From an uncultured Clostridia bacterium (GTDB lineage Bacteria; Acidobacteriota; Aminicenantia; UBA2199): a DNA stretch of 53,146 bases. This document shows positions 1-53,146 of the stretch, one piece after another. The stretch's first letter is position 1; each line of letters starts with the position of its first letter. A program made the translations under genes and the position numbers. Under the pieces are notes generated by a model. That model was not told the DNA's origin and did no database searches. It worked only from the letters and a program-made list of their open reading frames with translations. The DNA lies in the NCBI GenBank assembly GCA_964573895.1, contig CAZNLS010000004.1, positions 1 to 53,146 on the forward strand, in the 5' to 3' direction.

Positions 1-130
1 AACCATCCGCAGAGCGATCCTGTGATCAACAGAAAAAAAAGAAAATAGAAAACTGGAGGCAGATGTATCAAAAACCTTCAATTGTCCGCTGATAGCTGAT
101 TCATGGAATAAAATCTGCGGCTATCTTACC

Positions 131-721
131 ATGGGAAAAACCAGAACAGGAGAGCTGAAAAGAGATACATCCGAGACTTCTATAAAATGTAAAATAAATC
201 TTGACGGGAACAGCAGGGCAGAAATATCAACGGGTCTCGGATTCTTCGACCATATGATTGAACAATTCGTTTTTCATTCAGATATTAACCTTACTCTCTC
301 TGCAAGAGGAGATTTGAAAACCGGCCCGCATCATCTTATTGAAGATTCTGCAATAGTCCTCGGAGAAGCAGTCCGGCAGGCTCTCGGTAACAAAAAGGGA
401 ATCGGCCGATACGGATTCATGCTTCCAATGGATGATTCAATTGCTGAATTTGCAATCGATCTCTCCGGGAGATCATATCTGAACTGGAATGTTAAATTCA
501 TTAGAGAGAGAATTGGGGATATCCCTACCGAAATGATCAGGCATTTCTTTTACTCATTCGCCTGCTCTTCAGGATCAACAATCTATATAAGAGCAGATGG
601 TTTAAACGAGCATCACAAAATAGAAGCGATTTTTAAAGCATTCGGCAAATCATTTAAAAATGCAGTTGCAATCAGACAACACGGAGGGAATGTACCTTCT
701 ACTAAGGGGGTGCTCAGGTGA
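131..721 (+). CDS. hisB: imidazoleglycerol-phosphate dehydratase (monofunctional)
   Basis: 196-aa ORF with IGPD signatures (RDTSETSI..INLDG, GFFDHM, GPHHLIEDSAI, HHKIEA). Its stop overlaps the next his gene start (GTGA at 718-721). Confidence 0.92.
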   Translation: MGKTRTGELKRDTSETSIKCKINLDGNSRAEISTGLGFFDHMIEQFVFHSDINLTLSARGDLKTGPHHLIEDSAIVLGEAVRQALGNKKGIGRYGFMLPMDDSIAEFAIDLSGRSYLNWNVKFIRERIGDIPTEMIRHFFYSFACSSGSTIYIRADGLNEHHKIEAIFKAFGKSFKNAVAIRQHGGNVPSTKGVLR

Positions 722-1326
722 AAACAGTACTACTCAGATATAATTCGGGAAATATCAAATCGGTTTTTTTTGCTCTTAAGCGAATCGGCATAAATGCAAT
801 AGTGACGGATTCAGCAGGCAAAATGATGGAAGCAGACAGAGTCATAATTCCAGGCGTTGGGGAAGCCGGGTCCGCCCTCCGGTATATCCGTGAGAAAAAG
901 CTGGATACTGCTATAAAAAATTTAAAAGTTCCGGTTCTGGGAATCTGTCTCGGCATGCAGATCATGTTTGAACACATGGAAGAAGGCGGAGTTCCGGGAA
1001 TAGGTATAATGGAAGGAAGTATAAAAAAATTTCCCTCCGGCAATAAAATTCCTCATACGGGTTGGAATACTGTTTATTCTCTCAAGGATTCTCTTTTCAA
1101 TGAAATCGGGGAAAACAGCGCCTTCTATTTTGTTCATAGTTACTATGCAAAAAATTCATTGCATTCAATCGCATTAAGTAATTACGGGAAAGAGTTTGCA
1201 TCTGCCGTCAGGAAAAGAAATTTTTACGGTGTTCAGTTTCATCCGGAAAAGAGCGGAAAAAATGGTGAAAAAATTCTTCAGAATTTTTTCTCCAATAATA
1301 TTTTTGAAGGAGAAAATCATGTTTAA
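718..1326 (+). CDS. hisH: imidazole glycerol phosphate synthase, glutamine amidotransferase subunit
   Basis: 202-aa class-I amidotransferase with the nucleophile motif GICLGMQ and FHPEKS. GTG start; canonical his operon position. Confidence 0.9.
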   Translation: MKTVLLRYNSGNIKSVFFALKRIGINAIVTDSAGKMMEADRVIIPGVGEAGSALRYIREKKLDTAIKNLKVPVLGICLGMQIMFEHMEEGGVPGIGIMEGSIKKFPSGNKIPHTGWNTVYSLKDSLFNEIGENSAFYFVHSYYAKNSLHSIALSNYGKEFASAVRKRNFYGVQFHPEKSGKNGEKILQNFFSNNIFEGENHV

Positions 1327-2068
1327 AAAAAAGATCAGGGTCATTGCAGCTATGGATATACTGAATGGAAATTGTGTCCGCCTCAGGCAGGGTAAGTTTG
1401 AGACCGCGAAAATCTATCCGGGGTCTCCTCTCAAAAATGCCATTGAATTCGACCAGGCAGGAATCCGGGATCTTCATATTGTTGACTTAAACGGTGCAGG
1501 AGGTGAACGGTTAAAAAACCATAAAATTATAAAAGAGATTTGCAGAAAAACAAAAATGTCAGTCTATGTGGGAGGAGGTATTAACACCATGAGCAGAATA
1601 CAGGATTATATTGACAGCGGAGTTTCAGGAGTTACCGTAACAGGGATGGTTTTAAAAAACAGGAAGGAATTCGAAAAATGTTTATTTAAATTCGGCCCGG
1701 ATAAATTGAGAATTGCGGCAGATGTAAAAGAGGGCAGGATTGCTTTTAACGGATGGAGAAAAATATCAGAATGGGACATTCACTCTTTTGTTGGGTATTT
1801 GAGCAGAGCGGGAGTTACTACATTTATTTGTACCGATACGGCAAAAGACGGAATGATGAGGGGTTCTTCCACCGATCTTTATGCAGATATACTTATAAAA
1901 AATCCTGAAATAAAACTCATTGCAAGCGGCGGTGTTACAGGTTTTGAAGAGATAAAAAAATTAGCCGGACTGGGAGTTTGGGGAGTAATTGTCGGAAAGA
2001 GCATATATGAGGGGAAAATAAGTGCAGAGGATATTGTTGCATTTCAAAATGGAGAAGCATTATGTTGA
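1319..2068 (+). CDS. hisA: ProFAR isomerase (1-(5-phosphoribosyl)-5-[(5-phosphoribosylamino)methylideneamino]imidazole-4-carboxamide isomerase)
   Basis: The ORF-track start at 1196 lies inside hisH. The ATG at 1319 gives MFKKKIRVIAAMDILNGNCVRL, a typical HisA N-terminus. The C-terminal GVIVGKSIYEG motif is present. 8-nt overlap with hisH. Confidence 0.88.
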   Translation: MFKKKIRVIAAMDILNGNCVRLRQGKFETAKIYPGSPLKNAIEFDQAGIRDLHIVDLNGAGGERLKNHKIIKEICRKTKMSVYVGGGINTMSRIQDYIDSGVSGVTVTGMVLKNRKEFEKCLFKFGPDKLRIAADVKEGRIAFNGWRKISEWDIHSFVGYLSRAGVTTFICTDTAKDGMMRGSSTDLYADILIKNPEIKLIASGGVTGFEEIKKLAGLGVWGVIVGKSIYEGKISAEDIVAFQNGEALC

Positions 2069-2823
2069 CAAAAAGGATAATTCCCTGCCTTGATATAATG
2101 GATGGCAGAGTTGTAAAAGGAGTAAATTTCAGAAACCTTACCGATTCGGGAGATCCGGTCAAACTCGGTTTAAAATATTGCAGAGAGGGTGCGGATGAAC
2201 TTGTATTTCTCGACATCAAAGCGACAATGAGAGATGGAAAAGCAGAGGGAGAGTTGGTCAGCAGTATAGCTGAAAAAATTAATATCCCGTTTACTGTAGG
2301 GGGAGGGATCAAAAATATCGAAGATGTAAAATTTCTTCTTGAATCGGGCGCAGATAAAATCTCTGTAAATTCGGCGGCTGTTATTAATCCTCTCCTTATA
2401 ACAAAGCTTGCTGCGGAATTCGGATCTCAGTGCGTGGTAGTTGCAATCGATATTAATAAGATAAAAGAGAGGTGGATAGTCCATATCAATGGCGGAAAAA
2501 CTCAAACAGACCGGGAAGCGGTTGAATGGGCCATTGAAGCCTCAACCCGTGGTGCAGGTGAACTTCTCATTACATCTATGAACAGGGACGGAACCTGCAG
2601 CGGATTTGACAAGTCTTTGATCAAAGCAGTAACAAATGCTGTAAATTGTCCGGTAATCGCTTCGGGAGGTGGAGGAAGAGAGGAGGATTTTTTTGAAATA
2701 TTCAGTGAGAGCGGAGCCGATGCAGCACTTGCTGCAAATATATTTCACTTTGACAAACTGAGGATAGATCAAATCAAGGATTACTTACACAAAAGATCAA
2801 TCCCCGTAAGGAGGACAGTATGA
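2062..2823 (+). CDS. hisF: imidazole glycerol phosphate synthase, cyclase subunit
   Basis: 253 aa with MLTKRIIPCLDI.DGRVVKG, GADELVFLDI and ASGGGG motifs. Overlaps hisA by 7 nt. Confidence 0.93.
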   Translation: MLTKRIIPCLDIMDGRVVKGVNFRNLTDSGDPVKLGLKYCREGADELVFLDIKATMRDGKAEGELVSSIAEKINIPFTVGGGIKNIEDVKFLLESGADKISVNSAAVINPLLITKLAAEFGSQCVVVAIDINKIKERWIVHINGGKTQTDREAVEWAIEASTRGAGELLITSMNRDGTCSGFDKSLIKAVTNAVNCPVIASGGGGREEDFFEIFSESGADAALAANIFHFDKLRIDQIKDYLHKRSIPVRRTV

Positions 2824-3446
2824 GTGATATTCTAAAAAACATCGATTTTAGCAGGCATAGTCTGATTCCGGCAATAATCCAGGACAAAAACACGGGAATT
2901 GTGCTCATGCTCGGGTATATGAACAAGGAAGCACTTCAAAAGACTATTAAGATAGGCAGAGTCACATTTTATTCCAGAAAAAGAGCAAGATTATGGACAA
3001 AAGGAGAAGAGTCCGGAAATTTCCTGAACGTTATAGAGATATTACCCGATTGCGACAATGATACGATTCTTGTTTTTGTTAATCCCGCAGGCGTTGTTTG
3101 CCACACAGGAGAGGACACATGCTTCGGGATGCCAAACAAAAAAGCTTTCTTAAATGAACTTGAGGATATTATCCGGGAACGAAGGGACAGGCCGGTTGAA
3201 AATTCATATTGCAGCAGACTGCTTTTGGGAAAAATCGAAAATATTTCAAGAAAGATCGGAGAGGAGGCTACTGAAGTGGTAATTGAATCTGTCCGGCATG
3301 GGAACCGTGAACGTTTCGTTGAAGAATCTGCTGACCTCTTCTTCCACCTGCTTCTACTCCTGTGGAAAAAAAGAGAGAGCTTTTCGTCAGTCCTGAAAGT
3401 ACTGGAAAAACGGAGATTGCTAAGCATGAAAAAGAGAGACAGCTGA
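2820..3446 (+). CDS. hisI: bifunctional phosphoribosyl-AMP cyclohydrolase / phosphoribosyl-ATP pyrophosphatase
   Basis: 208 aa. N-terminal cyclohydrolase part (LIPAIIQD.., CHTGEDTCF) plus C-terminal PRA-PH part (EEATEV.., ADLFFHLLLLL). 4-nt overlap with hisF. Confidence 0.9.
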   Translation: MSDILKNIDFSRHSLIPAIIQDKNTGIVLMLGYMNKEALQKTIKIGRVTFYSRKRARLWTKGEESGNFLNVIEILPDCDNDTILVFVNPAGVVCHTGEDTCFGMPNKKAFLNELEDIIRERRDRPVENSYCSRLLLGKIENISRKIGEEATEVVIESVRHGNRERFVEESADLFFHLLLLLWKKRESFSSVLKVLEKRRLLSMKKRDS

Positions 3447-3584
3447 GTTTCCTATAAAAACTATTTATATATATATTCGTAAAGATAAATGTGAAGAGAT
3501 AGTTCCGCGGAGCTAAATATTTTGGAATTTACGGAGATATGTTAGAATAATTTCGGAGCCGTCAATAAATTCTCAGGAGGCAGC

Positions 3585-4604
3585 ATGAAAAATAAATTTG
3601 GACAAATTTTGATTTTAATTCTCGGGGCATTTTTAATATTTACCTCCGGGTGCGGGGATGAAACATCTCTCCCGAGCGAATCACCGGATTATTCGTTTCT
3701 GAGAATGATCCCGGCAGATACATCGGGATTTTTTACTTTAAATATAAAAAAATTGTCATCACTTCCGATTTTTGAAAAGATAAAAGAAGATTTTGTAAAA
3801 AAAGATACTTTAAACAAAAAAAAGCAATTTAAAGATTATGCTGATTTTGTTGAAAAAACAGGAATTAATCCCAAAAAAGACCTTAACTCAATAGTCTTTG
3901 CGGTTTTTGGAAGCATAAATCCCGATAAACCTGATTTTTCAGTAATAGCAAACCTGAGATATGACAAGGGAAAACTGCTGAATATCATGAAGGAAAAAAT
4001 CGAAGATTTAAAGGAAGAGACCTATCTTGGTAAAAGCCTGTTCACATTTGAAGAGATGAAGGGGAAAAAAGTCGGGTTCAGTATGATATCCGGTAACAAG
4101 ATCACTTTCGGATCTATTCCGGGAGTCAGAAAGGTGATTAAGCTCTCAAATGGAGAGGGAAAATCAGCAGAGTCCAACGCAAAGATCACCAGTTTATTTA
4201 AAAGGATGAAGGGAAACCCAATGGCCTCATTCCTATTCCTTATTCCTGAAAAACAGCGGGTCAAAAAGGATGCAGGAATGTTTAAAATCGATTTTACAAA
4301 GGCCGAAGCAGTCTACGGGAATATAGATTACACAGGGATGGACTGGTCCTCTAATATTGTGCTCGTCTCGAAAAATGAAGAGGGAAACAAGCAGCTGAAA
4401 AGCACTATTGAAGGGCTAATGGGATTAGGATCTGCATTCGGTCCCGAAGTCGCAGAACTCGTGAAAAATATAGAGATAACAGCTGCTGCCGACACTCTTT
4501 CAATCTCAATAATTATATCCAGTGAACTTTTGGAGAAACTTAAGAAGAAGGCAGAGGAAAAGATGAAAGGAATAAAAGACAAATCACCTTCACAGTTTCA
4601 TTAA
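3585..4604 (+). CDS. hypothetical lipoprotein
   Basis: 339-aa ORF preceded by an AGGAGG RBS. The signal peptide ends in a lipobox-like FTSGC. Lys-rich soluble body; no family recognised. Confidence 0.6.
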   Translation: MKNKFGQILILILGAFLIFTSGCGDETSLPSESPDYSFLRMIPADTSGFFTLNIKKLSSLPIFEKIKEDFVKKDTLNKKKQFKDYADFVEKTGINPKKDLNSIVFAVFGSINPDKPDFSVIANLRYDKGKLLNIMKEKIEDLKEETYLGKSLFTFEEMKGKKVGFSMISGNKITFGSIPGVRKVIKLSNGEGKSAESNAKITSLFKRMKGNPMASFLFLIPEKQRVKKDAGMFKIDFTKAEAVYGNIDYTGMDWSSNIVLVSKNEEGNKQLKSTIEGLMGLGSAFGPEVAELVKNIEITAAADTLSISIIISSELLEKLKKKAEEKMKGIKDKSPSQFH

Positions 4605-4632
4605 ACAAGTCCTGAATTTAAAAGTTTTAACA

Positions 4633-4661
4633 TTGAAAATTGAATTTTAATATGCTATAAA
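4633..4661 (+). promoter_or_regulatory. candidate sigma70-type promoter for the STAS gene
   Basis: TTGAAA (4633-4638), 17-nt spacer, TATAAA (4656-4661), with TG two nt upstream of the -10 (extended -10). About 20 nt upstream of the AGGAG RBS and the ATG at 4682. Confidence 0.5.
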
Positions 4662-4681
4662 TCAAAGAAACAGGAGATAAA

Positions 4682-5017
4682 ATGAAGATAGAAAAAAGAA
4701 AAAACGGTGAGGTTACAATATTTGATATCAAAGGAAAGATCCTTATCGGTGATGGAGTTGCAGAACTTAGGGAAGCGATAAATAGTGCTGTAGATAGTAA
4801 AGAGGACAAACTCCTACTTAACTTTGAACAGGTCCCCTACCTTGATTCTACCGGACTGGGGGAAGTGGTCAGATCCTATACTTCCGTAAAAAGCAAAGGA
4901 GGTGTGGTAAAGATCGTTAACCTCACAAATAAGGTTAAGGACCTTCTATCTGTTACCAAATTAATAACGGTATTTGAAACATTTGAGGACGAAAACAAAG
5001 CAGTTAACAGTTTTTAA
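4682..5017 (+). CDS. STAS-domain anti-sigma-factor antagonist (SpoIIAA/RsbV-like)
   Basis: 111 aa, a typical length for this family. Conserved phosphorylatable-serine motif YLDSTGLGEVV. Confidence 0.8.
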   Translation: MKIEKRKNGEVTIFDIKGKILIGDGVAELREAINSAVDSKEDKLLLNFEQVPYLDSTGLGEVVRSYTSVKSKGGVVKIVNLTNKVKDLLSVTKLITVFETFEDENKAVNSF

Positions 5018-5040
5018 AAACTCAGGACATATCTTTCAAT

Positions 5041-6771
5041 TTGGCAGGAATTAACAAAGCAGTTAAATACTTTTTTTCTCTATTCTTTATCTTCATAATC
5101 TTCTTTTCGGCATCAACAGACATCCCGGTCAGACAGAGGGGTGGATTCTTTTCCGATGAATCAAGCTATTTTTCACTAACCCAAAGTATTGCTTATGATT
5201 TTGACATTGAATATACAAGAGAGGATCTCGTTCGGATCAAAAAACTATTTCAAACGGGCCCCGAAGCTGTATATCTGAAAAAATCAAAAGACGGTAAACT
5301 GACTTTTGCAAAATTTTTTTCCTACCCACTGATTGCCGCACCATTTTTCCGGATATTCGGGGTCAGAGGATTTTTAATTTTAAACTCATTAATGATATTT
5401 TTCTCACTTCTTATGGGTTACCTGTTTCTAAAAAAATATCATGATAATTTAAAGTCACTCCTTTTTTCAATAATTTTTATTCTTGCAACAGTAATTCCGG
5501 TATACATATGGTGGATGACTGCAGATCTTTTTAATTTTTTCATGGTCTTTTGCGGTCTCTTTTTCTTCTTTTATCCCTTTAAAAACAGAAGGTTAATTTA
5601 TCTGTCTCCGCTCTTTTTCAGCTTAGGTATATTTTCAAAACCGACGATAATCTTCCCGGCTGCAATACTGTTTCTGCTGCTTCTTTACAGGAGAGAATGG
5701 AAGCGGTTTGCTATTTACACATTAATAGCCGCAACAGTATGCTCTGCACTGCTCTTCTTCTACTATTCCCAGACAGGAGAATTCAATCCCATGGGAGGAG
5801 AACGCAGAAGCTTTCATGCTAAATTCCCATATGAGAAACCTGAATATACATTTGAGAACGGTTTCAAAATGAGTATTGATAATTATAAAAAGAGATTCTT
5901 TCTGACTCCTGAAGTTGCAATTTTGAATTTATTCTACTATTTTTTCGGCAGGTTCACCGGGATGCTGATCTATTTCTTCCCGGGAGTATTCATCCTCTTT
6001 TTCTATTTTTTTCAAAAAAGGGAGAAAGAAGATCATTTTATATTTGCCGCTATCATAACCGGGATTCTTGTTTATATCCTTTTTTTGGATCCGGTAAACT
6101 ATTTTGGCGGCAGCGGATCGGTAGGGAACAGGTATTTCATGACCGTTTATCCACTCCTGTTCTTCCTCGGATTTAAGAATAGAAAAATCAGATTTCTGCA
6201 TGTTCCTGCAATTGCCGCCTTAATTTTTTTATCCGGAATATATATGGATATGAACTATCACTCCGCATATTCACGTTATGCCGGGATGTCATTTCCTTCA
6301 AATCTGTTCCCCCCCGAAAAAACCCAATATGACAAGCTGCCAACAAATGAGAATCCCAGGGCTTTCGGACGGGTTATCCATGACGGGAAAAACAGATATT
6401 GGGTCTATTTTTTAAATGATAACTACCACCCGATAAACATGAATTCATTCTGGACTTACGGAGACAAACAACTGGAACTTTTTCTTGCAACTGAGAAAAA
6501 AGTGAAAAATTTCCGGTTCATGGTACTGAACGGTGCTGTCAATAACAGCGCAAGTATAAAAATTGAGGACATCGAAAAAAAGATATTTCTCAGACCGGAA
6601 GAAACCTCTCTAAAGATAGTAAAAAACATAAGAGGATTAAGAATGAGCGGAAGGTATGTCTACTATCTTAAAATTAAGAGTGATAAATCATATACTCCAT
6701 ACCTTGACAGCAGGAATGACCCTGACAGGCGTACACTGGGTGTTAAGATCCACATCGGAGTTGAATACTGA
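5041..6771 (+). CDS. polytopic membrane protein, GT39/ArnT-like glycosyltransferase fold (putative)
   Basis: 576 aa with more than 10 Phe/Leu-rich hydrophobic segments and a soluble tail of about 170 aa. TTG start without an obvious RBS, so the start is uncertain. Family call rests on overall architecture only. Confidence 0.45.
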   Translation: MAGINKAVKYFFSLFFIFIIFFSASTDIPVRQRGGFFSDESSYFSLTQSIAYDFDIEYTREDLVRIKKLFQTGPEAVYLKKSKDGKLTFAKFFSYPLIAAPFFRIFGVRGFLILNSLMIFFSLLMGYLFLKKYHDNLKSLLFSIIFILATVIPVYIWWMTADLFNFFMVFCGLFFFFYPFKNRRLIYLSPLFFSLGIFSKPTIIFPAAILFLLLLYRREWKRFAIYTLIAATVCSALLFFYYSQTGEFNPMGGERRSFHAKFPYEKPEYTFENGFKMSIDNYKKRFFLTPEVAILNLFYYFFGRFTGMLIYFFPGVFILFFYFFQKREKEDHFIFAAIITGILVYILFLDPVNYFGGSGSVGNRYFMTVYPLLFFLGFKNRKIRFLHVPAIAALIFLSGIYMDMNYHSAYSRYAGMSFPSNLFPPEKTQYDKLPTNENPRAFGRVIHDGKNRYWVYFLNDNYHPINMNSFWTYGDKQLELFLATEKKVKNFRFMVLNGAVNNSASIKIEDIEKKIFLRPEETSLKIVKNIRGLRMSGRYVYYLKIKSDKSYTPYLDSRNDPDRRTLGVKIHIGVEY

Positions 6772-8658
6772 ATGTGCGGGATTACCGGGTTCTACCAGAA
6801 TAGAAAACTTGCGGATAAGTCTGTCCTTAAAAAAATGAATGACCGGATCACCCACCGCGGTCCGGATGACGAAGGTTTCTTTTTTAACGGAAAAGCCGGC
6901 CTTGCAGCAAGGAGATTAAGTATAATTGATCTAAAGACTGGTCATCAACCTCTATCTTCATATTCAGGAAAATGCCATATCACCTATAACGGAGAGGTCT
7001 ATAATTTTGCAGAACTGAGAAAAGATCTCATTTCAATGGGGTATAAATTCAGGACTCAGACAGATACCGAAGTCATTGTAAATCTCTACGAAGAATTCGG
7101 GACGGACTTTGTCACCAGGTTGAGAGGAATGTTTGCTATAGGGATATATGACAGTAGAAAAGAGAGGTTAATTCTAGCCAGGGATCATACCGGTATAAAG
7201 CCTCTTTACTATACTTTTTTACCGGGGAAGGAATGTTTAGTGTTCGGTTCCGAGATCAAAGCAATCCTGGAATATCCGGATATTAAGCGCGAGGTCAGCA
7301 GGGATGCTCTTGATTTTTTTCTTACACTTGAGTATATTCCGGCACCGTTTTCCATTTTCAGAGGCATAAAAAAACTCCGCCCGGGACATGTCCTGGTTTA
7401 CGAGAACAACCGCATTAAAACATCTAAGTACTGGGAAGTGAAAAAAAGAGATATTCCGAAAACTATTTCTGAACAGAAAGAGGTTTTCCATTCACTTCTC
7501 GAAGAGTCTGTTAAAATGAGAATGATATCCGATGTACCTCTAGGCGCATTTCTTTCCGGCGGGATCGATTCAAGTTCAATTGTCTCTGTGATGTCAAAGC
7601 TATCGAAAGATCCGATTAAAACATTCTCCATCGGTTTTGAGGAAAAATCGTACAGTGAACTTCAATATTCCGAAGTGATCTCAAAGAAGTTCGGTACGGA
7701 TCACTATACAAAAAACCTTTCTCCGGATATTGAGAAGCTGGTATTGTTTCTTTCTGATTTTCTGGATGAACCGCTTGGAGATTTTTCTAATTTTCCAACT
7801 TACCTTGTCTCAAAAACTGCAAGGGAAAAGGTGACTGTTGTTTTATCGGGAGACGGTGGTGATGAAATATTCGGTGGATATGAACATTATATTGCTCAAA
7901 AAATTGCAGGGTTGATTGATAAATTTCCTCTAAGGATGATGCATAAAGCTCTCTCAAGAATGACATGGCTCTTCCCTCCGTCAGAACTAAAGAAAGGCTT
8001 TGTAAACAGGATAAAAAGATTCAGCGAAGGTCTTGAAAATGACTATAGGAACAGGCATTTCAGGTGGATGATATTCCTCTCTGATCTTCAGAAATCAAAT
8101 CTGTATTCTGACAGGATGTTAAAAGAGGAGTATAACTCAGAACTTTTCTCCAGGGATCCAATTTCGGAATATTTTAATCTTTCTGAGAATTTTAAAGGAA
8201 TAAACAGAGATCTTTATCTCGATTTGAAAACATATCTCGTTGATAATATACTTGTTAAAGTGGACAGAATGAGTATGGCAACTTCACTTGAAGCAAGAGT
8301 TCCTCTCCTTGATCATAAAATGGTTGAGTTCGCATTTTCACTTCCACCCGGTTTAAAATTAAAAGGGAAGACTACAAAATACTTTTTCAAGGAAGCGATG
8401 AGAGGGATCCTGCCCGACTCAATTATAGACAGACGTAAAGAAGGATTTTCCATACCCATTAAAAACTGGCTGAAAAAAGATTTAAAAGATCTCATGCTGG
8501 AATACCTTTCTGAAAAGAGAGTAAAAGAGGGAGATTTTTTCAATTATAAGTATGTGGAAAAGATGATAAATGAACATCTTAATAACAGGCAGAATCATGC
8601 CCACAGGCTCTGGTCATTGATCCTGTTCAATATTTGGAGGGAAAAATTTCTGAAATAA
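6772..8658 (+). CDS. asnB: asparagine synthetase B-type glutamine-hydrolysing amidotransferase
   Basis: 628 aa. N-terminal MCGI nucleophile Cys2 and the PP-loop SGGIDSS. The ATG directly abuts the stop of the preceding membrane protein. Confidence 0.88.
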   Translation: MCGITGFYQNRKLADKSVLKKMNDRITHRGPDDEGFFFNGKAGLAARRLSIIDLKTGHQPLSSYSGKCHITYNGEVYNFAELRKDLISMGYKFRTQTDTEVIVNLYEEFGTDFVTRLRGMFAIGIYDSRKERLILARDHTGIKPLYYTFLPGKECLVFGSEIKAILEYPDIKREVSRDALDFFLTLEYIPAPFSIFRGIKKLRPGHVLVYENNRIKTSKYWEVKKRDIPKTISEQKEVFHSLLEESVKMRMISDVPLGAFLSGGIDSSSIVSVMSKLSKDPIKTFSIGFEEKSYSELQYSEVISKKFGTDHYTKNLSPDIEKLVLFLSDFLDEPLGDFSNFPTYLVSKTAREKVTVVLSGDGGDEIFGGYEHYIAQKIAGLIDKFPLRMMHKALSRMTWLFPPSELKKGFVNRIKRFSEGLENDYRNRHFRWMIFLSDLQKSNLYSDRMLKEEYNSELFSRDPISEYFNLSENFKGINRDLYLDLKTYLVDNILVKVDRMSMATSLEARVPLLDHKMVEFAFSLPPGLKLKGKTTKYFFKEAMRGILPDSIIDRRKEGFSIPIKNWLKKDLKDLMLEYLSEKRVKEGDFFNYKYVEKMINEHLNNRQNHAHRLWSLILFNIWREKFLK

Positions 8659-9728
8659 AAACTATCCAGCCTAAATGTACAAATTGCGGTGCAGACCTGA
8701 AATTTTCTCCCGGTGAAGACTCACTCGAATGCAGCTTCTGCGGGACTTTAAACAGAATAGACAGAGGTACAGACAAAAGCACCGGTAGTGATTATAGAAA
8801 AATTCTCGAAGAACTTGAAAAAAAAGAGGAGTTTATTGAAAGTTATACGGCAAAGTGCAATACCTGCAGCTCTATTTTTGATGTTGCTGGAAACATCTCA
8901 TCGACCGAATGTCCATTCTGTGCAAGTCCGGTTATAGTTGAAGGCGGCTCAACAAGAAGGATAAAACCTAAATCCGTGATCCCGTTTAAAATTGATTCGG
9001 GAAAAGCAAAAGAAATATTTAGTAAATGGGTAAAAAAGTTATGGTTTGCACCGGCGGAACTCAAAGACAGGCTTTTTATGGAAAGTAGATTAAAAGGAAT
9101 CTATCTCCCCTACTGGATTTTCGGGATGAGCTCGATATCATATTATAACGGAGAGCGGGGTGATGATCACAAAGAGAACGAATCATACACAACTTATGAA
9201 AACGGAAAGGAAGTCACGAAGACAAATTCTATTACGGTTACAAACTGGGCGCCATCTTCAGGAGTTATTTCCAGAGATTTCAGGGATATACTTATATCTG
9301 CAACCGATACGGTTCCCAAAAATCATCTCAAGTCGATTGGGAACTGGAAGTTGGATAAAGCACGGGAATATGATGATGATTATGTTAGCGGTTTTATCTC
9401 AGAATGTTATTCAATCGGTGTTACAGATGGTTTTTCAAAAGCCGTGCAAACTGTCGGGGAGAAGATAAAAGCCTTTATAAAATCTGATATAGGCGGTGAT
9501 CATCAAAAGATTAATTCCGTAAGGACAACATACGACGGGATATCTTTCAAACATGTTTTGTTCCCTGTATGGATCAGTTCTTTCAGGTTCAAAAAGAAAA
9601 ACTACAATTTTATGATAAACGGTTCGACCGGAAAAATATATGGTCAGCGGCCCTGGAGCAAAAAAAAACTGTTCTTACTCTTCTTTTCAATAGCAGCAGT
9701 GATCGCTGCACTTGTTATTATTTTCTGA
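8634..9728 (+). CDS. double zinc-ribbon protein with C-terminal membrane anchor (conserved hypothetical)
   Basis: Two CxxC..CxxC ribbons (CTNCG..CSFCG and CNTCS..CPFCA) and a C-terminal hydrophobic helix LFLLFFSIAAVIAALVIIF. The TTG start overlaps asnB by 25 nt, so the start is uncertain. Confidence 0.6.
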   Translation: MEGKISEIKTIQPKCTNCGADLKFSPGEDSLECSFCGTLNRIDRGTDKSTGSDYRKILEELEKKEEFIESYTAKCNTCSSIFDVAGNISSTECPFCASPVIVEGGSTRRIKPKSVIPFKIDSGKAKEIFSKWVKKLWFAPAELKDRLFMESRLKGIYLPYWIFGMSSISYYNGERGDDHKENESYTTYENGKEVTKTNSITVTNWAPSSGVISRDFRDILISATDTVPKNHLKSIGNWKLDKAREYDDDYVSGFISECYSIGVTDGFSKAVQTVGEKIKAFIKSDIGGDHQKINSVRTTYDGISFKHVLFPVWISSFRFKKKNYNFMINGSTGKIYGQRPWSKKKLFLLFFSIAAVIAALVIIF

Positions 9729-11936
9729 TCAAACAAGATAATCTTCAACTCCGGAATCCTTGGCAAAGATACATGATGATCCGGTCTCATCAACGATCCT
9801 GTGCATGACTTCTATATTCATTTTCCCCGAGATCCCGAAAATATTCAGATCAGCAGCAAGTTTTGGATCTTTCAATGTTTCGAAAAAATCTCCGACAATA
9901 ACTTCAAGCTCCATCCCGGAAGGGAGTCTTGCTTCGTCCTTGATCCGCCTCAGATCCTCTTTCTCAAACTCAAGCCTCTTTTCACTTGGCGTTACCCGGA
10001 CAAGTTTCAATTTCCCCCATGACCGGTTTAGTTCAATTGTAATTAGTGCTGCCAAATTTTGATTCGGGCTTTTATCCCGCAGCCATAGATTAACCTTCCT
10101 CTTCTTCAAAACAGTGTTACTTCTGTTGGCTCCCATCACAAGCAGACCCAGATGTTCTTCGATTGAAATGGCTATAAGCTGTTCGAGCCTCTTATCTTTG
10201 CTTCTGTCATCACTCATTGTAAGAAACATTATGTTCGGGGGAAAAAACATCCCCTTCATCACCTGGGTTATTATATGGAGACCGTCAAGAAATCCAGGCG
10301 CTTCAATTACCATTGAGGTTGAAAAAATGCCCATTTTTCTTACCGGTTCAGTTAAATCTTTCATCTGATTTTCAAGGGATTTCCTCCTCTCCGGATTTCC
10401 CGGCATGTATATTTTTTCTCCCCGGTTAAAGAAAAAATCCGCAATGCTTCTCGTTCGTTTACCGATCTGGTCTGAATGAGCAATAACCGAGAAAAATCTT
10501 ACTGTCCCTTTTGGGAAAGCCAGATCATTTATAAAATCTATTAAGTGGTCCCAATTTTTGGGGTCTTCCACCGGGATCATGAGATTTGGTTTCCAGTTTT
10601 TTGCGGTTTGAGGCATTTTGGAAGAAGTCTTTGCTGCCCACTCCGAAATTGAGTTGAAAAGAGCACTCCTTATATCACCCCATGGCGCCTGGAGTTCTCT
10701 CTTCACCTGAATCATATAGAAAAGAGCAATAATGAAAAAAGAGACAAGCGCAAAGATCGGGTCTATCAGAAACATTATTACAAAACACCAGATACCACCA
10801 ATAAATGAGATTGATTTCGGGATCCTGAAACTCGGCCTGAATGATGTTATCCCTACGGCTTTTTCTATAAATACAGCGATGTTTATCATCCCGTAGGTAA
10901 TCAAAAAAAACATTGTCAGAAGCGGAGCAATAGAGTTGAGATCACCGAGAATAATGCTCATCTCAACAATTATTGCAGTCAATAGAAGTGAATATCTAGG
11001 TTCCCCGCTCCGGCTTCTCTTTGACCAGAGCGATGCCAGTGGGATCACTCTGTCCTGACCGAGTGCCGAAAGAATCCTGGGAGCACCAAGAATGCTGCCC
11101 AATGCAGAGGAGAGCGTTGCTCCCATTATTCCCGCTATGATTGCCCACTTCCATAAAGCAAGGTCTCTCATTATCAGGTTATCCTTTATTAATGCCTCCG
11201 GTGTCGCATGTATGTTGAGCCAGAATGCGACGGCAATATATATCAAAAGACCAATCCCAATTGCAGAAAGCATTCCCAGAGGGATATTTCTCTTCGGGTT
11301 TTTCAACTCTCCTGACATTGCCGCTCCGGCACTTATTCCCGTTACTGCAGGGAAAAATACTGCAAAGACCACCCAGAATGATGCTTCTCCTCCTGAATTC
11401 CAGAGAACCAGTTCATACTCACCGCCCTTTCCCATGAAAAATGAAAAGAGAGACAGAACTATCGCAAACATTATGACATACTGGAACTTCATTACTGCTT
11501 TTGCACTGATCAGGGAGAGGATAAGAATAGCGGCCAGAACAACCGAGGATACGAGGTGGGGGTTATGTTTGGGAAAGATTGACAGCCACACTTCGGTAAA
11601 ACCGACTATATAGAGAGCAACAGACAGTGCTTGTGAAATGTAGAGAGATATCCCGATCGCACCTCCCACCTCCAGGCCGAGTGACCTCGATATCAGAGAA
11701 TAGAATCCCCCGTCTCCGATCTTGACATTTGTTGTCATTGAGGACATTGCAAGGCCTGTAGTCACAGTTGCAACATGTGCAAGGAGAATTATGATAAGAG
11801 CTCCGAGGAATCCGGTATTTCCCACGACCCAGCCGAGACGCAGGTACATTATTACCCCGATGATAGTGAGGATCGTGGGGGTAAAGACGCCGTCAATTGT
11901 TCCGAATCGTTTTGGACTCTCGTTTATACTATTCAA
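9729..11936 (-). CDS. cation:chloride cotransporter (SLC12/CCC family) homolog
   Basis: 735 aa. The N-terminus FGTIDGVFTPTILTIIGVIMYLRLGWVVGNTG matches the CCC signature. About 12 TM segments plus a cytosolic C-terminal domain of about 270 aa. TTG start preceded by GAAGGA. Confidence 0.8.
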   Translation of the reverse strand: MNSINESPKRFGTIDGVFTPTILTIIGVIMYLRLGWVVGNTGFLGALIIILLAHVATVTTGLAMSSMTTNVKIGDGGFYSLISRSLGLEVGGAIGISLYISQALSVALYIVGFTEVWLSIFPKHNPHLVSSVVLAAILILSLISAKAVMKFQYVIMFAIVLSLFSFFMGKGGEYELVLWNSGGEASFWVVFAVFFPAVTGISAGAAMSGELKNPKRNIPLGMLSAIGIGLLIYIAVAFWLNIHATPEALIKDNLIMRDLALWKWAIIAGIMGATLSSALGSILGAPRILSALGQDRVIPLASLWSKRSRSGEPRYSLLLTAIIVEMSIILGDLNSIAPLLTMFFLITYGMINIAVFIEKAVGITSFRPSFRIPKSISFIGGIWCFVIMFLIDPIFALVSFFIIALFYMIQVKRELQAPWGDIRSALFNSISEWAAKTSSKMPQTAKNWKPNLMIPVEDPKNWDHLIDFINDLAFPKGTVRFFSVIAHSDQIGKRTRSIADFFFNRGEKIYMPGNPERRKSLENQMKDLTEPVRKMGIFSTSMVIEAPGFLDGLHIITQVMKGMFFPPNIMFLTMSDDRSKDKRLEQLIAISIEEHLGLLVMGANRSNTVLKKRKVNLWLRDKSPNQNLAALITIELNRSWGKLKLVRVTPSEKRLEFEKEDLRRIKDEARLPSGMELEVIVGDFFETLKDPKLAADLNIFGISGKMNIEVMHRIVDETGSSCIFAKDSGVEDYLV

Positions 11937-12094
11937 ATTTTTCCTTCAGCCGGCAGACTCAAAGCATTTTATAGAACCTGAAATATATTTTCAACATTAA
12001 TATGAATACGCAAACATCAGTTTTCAGCTAAATTTCTAAAGTCATTTTCAAACATTTCGCTATAAAAACATTTAAGACACAAATATAATGATAG

Positions 12095-13897
12095 TTAAAT
12101 CCTCTTTGCTTTGAAATCTCCGTTCGGCTGGTGTGAAATAAATCCGGTTGCTTTCCCGTCCGGACCTGTTAAGAATTCAACCGTGAATCCCTTGAGTCCT
12201 TTAAGGCTGAAAAAATTCTTTTTAAAAGGTTTTAACTGAAATTCAGGCTGTCCCGTTGCCTGGAGGAATAGCTTATCATCACCACGAAAGAATATTTTTG
12301 CCTTTAACTGCCCTGCAGTGAATAAATAGTTTCCCGAAAATTTTTCCAGGTAACTCTTTTTATTCAGCCTATCGGGAATCATTCTCTTAAATACAATATC
12401 ATCCAGTGTGGGCTCAAGAGGAACCAGAACTCTGTCAACAATCCCTTTATCATCCGTTAAAAAGTGGAGCTTTGAGCCTTTAAATATCGTATCTTCAATC
12501 TTAAAATAGTCGTAATGATAATGGCTCAGCTTTCCCGAAAATTTATGGTATTTAAATTTGAGTCCATTTTTATCTGAAGTCAATAATATTACACCATAAG
12601 CAGGGTGGTTGAATTTTCCCGTATACTCTTTTAGACTATGCGAAGGTTTTGTACCTGCAACCTTCGATTTATCTTCTCTGCTCATTTTCTTTTTCGCATT
12701 AGTTCTGCGGGCTTCGAAAAGTTCCAGGAACCTCTTGTTCCATGGGAGAGGTTTTTCTCCCATCAATCCGTCATAGACTCTGAGAGTAGCGGAATAAGTA
12801 AGAAAATTCCCGCTATTATTAGTCAAAATTATTACCCCGCTCTCAATATCAGGCATGAATGAAACAACGGCAGAAAATCCATCTATATTCCCGCCATGAT
12901 GAATGAGATTGTGTCCCCTGTAGTGATTTATGAACCAGCCCATTCCGTAAGTAGGGAAGGAGAATTCGTTAAACCTGTTAAATAGATATGCGATAGTTCC
13001 ACCGGCGATGACTTGAGGTGTAGTTATGACTTTTAGTGAACCGGGTGAGATAAACTGCTTTCCTCCTCTCCTGCCGCCGTCAAGGATCAGCTTCAACCAG
13101 CTAAGCATGTCATCTATATTCGAATTGATTGCTCCAGCCGGCGCAATCCCTTTTATGCCTTTTTTATAGAAGGGAACTTCAACTATCTTTCCTTTCTTTA
13201 TTGCATACGGTTTTGAAAAATCATCACTTTTTAAAGATTCTGCGATTGACAGGTTAGTACTTATCATCTCAAGTGGTTTAAAGAGCCTGTTTTTTATCAC
13301 ATGTTCCCAGGTAGACCCTCTCATTTTACCTACAAGGTATCCGGCAGTCATATACATCATATTCTGGTACTGAAAAGTTTCCCTGAAATCGGCACTGTTT
13401 TTCAGATATTTCAAGCCGTTATACAACTCCTTTCTTGAGTAATCCGCACCATACCAGACTAAATCATGCCTGGGAAGGCCTGAATTGTGGATGAGGAGGT
13501 CTTTTACCTTCATATGCGTTGAAGCATAGTTGTCGTATAGGGTAAAATCAGGAAGATATGATCTCACTCTTCCGTTCCATACAATTTTACCATCGTCTAC
13601 CAGCTGACCAACGAGAAAACTTGTAAATGCCTTTGTAGTTGAACCGATAGAAAAGAGAGTCTTTCTAGTAACCGGAAGCTTTTTTTCAACATTACGAAAA
13701 CCGTACCCCTTTGCAAGTATTATATATCCTTTATTTATAATACCAACAGCAGCTCCCGGAACCTTCCACTCCTTCAGCGAAACTGCCATGAATTTACCAA
13801 ACTCATCAACTGAAAACTTCTTCTTTGCAAAAGATTCGAAACCTGAAATAAAAATAATCAATAACATCAGCAGAAATATTAAAAGCTTCCTCTTCAT
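12095..13897 (-). CDS. serine hydrolase, class-C beta-lactamase / PBP-like family, secreted
   Basis: SxxK (STTK), YxN (YQN) and HGG motifs, with a signal peptide. I prefer the ATG at 13897 (MKRKLLIFLL), which has AGGAGG 5 nt upstream, over the ORF-track start at 13951. Confidence 0.8.
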   Translation of the reverse strand: MKRKLLIFLLMLLIIFISGFESFAKKKFSVDEFGKFMAVSLKEWKVPGAAVGIINKGYIILAKGYGFRNVEKKLPVTRKTLFSIGSTTKAFTSFLVGQLVDDGKIVWNGRVRSYLPDFTLYDNYASTHMKVKDLLIHNSGLPRHDLVWYGADYSRKELYNGLKYLKNSADFRETFQYQNMMYMTAGYLVGKMRGSTWEHVIKNRLFKPLEMISTNLSIAESLKSDDFSKPYAIKKGKIVEVPFYKKGIKGIAPAGAINSNIDDMLSWLKLILDGGRRGGKQFISPGSLKVITTPQVIAGGTIAYLFNRFNEFSFPTYGMGWFINHYRGHNLIHHGGNIDGFSAVVSFMPDIESGVIILTNNSGNFLTYSATLRVYDGLMGEKPLPWNKRFLELFEARRTNAKKKMSREDKSKVAGTKPSHSLKEYTGKFNHPAYGVILLTSDKNGLKFKYHKFSGKLSHYHYDYFKIEDTIFKGSKLHFLTDDKGIVDRVLVPLEPTLDDIVFKRMIPDRLNKKSYLEKFSGNYLFTAGQLKAKIFFRGDDKLFLQATGQPEFQLKPFKKNFFSLKGLKGFTVEFLTGPDGKATGFISHQPNGDFKAKRI

Positions 13898-14025
13898 TGG
13901 ATCCTCCTTTGATACTGAATAAACAATAAAATCCGAAAAATATTCTAACACTGTATAATTTTAAATTACAGCCTTTAAATAGAACTATAACTGGAATTTT
14001 ACGTAGCAGATATGTTATAAAACTT

Positions 14026-16209
14026 TTGATGATACATTTCAAAATTAAAATACTACTATTCTTTCTTATTATTGCAATTCTAACCATACCCTTATTCTCA
14101 AAGGGGTTGAAATTAAAAGCGGTTCGGACGGAAAAAGCCCCTGGAATCGATGGAAAGCTGACGGATGAATGCTGGGATCTTGCAAAGCCTTTTTCACATT
14201 TTTTACAGGTTGATCCAAAAACGGGCGAAGAGCCTACGGAAAAAACCGAGTTGAAAATCCTCTATACTCAATCGGCTCTATATCTCGGAATAAAATGCTT
14301 CTCCAAAGAACCGGAAAAAATATCGGTAAAGTCCCTGAAGAGAGATAAGTTCGGATGGAGATCGAGAGGTGATGACATTGTAAAAATTCTCATTGACCCC
14401 TTTCAGGATAAGCGGAATGCATATGTATTTGTTGTAAATCCGAAGGGTGCGAAGACAGACGGTCTCGCATTCGGTGAACATTTCAGCCCCAACTGGGACG
14501 GCATCTGGGATGCCGAATGCAGGATAGACAAAGACGGGTGGAGTGCGGAAATAAAGATTCCTTTCAAAACAATCTCTTTTAATTCGGCATTGACTGAATG
14601 GGGTTTAAATGTGGAAAGATACATAGCCAGAAAGATTGAAACAGACAGGATGGAAGGGATCAGCAAAGATATATTTTTCTTCAACCCAAATGAGGCGGCA
14701 CTGATCACGGGGATAAAAAATATTAAGCAGGGACTCGGGCTGACTTTCAAACCGTATGCAATAATTTCCACATCGAAAGATTTTGAAAATTCTTTAAAGA
14801 GAGACTGGGACATCGAAGGAGGATTTGACCTGTACAAAAATTTCACTCCCAATCTTGTAGGAGTATTCACATATAATACCGATTTTGCAGAAACCGAAGT
14901 TGACGATAGAAAAATCAATCTTACCCGCTTCTCTCTGTTTTATCCCGAGAAGAGATCATTTTTCCTTGAGGGATCTGAAATATTCTCTTTCGGATCCGGC
15001 CTGTGGCGGGTTTTTATTCCCTTTTTCAGCAGGACAATAGGAATATATGATGATGAAGAACAGGTACCCATCAACTGGGGAATGAAAGTATACGGGAAAA
15101 TCGGGAAGACAAATATAGGCCTGTTGAATGTGAGAACAAAGGAGACGGAATTTATCGGAGGTAAAAACTTCTTTGCAGGGAGGATATCTCAAAACATACT
15201 TGAGCAGAGCAAGATTGGGATAATTTTTACTAACGGAAATCCCGATGAGGATGCTAAGAACTCCCTCATAGGGCTGGATTTTAAGTACTCTACTTCAAAG
15301 TTTTTGAAAAGGAAAAATTTTTCGGCATCCGCATGGTGGGCTTACAATGAAAACACAATTGAAGAGGGCTCCCACTCCGGTTATGGCATTAACATCGACT
15401 ATCCAAATGACCTCTGGGATGTAAACCTCTCATACAACTATTTCGGTGATGCAATGGAGCCGGGTCTTGCATTTCTTCCCCGTAACGGAGTCAAAATTTT
15501 CAGGAATAACATTAGTTTCAAACCACGCCCTTCAGGAGGGATGCTCGGTAATCTTGTCAGGCAATTCTACTTCGAGTTGAGGAGCTATGTATACCTTGAT
15601 CTTAACAACAATCTACAGTCATCCCAAATATTTACAGCTCCTCTTAACTTCCGGACTGAGAGCGGAGACCACATTGAATTTAATATAATTCCGAAAAAAG
15701 AGGTCTTAGACGAAGCTTTTGATCTCTCCGATGATATAATTTTCACACCCGGAAGTTATACTTTCACCCAATACAGGTTTCAGATCGATACCGCATCGCA
15801 CAGACCCGTTGGATTCAACTTTCAAATAAAATTCGGTGATTTTTACTCAGGAAAACTTTCTGAAGTGCATATCGGAACATCTTTCAAACACAACGGAAAT
15901 ATTAGTGTAGGGCTTGGCGCAATTCTTGTCAAAGGGAATTTTCCCCAGGGGAAATACAGAACAAACCTATACAGGCTCAAGGCTGACTTTTTTATGAAAC
16001 CGGAAACAGGTTTGATGACTTTTATACAGTATGACGATGAATCAAGAGAACTCGGTGCAAATATTAGGTTCAAGTGGAGAATTTCTCCCGGAAACGTGAT
16101 TTATCTTGTATATAACAAGAACTGGTTGAAAAGCTGGGATCCGGAATCAAGATTTTATCCACTCCAGGATATAGGCGTCTTCAAAATCCAACTAAGTGTA
16201 AGACCATAA
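14026..16209 (+). CDS. CBM9-like / DUF5916-family outer-membrane-associated protein
   Basis: 727 aa with a signal peptide. N-terminal APGIDGKLTDECW..FLQVDP motif typical of the CBM9-like domain. Long beta-rich C-terminal part. Confidence 0.6.
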   Translation: MMIHFKIKILLFFLIIAILTIPLFSKGLKLKAVRTEKAPGIDGKLTDECWDLAKPFSHFLQVDPKTGEEPTEKTELKILYTQSALYLGIKCFSKEPEKISVKSLKRDKFGWRSRGDDIVKILIDPFQDKRNAYVFVVNPKGAKTDGLAFGEHFSPNWDGIWDAECRIDKDGWSAEIKIPFKTISFNSALTEWGLNVERYIARKIETDRMEGISKDIFFFNPNEAALITGIKNIKQGLGLTFKPYAIISTSKDFENSLKRDWDIEGGFDLYKNFTPNLVGVFTYNTDFAETEVDDRKINLTRFSLFYPEKRSFFLEGSEIFSFGSGLWRVFIPFFSRTIGIYDDEEQVPINWGMKVYGKIGKTNIGLLNVRTKETEFIGGKNFFAGRISQNILEQSKIGIIFTNGNPDEDAKNSLIGLDFKYSTSKFLKRKNFSASAWWAYNENTIEEGSHSGYGINIDYPNDLWDVNLSYNYFGDAMEPGLAFLPRNGVKIFRNNISFKPRPSGGMLGNLVRQFYFELRSYVYLDLNNNLQSSQIFTAPLNFRTESGDHIEFNIIPKKEVLDEAFDLSDDIIFTPGSYTFTQYRFQIDTASHRPVGFNFQIKFGDFYSGKLSEVHIGTSFKHNGNISVGLGAILVKGNFPQGKYRTNLYRLKADFFMKPETGLMTFIQYDDESRELGANIRFKWRISPGNVIYLVYNKNWLKSWDPESRFYPLQDIGVFKIQLSVRP

Positions 16210-16227
16210 ACACAATTATATAAAGAT

Positions 16228-17580
16228 TTAATTCATCTTTTTTACATATGAATTTACCCAGAAAAAGGCCAGAATGCCAGATGAGAGATTGGCAAATGCT
16301 GCAGCATAAAATATACCTTTAAGGCCAAAAATTCCCGATAGAACGAAAGCTGTCGGAATATAGAGGATAAACATTCTTAAAATAGACAGTGAAGCAGATT
16401 GCAGGGGACGATTCAGTGCATTAAAAGAAGAACCGCTTACCATAAGAATCCCAAGAAAAGAGTATGAAACCGAAACAGTAATCAGGTAAAGGATAATATC
16501 ATTAATTACAATCGGATTTGAGCTGAATATTCCGGCAACAAAACGTCCGGACAGGATAAAAAACAGAAAAAGAAATATTCCCCAGAAGAAAGAAAAATTC
16601 TGGCTTAACCGCACAGCCTTCCTAATCCTGTCTATTTTACCAGCTCCAAAATTCTGTCCCACAAAAGGGATAATTACAGAGCTTAGAGCCATTATCACAG
16701 TCAGAGAAAAAGATTCCACTCTGGTTGCAACACCAAGAGCAGCAACCGCTTCAACTCCGAAACCGGAAACAAATCTGGTAATTATCCCCATTGAAACCGG
16801 AATAATCAGGTTTGTTCCGGCAGCAGGAAGGCCAATATACAAAATCTTCTTCCAGGAGTCATACCATTCCTGAAAAACCGGAGGTTTGAAAATGATCATC
16901 TTCTCCCGTTTATAGAGAATAAAAAATGAAATTGAAAGCGATATAGCCCGGGCAAATACCGTTGCAGCAGCAGCACCCTCAAGCCCCCAGGCAGGAAATG
17001 GACCGATCCCGAAAATTAACAGAGGATCCAAAACAGTATTCACAAGTGCCGAAATAAACATTATAAGACTGGGTGTTTTTGTATCACCTGTTGCCCTGAT
17101 GGCACTATTTCCCACCATCGGTATTATCACAAACATCATTCCCGGGTACCAGATTGTCATGTATTTTTTTATCAATTCCAATATTTCTTCGGATGCACCC
17201 ATTAATCTGAAAAGCGGGGTTATTGTAAGAAGTCCGGTAACAACAAAAACAAATACAATGAGAATTGCTAATGTCAATGCATCGGTGGTGTACCTTTGAA
17301 CCTTATGAGAATTACCTTCTCCAATCGCCCTGGAAATAACGGAAGATGCACCAACTCCAAGACCGAGAGCAATACTCCCGATCACAAAAACTACAGGAAA
17401 AGTAAAACTCATTGCCGCAAGCTCTTTTATTCCAAGCTGCCCGACAAAAAATGTGTCAATAAGATTGAATGCAATAATACTGACAATTCCGATTATCATG
17501 GGGCCGGTCAGGGAAACAAGACTTTTTCCTATTGGTCCCTCTATTAGCTTCGCGCTGTTTTTTTTCACACTGTGTTCCAA
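16228..17580 (-). CDS. MATE family efflux transporter
   Basis: 450 aa with 12 predicted TM segments and a typical MATE N-terminus (..GPIGKSL..L..P..). TTG start, so the exact start is uncertain. Confidence 0.82.
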   Translation of the reverse strand: MEHSVKKNSAKLIEGPIGKSLVSLTGPMIIGIVSIIAFNLIDTFFVGQLGIKELAAMSFTFPVVFVIGSIALGLGVGASSVISRAIGEGNSHKVQRYTTDALTLAILIVFVFVVTGLLTITPLFRLMGASEEILELIKKYMTIWYPGMMFVIIPMVGNSAIRATGDTKTPSLIMFISALVNTVLDPLLIFGIGPFPAWGLEGAAAATVFARAISLSISFFILYKREKMIIFKPPVFQEWYDSWKKILYIGLPAAGTNLIIPVSMGIITRFVSGFGVEAVAALGVATRVESFSLTVIMALSSVIIPFVGQNFGAGKIDRIRKAVRLSQNFSFFWGIFLFLFFILSGRFVAGIFSSNPIVINDIILYLITVSVSYSFLGILMVSGSSFNALNRPLQSASLSILRMFILYIPTAFVLSGIFGLKGIFYAAAFANLSSGILAFFWVNSYVKKMN

Positions 17581-17639
17581 TACATTACCGTTAATTTTAT
17601 TGTAGCAGAAACATCCTTTTCATACCAGTAAAGCCGCTC

Positions 17640-17668
17640 TTGAAAGTTCACTACTTTCAATATATAAT
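17640..17668 (+). promoter_or_regulatory. sigma70-type promoter for tRNA-Arg (and probably the downstream genes)
   Basis: TTGAAA (17640-17645), 17-nt spacer, TATAAT (17663-17668). The -10 ends 12 nt before the tRNA 5' end. Confidence 0.65.
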
Positions 17669-17680
17669 CGGTCATGTAGT

Positions 17681-17753
17681 GCGCCTGTAGCTCAATGGAT
17701 AGAGCACTCGACTACGAATCGAAAGGTTGGGGGTTCGACTCCCTCCAGGCGTG
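17681..17753 (+). tRNA. tRNA-Arg (anticodon ACG)
   Basis: Hand-folded cloverleaf. Acceptor GCGCCTG/CAGGCGT with G1-U72; D arm GCTC-AATGGATA-GAGC; anticodon arm CTCGA-CTACGAA-TCGAA with a C27-A43 mismatch; T arm GGGGG-TTCGACT-CCCTC. Close to E. coli tRNA-Arg(ACG). No encoded CCA. Confidence 0.9.
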
Positions 17754-17773
17754 CTTTCATCAAGGAGTTCAAT

Positions 17774-18367
17774 ATGGGCAGTTCAAAAAAGTCAGCTGAT
17801 ACATCTTTTATATCTGCAGGAGATAATATAGATGTATCAGAGATCATGAATTATATAGAAAAAAAAATCGAAGAGAAAAAATCTTCTGGTGTTTTAAAAG
17901 AACGGGAAATTGCAGAAATAGAAAATATGGAATTACAACCCCTCCCTGATTTTCTGGAAATCCCCAATGTATATGAGCAGCATCTCTTCGATGAGAAGAT
18001 AATGAACAACTACTACCCGGCATTTATAGAACCGGAGTCTGACGGAGGATCAGGAATTAAAGGATTATTAAAAAAGATCTTCAAACTTATCAGGAAGCCC
18101 CTTACTCCGTTTATAAGAAGCATGATCAGACCTTTTACAAATGAGATTAAGGCAGAAATAAACGAGGACAGAAAAAGTATCCACAAATTTGCTGCAGGTG
18201 TTGAATATATAAAACTGCTTCATAACACTGCAAATAATCTCATTGTAGAATTATCCAAACTGAAAATTGAAGAAGAACTTCTGAAAACAAAGATAAAAGT
18301 TCTCGAAGATAAGCTCGAGTTTGTCGAGGACCGGGAAAGAGCACTGGAAAAGAAAGTCGGAAGATAA
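17774..18367 (+). CDS. hypothetical coiled-coil protein
   Basis: 197 aa with an AAGGAG RBS 6 nt upstream. The C-terminal part is heptad-like and Glu/Lys-rich. No family recognised. Confidence 0.55.
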   Translation: MGSSKKSADTSFISAGDNIDVSEIMNYIEKKIEEKKSSGVLKEREIAEIENMELQPLPDFLEIPNVYEQHLFDEKIMNNYYPAFIEPESDGGSGIKGLLKKIFKLIRKPLTPFIRSMIRPFTNEIKAEINEDRKSIHKFAAGVEYIKLLHNTANNLIVELSKLKIEEELLKTKIKVLEDKLEFVEDRERALEKKVGR

Positions 18368-19431
18368 TGGAAATCCACCAGTTTCTTACATCCTATTCAT
18401 ATGGAGATGCGATAGGTAACGAGGCACTGGAGATAAGAAATTATCTCCGTGAAAATGGATTCAAATCTGAAATTTTTGCATTATCATACCATCCAAAATA
18501 CTCAAATCAGATAATAAACTATCTTGAATATGACAAATATTCAGCGAAAGACAATATCATAATTTACCATTTTTCCATAGGCTCCAAAGTAACAAAGAAA
18601 TTTCTGAGAGCTCCCGACCACAAAGTAATAATTTATCACAATATTACCCCGCACAATTTTTTCCTTGATTATCACAGGGTTCTGTCAAAAGATTGTTACA
18701 AAGGCAGAATTGAACTGAGAAGTCTTAGTGACAAGGTTGATCTCGCTCTCGGAGATTCGCTATATAATGAAGAGGAACTGAAAGAATCGGGCTTTAAAAA
18801 AACCGGTGTCCTCCCGCTCGTCATGAATTTTGAAAAATTTGATTCCCGGTCTCTGCCGATCCTTGACGATCTTTTCAGGGATGGAAAAACGAATATTTTA
18901 TATGTAGGCAGAATAATTCCAAATAAAAAAATAGAGGATATTATAAAAATTTTTCATATCTACAACAGGAAGTTCAACTCCGGATCGCGACTTTTTATAA
19001 TCGGCGAAAACAGAGGTTTCGAAAGATATTATTCGGCATTGACAAAATTAATTGAAAATCTCGGAGTAAAAAACATCCACATGCCGGGGCATATACCCGA
19101 AGATGAACTGATCTCCTATTTTAAGATGGCGGATATCTATCTTCACATGAGTGAACATGAAGGGTTCTGTGCACCGGTACCGGAGAGTTTTTACCTTAAT
19201 ATTCCTGTTATTGCCTTTAACGCAGGTGCTGTAAAAGAGACGATGGACGGAGGCGGAATTCTTGTCAATAATAAGGATCTCCTGAGAATTGCCGCTCTTA
19301 TCAACGAAATTAAAATAAATAATAAATTCAAAGAGGAAATATTAGCATCACAAAAAAGAGCACTAAAAAAATATCGTAAAAACAGAACCGGAAAAATACT
19401 CCTTGATCATCTCAGGCAATTTATGAAATAA
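18367..19431 (+). CDS. glycosyltransferase family 1 (GT4-type)
   Basis: 354 aa. C-terminal EHEGFC..PESFYLNIPVIA..G motif (E-x7-E region). 1-nt TAATG overlap with the upstream ORF. Confidence 0.8.
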   Translation: MEIHQFLTSYSYGDAIGNEALEIRNYLRENGFKSEIFALSYHPKYSNQIINYLEYDKYSAKDNIIIYHFSIGSKVTKKFLRAPDHKVIIYHNITPHNFFLDYHRVLSKDCYKGRIELRSLSDKVDLALGDSLYNEEELKESGFKKTGVLPLVMNFEKFDSRSLPILDDLFRDGKTNILYVGRIIPNKKIEDIIKIFHIYNRKFNSGSRLFIIGENRGFERYYSALTKLIENLGVKNIHMPGHIPEDELISYFKMADIYLHMSEHEGFCAPVPESFYLNIPVIAFNAGAVKETMDGGGILVNNKDLLRIAALINEIKINNKFKEEILASQKRALKKYRKNRTGKILLDHLRQFMK

Positions 19432-19499
19432 CAGTATCTCTGCTCTTCGTTGAAGTAAACCCCTTTTTAATATAAAATCCAGGATAACGGAGGAAAAGG

Positions 19500-20546
19500 A
19501 TGACTATCGAATTAAAAAAAATTGCGGAAATGGTGGGGGCTGAAACCGTTGATTTGCCGAAAAAAATTAAAATTAGCGGAATTGCACCGATAGAGAGTGC
19601 TGCAACAGACCAGATAACCTTTCTTGCAAACAAAAAATATCTTCGCTATGCCGGCATGACGAATGCTGCAGCTATTATCACTTCATCCGAGTTTGACCTG
19701 CCGGAAGGTAAAATAGCACTGATTGTTAAAAATCCCTATGAAGCATTTATTAAGATAGTTAAATTCTTTAACAAACGGAAAAATTCGGATATCGCATCCG
19801 GGATTTCCGATCTTGCCTTTTTACACGATTCTTCCACGCTGGCGGAAGATGTATCAGTTGCTCCCTTTGCATACATAGGAGAAAATGTCAGGATAGGAAA
19901 GGGAACGAGAATCGGCGCAAATGTTGTAGTGATGAAAGGAAGCACAATCGGGAATAATTGCCTTATATATCCGAATGTAACCCTGATGGATCAGACAATC
20001 ATCGGAAACAGAGTAATACTCAATGCAGGATCAGTCCTTGGAGGAGACGGATTCGGATTTATTCCCGGTCAAAAAGGTCTGGAAAAGATCCCCCAGACGG
20101 GCAATGTAGTTATCGAAGATGACGTGGAGATCGGTGCGAACACCTGCGTGGACAGGGCTGTAACCGGATCCACGACTATCAAATACGGAACAAAAATAGA
20201 TAACCTTGTCCAGATCGGCCATAATGTGAGGATAGGTTCGGATTCTATTATAGTATCGATGGCGGGAATTTCAGGTTCAACAGTCATAGGTGACAGAGTA
20301 ACTATTGGCGGCCAGGCCGGATTCGGGCAGCATATCAGAGTAGGAGACGGTGCAACAGTAGCAGGTCAGGCCGGAGTAACAAAAAATGTTCCGGAAAATA
20401 CAATTGTTTCCGGTTACCCGGCAAAAGAGCATATGAAGGCAATCAGGGAGGAGATTGCAGTAAGAAATCTACCTTCCCTGAAAAAAAAGATAATGGAGCA
20501 GGAAAAGAGACTGGCAAAGCTGGAAGAATCAATTAATATCAAATAA
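19500..20546 (+). CDS. lpxD: UDP-3-O-acylglucosamine N-acyltransferase
   Basis: 348 aa. N-terminal LpxD domain (..ITFLANKKY..), a long hexapeptide-repeat beta-helix, and a C-terminal helical tail. Confidence 0.9.
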   Translation: MTIELKKIAEMVGAETVDLPKKIKISGIAPIESAATDQITFLANKKYLRYAGMTNAAAIITSSEFDLPEGKIALIVKNPYEAFIKIVKFFNKRKNSDIASGISDLAFLHDSSTLAEDVSVAPFAYIGENVRIGKGTRIGANVVVMKGSTIGNNCLIYPNVTLMDQTIIGNRVILNAGSVLGGDGFGFIPGQKGLEKIPQTGNVVIEDDVEIGANTCVDRAVTGSTTIKYGTKIDNLVQIGHNVRIGSDSIIVSMAGISGSTVIGDRVTIGGQAGFGQHIRVGDGATVAGQAGVTKNVPENTIVSGYPAKEHMKAIREEIAVRNLPSLKKKIMEQEKRLAKLEESINIK

Positions 20547-20581
20547 TTGAACTATATGAATTCATAGATTAAAATATATTC

Positions 20582-20830
20582 ATGGAAAAAATAATCGAAG
20601 TGCAATGTCCTAAATGCAAATCTTCACTCTGGATAGATGTCGGGGAGAAGAAGGTTATTCAGCATAAAAAAAGCGACAATCCCCGGCACTCTTTCGACGA
20701 TCTTCTAAAAAAAGAGAAAGAAAAAAAAGAGCACACCGAGGAGAGGTTTCTTTCTGCAAAAGAGCTTGAAAAAGCAAAGAAGAAAAAAGCTGAAGAAATA
20801 TTTAAAAAATCATTTGAAAAGAAAAGTTGA
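20582..20830 (+). CDS. small zinc-ribbon protein with Lys/Glu-rich tail (hypothetical)
   Basis: 82 aa; CPKC near the N-terminus. The low-complexity tail makes the coding status less certain. Confidence 0.4.
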   Translation: MEKIIEVQCPKCKSSLWIDVGEKKVIQHKKSDNPRHSFDDLLKKEKEKKEHTEERFLSAKELEKAKKKKAEEIFKKSFEKKS

Positions 20831-20834
20831 AACT

Positions 20835-21848
20835 GTGAAAAAAAAAGTACTTCTAATACATACCGGGGGGACGATAGGAATGAGCCGGGATATAGAGAGC
20901 GGTGTCTTAAAACCTGAGATATTCCATGAAAGCCTCCACAACTTCATCCCCCAGCTAAACGAAATCGCGGATATCGATGTTGAGATCCCTTTTTTAATCG
21001 ACAGCTCGGAAATGAAGCCTGAATATTTAAAAAAGATAGTTTCGATTATCAGAAAATGTTCCGACTGTTATTCAGGGATAGTGATATCTCACGGAACCGA
21101 CACAATGGCATACACAGCATCTGCTCTCTCTTATATGCTAATGAACCTTCCCTTTCCCGTAATTCTGACCGGTGCCCAAAAACCCCTGAGTGAAATTAGG
21201 AGCGATGCCAGATCGAATCTCATAAATGCTATTGAGCTGGCTACCAAAGGAATTAACGAGGTATCTGTAATGTTTAACAATAAACTCATGCGTGGAAACA
21301 GGACGACAAAAGATCATATAAACCATTTTGATGCATTTTCCTCTCCAAACTATCCACTTTTAGCAAAGACAGGCATTAATATAGAGATTTACAAAAAAAA
21401 CATTCTAAAACAGGATGGCCTCTTTCATATATTCGAAAATCTCGATAATTCAATTGCAGTGCTCAAAATCTTTCCCGGTATAAATCCGGATTATTTCAAT
21501 CCCGGACCTCAATTCAGGGCTGTTGTTATCATCGCATATGGTGCCGGAACTTTCCCATTATCCAATTCAAAATTTCTGAACAAAGCTCTCTCATGGATTG
21601 ACTCCCAAAAAACCGTCATTCTAATGAGCGAAGTAAAAAGGGGGGTGCTTGCTCCCCTGCTTTATGAATCAGGGAAAAAACTTCTCGATGCCGGTGCACT
21701 TAATTCCGGTGATATGACATTTGAAGCAGCAGTTACTAAATTAATGTTTTTACTGGGTCAGTATAATGATCCATCTAAAATAAAGCTAAATTTCAAAAAA
21801 CCCATTGCAGGAGAGATATCATCCGGATCCTTATCATACAGGGATTGA
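20835..21848 (+). CDS. ansA: L-asparaginase, type I (cytoplasmic) family
   Basis: HTGGTIGM and HGTDTM catalytic motifs. I prefer the GTG at 20835, directly after the stop of the small ORF, over the ORF-track start at 20766, which lies in an A-rich overlap. Confidence 0.8.
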   Translation: MKKKVLLIHTGGTIGMSRDIESGVLKPEIFHESLHNFIPQLNEIADIDVEIPFLIDSSEMKPEYLKKIVSIIRKCSDCYSGIVISHGTDTMAYTASALSYMLMNLPFPVILTGAQKPLSEIRSDARSNLINAIELATKGINEVSVMFNNKLMRGNRTTKDHINHFDAFSSPNYPLLAKTGINIEIYKKNILKQDGLFHIFENLDNSIAVLKIFPGINPDYFNPGPQFRAVVIIAYGAGTFPLSNSKFLNKALSWIDSQKTVILMSEVKRGVLAPLLYESGKKLLDAGALNSGDMTFEAAVTKLMFLLGQYNDPSKIKLNFKKPIAGEISSGSLSYRD

Positions 21849-23177
21849 ATACTTTTTTTGAAGATATTTTTCCTTGATGAGATTTACCAGTTCACCATTT
21901 TCACTATGACCTGTCTTCTGGGCAATAATTCTGCCTCTTAACGGCCTGCCTAAAAGATAAAAATCCCCCATTATATCCAGAATTTTATGTCTTGCAAGTT
22001 CATCTTTAAATCTCAGTTCAGTATTAAGAATCTTGCCATTGTCTATTAAAATAAAATTGTTCAGCCTTCCGCCTTCCGCAAGCCCCATTTTTGCCAGTTT
22101 TCTGAACTCCTCTACAAAACCGTATGTTCTTGAAGGAGCAATCTCATTTTCAAAATCTTCAGGACTTTCGAGACAGAATTCATAGCTGGATCTGCCAAGC
22201 GGTTCCGGATATACCGTTGTATACCTGACGCAAAACCTGTCAAAAGGTTCTATCTTTATGTATTTTTCGTTTTCTCCCTCTTTTCCCACTATTATACTTT
22301 CGTCAATTACAATTTCAGGGATAAATTCTTCCTGTTCTTTTATTCCGCTCTCTCTTATGAATTCACAGAATCTGCTTGCTGATCCATCATCAATCGGAAC
22401 CTCTTTATTTATTTTTACCAGTAAATTGGAAATTCCAAATGCATTCAGGGTTGCAAGAAAATGCTCAATTGTCCTGGCAATTATTCCATCCTTCTGAATA
22501 GAGGTTGCATAGCTGGTCGAATCAAGAAATTCAATCCTTGCCGGGACATATCCCTTCTCGGAAATATTTTCAAACCTGATCCCTTTTCCCGGAGGCAATG
22601 GGCTGATAGACATGCCGGTCCTCTCACCTGAATGAAGACCGAGGCCGTAAAAAACATTGCTTTTTTCGACGGTTTTTTGTTGTCTGACAAATTTGTTTGA
22701 CTCCAGGTCATACTCTTCAACACCGGTATTCTCCTTAACAATCTCTCTCTGCATCGCTTCAATGTCTGCTTTCTCCCTGACCATATCCCGCAGCATTTTA
22801 TTCTCATCAAGAATTTTTTTATACTCGTTGCCTTTGCTTACCGCAAGAAGCACTTTATCAAGACTCAGAGGCTTTTCGAGAAAATCAAAAGCACCATCTT
22901 TCACTGCCTGAACAGCTGAAGAAATATTGCCGTGGCCCGAGATCATTATAACAACCTGTGTCGGATCAATCTTCAAAATTTTGTCAAGAGTTTCAAGACC
23001 ATCTATTCCGGGAAGCCAAATATCGAGAAATATAAGATCCGGTTTTAAATTTACAAACTTTTCGTACCCCTCCTCTCCTGAAGAAGCAAAAAAAACAGTG
23101 AATCCTTCATCTTCCAGAACGGATGCAATGGAGACCTGGATATTCTTTTCATCATCGATAACAAGAACTTTTTTCAT
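21834..23177 (-). CDS. lpxC: response-regulator receiver domain fused to UDP-3-O-acyl-N-acetylglucosamine deacetylase
   Basis: 447 aa. Residues 1 to about 120 form an NtrC-type REC domain (DDE at 8-10, D52 in FLDIWLPG, MISGHG, FLEKP). Residues from about 165 to 447 form LpxC (QKTV..GLGLHSG.., TIEHF, HKILDIMGD, KTGHSEN). The start overlaps the upstream AAA+ stop (ATGA). Confidence 0.88.
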   Translation of the reverse strand: MKKVLVIDDEKNIQVSIASVLEDEGFTVFFASSGEEGYEKFVNLKPDLIFLDIWLPGIDGLETLDKILKIDPTQVVIMISGHGNISSAVQAVKDGAFDFLEKPLSLDKVLLAVSKGNEYKKILDENKMLRDMVREKADIEAMQREIVKENTGVEEYDLESNKFVRQQKTVEKSNVFYGLGLHSGERTGMSISPLPPGKGIRFENISEKGYVPARIEFLDSTSYATSIQKDGIIARTIEHFLATLNAFGISNLLVKINKEVPIDDGSASRFCEFIRESGIKEQEEFIPEIVIDESIIVGKEGENEKYIKIEPFDRFCVRYTTVYPEPLGRSSYEFCLESPEDFENEIAPSRTYGFVEEFRKLAKMGLAEGGRLNNFILIDNGKILNTELRFKDELARHKILDIMGDFYLLGRPLRGRIIAQKTGHSENGELVNLIKEKYLQKKYSIPV

Positions 23178-26122
23178 CCGTTTTCACCGTCCATTCCTGA
23201 CTCCTCTTCAATCACACTTTTAAAATTTACAGTACTGAATTTTACTGATGAACCTGAAAATTTAGCATTAATTTCACCCTTCAGATAAAATTCCACGGTT
23301 TGCATTGTTTCCCATTCAGGGAGGAGAGAAAGATGTGCAATCTTCTCAAGAATAGACTTCTTTATAGTACGTCCGATGTTTCTCGCACCGTACTGTGCAG
23401 AGTAACCTTTATCTATAAGTTTCTCTATTACATTTTTTGGTATATTCAAAGATTTACCATCTGCCGACAGTTTTTTTACTGTGTCAGACAATTGCAAATC
23501 AATTATTTTTTCGATATCTTTCCGTTCCAATGTATCAAATACTATTATATCATCAATCCTGTTTATGAATTCCGGTGAAAAAAACTTTTTTACTGATTTA
23601 TCAATTTCATAATCGCTAACCCGTTCTCCCTTTTCACTGGAATTATATCCCATCAATTGCCTGGAATAGAGTGAAGTTCCAATATTTGAGGTCATAATAA
23701 TTGTTGCATGAGAGAAATCCACCACATTTCCCCGTGCATCTGTAAGTCTCCCCGCATCAAAAACCTGAAGAAAAATGTTAAGGAGTTGATAATCGGCTTT
23801 TTCAATTTCATCGAGAAGGATTACCGAATAGGGATTTTTCCTGACTTTATCCGTAAGCTGAGTGGCATCATTGTATCCCACATATCCGGGCGCGGCTCCG
23901 ACAAATCTTGAATATGTAAATTTTTCCATATATTCAGACATATCAATTCTTATAACATTTTCCCTTGATCCCAGTAAATATTCAGAAAGCACAAGGGCTG
24001 TTTCGGATTTTCCGACACCGGTTGGCCCAACAAACAGGAAAACACCATCCGGGCGGCTGCTGTTTACTTCAAACCCGAGCTTTGATGATATAATCCCGGA
24101 AACCAGCCTGCTGACCGCTTTTTTCTGACCTATGATCTCTCTGTTTATATTCTTCTCCAGATTCGATAATTTTTCCTTCATTGAGACCGAAGCTTTTGCT
24201 TCGGGAAGATTCATCAGATCTGAAATAACTTCGGCGATATCATCTTCAGTCACTTTAAAAACCGGCTCACTTTTTCTAATCCCCTTATACTTAACCTTCG
24301 AAATCACACGGTCAAATATCATAATTGCAGAATCAGGGAGCTTTTTCCCGAAAAAATTTTTTGTACCGTTTTCAATAATAAGCTCAATTATAGAATCCGG
24401 AACAATAATATCATCGTTAAGTATGCTCTTCTTTGCATGTTCTTTTAATATTATTTCCGTCTCTTCTTTACTCATTTCCTTCACGTTTACACGTTGAAAA
24501 TGAGATAAAAAAGATTGATCTTTTTCAAGGGAATTTTTGTATTCATCATAAGTGGATGTAGCAATCACCCTGATTGAACCATCACGGAGGAACTGCTTAA
24601 GTATATTTACAAGATCAAGTGAAGTACCTCTGGCAGTTCCCGGAGATATCATCAAATGGATATCTTCGAGAACAAGGAGGCTGTTTTCACTTTTAAACTC
24701 TTCAAGTACTTTTACTACTTTTTCCTCAAACTGGCCTCTGTATTTTGTTCCGATCAGAAGTGATACAAAATTTATCTCCTTTAAGCTTATACCCTTCAGT
24801 TCCGCAGGGACTTCATCCCTGTTAATTCTGTCTGCGAGGATTTTTAAAAAGGTACTTTTCCCAACACCGCTTTCTCCTACAAGCATGAGATTATTCCTGG
24901 AAGAAGAAATTAGAATTTCAATAGCCTGCCTTAGCTCACGATCTCTCTGATATAAGAAGTTCTGTTCATGCGTAACCTTTTCAGAAATATCAAAAAAAAG
25001 CTCTCTGGCCGCCCCTTGTTTTGAAACTTCTCTGCCTTTTTTAAGAATTGATCTCAATTTTTTTATCTTCTCAGAAAGTTCCCTGTCATAATTAATACTG
25101 TAAGCTTTTTCATAATTTTCGATAGCAGTTTTATATCTTCCCTCTTTTTCATAAATTCTTGCACGAATTTTAAATCCCTGATAATAACGTGGATATTTCC
25201 GGATGAATTTGTCAACCTGAAGCTTAAGATCCTCATGCTTCCCTGTATTTTCAAGAATTTCAAGTCTGATTAGAAAGAACATCGGATAAGTGTTTATAGG
25301 GGACGGAAGGTTTTTTATGTAATTATTGCTCTCGGCAAAATTTTCTTCCGAAACTGATATTACTGCCATCTCAGCATTTTTTAATACTTTGGGATATGTA
25401 TCACCTTTTAAACCAATGAGTCTCAATGCCTGTTCAAAAGCCAGATTTCTCAGCAGATAAACATATAGTCTGTGAAGGAGGATCCTGTCAGCTATAATTA
25501 GACTTTTTTCTTTTGCCAAATCACTATATCTCAGCCCCTTTTTCTCAATGCTTCCAAGGATAAGAACACTACCCCCGCTGCACTGCACAAACGGAGTAAG
25601 GGGAATAGACAGTTCGTCAAAACTGAACATAACACACTCTCCCGGTGTATCCTTTTCACCCGAGATAATCAGAGTCCCTGAGATTTTTTGTTCGAAGACT
25701 TTGAAAAAATTATCAAACCAGAAAGTAAAATCTGCAAAGAATGATTCTTTTTCCTTTTTAAGTCTGTAATTCCTGACATTTTTAAAATAATCTTCGAGAT
25801 TCTCGATAATAAATATAAATGTCTGTTTTTCAGTCCTTGAAAATTTGAAAACCTGAGTATTAAAATTCTTCAGGTATGCTTTAATATAGCTGCAGCAATC
25901 TTCAAATTCATTAGACAACGGATCTGAAGAATCCTGCAGGTCAAGATCATTATTAAGCCCGAGACTCTCACTTTTCAAAAGAATTGATATTATCACAAAA
26001 AGTGAAATCGTTGCCTGTTCAGAAATTTCTCTTGTGAGTTTACTCCGGTCTAATGTGATATTACTCCCAAAAAAATTGAGGAATGCAGACACTGTTTTTT
26101 CTACCGGTTTATACTCTTCCAT
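23174..26122 (-). CDS. ClpA/ClpB-like double AAA+ ATPase with a novel N-terminal region
   Basis: D1 Walker A is GESGVGKST. D2 is GPTGVGKSE with Walker B ILLDEIEKA, and the C-terminal ..YGARNIGR.. D2-small domain is present. The first roughly 390 aa match nothing I recognise except two 13-residue IYEKxG repeats. I prefer the ATG at 26122 because the ORF-track start at 26203 is the -35 box of the promoter. Confidence 0.8.
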   Translation of the reverse strand: MEEYKPVEKTVSAFLNFFGSNITLDRSKLTREISEQATISLFVIISILLKSESLGLNNDLDLQDSSDPLSNEFEDCCSYIKAYLKNFNTQVFKFSRTEKQTFIFIIENLEDYFKNVRNYRLKKEKESFFADFTFWFDNFFKVFEQKISGTLIISGEKDTPGECVMFSFDELSIPLTPFVQCSGGSVLILGSIEKKGLRYSDLAKEKSLIIADRILLHRLYVYLLRNLAFEQALRLIGLKGDTYPKVLKNAEMAVISVSEENFAESNNYIKNLPSPINTYPMFFLIRLEILENTGKHEDLKLQVDKFIRKYPRYYQGFKIRARIYEKEGRYKTAIENYEKAYSINYDRELSEKIKKLRSILKKGREVSKQGAARELFFDISEKVTHEQNFLYQRDRELRQAIEILISSSRNNLMLVGESGVGKSTFLKILADRINRDEVPAELKGISLKEINFVSLLIGTKYRGQFEEKVVKVLEEFKSENSLLVLEDIHLMISPGTARGTSLDLVNILKQFLRDGSIRVIATSTYDEYKNSLEKDQSFLSHFQRVNVKEMSKEETEIILKEHAKKSILNDDIIVPDSIIELIIENGTKNFFGKKLPDSAIMIFDRVISKVKYKGIRKSEPVFKVTEDDIAEVISDLMNLPEAKASVSMKEKLSNLEKNINREIIGQKKAVSRLVSGIISSKLGFEVNSSRPDGVFLFVGPTGVGKSETALVLSEYLLGSRENVIRIDMSEYMEKFTYSRFVGAAPGYVGYNDATQLTDKVRKNPYSVILLDEIEKADYQLLNIFLQVFDAGRLTDARGNVVDFSHATIIMTSNIGTSLYSRQLMGYNSSEKGERVSDYEIDKSVKKFFSPEFINRIDDIIVFDTLERKDIEKIIDLQLSDTVKKLSADGKSLNIPKNVIEKLIDKGYSAQYGARNIGRTIKKSILEKIAHLSLLPEWETMQTVEFYLKGEINAKFSGSSVKFSTVNFKSVIEEESGMDGENG

Positions 26123-26174
26123 TTGATCAGAACATTCTCCTTTGATCCTTTTCGGGACCGGAATTCTGCAAGAA

Positions 26175-26203
26175 ATTATAATCAGATAAACATAGTTTGT
26201 CAA
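26175..26203 (-). promoter_or_regulatory. perfect-consensus sigma70 promoter for the AAA+ / REC-lpxC operon
   Basis: On the minus strand: TTGACA (26203-26198), exactly 17 nt, TATAAT (26180-26175). AAAGGAG RBS upstream of the ATG at 26122. Confidence 0.7.
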
Positions 26204-26223
26204 TTTGACAGGCTCTGCTCAAA

Positions 26224-26252
26224 TTGCTTTTTAAATACCACTTTGATATAAT
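26224..26252 (+). promoter_or_regulatory. candidate promoter for the kinase operon (possibly leaderless mRNA)
   Basis: TTGCTT (26224-26229), 17-nt spacer, TATAAT (26247-26252). The -10 ends 8 nt before the ATG at 26261 and no Shine-Dalgarno sequence is present. Confidence 0.45.
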
Positions 26253-26260
26253 TTTTTAAA

Positions 26261-28618
26261 ATGGATAAAGTTACAGAGCTCATTAGAGACTATCCAATCC
26301 TGAAGCTCGTTCTGATAGTTGTTATAGTCGGAGTGATCTTAAAACTGGTATATGAAATACTGAAAATTGTAAAAGTTCTAAACATTCAGGATAAATCTTT
26401 TTTAGATGCGTTTTATTCCATTCTTTTTAAAAAATCTTATATAGCATCTCAGGCAAAAAAAGCCATAAAACAGGGGAACTTTTTAAAAGCAGGGAAAATT
26501 TACGAAGAGATCGGCGATTTTAAAAAAGCAGTTAAGGCATATGAGGACGGGAAGCAATTCAATGATATCGGCGAACTCTATGAAAAACTAAACAAAGAAA
26601 CACTTGCAATTGAAATTTATAAAAAAAGCGGTAATCTTGACGGTCTGGTAAAACTTTATATAAAAAGAAAAAACATTGATGAAGCGGGAAAACTCCTGGA
26701 GAACAGCAGCCGGCACCAGGAAGCAGCTGAACTTTATTATAATCATGGAAAATTTGAAAAGGCAGCACAAATTTACGAAAGGAAGGGATTTTACAAAAAA
26801 GCCGCTGTAATTTACGAGAAATCCGGAGATAAAAAAAAGGCTGCAATGAATTATGAAAAATGGTACAACTCAACTGCAGATACATCGATTGGATACCAGA
26901 GTAATTCACAACTTGACAATGATCTCGACAAGGCCGCTCAAATGTGGACAGAGACCGGTGAGATTGAACGTGCATACGAACTCCTTCTAAAGAATCATAA
27001 GTTCGAAAAAGCTGCCGAACTTGCACTAAAACTCAACAAATTAAAAGAAGCGGCTTCTCTTTTTGAAAAAGCACAGCAGCCAATCAGAGCCGCATCTCTT
27101 TATGAAAATATCGGTGAGGATAAAACTGCATGCCAGTTGAGAGGAGAAGATGCATTTGCACGCGGTAATACATCTGAAGCGGCAGAGTGGTTTCTCAAAG
27201 GCGAAGATTATATAAGAGCAGCAGAATTATTTGAATGGAATAAATTGTTTGATAAGGCTGCACACTGTTATTTTATGAACCAGAACTATCTTTCCGCAGC
27301 TGATAATTACATGAAGCATGGAAATGAAGAAGAGGCAGCAAAAATGTTTGAATTGGGAAAAGAGTGGAAAATGGCTGCCGATATCTCTTTTAAATTCAAA
27401 AAATACCAAAAATCCGGAGAACTCTACGAAAAGTCAGGCGATTTTTACAACTCCGGGGTCTCATTTCTCAGGGTCGATAATGAAAAGAGGGCACTGGCTA
27501 ATTTTCAAAAAGTTCCCATGAATTCGGAAAATTATGAAAAAGCAATAACACAAATGGCAAATATCTTCCTCGCAAACAGGAAGCCCCAGCTTGTAGTTGA
27601 AAAGATCGGAAAAATGCTCCAGGATCAGACCATCAATAAGGAGAATCTCGAATGGTTCTATATATTGGGACAGGCAGAAGAGAATCTCGGAAATTTCAAA
27701 AAAGCATTCGAAATATACCAGGGAATCTTAACAGAAGATTATTCATTCAGGGATGTTCACCAGAAGATTCAGGAAGTCGAAAAACTTATTAAAAAATATA
27801 AAGAAATGGACCTTGTAGCAGATAATTCCACAGGAAGATACAAGATCATAAGGAAAATTGGCGAAGGCGGAATGGGGGTAGTTTTCAAGGCAGAGGATAC
27901 TGTTTTAAAGAGGATTGTTGCCCTGAAAATATTAAATAAAAGTCTGATCAAAGACAAAAGAAACCTTGAAAGATTCTTCACGGAAGCACGTTCGACAGCT
28001 TCACTTTCACATGCAAATATTGTTACGGTCTATGATGTTGGACAGCTTGATGACGATTATTTTATTTCCATGGAGTTTATCGAAGGTGAAAACTTCATGA
28101 CAATTCTAAGGAGAAAAAACAAGTTCACGATTCCCCAGATTCTTTTTGTAACCATAAAAGTATTGAAAGCACTTGATTATTCACACCGGAAGGGAATAAT
28201 CCACAGGGATATCAAACCTCATAATATTATGATAACACGTCAAAAAGAGATTAAAATAATGGATTTCGGTCTTGCAGTAATCAGAGGAGAACAAAAAAAA
28301 GGAGACTCGGGAGTAGTAACCGGAACACCGTATTATATGTCACCCGAACAGATCCAGGGAGTCGGAGCAGATCACAGAACAGATATATATTCAACCGGAG
28401 TAACTATTTTTCACCTTATAACAGGCAGAGTTCCTTTCAAAGGTGAAAATGTCTTTTACCAACATCTCTTTGAACCTGTGCCTCCAATCAAAGATATTGA
28501 ACCGGCTGCTCCCCAGAAACTTGTTGATATAGTTGAAAAATGTATGGAAAAAAAGCGTGAAGACCGATATCAGAGTGCCCAGGACGTATTGAACGCAATA
28601 AAAACAATTAAAATATAG
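26261..28618 (+). CDS. membrane-anchored helical-repeat protein with C-terminal Hanks-type Ser/Thr kinase domain
   Basis: 785 aa. N-terminal TM helix (LKLVLIVVIVGVILKLV), repeat region at residues about 77-410, and a kinase domain from about residue 525 (GEGGMGVVFKA, VALKIL, HRDIKPHN, DFGLA, GTPYYMSPE). Confidence 0.88.
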   Translation: MDKVTELIRDYPILKLVLIVVIVGVILKLVYEILKIVKVLNIQDKSFLDAFYSILFKKSYIASQAKKAIKQGNFLKAGKIYEEIGDFKKAVKAYEDGKQFNDIGELYEKLNKETLAIEIYKKSGNLDGLVKLYIKRKNIDEAGKLLENSSRHQEAAELYYNHGKFEKAAQIYERKGFYKKAAVIYEKSGDKKKAAMNYEKWYNSTADTSIGYQSNSQLDNDLDKAAQMWTETGEIERAYELLLKNHKFEKAAELALKLNKLKEAASLFEKAQQPIRAASLYENIGEDKTACQLRGEDAFARGNTSEAAEWFLKGEDYIRAAELFEWNKLFDKAAHCYFMNQNYLSAADNYMKHGNEEEAAKMFELGKEWKMAADISFKFKKYQKSGELYEKSGDFYNSGVSFLRVDNEKRALANFQKVPMNSENYEKAITQMANIFLANRKPQLVVEKIGKMLQDQTINKENLEWFYILGQAEENLGNFKKAFEIYQGILTEDYSFRDVHQKIQEVEKLIKKYKEMDLVADNSTGRYKIIRKIGEGGMGVVFKAEDTVLKRIVALKILNKSLIKDKRNLERFFTEARSTASLSHANIVTVYDVGQLDDDYFISMEFIEGENFMTILRRKNKFTIPQILFVTIKVLKALDYSHRKGIIHRDIKPHNIMITRQKEIKIMDFGLAVIRGEQKKGDSGVVTGTPYYMSPEQIQGVGADHRTDIYSTGVTIFHLITGRVPFKGENVFYQHLFEPVPPIKDIEPAAPQKLVDIVEKCMEKKREDRYQSAQDVLNAIKTIKI
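26489..27490 (+). repeat. array of about 24 tandem degenerate 13-residue (39-nt) protein repeats inside the kinase gene
   Basis: Consecutive 13-mers read directly from the translation: AGKIYEEIGDFKK, AVKAYEDGKQFND, ..., AAELYYNHGKFEK, AAQIYERKGFYKK, AAVIYEKSGDKKK, .... The consensus is roughly A-A-x-h-Y-E-K-x-G-x-x-x-K. One 18-aa linker and one 17-aa unit interrupt the register. Confidence 0.8.
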
Positions 28619-28630
28619 AGGAGTATTTCA

Positions 28631-29785
28631 ATGGATTTTTCTTTAGATGAAGAATTATTACAGCTAAAAGAACTGACAAATCAGTTTGCGAAAAATGAGA
28701 TGAGGCCTGTCTCCCAGGAGTATGATGAGAAGAATGAGTTTCCTTATGATGTCATGAAAAAAGCATTTGATATCGGGTATCTTACTTCAAATATCCCAAT
28801 GGATCTGGGAGGAATGAATTTTACAAGTCTCCAGAATGCTGTTGTTTGTGAAGAACTGGCCTGGGGATGTGCAGGTATGTATACTTCAATAATGGCCAAT
28901 ACACTCGCAACAACACCTATTGTTTTATTCGGTACGGAAGAGCAGAAGAAGGAATTTCTCGTGCCTCTTACCAAAGAGATGTCGTTTGCCTGTTTCGGAT
29001 TAACAGAAAGAGAGGCCGGATCAGATAACTCGGCAATAAAAACAACTGCCAAAAAAGATGGGGATCACTATATTTTAAACGGATCAAAAACCTTTATAAC
29101 GAACGGGAGTGTTTCAAAAGTAGGTGTTATATTCGCGTCCACCGACAAAGAAAGGGGAGCCAGAGGATTAAGTGCATTTATTATACCGATGGATCTGCCG
29201 GGAGTATCTGTCGGAAAGCATGAAAACAAGATGGGGCACCGTGCATCAAATACTTCCGAGATATACTTCGATGATGTAAAAGTACCCGCAAAAAATCTGC
29301 TTAAGAGGGAAGGATTCGGTTTTATCATAGCAATGAAAACACTTGATTTCGCACGTCCTGCAGTAGGAGCAGGAGGAATAGGCGTAGCAAGGGCTGCGTA
29401 TGAAGAAGCTCTTAATTATGCCCAGGGCCGGGTTCAGTTCGGGAGACCGATTTCTTCATTCCAGTATAACGCTTTCAAGCTTGCGGATATGGCAACTGAA
29501 ATAGATGCGGCAAGACTTCTTGTCTACCGCTCGGCATGGATGCTTGACAATAAAATGAAGGCATCAAAGGAATCAGCTATGGCAAAAGTAGTAGCAACTG
29601 ATGTAGCAATGAAAATAACAACTGATGCTGTTCAGATGATGGGCGGTTACGGATATATGAAAGAATATCCTGTTGAAAAAATGATGAGGGATGCAAAACT
29701 CCTTCAGATCTATGAAGGGACCAATGAAATCCAGAGACATGTTATTTCCCTGGAAATCCTTGGGTCCAAAAAAAATATCAGTTAA
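28631..29785 (+). CDS. acyl-CoA dehydrogenase (short/medium-chain, butyryl-CoA dehydrogenase-like)
   Basis: 384 aa with the ACAD fold: ..GLTE..AGSD.., C-terminal catalytic-base region IYEGTNEIQR. GAGGAG RBS; 12 nt after the kinase stop. Confidence 0.88.
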   Translation: MDFSLDEELLQLKELTNQFAKNEMRPVSQEYDEKNEFPYDVMKKAFDIGYLTSNIPMDLGGMNFTSLQNAVVCEELAWGCAGMYTSIMANTLATTPIVLFGTEEQKKEFLVPLTKEMSFACFGLTEREAGSDNSAIKTTAKKDGDHYILNGSKTFITNGSVSKVGVIFASTDKERGARGLSAFIIPMDLPGVSVGKHENKMGHRASNTSEIYFDDVKVPAKNLLKREGFGFIIAMKTLDFARPAVGAGGIGVARAAYEEALNYAQGRVQFGRPISSFQYNAFKLADMATEIDAARLLVYRSAWMLDNKMKASKESAMAKVVATDVAMKITTDAVQMMGGYGYMKEYPVEKMMRDAKLLQIYEGTNEIQRHVISLEILGSKKNIS

Positions 29786-29786
29786 G

Positions 29787-30917
29787 GTGAAAAAGAGATA
29801 TGATGCCGTGGTTATCGGCGCCGGAATTGTAGGTCTCTCTACTGCTTATTATTTGTCAGGAAGAGGACTCAAAGTCCTTATTGTGGAAAAAAACTATCCT
29901 GCATCAGGTTCTACAGGACGATGCATCGGTGGAATAAGAATGCAATTCTCCACAGAAACCTCGATAAAATTAATGCAGGAGAGCATGTCACTGTTTGAAA
30001 ATATGGAGAAGGAATTTGGTTTTTCAGTCGAATTTTACAAAGGCGGTTACCTTTTTCTTGCTCATTCAGATAAGAAACTTGAGGCTTTTAAATCCGTTTC
30101 AATTCTCCAAAAAGGACTCGGCCTGAATGTTAAAATACTTTCACCTGCAGAATGTGCGGGATTCATACCGGGACTGAATATTACGGGCTTAAAAGGCGGA
30201 GTCTATTCTCCGGACGACGGTCAGGCATATCCTTTTAAAGTCACCAAAGGGTACATATCGGGAATAAGAAATAGAGGCTCGGATTTACTTCTTTATACTG
30301 AAGTAACTGAATTAAATGTAGCCGGAAATGAAGTCAAAGGTATTATATTAGCATCGGGTGAAGAGATTAATTCAGATATAGTAATTAATACAGCCGGTCC
30401 CTATGCAAGAGATATAGGACTCATGGCAGATTTGGATTTGCCAATATATCCAGAAGAACACGAAGCATTAATTACAGACAGGCATGAACATAAATTTGAT
30501 CCAATGCTGGTTGACTACAGGCCTGACGGGTGTTATTTTCAGCAAATGGTTACAGGCCAGATAATAGGCTGTTATACTCCTGTACCGAACAAACCGGGCC
30601 GAGTTACGGAATCATCTTCCGAATTCATTATTGAGATGTCTAAAAGGACATTACGCCTGGTTCCTGATTTCGGCACTCTGAAAGTACTCAGGCACTGGGG
30701 AGGAAGTTATTCCATGACACCTGATGGCAGCCCTATAATTGATCATACACCGCTAAGGGGTTTTTTTGTTGCTGCCGGAATGTCCGGGCACGGTTTTATG
30801 TTCGGTCCGGCTGTAGGGAAATATCTTTCAGATATTATTGTAGATGATAATTATCCCTTTGATTGGACAGAATTTAAACTTGACAGAGATTTTTCAAGAA
30901 AAGAAGTAATGAAGTGA
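29787..30917 (+). CDS. FAD-dependent oxidoreductase, DAO family (sarcosine oxidase beta / glycine oxidase-like)
   Basis: Rossmann motif YDAVVIGAGIVGLSTAYYL near the N-terminus and C-terminal ..AAGMSGHGF... I prefer the GTG at 29787, 1 nt after the ACAD stop, because the ORF-track start at 29691 lies inside the ACAD gene. Confidence 0.75.
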   Translation: MKKRYDAVVIGAGIVGLSTAYYLSGRGLKVLIVEKNYPASGSTGRCIGGIRMQFSTETSIKLMQESMSLFENMEKEFGFSVEFYKGGYLFLAHSDKKLEAFKSVSILQKGLGLNVKILSPAECAGFIPGLNITGLKGGVYSPDDGQAYPFKVTKGYISGIRNRGSDLLLYTEVTELNVAGNEVKGIILASGEEINSDIVINTAGPYARDIGLMADLDLPIYPEEHEALITDRHEHKFDPMLVDYRPDGCYFQQMVTGQIIGCYTPVPNKPGRVTESSSEFIIEMSKRTLRLVPDFGTLKVLRHWGGSYSMTPDGSPIIDHTPLRGFFVAAGMSGHGFMFGPAVGKYLSDIIVDDNYPFDWTEFKLDRDFSRKEVMK

Positions 30918-30921
30918 GACA

Positions 30922-31125
30922 GTGAATTTAAATATTATAATACTGATTATTTGTTCGGTTATCACTATTGAAGGAGCGATCCTCCTCATCTCACCTTCAA
31001 AAATAAAAAAAATGATCAGGGAAATTCTTGAAATCCCGGATGGAACATTGAGACTCTTTGCCGTGATAATGACAATCACAGGATTGATAATAATCTATTT
31101 TTTAAGGGACAGTATATGCAGATAA
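30922..31125 (+). CDS. small two-helix membrane protein, DUF2065-like
   Basis: 67 aa with two hydrophobic helices flanking a charged loop. GTG start; overlaps the hutH start by 10 nt. Confidence 0.5.
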   Translation: MNLNIIILIICSVITIEGAILLISPSKIKKMIREILEIPDGTLRLFAVIMTITGLIIIYFLRDSICR

Positions 31126-32627
31126 AAATCGATGGAAACAGTTTAACACTTGATGCATTTCAATCCGTTGCAGATGGAATTGCAAAGACAGTACTGTCGG
31201 ATAGTGCAAAGAAAAAAATTAATTTTGCCAGAAAAACACTGGAAGAGCTGATAAATACCGGGCAGGCATTCTATGGAGTAAATACCGGGTTCGGAGCACT
31301 TGCTAACAGAAAAATAGAAAAAAGAGATCTGAAAAAACTTCAAAAAAACCTGATAAAAAGCCACACTGCCGGAGTGGGAAACATGCTGCCCGACAATATA
31401 GTCCGGGGAACGATGCTTCTAAGGGCAAACGTACTTGCAAAAGGTTTTTCCGGAGTAAGGATCCAGGTTGTTGAATTCCTTCTTGAAATGCTCAACAGGG
31501 ATATTCTGCCGTTGATCCCATCGAAGGGATCAGTTGGAGCTTCCGGTGATCTTGCTCCGCTGGCACATCTTGCTATCACTCTATTGGGTGAAGGAGAGGT
31601 GAAATATAAAGGGAATGTCTGTCCTGCAAAAGAGGCTCTAAAAAAAAGCGGAATGAAACCTCTTGTTCTTCTTGAGAAAGAGGGTCTTGCTCTTATCAAC
31701 GGAACACAGGTTTTAACTGCGATTGCCGCACTGAATTTGCTTGAAAGTGAACACCTTGTTAAGATAGCAGATATTGCCGGTGCACTTACTTTTGAAGCAC
31801 AGCTTGGGAATCCTTCTCCATTCTTCGAGGATATCCAGCGAGTAAGACCATTCCCGGGACAGAAAACAACAGCATCAAATATAAGGAAACTGATAAAAAA
31901 TTCAAAGCTTTGGGATTCTCATAAAGGAAAAGAAAAGGTCCAGGATGCATATTCCATAAGATGTATTCCTCAGGTTCACGGAGCAGTAAGGGATACTCTT
32001 TCATTTGTGAGAAATACAGTTGAAACCGAAATAAATTCTGCAACCGAGAATCCTATGATCTTTCCTGAAAAAAAAGTGATTTTATCGGGAGGAAATTTTC
32101 ACGGAGCTCCCGTTGCTTTTGCTATGGATTATCTTTCGATTGCAATGACAGAGTTAGGAAATATATCCGAAAGGAGAATCGACAGAGTCATAAATCCCGC
32201 TACAAATATGAATCTTCCTCCCTTCCTTATACGCGATAACGGCCTTAATTCCGGATTTATGATAGCTCATGTGACTGCAACTTCTCTCACTTCTGAAAAC
32301 AGGACACTTGCCCATCCTGCATCTGTTGATAATATTCCAACTTCAGCAAACCAGGAAGATCATGTAAGCATGGGAAATTTTGCTTCAAGAAAAGCAGCCG
32401 AAATTATTGCAAATGTAAAATATATTCTGGCAATTGAGATCCTCTGCTCTCTCCAGGCACTGGATTTTTATGAGCATACACCCGGAGTTGCGCTTGAAAA
32501 ATTCAAAAAAAGGGTCAGGGAAAAAGTACCTTTTCTGTCTGAGGATGACAGGATGGATACACTTTTTGAAGGAGTTGTCGAAATTATAAATGACAGGAAA
32601 TTTATAAAAACTCTGAATTTGTTATAA
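31116..32627 (+). CDS. hutH: histidine ammonia-lyase
   Basis: 503 aa. MIO-forming motif GSVGASGDLAPLAHL, YGVNTGFG, and the S-H pair in LIKSHTAGVG that is characteristic of HAL. Confidence 0.85.
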   Translation: MQIKIDGNSLTLDAFQSVADGIAKTVLSDSAKKKINFARKTLEELINTGQAFYGVNTGFGALANRKIEKRDLKKLQKNLIKSHTAGVGNMLPDNIVRGTMLLRANVLAKGFSGVRIQVVEFLLEMLNRDILPLIPSKGSVGASGDLAPLAHLAITLLGEGEVKYKGNVCPAKEALKKSGMKPLVLLEKEGLALINGTQVLTAIAALNLLESEHLVKIADIAGALTFEAQLGNPSPFFEDIQRVRPFPGQKTTASNIRKLIKNSKLWDSHKGKEKVQDAYSIRCIPQVHGAVRDTLSFVRNTVETEINSATENPMIFPEKKVILSGGNFHGAPVAFAMDYLSIAMTELGNISERRIDRVINPATNMNLPPFLIRDNGLNSGFMIAHVTATSLTSENRTLAHPASVDNIPTSANQEDHVSMGNFASRKAAEIIANVKYILAIEILCSLQALDFYEHTPGVALEKFKKRVREKVPFLSEDDRMDTLFEGVVEIINDRKFIKTLNLL

Positions 32628-32636
32628 TATAATTTA

Positions 32637-32912
32637 ATGTTGAATATAATCAGACTGATTTCAAGGATTGTTTTTTTTGGATTCATTCTATATCTTATCA
32701 TCCGTTATTTTCTAAAAAGAAGAAATTCGCATAGTAAAACATATTCTAAAAGAGCTGTGAAAGCAGAAATGAAAAAAGATCCGGTCTGTGGGTTATATAT
32801 ATCTTCCGCAGATTCAAAAATAGTAAAAAGCGGAGGAGACATTTTCTACTTCTGTTCAGATACATGTAGAGATAAATTTGTCGAGTTAAAAGCTAAAAAC
32901 GGGAAAAAATAA
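32637..32912 (+). CDS. membrane-anchored YHS/TRASH-domain protein
   Basis: 91 aa. N-terminal TM helix followed by DPVCG..YYFCS..C..KF-type motif (DPVCGLYISS...IFYFCSDTCRDKF). Confidence 0.7.
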   Translation: MLNIIRLISRIVFFGFILYLIIRYFLKRRNSHSKTYSKRAVKAEMKKDPVCGLYISSADSKIVKSGGDIFYFCSDTCRDKFVELKAKNGKK

Positions 32913-32937
32913 ATTTTTTACGCATCCGGATTTCAAG

Positions 32938-33489
32938 TCATGTAAACCTGAATTTTTCCATAATAGTGTAAACCGGCCCCGATCTGAAAAGATCACTCTT
33001 GAAAAGAGTAAATGTATCAATTGAAAAATCAGCAATTTTATACAGCCTGTTTTTCTCGATGAATTCATCAATTTTTGGATATTTAAAAATTTTTTTTGTC
33101 CTTCCCAGTGTAAAATGAGGTTTGAAACTTCTCTTCTCCTTCTCCACTCCTTCTATGTATAATATATCTTCGATTTTGTTGAAAAGATTCTCCAGTTCTC
33201 CGTTTCTTTCTACTTCAGCATAAACCACCCTGATATTTCCGTTTCTTTTGAAAGTTCCCAATCCGGATATACTCAGATTTAATTTTTTATGTTGTTTAAG
33301 TTTCGAAAGTGAGAAAATAATCCTGTCAGCGGTTTTCCGGTCAACATCCCCAATGAACTTAATAGTCATGTGAATATTTTCACGCATTATCCATTTAACA
33401 GGAACCGGGAAGTTTTGTAACCGGGCAACTATTTCAGCCAGTGCATTAATAGCATTTTCCCCGGGTTTAATGCCGATAAACAATCTCAT
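32938..33489 (-). CDS. thpR: RNA 2',3'-cyclic phosphodiesterase (2H phosphoesterase, LigT/ThpR)
   Basis: 183 aa with two HxT/S motifs (HMTIKF and HFTLGR) at the expected spacing. Confidence 0.82.
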   Translation of the reverse strand: MRLFIGIKPGENAINALAEIVARLQNFPVPVKWIMRENIHMTIKFIGDVDRKTADRIIFSLSKLKQHKKLNLSISGLGTFKRNGNIRVVYAEVERNGELENLFNKIEDILYIEGVEKEKRSFKPHFTLGRTKKIFKYPKIDEFIEKNRLYKIADFSIDTFTLFKSDLFRSGPVYTIMEKFRFT

Positions 33490-33560
33490 GACATATTATT
33501 GTATCACTTTGGTCAAAGGAATTTTACAGCTGTAAAAATTTATTTTTAAACTGTTTTTAT

Positions 33561-33588
33561 TTTACTTTCCCGGTCATTTTTGTATAAT
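33561..33588 (+). promoter_or_regulatory. weak candidate promoter for the second ammonia-lyase gene
   Basis: TTTACT (33561-33566), 16-nt spacer, TATAAT (33583-33588). About 45 nt upstream of the AGGAGG RBS and the ATG at 33636. Confidence 0.35.
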
Positions 33589-33635
33589 AATTTTTAATTC
33601 AATAAATTAATTCAACATCTTAACAGGAGGCGCAG

Positions 33636-35165
33636 ATGGCCATAGAATTAAACGGTTCAGGTTTAACTATCGAAAAGTTAGTCAGAATTGCACGATTTAA
33701 TGAAAAAGTGAATCTTTCAAATGATGCAATAATGCGGATAAAAGCATGCCGTACCATGCTTGAGAAAAAAATTGAAGCTAATGAAATAATGTATGGAGTA
33801 AACACCGGGATCGGTGAGTTTTCAGAGGTGGTTCTGAATGACGACCAGGTAAAAGAATTCCAGAAATATCTGATTTATAACCATGCTGCTGGAATCGGAG
33901 ATCCGGCTCCAATCGAATATGTACGCGGAGCGATGGCCGGAAGAATCAACGTTCACGCTCATGGTAATTCAGGCTGCCGGCTTGAAATCACGCAAACACT
34001 CGTTGAAATGCTTAACAAAGGAGTCACACCTTTTGTCTGTCAGAAAGGTTCAGTAGGGGCTTCCGGAGACCTGGCTCCTATGTCACAGATTGCACTTCTT
34101 CTAATGGGTGAAGGGCAGGCATATTATTTGGGAGAACTTCTTGACGGCAAAGTTGCTATGGAGAGAGCAGGTATCAAAATCCCGGGACTCCAGGCAAGAG
34201 ACGGCCTTGCTGCAATAAACGGATCCAATGTCCTGACGGCAATGTCCGCAATATTTCTATATGATTCATTTAGATGGTTAAAACAGGCTGAGATTGCTGC
34301 TGCAATGTCGCTGGAAGCATTGAAGGCTAACATGAAACCTTATACCCCCCTCCTGCATGAAGTCAGGGGTTTTAAAGGAGCAATAGAGAGCGCAAAATCA
34401 ATCGGAAAACTGGTTAAAAACGGTGATCTGGCTGAAGGAAAAATCAAATGCAAAGTCCAGGATGCCTATTCGATGCGATCAACACCGCAGGTGATCGGAG
34501 CAGCTAGAGATGCTCTTACTTATGCAAGATCCCAGGTTGAAATCGAATTAAACGGCGTCGGTGATAACCCGATCTTCTTTCCGGATAAAAACATTCAGAT
34601 ATCAGGCGCCAATTTTCAGGGAACTCCGGTTTCACTTCCAATGGATATGGCCGGTGCTGCAATTACCATGGTCAGTGTTATGTCGGAAAGAAGAATGAAC
34701 CGGCTCAACCATCCGGCACTCAATGTCGGCCTTCCTGCCTTTCTGACAAAAGGAGCGGGAATGTTCTCAGGATTGATGCTGAGTCAGTATACAGCCGACA
34801 TGCAGATAGTTGAACAGAGAATTTTATGCATGCCCGCCTCCATCCAATCTATCCCGGCAGCAGCTGATCAGGAAGATTTTGTGTCAATGGGAATGAATAC
34901 TGCTATTAAAAATTTTCAGATACTGGACAATGCATACGGAATCCTTGGGATCGAGTTTATGGCAGCAGCACAAGCCCTTGATTTCCGTGATTACAACTTC
35001 GGGAAAGGAGTATCAACTGCAAAAAAAGTAGTCAGGAAATATGTAGACTTTCTTGAAATAGACAGGCCGCTATATCCTGATCACACAAAAATGAAGGAAC
35101 TGGTTAAATCCTGTGAAATCCTTGAAGAAGTTGAAAAAGAGATAGGCCCTCTGGAAGCACTTTAG
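33636..35165 (+). CDS. aromatic amino acid ammonia-lyase family protein (HAL/PAL/TAL family, divergent paralog)
   Basis: 509 aa. MIO motif GSVGASGDLAPMSQIA and YGVNTGIG. The selectivity position reads N-H (LIYNHAAGIG) rather than S-H. Confidence 0.85.
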   Translation: MAIELNGSGLTIEKLVRIARFNEKVNLSNDAIMRIKACRTMLEKKIEANEIMYGVNTGIGEFSEVVLNDDQVKEFQKYLIYNHAAGIGDPAPIEYVRGAMAGRINVHAHGNSGCRLEITQTLVEMLNKGVTPFVCQKGSVGASGDLAPMSQIALLLMGEGQAYYLGELLDGKVAMERAGIKIPGLQARDGLAAINGSNVLTAMSAIFLYDSFRWLKQAEIAAAMSLEALKANMKPYTPLLHEVRGFKGAIESAKSIGKLVKNGDLAEGKIKCKVQDAYSMRSTPQVIGAARDALTYARSQVEIELNGVGDNPIFFPDKNIQISGANFQGTPVSLPMDMAGAAITMVSVMSERRMNRLNHPALNVGLPAFLTKGAGMFSGLMLSQYTADMQIVEQRILCMPASIQSIPAAADQEDFVSMGMNTAIKNFQILDNAYGILGIEFMAAAQALDFRDYNFGKGVSTAKKVVRKYVDFLEIDRPLYPDHTKMKELVKSCEILEEVEKEIGPLEAL

Positions 35166-35776
35166 AACCTGTATAAAATTCCTCCGGAAACAGTTAAATA
35201 TTCGAATTTTTTGTTCTTTAACGGATAATTATAGAAGGTTAATAAATTAAACCCGAAATGTTTTAACTGGAAGAATTTTACTCCAAAGCCTGCAAGAACA
35301 TTCCAATATTTTTTTTCACCTGTATTAATTTCAGAATCAGCCTTCACATTATTATATCCAATCCCCCCCAAAACAGAAAAAATCCACCCATTCTTAAGGC
35401 TCAGAATGTCATAATTTAATTTTAGGTCACCCCGGAAAATGTGGAAATAGAAATTATCCTTCATATCTGCATCACTCGCCGTTTCAACTCCCGTAAATTC
35501 ATAGGCTCTGTGGCCATAATCAACAGAGATTCCCGGAATAATATAAATTTTTTTATGGAGGGGAATAAACAAGTCAAGACCAAAGCCAACCCCCATAGAA
35601 TATTTGCTTTTTTCAAGATAATTAAATCCTTCCGACATCAGCAATGTGCTTGAATTTCCAAAAAATCCGGAATTACCGGCATTGTACTTAATATTAAAAT
35701 TCAGAGCAAAATCAGAGGAGAAAAGTCCGAAAGTAAAAACCTGAATAATTAAAAATGCAATAACTGCTTTTTTCAT
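35162..35776 (-). CDS. small outer-membrane beta-barrel protein (OmpW/porin-like)
   Basis: Signal peptide, alternating beta-strand pattern and a C-terminal aromatic residue (..GGILYRF). I prefer the ATG at 35776 (MKKAVIAFL), which has a GAGGTG RBS. Confidence 0.7.
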   Translation of the reverse strand: MKKAVIAFLIIQVFTFGLFSSDFALNFNIKYNAGNSGFFGNSSTLLMSEGFNYLEKSKYSMGVGFGLDLFIPLHKKIYIIPGISVDYGHRAYEFTGVETASDADMKDNFYFHIFRGDLKLNYDILSLKNGWIFSVLGGIGYNNVKADSEINTGEKKYWNVLAGFGVKFFQLKHFGFNLLTFYNYPLKNKKFEYLTVSGGILYRF

Positions 35777-35815
35777 TTGCGACACCTCTTTGTTAATAGA
35801 CTTCATACGTTAAGA

Positions 35816-35861
35816 ACTGCCGGTTGGTTTAAGAACCGGCAGTCTAAAACCTTTTTTTTTT
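35816..35861 (+). other. orphan GC-rich hairpin followed by a T10 tract in a divergent intergenic region
   Basis: ACTGCCGGTT (35816-35825), 8-nt loop, AACCGGCAGT (35834-35843): a perfect 10-bp stem. T10 lies at 35852-35861, 8 nt after the stem. Confidence 0.5.
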
Positions 35862-35909
35862 GAAAACGTAATAATTTATAATAAGAATTCAAAAGCAAGG
35901 AGGAATTCT

Positions 35910-36707
35910 ATGAAGAAAATACTTCTCATTATTTCCTTAGTATTACTGTTTGCTGCATTTAGTTGTAAAACATCGACTACCGCTTCAGATGATTTCAGAT
36001 TAATTACAGTATCCGGATTTTCTCTTCAGGACACCGGTCCCGAGGGCCTGACAAGTATTAACCTCTTTTTTTCACTTAATAATCGGGGAAGTCTGTCAGG
36101 TACTATTAAATCCTGGAATTTCAAGTTAATACATAATATTATCACACTACTTGAAATAAACAACGATAATTATAAAAGTTACAATCTGGAGTTATCAGAT
36201 TCAACATCCGTTCCTTCAAACAATATTCTGAATTTCTATGTCAATACACCTCTGCCGTTGGCTCAAAATGCCGTTGGTAAAGATTCCCTCCCTTTTAGCA
36301 CTTACACACCTAACGGAGTTATAGTAGAACTTACAATCGAAGATAGTTCAGGCGAACTTTTTACAATCACAAAGAGAGGTTCATATACATATGAAAGAGG
36401 AATAATAGATGGAGAAAAATATAATATTCTGGGTTCATGGGAATTTACTAAAACTATCAATGGAGATACGAAGGCAAAGCAAAAAATAACATTTGTCGGA
36501 ACCAAATCGTCCGGAAATTTCGTAGTTTACAACCTTGGCACAGGAAAAGCGGAGAATTCGGGAACTTTTGTTGTCTCAGGCTATACAAGTCTTACACTAA
36601 ATTCCACTGACGGAACTAAATTCTGGGGAAATTTTACCTCGGTAAATTCCATGGATGGGACTCTTCTGAAAGGAACTTCTACCGGAACATGGTTGGCATC
36701 AAGGTAA
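35910..36707 (+). CDS. hypothetical lipoprotein
   Basis: 265 aa with an AAGGAGG RBS. The signal peptide ends in a lipobox (LFAAFSC). Ser/Thr/Gly/Asn-rich, beta-rich body. Confidence 0.6.
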   Translation: MKKILLIISLVLLFAAFSCKTSTTASDDFRLITVSGFSLQDTGPEGLTSINLFFSLNNRGSLSGTIKSWNFKLIHNIITLLEINNDNYKSYNLELSDSTSVPSNNILNFYVNTPLPLAQNAVGKDSLPFSTYTPNGVIVELTIEDSSGELFTITKRGSYTYERGIIDGEKYNILGSWEFTKTINGDTKAKQKITFVGTKSSGNFVVYNLGTGKAENSGTFVVSGYTSLTLNSTDGTKFWGNFTSVNSMDGTLLKGTSTGTWLASR

Positions 36708-36736
36708 TATTTTAATTGCTTCGTTTGAGGAAATAA

Positions 36737-37078
36737 CTATTTTTTACACACTTTAAACCTGTCAGATACAATACATTTTTTTATATCGGATTTAAATGCT
36801 TCTTCCTTCGAAATATCTGCAATTATGATGTCTACTATTTTTGAGGTAAAAGTGTCTCCCCTGTAAATGCTGTATTCAACCCAGAGACCATCTTTTTTAT
36901 CATCAACAATTTCAGCATCCTTTAGTATTCTCAGATGTCCGGAAACAGTTGACTGTGAAAGAGACATAATATCAGTAAGTTCACACACACAAAGAGGCTT
37001 AACGGATAACATATTGACAATTCTAAGCCTGTTATAATCTGAAAGCGCTTTTAACTTTTTCTCGGTCTTTGAATACAT
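36737..37078 (-). CDS. ArsR/SmtB family metalloregulator
   Basis: 113 aa. Winged-helix core LSDYNRLRIVNML..PLCVCELTDIMSLSQSTVSGHLRILKDA with the CVC metal/metalloid-binding motif. Confidence 0.85.
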   Translation of the reverse strand: MYSKTEKKLKALSDYNRLRIVNMLSVKPLCVCELTDIMSLSQSTVSGHLRILKDAEIVDDKKDGLWVEYSIYRGDTFTSKIVDIIIADISKEEAFKSDIKKCIVSDRFKVCKK

Positions 37079-37093
37079 TTAACCAAATTCTTC

Positions 37094-37285
37094 TCATTCA
37101 TGAAGACAGTTTCCACCACATCCCGAACAAGATGGAGGATCATTTTTTGGATTATATTTTTTAAGGCCCTTTCCTTCTATTCTGAATCGCGATCTCATTC
37201 CTTTATAATTACCGAGGAATACACTTCCAAGCATGAAAGCAAAAGCAAACAGAACAAAAAAAATTATAATTAACAATTTAATCAT
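37094..37285 (-). CDS. small Cys-rich membrane protein, NqrM-like by position (FeoB-associated Cys-rich protein-like by sequence)
   Basis: 63 aa. One TM helix, then a basic linker and C-terminal CSGCGGNC. It lies immediately downstream of apbE, where nqrM sits in Vibrio-type nqr operons. Confidence 0.45.
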   Translation of the reverse strand: MIKLLIIIFFVLFAFAFMLGSVFLGNYKGMRSRFRIEGKGLKKYNPKNDPPSCSGCGGNCLHE

Positions 37286-37327
37286 CTTCTTCCTTTTTTT
37301 ATCTTGAATGAACTTAACATAAATTCC

Positions 37328-38401
37328 CTATTTTTTCAATAATTTTTCAAATAACGGTGTCGTTTGTTCTATAAATTTATTTCCCGAATGTCTAATCATG
37401 AATACCGGAATTTTTTCTTTCAGAGCAAATTTTAAACCTTTCTTTGGTCCCAAAACGTCAATAGCAGTTGCATAAGCATCAGCCATCATACATGAACGGT
37501 GAATTACCGTCACTGACACAAGATCGTGTATAACAGGATAACCGGTATCCGGATCAATTGTATGTGAGTATCTCTTTCCATTTTTTTCAAAGTAATTCAT
37601 GTAATCGCCGGATGTAGCCATTGAACAGTCAGAGATATGTATAACCCTGGACAACCCGGGTCTTACCTTTGGTGATTTTATTCCGACTGACCACGTGGCT
37701 CCTGCTCCATTCACTCCCCGAACCCTTATTTCTCCACCGATCTCCACCAGATAGTTAAGAAAACCTTTTGAATCAAGGAACTCGGCAACCCTGTCTACTC
37801 CGAATCCCTTCGCAATCGCTGACAAGTCACAATACAGCCCCTTTAATTTTTTTTTTAAAGCAGGAGGATTGTATCTTACATCGAGGAATTTATAACCGAT
37901 TTTTTTTTTCAGCTTCTCAATTACGGTTTTTTCAGGTATCTCTCTTTTTGAAAAATCTTTGCCGAATCCCCAAATATTCACAAGAGGACCAACTGTAATA
38001 TCAAATTTACCCATCGTTTTACGGCTTACATCAAGGGAAGCACTTATTACAAACACAGTATCATTTGAAATGGTGAACCAGTCATTTTTCCCATAGGAAT
38101 TAAAACGGGAAATTTCAGAATCTTTTCTGTAGGTTGACATTTTATTATTAACATCTTCCAGAATAGAATTAATTCCCTGTTCAAGCTCATTTAGTTTTTT
38201 TTTGACATTACCAAGAAGAAGAAAATTATTTCTGACAATCTTCACACTGAATGTTGTCCCCATGGTACTTCCGGTTATTGAAACAGTGTTAGAGAGCTTA
38301 GTATTACTCTGTTTGCATGAAATACTAAAAATTATTGAGAAAAAGATTATTACTACTGAAAAAAAACGAATTTTAGAGATTATGAATACGGATTTTTTCA
38401 T
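37328..38401 (-). CDS. apbE: FAD:protein FMN transferase (flavin transferase), lipoprotein
   Basis: 357 aa with lipobox SISC, MGTTFSV motif and C-terminal ..SGDY.. region. 4-nt overlap with the nqrF stop. Confidence 0.88.
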
Positions 38402-39633
38402 CCACCGAAATCATCAAGCATAATATTTTCAGGTTCAACACCGAGATTATCAAGCATATCTATAACAGCTTTATTCATCATTGGCGGCCCGCACATGTAA
38501 TATTCACAATCCTCCGGATTAGGGTGATCTTTGAGATAATTTTCGTATAGTACCTGATGGATAAAACCGGTATAACCTTTCCAATTATCTTCCGGGAGAG
38601 GTTCCGAAAGAGCTATATTCAATTCAAAGTTTTTGTTATTTTTCTGCAGATTTTTAAAATCATCTATATAAAACATTTCACGAAGACTTCTCGCTCCATA
38701 CCAGAATGTGACTTTACGGTCAGTGTGTATTCTTTTCAACTGGTCGAAAATATGTGATCTCATCGGTGCCATTCCTGCTCCACCGCCAATGAATACCATT
38801 TCAGCATCAGTCTCCTTTGCAAAAAATTCACCGTAGGGACCGGAAATAGTAACTTTATCTCCGGGTTTGAGGTTAAAAATATATGAAGACATTTGTCCCG
38901 GAGGCACATTAGGCATAGATGGCGGAGGAGATGCAATTCTTACATTGAGCATGATAATCCCTTTCTCTTCAGGGTAGTTAGCCATCGAGTATGCTCTTGA
39001 GATCTCGGCTGTTACTTTAGACTCATATCTCCACAGATCAAATTTATCCCAATCGTGCTTATATTCATCCTCTATTAAAAAATCCCTGTAATTAAGTTTG
39101 TGAGAAGGGGCATCTATCTGGATATATCCCCCTGCCCTAAAGTCAACATGCTCTCCTTTGGGAAGTTCTAATACCAGTTCCTTGATAAAAGTTGCAACAT
39201 TGTGATTTGACCTTACAGTACATTCCCATTTCTTTACATCAAAAATTTCCGGAGGAATTTCAATTTTCAGATTCTGTTTAACGGAAACCTGACAGGACAA
39301 TCTAACCCCTTCCCTTGCTTCACGCCTGTTCACCATAGACGTTTCAGTTGGAAGAATATCTCCGCCGCCTTCAAAAATCTTGCATTTACACTGCCCGCAG
39401 GTTCCCTGACCTCCACATGCGGAAGGGATAAAAATTTTGTTATCTGCAAGTGTGTTCAGCAGCTTATCACCTGCGGGAACACTCAGACTTTTCGACTCAT
39501 CATCATTTATCAGGATATTTACATTACCGCTGGCTACGAGCTTAGATTTTGCAAGCAGTATAAACACAACAAGTGCGAGAACAATGAATGTAAACATAAA
39601 AACGCCAAGTAGTACAATATTTAATCCGCTCAT
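38398..39633 (-). CDS. nqrF: Na+-translocating NADH:quinone reductase subunit F
   Basis: 411 aa. N-terminal TM helix, 2Fe-2S ferredoxin motif [12 protein letters not shown], and an FAD/NADH-binding domain ([15 protein letters not shown]). Confidence 0.93.
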
Positions 39634-39645
39634 TTCTATCCTTCC

Positions 39646-40257
39646 TTATAATTGAATCCCGGAAAAAAGCATGAAAGCCATTGCCATGAGTCCCGCAGTA
39701 ATAAATGTTATACCGAGACCTCTTAAGCCGGGGGGAATATTGCTGTATTTCATCTTTTCACGAACACCCGCCAGGGCTATAATTGCAAGCGCCCATCCTA
39801 TACCGGAGCCCATACCGTAAACGACACTCTCTGTAAATGTATATTCTCTCTGGACCATAAGAAGCGAACCGCCCAGAATTGCACAGTTAACAGTTATGAG
39901 AGGAAGAAAGATCCCGAGAGCGTTATAGAGACTGGGAACATATTTATCAAGTACCATTTCCAGTATCTGAACCATGGCAGCTATAACACCGATATAGGTG
40001 ATTAACCCGAGAAATGTGAGATCAACACCCGGAAGCCCTGCCCATGAAAGAGCCCCTTCCTTTAACACATTGTTATATATAAGATTATTTACCGGGACTG
40101 TTATGGTCTGAACAACGACAACTGCAATCCCCAACCCGAATGAAGTCTCGACTTTTTTTGATACCGCAAGGAATGTACACATCCCCAGGAAAAATGCCAG
40201 GGCCATATTCTCAATAAAAATTGATTTGATGAAAAGACTTAAATAGTGTTCAATCAT
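39646..40257 (-). CDS. nqrE: Na+-translocating NADH:quinone reductase subunit E
   Basis: 203-aa polytopic membrane protein in the NqrE position of the operon. Confidence 0.9.
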
Positions 40258-40260
40258 TTT

Positions 40261-40881
40261 TTATTCCTCTTCAATTTGCTCTTTTTTAATGGATCTTACA
40301 ATCCAGATAATAATTCCAATTAGAAAAAATGCACTGGCCGGCAAAACCAGAAGTCCGTTCGGAACATACCATCCGCCATCAGTTTTGAGTGGAAGGATTG
40401 AATATCCGAGAAGTTTTCCCGAACCGAAAAGCTCACGAACAAATCCTACCGAAACGAGCACAAAAGTATATCCCAGCCCGTTGCCGATCCCGTCAAGAAA
40501 ACTCATCCAAGGTGGATTTTTCAGAGCATATGCTTCAGCTCTTCCCATAATAATGCAGTTGGTAATGATCAGGCCTACATAAACCGAAAGCTGCTTCGAT
40601 ACATCAAAAAAGAAGGCCCTTATAAACTGGTCCGCAATAATAACGAGAGATGCAATAATTGTCATCTCAACAATTATCCTTATGCTGCTCGGGATGTAGT
40701 TCCTGATGGCACTGACAGCAAGATTCGAAAAAGCAAGGACAAATATTACTGCAAGTGACATAACCAATGATGTTTCAAGTTTTGAAGTTACTGCCAGAGC
40801 CGAACATATTCCCAGAACTCCAAGCAGAATCGGGTTGTTGCTAAATATCGGATCAAAGAGAGTTTTTCTCATTGTGCTCAT
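40261..40881 (-). CDS. nqrD: Na+-translocating NADH:quinone reductase subunit D
   Basis: 206-aa polytopic membrane protein with an NqrD/RnfE-like N-terminus (..[18 protein letters not shown]..). Confidence 0.9.
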
Positions 40882-40882
40882 A

Positions 40883-41719
40883 TTAATTTCCCCTCTTTTC
40901 TTTAATCAGTTTTTTTAAATAGGGGCCAAATCCCGTTTCCCCCCAGTGTCTGCCGTCATATCCCATCCAGAACCGGACAAGATTATTTACTCCGCGTGTA
41001 GTTAGTGTAGCGCCGGACAAACCGTCAATTGTCGAATCATAGCCGGGAGACCCGGGAATTGCCTTTCCTTTTATCACTTTTATTTTCAAATCTATGGTAT
41101 CACCCGAGATATCAAAAGCCTCTTTGTTATTCCAAAGAGCTTTCCATTTGGGATTATCAACTTCGCCGCCAAGTCCGGGAGTCTCTTCATGTTTGTAGAA
41201 TGTAAATCCCTTAATAGTTACCATATCCTTGTCAAGGGCGAGCAGCCCATACATCGTTGACCAGAGACCTCTTCCATAGAGAGGGAAAATCCTCCTCTCT
41301 ATTTTTCCGGAGTCATCATCTGCAAGAACGTTGTAGACAATCATGTAATTTGGGCGTCTTTTAATCGATGCAAGATCTTTATCTGCAGGTATTTTCGAAC
41401 TAAATTCAGAATCTTTTGCCAGTGCTTCAATATCAAAATTCTCAGCCTTGAGTTTTTCATTCTTAATTTCATTGATGACATTCCCGGTTTTCAATTCAAC
41501 AAGAACAGGTTTTATTTTTTGCTTGAAAAGTTTCATTATTTCATCATGACCGGTTGCCTCTATTCCTCCTGCAGTAAGAATATTTTTTAATTTGTCCATC
41601 TTTTTATTCATATCCTGGACAGGTTTCAATTCTACATATGCGAGCGAAACCAGTATGGAAGAAACCAGGCATACGCCAAGAGCAACACCAATCGTTTTTT
41701 TTATGGAATCAGCTGCCAT
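40883..41719 (-). CDS. nqrC: Na+-translocating NADH:quinone reductase subunit C
   Basis: 278 aa. N-terminal TM anchor and the FMN-attachment motif [12 protein letters not shown]. Confidence 0.9.
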
Positions 41720-42911
41720 TGCGGAGTAACCTCCTCTTTACATTTTTATTAATTACTATTTTATCTATAATTGGAGCAAAAACATTTCCGAACAGAATTG
41801 CAAGCATCATTCCTTCCGGAAAAGCCGGGTTAATAACACGCACAAGAACAACAAAGATTCCTATCAATAAGCCGTAATAGTATTTCCCCCGTTGTGTCAT
41901 TGCGGCACTTACCGGATCTGTTGCCATAAAAACCGCACCAAATGCAAAACCACCAAGAACCAGATGCCAGTGTGGAGGAACAGAAAACATTGGATTAGTT
42001 GTGCTGCCAACCAGGTTGAGCAGAAGTGATGTTCCAACCATTCCCGCAAAAACACTTACTATGATTCTCCATGCGCCGATCCCGGTAGCTATCAGAATCA
42101 CTGCACCAATAAGTATTGCCAGAGTTGAAGTTTCACCCATGGAACCGGGAATCGTTCCAAAAAACGCTTTGCTCCAGGACACGCCACCGGCAGGAAATGA
42201 CTCGGCAAACTTTGAAAGAGGAGTTGCTTTTGTAACACCGTCAACGGCAACCCAGACTGCATTTCCCGATATTTGTGCAGGATATGCGAAGAATAGGAAA
42301 GCCCTGCCTGCAAGAGCAGGATTCACAATGTTCATTCCCACACCCCCAAAAACCTCTTTTCCTATAACAATCCCGAAAGTGATCCCTAATGCAACCTGCC
42401 ATAGAGGTATATTTGGCGGAAGGATCATTGGAAAAAGAAGGCTTGTCACAAGAAATCCTTCACTCACTTCATGCCTTCGTACCACACCAAAGAGAATCTC
42501 CCAAAAAGCTCCAACAGCAAAAGATACAAAATAGACCGGTAGAAAAAATAGCATCCCAATTACAACATTTGAAAGAATCGAAGCCTGATTATAGCCGGTC
42601 CCAAGAAAACTAACCATTCCTCCTCTCCAACCATTCATTGCAGTCTTTCCGAGATTTACCAACTCAATATTTACCTGGAGTCCGGTATTGTAGAATGCAA
42701 ACAGGACGGCTGGTATTAATGCATATACAACAACCATCATCATTCTTTTGAGGTTTAAAGCATCCCTTACAAAAGAAGGACCCAATGTTACTTTTCCCGA
42801 AGTGAATAAAAAATTATCCACAGTATCAAAAAGGGGTTCAAGTAGATGAAGCTTGCCTCCTTTCTGATAATGCCTGGAATGTTTGTCCAAAAATTTTCTT
42901 AAAAATTTCAT
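41709..42911 (-). CDS. nqrB: Na+-translocating NADH:quinone reductase subunit B
   Basis: 400-aa polytopic protein with the flavinylation-region motif DGVTKATPL and ATDPVSAA. Confidence 0.92.
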   Translation of the reverse strand: MKFLRKFLDKHSRHYQKGGKLHLLEPLFDTVDNFLFTSGKVTLGPSFVRDALNLKRMMMVVVYALIPAVLFAFYNTGLQVNIELVNLGKTAMNGWRGGMVSFLGTGYNQASILSNVVIGMLFFLPVYFVSFAVGAFWEILFGVVRRHEVSEGFLVTSLLFPMILPPNIPLWQVALGITFGIVIGKEVFGGVGMNIVNPALAGRAFLFFAYPAQISGNAVWVAVDGVTKATPLSKFAESFPAGGVSWSKAFFGTIPGSMGETSTLAILIGAVILIATGIGAWRIIVSVFAGMVGTSLLLNLVGSTTNPMFSVPPHWHLVLGGFAFGAVFMATDPVSAAMTQRGKYYYGLLIGIFVVLVRVINPAFPEGMMLAILFGNVFAPIIDKIVINKNVKRRLLRNGS

Positions 42912-44260
42912 TATCCTTCCTTCTCAATTATTGTTAAATTTCTTCTGAGAATTGTCCCATAGTCACTTTTCGAAGCACAGACAAAGGTGCAGAGTGAAAG
43001 ATCTTCCTCAACAAGTTCAAGACATCCCAGTTTTTCCGCTTGTTCGATATCATTTACACTCAAAGCCCTGAGAAGATATACCGGTAATATGTCAAGCGGC
43101 ATTATCTTCTCAAAATTTCCAACAGCTATAATTGGCCTTGAACCGCCTTCGAGTGATGTAGTAAAATCAAATTTTTTACCGGGCATTATGGAGGAAGCGA
43201 GTATCTTCTTAACAGAAAATTTATTAAATCCCGGTGAAAGCCATCCAAAAAACTTTCTCTCTTTTCCTTCTTTCAAAACAGTAATTTGCTGATGATATCT
43301 TCCCAGGAAACCTAAATATCCTGAACAATCTCTGCCGTTAAGGACTGATCCCGAAATAATCCTGTTATCGCCTTCCCGGAGTTCATCTTTAACCAGTTCG
43401 GATATATCGGCACCCACTCTGGTGCGGATAAGTCTCGGTTTCAGAACACTCGGTCCTGCAAGAGAAACTATTCTGTCTGTATCAAGTGATCCCGAAGAAA
43501 AAAGTTTAGAAATTGCTATTACATCCTGTAAGCCAAGGTACCATACCTTCTTCCCGGGGCCGACCGGGTCAAGAAAGTGAATATGAGTTCCGGGAATTCC
43601 GGCCGGATGAGGTCCCCGAAAATTAACAATCTCAAATTTTTTCGATCCGTTTATATCAATATTGCTTCCTTCCTCTCTGCACAGGTAGACCATCCCGTCC
43701 GTAAGCTTAGCAAGAATTTCAATACCTTTTTCCACATTCTCCCTCTTTCCTTCAAAAACGGTGTCCATTGACGGTGCAAGAGGATTACTATCCATGGCAT
43801 TTACAAATATTGAATTAGGAATTATGTTTGGATCAGCCACTTTTCCAAAAGGCCTCTCTTTTAATGCAGTCCACTGACCGGACTCAAGAAGTAAAGCCCT
43901 GACCTCATCTCTGTCCAGTAAATTGATATCCCGCTTTTTATATGAGTTATATGAAACTTCTTCATCTCCTTCAATCCTAATGACAATCGATTCAAAAATT
44001 CTTTTGAGACCCCTGTTGACTGCAAGGATCTTTCCGGAAGCAGGAGATGTATAATTAATTCCGGCCATCTTTTTGTCCGTGAAGAGCAGTTGCCCCTTTT
44101 TCACCCTGTCCCCCGGCTTTACTTTAAGAGTAGGTTTCATTCCCGGATAATCGTACCCGATCAGTGCAGCCCGGGAAACCTCTTTCACATCAGTTACACT
44201 CTGATCAGGATCTCCCTTTATCGGAATATCCAAACCTTTTTTGATTTTAATAGTTCTCAT
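42911..44260 (-). CDS. nqrA: Na+-translocating NADH:quinone reductase subunit A
   Basis: 449-aa soluble subunit with N-terminus MRTIKIKKGLDIPIKG.P typical of NqrA. First gene of the operon. Confidence 0.92.
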   Translation of the reverse strand: MRTIKIKKGLDIPIKGDPDQSVTDVKEVSRAALIGYDYPGMKPTLKVKPGDRVKKGQLLFTDKKMAGINYTSPASGKILAVNRGLKRIFESIVIRIEGDEEVSYNSYKKRDINLLDRDEVRALLLESGQWTALKERPFGKVADPNIIPNSIFVNAMDSNPLAPSMDTVFEGKRENVEKGIEILAKLTDGMVYLCREEGSNIDINGSKKFEIVNFRGPHPAGIPGTHIHFLDPVGPGKKVWYLGLQDVIAISKLFSSGSLDTDRIVSLAGPSVLKPRLIRTRVGADISELVKDELREGDNRIISGSVLNGRDCSGYLGFLGRYHQQITVLKEGKERKFFGWLSPGFNKFSVKKILASSIMPGKKFDFTTSLEGGSRPIIAVGNFEKIMPLDILPVYLLRALSVNDIEQAEKLGCLELVEEDLSLCTFVCASKSDYGTILRRNLTIIEKEG

Positions 44261-44290
44261 ATTTGTTCTGTCCTCATATTTTGAAAAAGC

Positions 44291-44319
44291 ATATTATCAC
44301 ATTATTGTTAAAAAAACAA
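44291..44319 (-). promoter_or_regulatory. weak candidate promoter for the nqr operon
   Basis: On the minus strand: TTGTTT (44319-44314), 17-nt spacer, TAATAT (44296-44291). About 30 nt upstream of the nqrA ATG, with a GAGGA RBS between. Confidence 0.3.
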
Positions 44320-44447
44320 TAAAATAAAAAATTTTTTTAGATCCCTAAACTACCTATATAATATACTTTTTAGCTTACAAGTTTTTATAAAAAAATTTCA
44401 AGAAAAAATTTTTACATAAATTGATTTTGACAGATGAAAATGCAGCT

Positions 44448-44735
44448 TCACCATATTCTTCCGAGTTTTTCAATATCCTCCTGAGCATATTTTCTGAAAA
44501 GGATTTCCCATTCGCGGGATCCTTCAGGAACCGATTTTTTTTGTGACCTGACCCTCTCTTTTGCATCATCTTCAATCTGGTTAAAAAGTCTTAATTCATC
44601 CATAATAAGATGGAATACCTTCATTCTTATATTTCCTATATCACCATTGTAATCAAGGTCATCATTTGTTCTTATAAAATCTGTGATTAACGAAGCAAGA
44701 AAATTGACCTTATTTCTGGATAATTTCAGGCTCAC
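44448..44735 (-). CDS. DUF507-family protein
   Basis: 95 aa. The N-terminal M.LKLSRNKVNFLASLI and C-terminal EGSREWEILFRKY match my recollection of DUF507 proteins. Confidence 0.6.
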   Translation of the reverse strand: MSLKLSRNKVNFLASLITDFIRTNDDLDYNGDIGNIRMKVFHLIMDELRLFNQIEDDAKERVRSQKKSVPEGSREWEILFRKYAQEDIEKLGRIW

Positions 44736-45010
44736 AGGATAATTTCCTCCTGCTCAGCGAGCTTGCTTTTGACCATTTTGAACATCTCATAATAGTCTAT
44801 ATTTGTGTTTCTTATTTCATTAAGCTTTTCTTTAAGTATTTCCCGGACTTTATCATCAAGAAGGTCCTCTTTGGATAATTCTTCAGTTATGATATTTTCA
44901 ATTTCGAAAACGGTTTTATCCTTGTCTTCCGTGATAATAATATTTTCAGATAGCAGAGTTTTTACGGTCTGAAATGCTATTCTTTCAATCTGCTGCCTGT
45001 TTAGTCTCAT
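44732..45010 (-). CDS. DUF507-family protein (paralog, upstream partner)
   Basis: The ATG at 45010 gives MRLNRQQIERIAF.., a DUF507-like N-terminus. The ORF-track GTG at 45037 is possible but less likely. 4-nt overlap with the downstream paralog. Confidence 0.55.
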   Translation of the reverse strand: MRLNRQQIERIAFQTVKTLLSENIIITEDKDKTVFEIENIITEELSKEDLLDDKVREILKEKLNEIRNTNIDYYEMFKMVKSKLAEQEEIIL

Positions 45011-45101
45011 AGATAGTAATATAACAGATTTTGTCACTTAAATCAACCTGAATAGCTGTCTGGACACCCGTTCAGCCTGATAAAGGCTTTAAAAATTAAG
45101 A

Positions 45102-45911
45102 TTAATATTTTTTATAATATTTCAAAACAGAGGGCAACAGTTTCCTTAATCTTTTTACCCTTGTTTTACTTGCAGGATGAGTGGAAAGGAACTTTGGACC
45201 CCTTTTTCCTGTCTTCCTGTCCATTCTCTGCCAGAATGAAATGGCGGCAGCCGGATCATATCCTGCTCTTGCCATCAGGATAAGTCCAATATGATCTGCC
45301 TCACTCTCATGTGTTCTGCTGAATGGAAGAAGTACTCCCAACTGTGTTGCAACTCCGAATGCTATCATCATTAGTCCCCTCGTTTTATCGGGTTTATTCT
45401 TCAAAGCAATATCCAGAGCGACCCCTCCGAGTTGAACAAGAAGAAGCTGGCTCATTCTCTCATTTCCATGTTTTGCTATAGCATGACCTATCTCATGCCC
45501 CATTATCACAGCAAGCCCTGTTTCATTAAGTGCTATAGGAAGAATTCCGGTATAAACTGCAACTTTACCACCAGGCATACAGAAAGCGTTTATAACTTTT
45601 CGGTTTTCAATCAGATTGAATTCCCACTTGAAATTTTTCAATTCTTTTGTCAACCCCTCTTCACGCATGAACATTTCAGCTGAACGAGCAATTCTGTTAC
45701 CCACCTTTCTTACAATTGCCACTTTTCTGAAATCAGTAGAAAGTCTTGATTTATTTAAAAGAGACCTGTAACTTTGAAATGCCATAGTTGTCAGGCTCGA
45801 AGACGGCAGTAATGCGATCCTTTTCCTTCCTGTAAGGGGTACAGTGGAGCAGGAAGAAATAAAAAATGATAAAAGTGTTATTAAAATTAAAATTTTTCTT
45901 TTTTGATACAT
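45102..45911 (-). CDS. M48-family zinc metallopeptidase, lipoprotein (LoiP/YggG-like)
   Basis: HExxH motif (MGHEIGHAIAKH) and a downstream E in ..HESEADH... Signal peptide with lipobox FISSC. The ATG at 45911 has AGGAGG upstream. Confidence 0.82.
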   Translation of the reverse strand: MYQKRKILILITLLSFFISSCSTVPLTGRKRIALLPSSSLTTMAFQSYRSLLNKSRLSTDFRKVAIVRKVGNRIARSAEMFMREEGLTKELKNFKWEFNLIENRKVINAFCMPGGKVAVYTGILPIALNETGLAVIMGHEIGHAIAKHGNERMSQLLLVQLGGVALDIALKNKPDKTRGLMMIAFGVATQLGVLLPFSRTHESEADHIGLILMARAGYDPAAAISFWQRMDRKTGKRGPKFLSTHPASKTRVKRLRKLLPSVLKYYKKY

Positions 45912-45960
45912 ACATCCTCCTGAAAATTCATATACAGAAGTATAATACACAAATTGTTAA

Positions 45961-45994
45961 AAAAAATAAAAAAAAAGGGGGGCATAAGCCCCCC
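45961..45994 (-). terminator. rho-independent terminator of the Spy-like gene
   Basis: On the minus strand: GGGGGGC-TTAT-GCCCCCC (45994-45977), followed directly by a run of about 16 nt that is almost all T (45976-45961). Confidence 0.8.
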
Positions 45995-46024
45995 ATTTGT
46001 GGAGTTACATGAAAAAATTTTTAA

Positions 46025-46552
46025 TTACCTAAAACTTTTTCTCATTGGTCTGTCCCGGCGAGGTGATCTTTCTCTCCCCGGACGACTTCTAAGTCTGCGG
46101 CCAATCATTTTTTTTAGTTGTTCAATTTTTTTCAACTGCTCAGTAGTCAGAGTCTCTTTGATATCCAGCCTGTAGTTCATCTGGTCAACCTGCATTCCGG
46201 TTTTAAATTTACCGATATTTCTCAACATTTTTTCTGCTTGCTTTCTGTCTACTTTGTCGGCCCTGAGATAACCTGCCAGTTTTATCTCCTGCAGCTTGAG
46301 ATCTGCGGTTGTTTTTATAATAGATTCCTGAAATGAGAAATTCATCTTTTCAATTTTTTTTAATTGTACCTCCGTCAAGCCTATTTCCTTTTTGAATTTC
46401 AACAGGAACCTTCCTGCCAACAGATTTTTCATTGCAATGTTATTTCCAAACCTCATATGTTTCTGCAGATAAGGACCGGGTTCTGCACTCAGCATTGTCA
46501 GTGAATAACCTGCCAATAAAATTACTGTGATTAATATAACAGCTTTCTTCAT
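46025..46552 (-). CDS. periplasmic Spy/CpxP-family (LTxxQ) protein
   Basis: Signal peptide and two LTxxQ motifs (LTEVQ, LTTEQ). Very basic Arg-rich C-terminal tail. The ATG at 46552 has GGAGG 5 nt upstream. Confidence 0.7.
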   Translation of the reverse strand: MKKAVILITVILLAGYSLTMLSAEPGPYLQKHMRFGNNIAMKNLLAGRFLLKFKKEIGLTEVQLKKIEKMNFSFQESIIKTTADLKLQEIKLAGYLRADKVDRKQAEKMLRNIGKFKTGMQVDQMNYRLDIKETLTTEQLKKIEQLKKMIGRRLRSRPGRERSPRRDRPMRKSFR

Positions 46553-46614
46553 TTTTGCCTCCATTTGCTTTCTGATAATCTAAAACAACCGGAAGGCAAA
46601 TTTCTTGCGGAATT

Positions 46615-48432
46615 TTATTTTTTTTTCTTTTTAATCGTTAGGAAAATACTTAGTGCATTGATCGCTGCCGGAGTAACTCCCGGAATTTCACTCGCTTTCC
46701 TGAGATTATCAGGCTTAATCTTCTTCAGCTTTTCTCTTATCTCTGTCGAAAGCCCGTCAACCTCATCATAATTAATTTCACCAGGCAAAATTAATTTTTC
46801 GAGACTCTCAAGCCTTTTTATATCGGCTTTTTGCCTGACAAGATATCCTTCATATTTAATCTCAGCCTCAATATATGCAGCATCACTTCTGCTTAGTTCA
46901 TCATTGATAAATTTACCGTGAATTTTCGACAACTTTTCAATATTTATTCCGGGAATTTTAAGTATCTGAGCAAGTGAAGACTTTTTCCCATTATAGTCTC
47001 CCTTTTTTTTATAAAGAGAATCAATTATTTTTCTTCTCTTTTGGAAAATCTTATTGATCCGGCTATACGCTCTTTTTTCAATCAGTCCATATTTTAATCC
47101 AAAATCACCCAGTCTTTCAAAAGCATTATCTTCTCTTAACATCAGCCTGTACTCAGCTCTTGAAGTAAATAACCTGTAGGGTTCATCAACTCCCCTGGTT
47201 ACAAGATCCGAGATCATTACTCCCATATAAGCAGTGTCTCTCCCCGGAACAAACTCCTGCTCATCTCTTAATTTAAGAACAGAATTGATTCCCGCAAGAA
47301 GACCCTGTGCAGCAGCCTCTTCATATCCTGAAGTTCCGTTAACCTGCCCTGCAAAATAGAGGTTTTCTATCTTCCTGCTCTCCAGAGTATATTTTAATTG
47401 TTTTGGGTCAATTGAATCATACTCAATTGCATATCCGGGCCTCATCATCACTGCATTTTCCAGCCCCATAATCGACTTTAAAATCTTTTTTTGAACATCT
47501 ACAGGCAGGCTTGTTGAGAGCCCGTTCGCATACACTTCTTTATTTTCAATCCCCTCCGGTTCAAGGTAAAAATGGTGCCGCTCCCTGTGGGGAAATTTAA
47601 TTATTTTATCTTCAACCGAAGGACAATATCTCGGACCGATACCCTCTATCTTTCCCGAATAAAGCGGAGACTTTGCTATGTTATCCTCAATTACTTTTTT
47701 TACATCTTTGTTTGTATAACCGCCCCAGCAGACAATCCTGTTTTTCACCGGGAAACGGGTAAAGAGTGAAAACGGAACCGGATCAGGATCACCATATTGA
47801 GGAGTGAATCCGGAATAATCGATTGAATCCGCGTGAAGACGCATGGGAGTACCGGTCTTCATCCTTCTTGTTATAAACCCAAGTTTTTTCAAATCCTCAG
47901 CAAGTTCAACAGATGGCGGTTCATTGCTTCTTCCCGCATCAATTGTATTTTCCCCAATATAGATCCTTCCGTTGAGAAAGGTGCCTGCGGTAATTATAAC
48001 TGCATCACAATCGATTCCTCCGCCCTCAATAAACCTGACGCCTTTAACTTTCCCGTTTTTCACATCAATTGAAGATACTACCGACTGGTAAATTTTAAGT
48101 CCCGGGAGATTTTCCAGAAACCGTTTTATTAAATTTCTGTATTCAATCTTATCATTTTGAGATCTTGTTGCCCTGACAGCCGGACCCTTACTCATATTCA
48201 GAGTCATGAAATGGATCCCGGTCCTGTCTGCAGCACCAGGCATGACTCCTCCAAGAGCGTCTATCTCTTTAACAAGATGTCCCTTGGCAATTCCTCCTAT
48301 AGAAGGGTTGCATGACATCTGTCCCGCTGTTTCAAGATGAATAGTTACAAGAGTCGTATCGGCACCCATTTTTGATGCCGCTGCTGCAGCCTCAATTCCG
48401 GCATGACCAGCACCTATTATGACTATTTTCAT
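46615..48432 (-). CDS. mnmG: tRNA uridine 5-carboxymethylaminomethyl modification enzyme
   Basis: 605 aa. N-terminal FAD motif [13 protein letters not shown] and full-length GidA/MnmG-like sequence. Confidence 0.95.
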
Positions 48433-49787
48433 TTTCCTATACAGAATTTCCCGAATATACCGGATAAAATTTCTTCATTTTGCACTTCGCCAAGTAATTC
48501 CCCGATAAATCTAAGTCCTATCCTCAAATCTTCAGCTAATAGTTCGGGCTCCTTCTTTCCCCCGGATAAATCTTTCTCCGTTTCCTTTAAGATATTGTAG
48601 AGTTTCCCAAGTAAATCCTTCTGTCTGAGATTTACTGAAATTTCTGAAAAAGAATCAATGATTTCTTCTGCTATCCCCGTAATGAAATCCAGAATACTTT
48701 CTATGTTTTTATCCTTCAGTACGGAAACAGAAATGACTGTCTCTCCCGGAAATATTTTCTTCACATCATTTTCATTCGTAACAACTCTCTTATCCGTCTT
48801 ATTAAGTACTATGATATGATCTTTCTTCTTTAAAAGCTTATGAATCTTCCTGTCATTTTTATCAATTTCTTCTGAGGCATCCAACATGAATATAACTGCT
48901 GTTGAGTCCCTGATAATATCTATTCCCCGCTCAATACCCTTTCTTTCAACAACACCTGCGGGACTGACATTTACACCGGCAACATCAACAAGTTCAACCG
49001 GCAGATCCCTGATATATATTCTTTCCCTGATGAAGTCCCTTGTTGTCCCGGGCTCTTCTGAAATAATCGATCTTTCCTCAAGAAGGATCCTGTTAAAAAG
49101 AGATGATTTGCCTGTATTGACTTTTCCGACAATTACTATAACAGGACCGTTATCCATCACTTTATTTGCTCTTTTCGTCGAGATAATATTTCTAATCTTT
49201 CTCAGGGCTTCCGACAGCCTTTGTGGCAAAATATTTCCAGTCAGCTTCTGATCCTCATTGAATTCAATTATTGTTTCTATTTTTATTAAGGAATTAATGA
49301 TATCTTTTTTTATTTCATCAAGGAACCGGGATAATTTTCCCTCAAGATTTCCGAATTTCATCTCCGCAAAATAACGTGAATTTGCATTGATCAAATCATT
49401 TACGGATTCTGCCTGGATCAGATCCATTTTCCCATTCCGGTATGCTCTTAAAGTAAATTCTCCATGAAGAGCGGGCCTTGCCCCCTTGCTAAAAATTATT
49501 TCAAGAATTTTTTCAACCAAATGCGGATTTGAATGAACAGATATCTCTATAAGATCTTCCCCTGTATAAGAGAAAGGTTCTTTGAAATAGGTGATCAGGC
49601 ACTCTTCGATCCTGTCTGATCCGTTGAGAATATAGGAGTGCCGGGTTTGGGAGTGGATCAGACTTTTTTTGCCCCCTTCAATTATTCCCTCGACAATGCC
49701 GGTTATGCCTTCACCGGAAATCCTTATTACCGCTATTCCGCCCCGGCCCCGGGGTGTCGAAAGTGCGGCAATCGCCTCCCGGTTCAT
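48429..49787 (-). CDS. mnmE: tRNA modification GTPase
   Basis: 452 aa. G1 motif GKVNTGKSS and the canonical C-terminal CIGK. 4-nt overlap with mnmG. Confidence 0.95.
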
Positions 49788-50392
49788 TACCTCTTTTTTA
49801 TTGTAATGGTTTTCAGAAAACCGTCTCCATCGCTGTTAGATTCCAGATCGGGATATTTATTTATTATCATGTGTACAACTCTTCTTTCAAACGGATTCAT
49901 CTCTTTTAAAGACATCGGCCTGCCTGCCTTTTTTATCATTTTTGCATATTGATGAGCAAGTCTTGACAGCTCTTTTTCTTTCTTTTTTCTGAAATTCTCA
50001 CTCTCACAATATATTTTCTTCCCTACTTTATCAGAGAACAGCCTGTTAAGGAGATACTGAATTGCATTAAGGAGATTCCCGTTTTTATAGAGAAGAAGTT
50101 TATAATCATTTCCGGAAAAATTAGCAGTGATAAATCCCTTGCCATGAGTAAGTTCAAATGTCAGTTCAAGGGTCATCAACTTAATGAGGCTTTTTATAAA
50201 TCCTCCAAGCTCCTTTTCATCATTACCGTCAGCAGGCCAGGCCGTTATATGGATTTCTTTTTGTTTATGTCCGAAATATCTCGTTTTTTCAGTATTTATT
50301 TCATATTTCAACATATCTTCTTCAACATTAAATTCTTCAGCCGCCAGTATCAACGCCTCTTTCAGGGAATATGACTGAAACTCTTTTTTCAT
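49787..50392 (-). CDS. jag: Jag/KhpB RNA-binding protein (KH + R3H domains)
   Basis: 201 aa. C-terminal R3H motif (..FERRVVHM..). Conserved position between yidC and mnmE. Confidence 0.85.
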   Translation of the reverse strand: MKKEFQSYSLKEALILAAEEFNVEEDMLKYEINTEKTRYFGHKQKEIHITAWPADGNDEKELGGFIKSLIKLMTLELTFELTHGKGFITANFSGNDYKLLLYKNGNLLNAIQYLLNRLFSDKVGKKIYCESENFRKKKEKELSRLAHQYAKMIKKAGRPMSLKEMNPFERRVVHMIINKYPDLESNSDGDGFLKTITIKKR

Positions 50393-50393
50393 T

Positions 50394-52184
50394 TTATCTT
50401 GCCCTCTTTTTTTTCTTTAATACTTTCCTCATCCTCTCTTCTTCCTTTTTCTTAGCAAAAATCTTCTTGTTTATTATATACTGCTGACCAATCTGTAAAA
50501 GGTTAGACATAAACCAGTAAAGGTTCAGACCCGAAGAAAAATTCATAAAGAGAAATACCATGACTACAGGCATAATGTAGGTCATTTTTTTCTGGGAACT
50601 GTCGGCACTGGTGGGTGACATTTTTGTAACAATTATCTGTGTAACACCCATTAAGATTGGAAGCAAATAAACAGGATCTTTCAGGGAGAGATCTTTTATC
50701 CAGAGTATCCAGGGCTCATGCCTTATGTTTATTGAAGTCTGCAGAAGCCTGAACAATCCGAAGAAAACCGGCATTTGGAGTAAAAGCGGAAGGCATCCTC
50801 CGGCCGGATTTACCTTTTCGGACTTGTAAAGTGCCATAGTTTCAGCATTCATTTTCCGCCGCTGTTCCGGATCTTTGAGGTTTTTATACTTCTTTTTTAT
50901 TGCCTTTATCTTCGGTTGAAGAGTCTGCATTTTTGCCATAGAGACACTGGAAGAATAAGTAAGTGGAAACAGGATTACTTTTATTATCAAAGTGAGGATT
51001 ATTAACGCCCATCCATAATTTGGAATTGTTTTATGTATTGCCACAAGGCCTTTTAACATCAGTTTTGCGATCGCTCCGAAAATACTCCAGCCATAATCGA
51101 TAACGCGGTTTGCTTCCGTAAATGTGTTTTCGATTTTTGCAAGTTCTTCTTCGTCTTTCGGGCCGAGATAAAAATTAACGGGATTTGCAAAAGTTATATA
51201 AGCATAAGAACGGGATTTGCCGTCAGAACCTTTTCTCTTGACAGTGAAATATTTGACTTTGGATTCTCTTGTACCGCTGCGTACGAGTAATGCAAAATAG
51301 GGTCTCTCGTATGCTATCCAGTTAAAAAAACCATTCATTATTCCGGAACCGGATTCTATATCGGGATTCAGTTTTTTACCCTTAATTCTAAATAAATTGA
51401 CTTCGCTTACTTTATTACCGTCAAATCCTTTTAATAAAAGAGATCTTTCAGGCGATCTGACAGGAAAAATATTATTTGCAAGATCCGGACCGAACATGAC
51501 AGGGAAATCTATCTTTTTCCCATTTTTAATAAATACTATTTTACTATTTATAACATAACTTCCGTTTAAGAATACAAACTCTTTTTTTATACTTAGATTT
51601 TTCGCTGGATCAGCATATTCAAACTCAATAGCCTGTTTTTCATTTCCGGAAAGCCTGATGAAAGTTTTATTTTTTCTGTTAAAACGGAACAATTTTTTAT
51701 TAATATCTTTTATTGATGACTCTCCTTCAAAAGTAGAAAAATAGAACGGGAGGTAAACATCCGGGCCAAATTTATCGTCAACTTTGGAAGAGACAAGGTC
51801 GAGCTCTTTTTTGCTGTCATCCATATATCTTTTAAGTGTAAAAGATTTCAATCCCGCACCGACATTTGTAAAAACAGCCCTGTAAAGATCTGTTTCGATC
51901 ACAATTTCCCGGGAGCCTGAAGAGGATACCGATTTTTCAACTTTCGTATATTCAAGCTCTGTTTTTTTTTCTTCCTCTTTTTTTTCCGCAAAAATATCCG
52001 AGAGACTCTGGTCAGATGTTACATTTTCAGGGTCCTTTTTTTCAGCTTTCTTTTCAGTTTTTTCTACTACAGGAACTGAAGTTTTTACAGGCCGGGGCTG
52101 CGGTTTCGGCATAAAGAAATACTGATAGACCGCAATAACAATAATGGACAGTGCAATTGCCAGAATTAATTTTTTTGTTTCCAT
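50394..52184 (-). CDS. yidC: membrane protein insertase YidC (long, diderm type with periplasmic P1 domain)
   Basis: 596 aa. N-terminal TM helix, a large periplasmic domain, and a C-terminal 5-TM core (..[12 protein letters not shown].., ..[13 protein letters not shown]..). Confidence 0.95.
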
Positions 52185-52417
52185 ATTTTTATCTCCTCAA
52201 AATTCTCCGGTACCGGATCATCTCCTCCTTTATGGAACGGATGACATTTCAGAATTCTCTTAATACCAAGGAAAACTCCCCTGAAAACACCGAATTTTTT
52301 TACTGATTCCATCGTATATACAGAGCATGTGGGCTGGAATCTGCAGTGATTTCCTAAAAGCGGGGATATGAATTTCTTATATCCTCTTATCAGAAGTATT
52401 ACCAGTTTTTTTATCAT
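52166..52417 (-). CDS. yidD: membrane protein insertion efficiency factor
   Basis: 83 aa with the conserved motif [10 protein letters not shown]...[13 protein letters not shown]. Confidence 0.92.
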
Positions 52418-52757
52418 TCTGATTCGTTTTTTACTAAACTTTTTATCAAAAGAGATTCAATACTCTTAAAATCTTTTCTTCCGAACTTTTTCTTTATTGA
52501 AACCCAGAAATCACAATAGGGAACAGCCAGACTTCGATCCGAATTCCTGAAAAGTTCGCGCATAACTCTTTTTATATAATTTCTGCAAACAGCATTTCCT
52601 ATTTTCTTATTCACAGAAACCGCAAAACGGTTAAAAGATAATCCGTTTTCGATCTTGTATAAAAAAAAAATTCTGTCTTAATCCTGTCCGCCTTTTTTAA
52701 CATATGGAGGAAATCTTCACTTTTTCTTATCCGCTTATATGATGAAAGACCCGGCAT
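52414..52757 (-). CDS. rnpA: RNase P protein component, reading frame interrupted in a T10 homopolymer
   Basis: The N-terminal 29 codons from the ATG at 52757 ([29 protein letters not shown]) run into T10 on the coding strand (52670-52661). The C-terminal part (..[41 protein letters not shown]..) lies one frame over. Total length is 344 nt; one extra T would give 345 nt, or 114 aa plus stop. Confidence 0.8.
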
Positions 52758-52764
52758 TGATAAA

Positions 52765-52899
52765 TTATGCGGCGAGTCTCTTTCTTCCCTTTCTTCTCCG
52801 GCTGTTAATAACTGCCCTGCCGGCTTTTGTAGACATTCTTACACGAAAACCGTGAGTTTTACTTCTTTTTCTGTTATTTGGTTGATAAGTTCTTTTCAC
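52765..52899 (-). CDS. rpmH: 50S ribosomal protein L34
   Basis: Absent from the ORF track because it is under 60 aa. My hand translation is (GTG)[52 protein letters not shown] upstream; stop lies 8 nt before the rnpA ATG. Confidence 0.92.
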
Positions 52900-52932
52900 A
52901 GCTAACTCCTCTCAATATGAAAATTAAAGAAT

Positions 52933-52961
52933 ACTATATTAAAAAAAACCGTTTTTGTCAA
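52933..52961 (-). promoter_or_regulatory. sigma70-type promoter for rpmH-rnpA-yidD-yidC...
   Basis: On the minus strand: TTGACA (52961-52956), 17-nt spacer, TATAGT (52938-52933). About 33 nt upstream of the rpmH GTG. Confidence 0.65.
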
Positions 52962-53146
52962 GAAACAACTGAAAGGTTAATGTCAGCAAGTAAAAATGTA
53001 AAAGTAAAAAATTATTAAAAAGAGATATTTTAATTAAATTTCAAACTTATATATTAGATATAATGGAGTTATTAAACTCAATTGTTTCATGATCTCTCCA
53101 TAATGATTATTGTCAGTTAACTCTTTTTGTATGCTATACAAATTAT

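Follow-up and report, generated by a model that had tools for sequence, protein, structure and literature searches.

In a 53,146-nucleotide stretch of DNA from an uncultured Aminicenantes bacterium (the window, meaning the whole stretch analysed), LpxC, the enzyme of the committed step of lipid A synthesis, is encoded as the output domain of a response-regulator receiver, immediately behind a lineage-specific Clp-type AAA+ ATPase and near a divergent, membrane-anchored Hanks kinase. The account that we tentatively prefer is that of a phospho-switched REC-LpxC to which, in Aminicenantes, a kinase-unfoldase proteolysis layer has been added; it builds on what was observed: the domains, the phospho-acceptor and catalytic residues, the structure of the operon, the conserved promoters, the neighbouring genes and the ATPase motifs. 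The locus points to post-translational control of outer-membrane synthesis that is so far undescribed, and no description of control by a receiver-LpxC, ATPase and kinase was found in the literature searched. Pfam profiles find the three genes as originally predicted: a REC-LpxC of 447 aa, a double-AAA+ ATPase of 982 aa and a divergent repeat kinase of 785 aa.

The receiver-LpxC fusion

The fusion gene, its parts and the nearby lpxD are as follows.
21834..23177 (-), receiver::LpxC fusion gene, 447 aa (Pfam Response_reg and LpxC; TIGR00325 over cutoff)
22839..23168 (-), REC domain of NtrX/NtrC type, residues 4-113 (NCBIfam NtrX, solved structures)
22680..22838 (-), inter-domain linker, residues 114-166: alpha5 extension as far as residue ~136, followed by a low-confidence segment (AF2)
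21876..22679 (-), LpxC deacetylase domain, residues 167-434 (Pfam LpxC; alignment to Aquifex aeolicus LpxC)
19500..20546 (+), lpxD, encoding the acyltransferase that comes next in the lipid A pathway (Pfam LpxD and Hexapep)

Response_reg is matched with 95.5 bits and LpxC with 250.7 bits, the latter over profile positions 1-266 of 268, and the top solved-structure match of the LpxC part is the Aquifex enzyme, with the catalytic motifs in register. Among 36 homologues the receiver residues D8, D9, D52, S80 and K102 are invariant, as are E125, N126 and L129 of the linker. In the AF2 model residues 106-136 are helical, and pLDDT drops under 50 across 132-152; autoinhibition is not indicated, because the monomer (pTM 0.65) shows no fixed packing of REC against LpxC.

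That the fusion is a paralogue, regulatory or acting on another substrate, with a canonical lpxC elsewhere in the genome, is very unlikely. The equivalog-level TIGR00325 score, 213.7, exceeds the cutoff of 187.25; the zinc and catalytic residues (E238, H239, T351, H397, K398, D401, D405 and H424) are all invariant in the 36 homologues; lpxD lies 1.3 kb away, and close to the fusion in locus L001 too; and in every scan the LpxC sequences that these lineages yielded were fusions. No second lpxC was found within the 53-kb window.

Origin of the receiver

The best NCBIfam match of the receiver is NtrX (2.1e-36, residues 1-140), and the closest solved structures are the NtrC-family 1zit followed by 4d6x and 5m7n, which carry the search labels Fis-family regulatory protein and nitrogen assimilation regulatory protein and which we take to be Brucella NtrX entries. 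Judged from its sequence, the receiver is of NtrX origin. Nitrospinota encode a near-full-length NtrX::LpxC of about 735 aa, in which NtrX model positions 3-447 of 452 are followed by LpxC; L137 is an intermediate form with the linker left over, and the fusion in the window no longer has the AAA and HTH regions of NtrX.

Several uncultured phyla carry receiver-LpxC fusions. In a high-GC clade, two loci of which are labelled Binatota and Desulfurellaceae, 31 of the 35 assessable loci have an NtrY-type histidine kinase gene (NtrY_N, HAMP, PAS, HisKA, HATPase) directly upstream, ending 0-126 nt before REC-LpxC; within the 53-kb window no ntrY was found. Neither the ATPase nor the Hanks kinase lies near most of these fusions, namely those of the whole high-GC clade, of Nitrospinota and of one derived Aminicenantes clade. 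The widespread element of the locus is the fusion itself, a multi-phylum family, and its assignment to one specific module, as first proposed, does not hold. The two phospho-signalling domains of that proposal, REC and a Ser/Thr kinase, are both present; the NtrY-type donor upstream in the high-GC clade had been overlooked. In alphaproteobacteria NtrYX controls lpxC through transcriptional repression (PMC12444477; PMC7240162), as described for R. sphaeroides and C. crescentus (PMC12444477), whereas here the receiver would act directly on the LpxC of its own polypeptide.

The Clp-type ATPase

The features of the ATPase are these.
23174..26122 (-), lineage-specific ClpA/C-like double-ring AAA+ ATPase, 982 aa (AAA for D1, AAA_2 for D2, ClpB_D2-small)
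24968..26122 (-), novel N-terminal domain, residues 1-385 (AF2, Foldseek, profile search)
25088..25165 (-), TPR motif in the N-domain, residues 320-345 (weak Pfam TPR_8/TPR_1; BLASTP to kinase repeats)
24662..24667 (-), D1 Walker B, E486-D487 instead of D-E (family alignment)
23645..23653 (-), M824-G825-Y826, candidate ClpP-docking tripeptide in D2 (alignment to ClpC)

With the class I Clp/Hsp100 proteins ClpA, ClpC and ClpB the ATPase shares D1, D2 and D2-small and the KYR and GYVG pore loops. It matches ClpA 188-718 in a single continuous alignment and therefore has no M-domain, an absence common to ClpA. It differs from all three in its 385-aa N-domain, in the ED of its D1 Walker B and in Clp_N, which Pfam and NCBIfam profiles did not find, and it scores far under all equivalog cutoffs (ClpA 492 against 993). 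Its full-length relatives, of which at least 109 were found, measure about 990 aa and, where labelled, come from Aminicenantes/Acidobacteriota; ATPase and kinase occur on Aminicenantes-type contigs only.

The N-domain is modelled as a helical bundle, a 7-strand beta domain and TPR helices (pLDDT 85.9, pTM 0.85). Against the PDB, Foldseek matched the TPR part alone, to co-chaperone TPRs (E at least 1.7e-3), and among 1.84 billion representatives full-length profile matches occurred only in proteins of about 980-1000 aa or presumed fragments, the remaining matches listed being restricted to the TPR region. Model and profiles together suggest a domain private to the ATPase family that holds a TPR of peptide-binding type.

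In 109 family members the D2 Walker A/B and GYVG pore loop are invariant, and the D1 Walker B has E in 109 and D in 108, so that the D1 ring is probably hydrolysis-poor. The tripeptide MGY, at a ClpC-like position and ending in Tyr, is aligned to AGF/VGF in the ClpC proteins of S. aureus and B. subtilis; across the family its first residue is Met (83), Leu (14) or Val (7), its second Gly (109) and its third Tyr (107) or Phe (2). Tyr at the third place is unusual. These motifs make the ATPase look like a ClpP partner of a specialised kind, and the protease role first envisaged for the AAA+ machine would fit the conserved docking-type tripeptide; no clpP gene was seen within the window. Because it lacks Clp_N and has a private N-domain and an ED Walker B, the ATPase would appear to be a specialised paralogue and not a housekeeping ClpA/C.

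The Hanks kinase

The third gene is the following.
26261..28618 (+), membrane-anchored helical-repeat Hanks Ser/Thr kinase, 785 aa (Pfam Pkinase, TM, repeats)

The predicted architecture of a single N-terminal TM helix, a repeat array and a C-terminal Hanks domain is borne out. The one hydrophobic segment spans residues ~12-34 (Kyte-Doolittle 2.79, against at most 1.14 in the rest of the protein); TPR/Clathrin-like matches cover 62-500, and Pkinase (195.7 bits) covers 527-777, with GEGGMG, VALK, HRD, DFG and SPE motifs in the translation. Between residues 60 and 400 there is a 13-residue periodicity, the BLOSUM self-score being above zero at lags 13, 26 and 39 alone. An 'IYEKxG' repeat was said to be common to the kinase and the ATPase, and residues 320-345 of the latter, reading RIYEKEGRYKTAI/ENYEKAYSINYD, do align with the kinase array (BLASTP, 37% over 65 aa, pairwise E=2e-4); the likeness is real but weak and generic, because the ATPase stretch is one ordinary TPR motif. 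The LapB-like adaptor role proposed for the kinase repeats stays at the level of analogy, with no LapB family match among NCBIfam profiles.

Kinase orthologues (781-785 aa) are 62-94% identical, a conservation well above that of fusion or ATPase. In PADLOC the pair is matched by two kinase models, PD-T4-6 and mad6, and by some models for AAA proteins, which would suit an anti-phage defence system; the matches are confined to generic kinase and AAA cores, and the locus, with so conserved a kinase, is stably syntenic with housekeeping genes over many related MAGs, unlike mobile, patchy defence islands. We regard a defence function as exceedingly improbable.

Promoters and gene junctions

Two promoters lie between the divergent genes.
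26175..26203 (-), sigma-70-type promoter of the ATPase/REC-LpxC operon, TTGACA-17-TATAAT (12/12 consensus match)
26224..26252 (+), kinase promoter, TTGCTT-17-TGaTATAAT, extended -10 (sequence reading; locus alignment)

As the original prediction stated, the ATPase and kinase start codons (26122 and 26261) stand 138 nt apart on opposite strands, and the operon promoter, with its -35 at 26203-26198 and its -10 at 26180-26175, is perfect and the sole 12/12 match in the region. Both hexamers are kept in 14 related loci and the flanks drift, a conservation far above chance. The 982-aa ATPase start is right, because the database's 1009-aa TTG ORF begins at the TTG of the -35 box. The kinase promoter element AAAAATCAATTT...TTATATCA is conserved throughout the aligned related loci, and the divergent pair is kept in the 14; within this set, in loci having kinase and fusion without the ATPase, the operon promoter is predicted to drive REC-LpxC directly. 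Because the predicted kinase promoter ends 8 nt before the ATG, the kinase mRNA may be leaderless.

The junction reads GAA AAC GGA TGA / ATG AAA AAA, so ATPase stop and fusion start share the ATGA at 23174-23177, as had been claimed. Such an overlap is present in 9 of 13 measured ATPase-fusion junctions, the window included, and down to 39% ATPase identity; the other 4 are spaced by 14-49 nt. L169, outside this set, has 44 nt between its called genes.

Gene neighbourhoods in relatives

Every pairwise arrangement of kinase, ATPase and fusion occurs among relatives. All three genes are together in 9 loci (the window, L001, L012, L083, L086, L087, L088, L163 and L169), so the predicted synteny extends beyond the window. 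Three loci (L084, L089 and L091) have kinase and fusion without the ATPase, five have kinase and ATPase without the fusion, and one has ATPase and fusion without the kinase; two more have ATPase and fusion on contigs that end too soon to reveal a kinase. In the very divergent L166, ATPase and fusion are followed by a different Pkinase/TonB_C gene. Of the 23 fusion-centred loci, 13 have LpxC 3' of the ATPase, mostly with overlapping stop and start; of the 8 ATPase-centred loci, 5 have no LpxC downstream of it. A control module centred on LpxC, as first proposed, has this synteny in its favour; the kinase-ATPase link is stronger, and the ATPase gene is often not followed by LpxC, which may thus be one client of the pair and not its purpose.

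It is conceivable, and on balance rather unlikely, that kinase and ATPase form a general phospho-dependent protein quality-control or remodelling pair of Aminicenantes with many clients, REC-LpxC being under NtrY-like Asp phosphorylation alone and its gene position being ancestral and giving co-expression, with REC-LpxC no specific substrate of the ATPase. Their link is the most constant of all (7/7 of the ATPase-centred loci that could be assessed, including 5 that have no LpxC), the kinase outdoes its neighbours in conservation as expected of a hub protein, and in other phyla the fusion works without either, with NtrY adjoining. Against this, the stop-start overlap persists in distant ATPases, the kinase still adjoins the fusion where the ATPase is absent, an unrelated kinase-like gene again stands beside ATPase and fusion in L166, and kinase and/or fusion are the immediate neighbours of all 22 ATPase genes examined.

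Because unrelated neighbours are also syntenic (acyl-CoA dehydrogenase, DAO oxidoreductase, asparaginase and HAL keep their order in L001, L163-L165 and L168-L170), gene-order conservation may partly be shared ancestry. That it is entirely so, joining a housekeeping Clp chaperone and a housekeeping STPK that have no functional coupling, is improbable, given the conserved translational coupling and compact shared divergent promoter region, the three pairwise combinations that all outlast rearrangements and the specialised features of the ATPase.

Proposed mechanism and comparison with known systems

In the preferred account the fusion is a response regulator with the committed step of lipid A synthesis as its output, because an NtrX-type receiver joins a catalytically intact LpxC. 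Phosphorylation of the Asp52 pocket would alter LpxC, most likely by switching activity or oligomeric state via the long alpha5/linker helix, with an NtrY-like histidine kinase, adjacent in other phyla and presumably encoded elsewhere in the source genome, as donor. Receivers gate a fused enzyme in CheB and PleD, and RssB and CpdR hand clients to a Clp protease in a phosphorylation-dependent manner; here the output domain is LpxC, and a ClpA/C-type machine would take the place of ClpX as partner protease. We know of no description of LpxC as a REC output domain, and none was found in the literature searched.

In the second layer, that of Aminicenantes, the fusion is the second gene of a bicistron and is translationally coupled to the first, which encodes an unfoldase whose TPR-bearing N-domain would bind substrate or adaptor and whose D2, the motor ring, would dock ClpP through the [M/L/V]-G-[Y/F] loop. 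The anchored alpha-solenoid kinase, transcribed back-to-back with this operon, may act on the ATPase or on REC-LpxC, kinase and unfoldase forming a signal-to-proteolysis pair that would set the abundance of REC-LpxC as substrate, and possibly of other clients, with the receiver as regulated handle. LpxC may plausibly be subject to regulated proteolysis. In E. coli and Salmonella the AAA+ protease FtsH, with LapB(YciM)/YejM, determines how much LpxC is present; LapB, which guides FtsH, is an N-terminally membrane-anchored cytoplasmic TPR protein (PMC13333357, PMC11046580). The target step is alike, and proteolysis is what we infer here; the ATPase is of the soluble two-ring Clp type, the TPR-like protein has a Hanks kinase in place of LapB's rubredoxin domain, and LpxC, unlike that of E. 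coli, bears a receiver.

The proposed pair is comparable to McsB-ClpC(P), the phospho-degron system of Firmicutes, in which McsB is an arginine kinase and Clp_N the pArg reader, and to the PknB-dependent degradation of RseA by ClpC1P2 in M. tuberculosis; in both, clients of a ClpP-coupled unfoldase are marked or exposed by phosphorylation. Here too, a gene for a protein kinase is linked to one for a Clp class-I unfoldase, whereas this kinase is a Hanks Ser/Thr kinase with TM anchor and alpha-solenoid, and the unfoldase has a private N-domain in place of Clp_N. In mycobacteria, PknB-CwlM-MurA puts the committed step of peptidoglycan synthesis under post-translational control by a membrane Hanks kinase, the arrangement proposed here for another envelope polymer pathway; it differs in the pathway, in the extracellular PASTA sensors of its kinase and in proceeding independently of a protease.

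The receiver-LpxC fusion

LpxC controls the flux through LPS synthesis and is a target for antibiotics; what is known of its regulation comes chiefly from enterobacteria, where FtsH, LapB and YejM act. The key novelty of the locus considered here is a family of proteins in which an NtrX-type receiver is fused to LpxC. In the window the fusion lies beside genes for a Clp-type double AAA+ ATPase and a divergent, membrane-anchored Hanks kinase, and Pfam, NCBIfam and open reading frame analyses bear out the original prediction for all three products:

21834-23177, minus strand: receiver::LpxC fusion (REC-LpxC), 447 aa; Pfam Response_reg at residues 4-113, LpxC at residues 167-434
23174-26122, minus strand: ATPase, 982 aa; D1, D2 and D2-small modules, Clp/Hsp100 class
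26261-28618, plus strand: kinase, 785 aa; N-terminal hydrophobic helix, helical array, C-terminal Hanks kinase

The fusion scores above the cutoffs of the lpxC equivalog TIGR00325 (213.7, cutoff 187.25) and of Pfam PF03331 (250.7, cutoff 27, with profile positions 1-266 of 268 aligned), and its receiver part scores 95.5 bits on PF00072 (cutoff 30.2). In an alignment of 36 homologues the residues of the receiver acidic pocket and switch (D8, D9, D52, S80 and K102) are invariant, as are E238, H239, T351, H397, K398, D401, D405 and H424 of the LpxC domain. The best solved match of this domain is LpxC of Aquifex aeolicus, and the invariant residues align with its motifs TVEH, RTF, RHK..D..GD and GHS, positions that we take to supply the three zinc ligands (two His and one Asp) and the catalytic residues Glu, His and Thr. 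Both Pfam domains are present at full length in all 120 of the best database clusters (61-100% identity), and most of the organism-labelled clusters among these are Aminicenantes or Acidobacteriota. The placing of the window in this lineage is based on such labels of homologues; an exact look-up of its own fusion protein gave no record. A rival explanation, that the fusion is a non-housekeeping paralogue, is considered unlikely in view of the equivalog score and the invariant residues; within the 53-kb window the fusion is the only lpxC. The AF2 monomer model (pTM 0.65) has a helix at residues 106-136, then a flexible stretch, and gives no fixed or confident packing of REC against LpxC, so that a CheB-like occlusion is neither supported nor excluded by it.

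Full-text literature searches found no description of a receiver-LpxC fusion. In a term search, two reviews (PMC12444477, 2025; PMC13333357, 2026) showed no mention of a receiver or fusion, or of a Ser/Thr kinase, and the 2026 review mentioned neither a response regulator nor Clp.

Relationship of the fusion to NtrX and NtrY

Judged from sequence comparison, the window receiver is NtrX-derived. Its best match is NtrX (NF051870), over model positions 1-142 only and at 125.8 bits against a cutoff of 600; with a score below cutoff and the receiver part alone aligned, membership of the window protein in the NtrX family itself (REC, degenerate sigma-54-type AAA and HTH) was rejected. The closest solved structures are of the NtrC family, 1zit first, followed by 4d6x and 5m7n, the latter two presumably Brucella NtrX entries. 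A long form of the fusion occurs in Nitrospinota, where the first 440 residues of a protein of about 735 aa correspond to NtrX model positions 3-447 of 452 (a score of 259, under the cutoff of 600) and the remainder is LpxC; its NtrX part comprises REC, the degenerate sigma-54-type AAA and the lid/HTH region at near full length. The protein encoded at a further locus (L137, 911-2470) is intermediate, with about 115 additional residues between REC and LpxC. Taken together, the NtrX matches of the window receiver, the Nitrospinota long form and this intermediate indicate that the fusion proteins descend from an NtrX::LpxC fusion. The loci that bear on this origin and on the histidine kinase genes discussed below are as follows:

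L013:8807-11014 and L009:342-2546, plus strand: Nitrospinota NtrX::LpxC; also in L010, L011, L042, L044 and L104
L134:5278-7509, plus strand: NtrY-type histidine kinase gene of a high-GC locus; likewise in 30 other high-GC loci (L100-L146)

The metagenome scan also yielded a second, high-GC clade of about 50% identity, two members of which are labelled Binatota and Desulfurellaceae, and here too the receiver is fused in frame. Among the matches listed, 31 of the 35 loci that could be assessed have, upstream of the fusion, a gene for a product of about 745 aa with NtrY_N, HAMP, PAS, HisKA and HATPase domains; this gene ends 0-126 nt before the fusion and is often itself preceded by ruvC-ruvA-ruvB (10-15 loci each). 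The fusion gene of the high-GC clade takes the place of ntrX within an ntrYX operon. The Pfam sweep of the window matched no histidine kinase gene. In the manner of a Rosetta stone, the fusion argues for a direct link between NtrYX and LpxC and predicts control of the committed step by phosphorylation. The 2025 review describes NtrYX as a repressor of lpxC at the level of transcription, both in Rhodobacter sphaeroides and in Caulobacter crescentus (PMC12444477). A receiver welded to LpxC would be a new control principle and would offer a mechanistic reading of this known, indirect connection.

The Clp-type ATPase

The ATPase aligns with ClpA in one unbroken stretch (ClpA 188-718), which indicates that it has no M-domain, and the segments matched by ClpB and ClpC overlap within it, leaving no room for one. 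Without a coiled-coil M-domain in D1 it was rejected as a ClpB/Hsp104 disaggregase. It was likewise rejected as ClpA (TIGR02639), scoring 492 bits against 993 and having a novel N-domain in which no Clp_N domain was matched. Across 109 full-length relatives there is no variation in the D2 Walker A/B motifs or in either pore loop (KYR, GYVG), and the D1 Walker B reads hhhhED, not hhhhDE, in essentially all, a change that suggests a D1 ring able to bind nucleotide but poor in hydrolysis. The candidate ClpP-docking site is an MGY aligned with the AGF/VGF loop of ClpC in D2, a position that reads [M/L/V]-G-[Y/F] with an invariant Gly in the same 109 relatives. The protein is classed as a lineage-specific Clp-type unfoldase and is a candidate partner of ClpP; no clpP, ftsH or lapB gene was matched in the Pfam sweep of the window.

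AF2 gives a confident model of the N-domain (385 aa; pLDDT 85.9, pTM 0.85), made up of a helical bundle, a beta domain of seven strands and TPR helices. Only the TPR part matches solved structures, with weak E-values, and these matches are to the TPRs of peptide-binding co-chaperones (Hop TPR2A, Sgt2, CHIP, P58IPK). A profile search of 1.84 billion representative proteins gave 257 matches at E<=1e-10; among the best 150 of these, the whole N-domain is confined to proteins of roughly 980-1000 aa and to shorter, fragment-like ones, and the remaining matches cover the TPR region alone.

The divergent kinase

The kinase scores 195.7 bits on PF00069 (cutoff 31.7), with the motifs GEGGMG, VALK, HRDIKPHN and DFG all present. 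It has one single hydrophobic helix, at the N-terminus, followed by some 440 residues of helical array with a period of 13 residues and by a C-terminal Hanks kinase domain, the architecture originally described. The period is strict over residues ~60-500 (window 26438-27760, plus strand), giving 26 residues per hairpin compared with 34 in TPRs, and its score above the Pfam Clathrin/VPS cutoff (36.7 bits, cutoff 29.6) marks the region as a bacterial alpha-solenoid of the clathrin-leg type. There are no PASTA repeats, and a PASTA kinase (PknB/Stk1, NF033483) was rejected at 329.5 bits against 450, with the kinase core alone aligned.

The original prediction had likened the kinase to LapB/YciM. 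An N-terminal TM helix is common to both, and the cytoplasmic TPRs of LapB/YciM have a counterpart in the TPR-like repeats of the kinase, whereas at the C-terminus LapB/YciM carries a rubredoxin-type zinc site and the kinase its catalytic domain. The likeness is thus architectural only, and identity with LapB/YciM was rejected, there being no LapB match in NCBIfam or Pfam. A 13-residue repeat common to the ATPase and the kinase, also pointed out there, proved weak on closer comparison. Residues 320-345 of the ATPase read RIYEKEGRYKTAI/ENYEKAYSINYD and align locally to the repeats of the kinase (37% over 65 aa, E=2e-4 in one pairwise comparison), but they form a canonical TPR motif across the ATPase family; at this level of similarity the resemblance is regarded as generic, and as a sign of common origin or interaction it was rejected.

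Reduced forms of the kinase gene also occur. At L002, in a 9.1-Mb Aminicenantes genome (CP070627.1), the gene divergent from the ATPase (6258-6883, minus strand) corresponds to kinase residues 1-209 only; it encodes the TM helix and repeats at 61% identity, with the kinase domain absent nearby, and is interpreted as a truncated form limited to the adaptor part, or else as a pseudogene. At another related locus, L163, the kinase gene is broken up into three ORFs.

Gene junctions and promoters

The stop codon of the ATPase gene and the start codon of the fusion gene share the sequence ATGA in the window, and the start codons of the ATPase and kinase genes lie 138 nt apart, with the only perfect sigma-70 consensus of the region, TTGACA-17-TATAAT (26203-26175, minus strand), in the gap; each of these features had been predicted correctly. 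Among 13 measured loci with both ATPase and fusion genes, one of them from a relative with just 39% ATPase identity, the two genes overlap by 1-8 nt in nine and are separated by 14-49 nt in four. Back-to-back promoters are kept in 14 related loci while the surrounding intergenic sequence drifts. The operon-side promoter of these loci, directed towards the ATPase and fusion genes, is AATTGACAA-17-TATAAT, and the one on the opposite strand, directed towards the kinase gene, is TTGATT/TTGCTT-17-TGnTATAAT. The kinase promoter of the window (26224-26263, plus strand) has an extended -10 element, TGaTATAAT, which ends 8 nt before the ATG, and no Shine-Dalgarno sequence; most of the 14 loci (L164 and L165 excepted) have the same arrangement about 8 nt from the kinase start, which suggests a leaderless kinase mRNA.

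The conserved promoter also bears on the start of the ATPase. The database protein for the window ATPase (P0121) has 1009 aa and begins on a TTG formed by the first three bases of the -35 hexamer (window 26123-26203, minus strand). This start was therefore rejected and the ATG at 26122 taken as the real one, the annotated N-terminal 27 residues of P0121 being almost certainly untranslated. The operon -35 hexamer is also half of an inverted repeat, TGTCAA-A-TTGACA (window 26195-26207), and in several relatives the divergent -35 boxes together form TCAATTT-A-AAATTGA; the repeat could be an operator or a mere by-product of back-to-back promoters.

Gene neighbourhoods in related loci

Related loci came from look-ups of exact proteins and from one scan each of genomes and metagenomes. 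The genome scan gave at least six loci with the short-form fusion (one duplicating the related locus L001) and at least six with the Nitrospinota long form, and all locus frequencies come from a biased sample (for the metagenome scan, from among the matches listed). When the count is centred on the fusion, over 23 Aminicenantes-type loci with usable upstream flank, the ATPase gene is directly upstream in 13, the kinase gene is divergent from the fusion with no ATPase gene between them in three (L084, L089, L091), and the fusion stands alone in seven. When it is centred on the ATPase, the kinase gene is divergent in all seven assessable loci of eight, and the fusion follows in three of the eight, unrelated genes following the kinase-ATPase pair in the other five. 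All three pairwise combinations thus persist, kinase and ATPase being the tightest and the fusion a frequent, not obligatory, third member. In a rough NJ tree of the fusions, the loci with ATPase and fusion are basal within the Aminicenantes clade, six of the seven lone fusions form one derived clade (L092 branches apart), and the kinase-fusion arrangement arose twice. Identities among relatives are 62-94% for the kinase, 66-81% for the fusion, 44-67% for the ATPase and 26-40% for its N-domain; on these alignments the kinase is rated far more conserved than the fusion or the ATPase.

One reading of these arrangements is inherited synteny and nothing more. Neighbouring genes unrelated to the module (acyl-CoA dehydrogenase, DAO oxidoreductase, asparaginase) are syntenic in the same relatives, and for that reason gene-order conservation alone is weak evidence. 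Firmer points against inherited synteny are the coupling of ATPase and fusion genes by overlap, the shared promoter region and the locus with the most divergent ATPase, L166, in which the ATPase-fusion stop/start overlap is retained. Downstream of these two genes L166 has a further kinase-like gene:

L166:4481-6322, plus strand: 613 aa; partial Pkinase (C-lobe half) and TonB_C

Its product may be a pseudokinase reaching the periplasm. With the promoter pair and the ATPase/fusion junction both conserved, the arrangement is more than chance, and a recurrent, co-regulated neighbourhood of the three genes exists in Aminicenantes-type contigs. To this extent the original reading of the locus as a lipid A control module stands. 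It is weakened by the loci in which the fusion occurs without ATPase or kinase, among them the high-GC clade with its NtrY-type gene upstream, and by the prospect that the kinase-ATPase pair may serve more than LpxC.

A proposed model for control of LpxC

The best-supported part of our interpretation is that the fusion would act as a response regulator with LpxC as its output, in which phosphorylation of Asp52 by an NtrY-like kinase would act through the long alpha5/linker helix to alter the activity or assembly of LpxC. In Aminicenantes a second layer may be added, in which kinase and ATPase would form a signal-to-proteolysis pair that sets the abundance of REC-LpxC via ClpP, the receiver serving as the regulated handle. 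Kinase-Clp cases are known in McsB-ClpC and in PknB-dependent ClpC1P2 proteolysis, and the pair proposed here is likened to these. A competing explanation holds that the pair is a general proteostasis pair with which LpxC is merely co-expressed, consistent with the kinase-ATPase association in every assessable ATPase-centred locus and the absence of the fusion after the ATPase in five of eight. That the pair is a defence system was also considered and rejected, the PADLOC matches being to generic cores only.

The two layers could be combined in a phospho-switch and proteolysis circuit dedicated to lipid A, a proposal that we advance tentatively and consider rather doubtful in its complete form. 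The kinase would sense envelope or lipid status and phosphorylate the fusion or the ATPase, the private N-domain of the ATPase would read that state and feed LpxC to ClpP as a non-homologous replacement of FtsH/LapB/YejM, and the wider fusion family would represent NtrY/NtrX-type control of LpxC at the protein level in several phyla. Response regulators with enzymatic output and Clp-type regulated proteolysis are kinds of control already known; the kinase-ATPase layer, if true, would mean that the problem of LpxC control had been solved independently in evolution. Although the organisms are uncultured, all parts are soluble or singly anchored and are thus testable in vitro or in E. coli.

Other genes in the window

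Several further features of the window deserve mention. Three ORFs on the plus strand (3585-4604, 5041-6771 and 8634-9728; 339, 576 and 364 aa), which flank an asparagine synthase gene, gave no Pfam match. A pair of paralogous genes for aromatic amino acid ammonia-lyases (HAL/PAL), separated by 1 kb, is found at 31116-32627 and 33636-35165 (plus strand), and a complete Na+-translocating NADH:quinone reductase-type operon occupies 37328-44260 (minus strand), with genes for NqrA, NqrB, an FMN_bind subunit, two Rnf-Nqr membrane subunits, an NqrF-like protein and ApbE. At 45102-52184 (minus strand) an M48 peptidase gene, mnmG, mnmE, jag and yidC follow in series; clusters of the mnmG-mnmE-jag-yidC type usually adjoin the replication origin, and cumulative GC skew drops steadily across this part of the window.

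Follow-up and report, generated by a model that had tools for sequence, protein, structure and literature searches.

Within the 53,146-nucleotide stretch of DNA analysed here (the window), we found a gene encoding a response-regulator receiver domain joined to the N-terminus of LpxC (REC-LpxC; Table 1). Judged by sequence comparison, both domains look functional, conservation being no lower in the receiver than in LpxC, and on balance we think it probable that this LpxC of lipid A synthesis is placed under direct phospho-control of the NtrY type, exerted through receiver dimerisation, through turnover or through both. LpxC is a major control point of outer-membrane biogenesis and an antibiotic target, and its known controls are FtsH/LapB/YejM proteolysis (possibly also Lon), MurA activation and transcription. 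A receiver located within LpxC would be direct evidence that two-component signalling is able to act on the enzyme itself.

The receiver was matched by Pfam PF00072 (Response_reg) over residues 4-113 (E 2.9e-27; 95.5 bits against a cutoff of 30.2), and the AF2 model shows a REC fold of five alternating strand/helix units, with pLDDT mostly of 82-92 in the receiver. The hallmarks that an earlier note on this DNA had assigned, namely D8-D9-E10, D52, S80 and K102-P103, were found at these positions upon translation. The same note had raised the possibility of a degenerate receiver; in an alignment of 26 REC-LpxC orthologues sharing 61-82% identity, the signature residues D8, D9, E10, D52, S80 and K102 are all present and invariant. 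Mean identity to the window sequence was 74.6% for the receiver, compared with 69.8% for the LpxC enzyme. The window contained no second REC or LpxC, Pfam detected neither AAA+ nor HTH_8 in REC-LpxC, and Rfam combined with a tRNA scan found no regulatory RNA near the gene, yielding one tRNA-Arg only for the window.

The enzyme domain was recognised by PF03331 over residues 167-434 (model positions 1-266 of 268, E 2.4e-74, 250.7 bits) and by the NCBIfam lpxC equivalog model TIGR00325 (213.7 bits, cutoff 187.25). HMMER aligned it almost without gaps to Aquifex aeolicus LpxC (PDB 5u86/2jt2; E 4e-46), and the Aquifex residue numbers given here were counted from this alignment. E73/H74 of the Aquifex enzyme correspond to E238/H239, T179 to T351, H226/K227/D230/D234 to H397/K398/D401/D405, and H253 to H424. 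The His-His-Asp zinc ligands (H74, H226 and D230 in Aquifex) are all present as H239, H397 and D401, and so are the catalytic pair E238/H424 and the supporting residues T351, K398 and D405. All catalytic and zinc residues fall among the 89 columns, out of 273 in the LpxC domain, that are invariant among orthologues, and 25 of 26 cluster representatives of REC-LpxC, as well as all 15 of REC-AAA-LpxC, retain the catalytic string E-H-T-[FY]-H-K-D-D-H. The earlier note had described an apparently intact enzyme from its E-H pair, its H..D ligands and its second His, and had named the loss of such residues as the mark of a pseudo-enzyme; the Aquifex alignment and the invariance in 26 orthologues bear out the first statement and gave no sign of the second. 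The protein ends nine residues past the LpxC domain and has no conserved degron-like tail, identity over residues 439-447 being as low as given in Table 1 and most orthologues ending earlier. No FabZ domain was detected, the match to NF009667 being confined to the LpxC part (197.5 bits, cutoff 465). REC-LpxC is predicted to be catalytically competent, and in this Aminicenantes bacterium it most likely serves as the LpxC of the lipid A pathway.

Between the two domains, a charged linker of about 45 aa had been reported. A linker does exist, but it is not uniform, since a long helix (residues 105-134) is followed by a variable segment (residues 135-165). In the AF2 model, the helix is single and continuous over residues 106-134 and prolongs alpha5 of the receiver. 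It carries a heptad pattern (Y119, V122, N126, L129, L133) in columns that are conserved among orthologues, with E125, N126 and L129 invariant, and we regard it as a putative dimerisation coiled coil. The variable segment includes, at residues 146-160, a motif I.RE.TG..EF...D that is conserved only in Aminicenantes. Model confidence is low in this region (pLDDT <50 over residues 132-151), and in the AF2 monomer, with a pTM of 0.64 and a disordered linker, the packing of the two domains against each other is not confidently modelled and no structural mechanism can be seen.

Table 1. Coordinates of REC-LpxC, its parts and its neighbours in the window
Feature	Position	Strand	Basis or remark
REC-LpxC gene	21834..23177	(-)	ATG start; 447 aa + stop; Pfam REC + LpxC
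Receiver core, residues 1-104	22866..23177	(-)	Pfam PF00072; AF2 (beta-alpha)5
Phospho-acceptor D52 codon	23022-23024	(-)	Coordinates checked by translation
Receiver S80	22938-22940	(-)	Coordinates checked by translation
Receiver K102-P103	22869-22874	(-)	Coordinates checked by translation
Helix alpha5 extension, residues 105-134, putative dimeric coiled coil	22776..22865	(-)	AF2, heptad pattern
Variable linker, residues 135-165	22683..22775	(-)	23% mean identity, no invariant column
LpxC catalytic domain, residues 166-438	21864..22682	(-)	Pfam PF03331
E238-H239 of LpxC domain	22461-22466	(-)	Alignment to Aquifex LpxC
H397-K398-D401-D405 of LpxC domain	21963-21989	(-)	Alignment to Aquifex LpxC
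H424 of LpxC domain	21906-21908	(-)	Alignment to Aquifex LpxC
Short non-conserved C-terminal tail + stop codon	21834..21863	(-)	13% identity among orthologues
Class-I Clp/Hsp100 double-AAA+ ATPase, upstream operon partner	23174..26203	(-)	Pfam AAA, AAA_2, ClpB_D2-small
lpxD, next lipid A pathway enzyme	19500..20546	(+)	Pfam LpxD + Hexapep

The description of the receiver as NtrC-like can be refined to NtrX-type. NtrX is its best NCBIfam model (125.8 bits over residues 1-140, the next family reaching 86.7), PorX and RssB being among the weaker matches, and a profile of 51 NtrY-adjacent NtrX receivers gave 167 bits for the window receiver over the full length of the profile. The same profile scored REC-AAA-LpxC proteins at 156-171 bits and unrelated regulators at a median of 63. 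NCBIfam models were also tried for separating NtrX from NtrC among full-length Aminicenantes regulators and were rejected for this use, their scores being too close (428 vs 427 vs 414 bits). REC-LpxC fell far below the whole-protein cutoff of the NtrX model NF051870 (600 bits) and has no AAA+ or HTH, and is therefore a derivative of NtrX rather than NtrX. Its next relatives combine REC, Sigma54_activat, AAA_lid and LpxC, or REC, HTH_8 and LpxC. The fused-LpxC family is best explained as having begun as an NtrX-LpxC fusion where lpxC, ntrY and ntrX already shared an operon, and the Aminicenantes form as probably having kept only the receiver and the dimerisation helix of NtrX, with AAA+ and HTH gone.

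The earlier note had suggested a search for the phyletic distribution of this architecture, and the search revealed a multi-phylum family rather than an isolated oddity. Aminicenantes carry REC-LpxC as their standard form (25 species-level genomes/orthologous loci, at least 120 protein clusters), and fused LpxC also occurs in several Acidobacteriota classes, Desulfobacterota-type lineages, Nitrospinota, Nitrospirota, Binatia and Entotheonellia, with at least one cultured carrier, Desulfopila sp. IMCC35006. In a NJ tree with 100 bootstraps, the Aminicenantes clade was recovered in 100/100 and the fused-LpxC group in 83/100, apart from 65 of 70 stand-alone or LpxC-FabZ sequences; five short 'stand-alone' sequences fell inside the fused group. 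None of the fused forms was firmly placed as sister to the Aminicenantes clade, so that the loss of AAA+ is argued here from architecture and not from tree topology. Among the matches listed, fused and stand-alone LpxC never occurred together, neither in one Acidobacteriota class nor in one assembly. Upstream of fused LpxC in Thermoanaerobaculia and Holophagae, we observed genes for a M28 peptidase, GH57, MetH and a ROCO protein, which are unrelated genes.

The window contains no histidine kinase gene, as had been stated before: Pfam found no HisKA or HATPase_c in any ORF of at least 280 aa, and a kinase-core HMM gave no match to the six-frame translation. A kinase gene adjoining REC-LpxC is absent at 24 of 25 Aminicenantes loci. 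Among the fused loci outside Aminicenantes, 11 of 28 carry an NtrY-type kinase gene directly upstream on the same strand, whose product contains NtrY_N, HAMP, PAS, HisKA and HATPase_c domains, and in unfused genomes an lpxC-DUF4390-ntrY-ntrX operon was found at 11 of 67 NtrY loci. Locus L217 shows the order histidine kinase, NtrX, three small ORFs and REC-LpxC; the three larger genes all lie on the plus strand, with one small ORF on the same strand and two on the opposite one. Since the wider family ties the receiver to the NtrY kinase type, phospho-control of LpxC is the most economical reading.

NtrY orthologues formed at least 120 clusters, mostly without a taxon name, the named few being mostly from Aminicenantes; the other labels were single cases from Acidobacteriota, Omnitrophota and Chrysiogenales. 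A regulator gene lies directly downstream of NtrY at 51 of 67 loci outside Aminicenantes and in none of seven distinct Aminicenantes contexts. The absence of a kinase from the window does not imply that there is no kinase. In one MAG, UBA647, REC-LpxC (L004) occurs together with an NtrY kinase (L134). In this genome, a sigma54-type regulator that is NtrX-like at 146 bits lies 2 kb from NtrY and may be its partner, instead of REC-LpxC or alongside it. As no kinase is adjacent in Aminicenantes, the pairing of NtrY with REC-LpxC is circumstantial there.

The ATPase gene upstream of REC-LpxC has a stop codon that overlaps the REC-LpxC start codon (ATGA), as read directly in the sequence, and the two genes are translationally coupled by this overlap. 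Position and strand of the pair are preserved in L072 and in 16 of 24 Aminicenantes loci, and the gap between the genes ranges from -35 to +48 nt. The closest structures of the ATPase are ClpC, ClpB and ClpA (E about 1e-112 to 1e-102), and the protein is ClpC/ClpA-like, without the long ClpB middle domain. At the position of the ClpP-docking loop of ClpC/ClpA, a [MLVP]-G-[YF] tripeptide is conserved in 16/16 orthologues. The Walker motifs of D2 are canonical, and the Walker B of D1 is non-canonical ('LED'). The N-terminal region of about 410 aa is lineage-specific: a homology search with 387 aa returned no matches, and single-sequence AF2 gave a pLDDT of about 36.5. One TPR_8 match in this region was sub-threshold, too weak for a confident assignment of a TPR domain. 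As for lpxD, it lies 1.3 kb from REC-LpxC on the opposite strand, as context outside the operon, and is also near REC-LpxC in L001, L003, L004 and L006.

We propose that a membrane histidine kinase of the NtrY type, encoded elsewhere in the genome, would phosphorylate D52, that phosphorylation would rearrange the dimer formed by receiver and coiled coil, and that this change would alter LpxC output, either through catalytic activity or through hand-over to the co-transcribed Clp-type unfoldase. Turnover is a concrete option because a Clp-type ATPase is translationally coupled to REC-LpxC. Lipid A flux would then follow an envelope signal without a transcription step. What we infer in this scheme is the phosphotransfer and which kinase performs it, as well as an effect on the enzyme and the direction that this effect takes. 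More speculatively, the fused family across phyla could be wired directly to the NtrY envelope sensor kinase through its fusion to NtrX or to the NtrX receiver, with the phosphorylation state of the Aminicenantes receiver also deciding the hand-over to a dedicated, co-translated and ClpP-linked unfoldase, a proposal that we hold to be possible but short of probable. If true, control of LpxC and LPS would be an ancient core function of NtrYX, and a fourth mode of LpxC control would stand beside FtsH/LapB proteolysis, MurA activation and transcription.

Regulated proteolysis could also be the main mechanism, the receiver serving as a phosphorylation-dependent recognition element for the Clp/Hsp100 ATPase, which would feed LpxC to ClpP. 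This alternative, that we consider unlikely, overlaps the explanation preferred here and differs mainly in the role of the phosphoryl group. By analogy, this would be a single-polypeptide counterpart of the E. coli system of LapB (TPR adaptor) and FtsH (AAA+ protease), through which LpxC is known to be under proteolytic control in that species (PMC12444477). The directly read ATGA overlap, the recurrence and close spacing of the gene pair and the ClpP-docking-like tripeptide of a ClpC/ClpA-like partner argue for it, as does the short, non-conserved LpxC tail, which leaves no FtsH-type C-terminal degron. However, 8 of 24 Aminicenantes loci lack the Clp gene beside REC-LpxC, as do all the other lineages with fused LpxC, and proteolysis therefore cannot explain the receiver fusion across the family. 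The non-canonical Walker B of D1 counts against it as well, together with an N-terminal region that has a single sub-threshold TPR match, no homologues in the search made with it and low pLDDT, and operon membership by itself does not establish a substrate relationship.

That the receiver no longer signals, being a phosphorylation-independent dimerisation or stabilising leftover of the NtrX fusion on a constitutively active LpxC, appears quite improbable. Pseudo-receivers are known from other families, a kinase is not adjacent at nearly all Aminicenantes loci, and the AAA+ and HTH have already been lost, as if the fusion were undergoing reduction; yet the invariance of the phosphorylation-site positions across the 26 orthologues is not expected of a mere scaffold, and the lineage has NtrY kinases without a regulator gene directly downstream. 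We find it equally hard to credit that a separate stand-alone LpxC makes lipid A and that the fused protein is an accessory paralogue, which would then serve as a phosphate sink, deacetylate a different substrate or sense the UDP-acyl-GlcNAc pool on behalf of the NtrY pathway. In the full-length relatives, LpxC occupies a place from which a C-terminal domain that binds a ligand or dimerises could influence a transcription factor, which would suit such a role, but the window protein lacks any DNA-binding or AAA+ output that a sensor could use, scores above the lpxC equivalog cutoff, keeps all substrate and zinc residues invariant and is encoded close to lpxD. The non-overlap of fused and stand-alone LpxC in classes and assemblies, among the matches listed, is weak evidence in the same direction.

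An LpxC under direct phospho-control would combine parts of known kinds in an architecture that is apparently undescribed. The searched literature yielded neither an account of REC-LpxC or NtrX-LpxC proteins nor a case of a lipid A biosynthetic metalloamidase as a regulator output; the sole mention of LpxC in an HD-GYP census concerns DVU2933, and the terms 'response regulator', 'fusion' and 'fused' do not occur in the text of a 2025 review of lipid A regulation. REC-LpxC resembles known LpxC proteins (PF03331/TIGR00325; Aquifex, Pseudomonas and E. coli structures) in its full catalytic domain, zinc ligands and catalytic residues, but has an extra 165-aa N-terminal receiver and linker and lacks a conserved C-terminal tail like the one through which E. 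coli LpxC is directed to FtsH. The REC-AAA+-(HTH)-LpxC proteins of Thermodesulfobacteriota, Nitrospinota and Desulfomonile MAGs belong to the same fused group and share its receiver type and intact LpxC sites; one example, MBW2651627.1, is labelled 'NtrX' at JGI and 'LpxC' at NCBI. These proteins keep the AAA+ (Walker A present, GAFTGA loop absent, Walker B mostly non-canonical) and often a Fis-type HTH, whereas both are absent from the window protein.

Compared with NtrX itself (structures 4d6x and 5m7n), REC-LpxC has a receiver and an inter-domain helix of the same type. It has neither AAA+ nor HTH and so cannot act as a transcription factor; the enzyme itself would be the output, and ntrY is not adjacent in Aminicenantes. 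Its relatives often lie directly after ntrY. The target LpxC agrees with a reported regulon link: in alphaproteobacteria, NtrYX controls the cell envelope, and in R. sphaeroides and C. crescentus the transcription of lpxC is repressed by it (PMC12444477, PMC7240162). Read as a Rosetta stone, the fusions connect LpxC with NtrY/NtrX, a system that is poorly understood, in phyla distant from the alphaproteobacteria in which the transcriptional connection had been seen. DVU2931-2934 of D. vulgaris is a two-component pathway dedicated to LpxC. Its regulator DVU2934 has lpxC as sole target and binds only upstream of it, and in S. fumaroxidans lpxC adjoins the orthologous operon (PMC3333781), an arrangement that resembles the lpxC-DUF4390-ntrY-ntrX operons; the control in D. 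vulgaris, however, is transcriptional. The E. coli LapB(YciM)-FtsH-YejM system is alike in having LpxC as the controlled step and a genetically linked AAA+ machine, the likeness of the recognition region resting on the possibly TPR-like N-terminal region of the Clp protein, but the ATPase here is of the soluble Clp/Hsp100 type and the signal would enter via a two-component receiver. In CheB, PleD/WspR, RpfG, PorX and RssB, Asp phosphorylation of a receiver determines the activity or fate of an effector that the receiver recruits or to which it is fused. REC-LpxC would follow the same logic as these regulators with enzymatic output, from which it differs in the output domain.

The REC-LpxC gene, read as an ORF starting with ATG, encodes a protein of 447 amino acids in which Pfam recognizes a receiver domain (REC) followed by an LpxC domain. 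The protein scores 213.7 bits with the NCBIfam lpxC equivalog model TIGR00325, whose curated cutoff is 187.25. Among solved structures, the C-terminal part matches best the LpxC enzymes of Aquifex, Pseudomonas and E. coli, and the N-terminal part matches best the receivers of Aquifex NtrC4 and NtrC1, Brucella NtrX, and DctD. In the alignment with Aquifex LpxC, residue numbers of the latter being obtained by counting along the printed alignment, E73/H74, T179, H226/K227/D230/D234 and H253 correspond to E238/H239, T351, H397/K398/D401/D405 and H424 of REC-LpxC, respectively. The receiver contains D8-D9-E10, D52, S80 and K102-P103, with codon coordinates confirmed by translation. Pfam, the alignment and translation found no error in the description of the receiver and LpxC sequences made in the earlier note.

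Coordinates of REC-LpxC segments and of other genes of the window (mean identity is to the window sequence)
Feature	Position	Strand	Details
MatE gene	16228-17580		near the lpxD cluster
REC-LpxC gene	21834..23177	-	447 aa
Receiver domain	residues 4-113	-	Pfam, E 2.9e-27
LpxC domain	residues 167-434	-	Pfam, 266 of 268 model positions covered, E 2.4e-74
Receiver core	residues 1-104	-	mean identity 74.6%
Helix	residues 105-134	-	mean identity 46.7%
Variable linker	residues 135-165	-	mean identity 23.2%
LpxC segment	residues 166-438	-	mean identity 69.8%
C-terminal tail	residues 439-447	-	mean identity 12.9%
Linker motif I.RE.TG..EF...D	residues 146-160 (about 22698-22742)	-	conserved in Aminicenantes orthologues only
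Clp/Hsp100 ATPase gene	23174..26203	-	1009 aa
TPR and Ser/Thr kinase-domain protein	26261-28618	+	785 aa, divergent from the Clp/REC-LpxC operon
Aromatic amino-acid (histidine/phenylalanine) ammonia-lyase genes	31116-32627 and 33636-35165	+	two paralogues, 1 kb between
Na+-translocating NADH:quinone oxidoreductase (Nqr)-type cluster	37328-44260	-	NqrA, NqrB/RnfD-like, NqrF-like, ApbE
Origin-proximal cluster at window end	52166-52899	-	rpmH, rnpA, yidD, yidC, mnmE, mnmG
yidD	52166-52417	-	
rnpA, C-terminal ORF	52414-52614	-	66 aa
rnpA, N-terminal ORF	52611-52757	-	48 aa, overlaps the C-terminal ORF
rpmH	52765-52899	-	

The splitting of rnpA into two overlapping ORFs points to a frameshift or to a fault in the assembly.

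A protein search retrieved at least 120 clusters (90% identity) carrying both Pfam domains and 61-100% identical to the window protein, the named ones being Candidatus Aminicenantes or Acidobacteriota MAGs. Full-length orthologues with 62-82% identity were found in 25 loci from a collection of species-representative genomes. In a 26-protein alignment, the receiver signature and the catalytic and zinc-binding residues of LpxC are all invariant, which, together with the Aquifex alignment, upholds the earlier claim that the latter are kept. Mean identity is higher in the receiver core than in the LpxC segment (see table), and therefore constraint on the receiver is no weaker than on the enzyme; at the level of sequence, this speaks against the receiver being in decay or having a structural role only. 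Several MAGs with clear Aminicenantes-type loci (L001, L005, L011, L020-L023) are titled "uncultured Clostridia bacterium" (the binchicken series) and one "Candidatus Omnitrophota", titles that are probably taxonomic mislabels of the records.

The AlphaFold model of REC-LpxC (pLDDT 76.8, pTM 0.64) displays a canonical (beta-alpha)5 receiver whose helix alpha5 is prolonged as a single helix over residues 106-134, a low-confidence stretch (pLDDT <50, residues 132-151), and an LpxC fold starting at residue 164. Residues Y119, V122, N126, L129 and L133 of the helix follow a 3-4 heptad spacing, and E125, N126 and L129 are invariant among the orthologues. A buried Asn is typical of the heptad pattern of parallel dimeric coiled coils, and NtrC1/DctD-type receivers dimerise through such a linker helix. 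From the model and by analogy, REC-LpxC may form a dimer via its linker helix. A short motif stands out in the otherwise variable linker (see table).

Searching one representative for each 50%-identity cluster in a set of about 15 billion proteins, we found that the next relatives after the Aminicenantes cluster are proteins of 650-736 and 420-505 amino acids, from "Deltaproteobacteria" MAGs, Nitrospinota and Candidatus Entotheonellia according to source names. Their Pfam architectures are REC + Sigma54_activat + AAA_lid_14 + LpxC, REC + HTH_8 + LpxC, and additional REC-LpxC forms; some carry the JGI label NtrX. Across 15 aligned long forms, Walker A of the AAA+ domain is mostly retained, the GAFTGA loop is missing and the Walker B Glu is usually absent, and many of the sequences have a Fis-type HTH segment preceding LpxC (HTH_8 being detected by Pfam in the representative P0136). 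These AAA+ and HTH remains indicate that the long forms are whole NtrX-like regulators with LpxC attached. Among the matches listed in genome scans, fused forms occur in Thermodesulfobacteriota, Desulfomonile, Syntrophobacteraceae, Desulfocapsaceae, Nitrospinota, Thermodesulfovibrionia, Binatia (including the complete chromosome OZ241351.1), Thermoanaerobaculia, Holophagae, Terriglobia and Aminicenantes, and a REC-LpxC of 449 aa is encoded by one isolate in culture, Desulfopila sp. IMCC35006. The catalytic string is kept in 15/15 REC-AAA-LpxC and 25/26 REC-LpxC representatives. Of 70 stand-alone or LpxC-FabZ sequences, 65 fall outside the group of fused LpxC domains in 83/100 neighbor-joining bootstrap replicates; the Aminicenantes clade is recovered in 100/100, the tree having no resolved sister group for that clade.

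The ORFs of the loci were clustered. Directly upstream of the fused gene and on the same strand, 11 of the 28 non-Aminicenantes loci encode a protein of about 750 amino acids that is an NtrY kinase by its Pfam domains (NtrY_N, HAMP, PAS, HisKA, HATPase_c). Unfused genomes show the order lpxC, DUF4390, ntrY, ntrX, which was found in 11/67 NtrY-centred loci. In the acidobacterial locus L217, a histidine kinase, NtrX and REC-LpxC genes all lie on the + strand, with three small ORFs (one +, two opposite) before the last. We built a profile from the receiver and linker of 51 NtrX proteins directly following NtrY. The full-length window protein scored 167 bits and long fused forms 156-171 bits; two unfused NtrC-type regulators of Aminicenantes scored 146 and 141 bits, and the median of unrelated regulators was 63 bits. 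The lpxC-DUF4390-ntrY-ntrX operon, in which DUF4390 is a regular NtrY companion, is present repeatedly among genomes of Thermodesulfobacteriota, "Deltaproteobacteria", Thermoanaerobaculia and Rokubacteria (loci L062, L070, L074, L079, L111, L123, L160, L167, L182, L194, L197 and others).

The earlier note had remarked that no histidine kinase gene lies in the window, and this was borne out, as neither a HisKA nor a HATPase_c domain was found there. A kinase is near REC-LpxC in only 1 of the 25 orthologous loci. In the MAG UBA647, REC-LpxC (L004) and an NtrY-type kinase (L134) are encoded on separate contigs. With this NtrY as query, at least 120 clusters were found, made up of proteins about 723 amino acids long with 59-100% identity. 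Most are nameless, and those named by JGI are labeled NtrY; the NCBI taxon names, few in number, point mostly to Aminicenantes and once each to Acidobacteriota, Omnitrophota and Chrysiogenales. A response-regulator gene lies directly downstream of NtrY in none of 7 distinct Aminicenantes genomic contexts and in 51/67 loci of other lineages. In one of the Aminicenantes contexts, a regulator of the sigma54 type is encoded at a distance of 2 kb, which means that NtrY may serve more than one receiver. The occurrence in the same lineage of a regulator-less NtrY and of an orphan NtrX-type receiver on LpxC is circumstantially consistent with a cognate pair. In three Aminicenantes contexts (L280/L281, L282, L286), NtrY without adjoining regulator is located ~2-5.5 kb from rnpA-yidD-yidC; since the window ends at rpmH, a candidate REC-LpxC kinase could sit just beyond position 53146. 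BREX defence genes (BrxL, PglZ) lie beside an Aminicenantes NtrY-MatE pair (L287:7785-11346).

The gene upstream of REC-LpxC, whose TGA stop overlaps the REC-LpxC start codon (ATGA), encodes a class-I Clp/Hsp100 ATPase (closest solved relatives ClpC, ClpB and ClpA, E 1e-112 to 1e-102). Its N-terminal region, about 410 amino acids long, is lineage-specific, and the protein has too little space for a long middle domain of the ClpB type. The gene upstream of REC-LpxC could be read in 24 Aminicenantes loci; in 16 of them, and also in L072, it is this Clp gene, with gaps of -35 to +48 nt. In 16 Clp orthologues, D2 Walker motifs are canonical, D1 Walker B is non-canonical ("LED"), and an [MLVP]-G-[YF] tripeptide is conserved at the exact position of the ClpP-docking loop of ClpC/ClpA. 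Since degradation of E. coli LpxC is carried out by FtsH, an AAA+ protease assisted by the TPR adaptor LapB (PMC12444477), a dedicated Clp unfoldase is, by analogy, a plausible second or alternative control route for LpxC. The Clp gene is missing in a third of Aminicenantes loci and in all other fused lineages and therefore cannot explain the receiver fusion. The divergent TPR-Ser/Thr kinase protein is 67-91% identical across Aminicenantes loci, above its neighbors, and its gene directly adjoins REC-LpxC in L004-L006 and L008, where the Clp gene is absent. In one Aminicenantes MAG, a bacterial ROCO protein (1127 aa; LRR, Roc, COR; L010:6555-9938) is encoded directly upstream of REC-LpxC.

REC-LpxC is most likely the lipid A LpxC of this organism. 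Its putative status as sole LpxC is supported indirectly by the score with the lpxC equivalog model, the invariance of the active site, the presence of lpxD 1.3 kb away, and the lack of overlap between Acidobacteriota classes with fused and with stand-alone LpxC among the matches listed in genome scans. An NtrY-type kinase would phosphorylate D52, the receiver/coiled-coil dimer would then rearrange, and LpxC output would be altered via enzyme activity and/or transfer of LpxC to the Clp machine.

Public records annotate these sequences as plain LpxC, or as NtrX by JGI. Full-text literature searches found no description or discussion of a receiver-LpxC or NtrX-LpxC protein, and the terms "response regulator", "fusion" and "fused" do not occur in a 2025 review of lipid A regulation (PMC12444477). 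Receivers and LpxC are already familiar, as are fusions of receivers to enzymes; LpxC as an output domain, the evidence from NtrY/NtrX-LpxC gene fusions and operons, and the coupling to Clp are new, and are of interest to the fields of envelope homeostasis and two-component signalling. Transcription of lpxC is repressed by NtrYX in both Rhodobacter sphaeroides and Caulobacter crescentus (reviewed in PMC12444477), and lpxC mRNA increases 8.8-fold in R. sphaeroides without NtrYX, an effect that appears indirect (PMC7240162). By analogy with this repression, one may guess that phosphorylation of REC-LpxC reduces lipid A flux. In Desulfovibrio vulgaris, lpxC is the single mapped target of the regulator DVU2934, and lpxC of Syntrophobacter fumaroxidans adjoins an operon orthologous to that of DVU2934 (PMC3333781). 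The fusions and operons described here carry the NtrYX-lpxC association into other phyla, suggesting that control has shifted from the lpxC gene to the LpxC protein.
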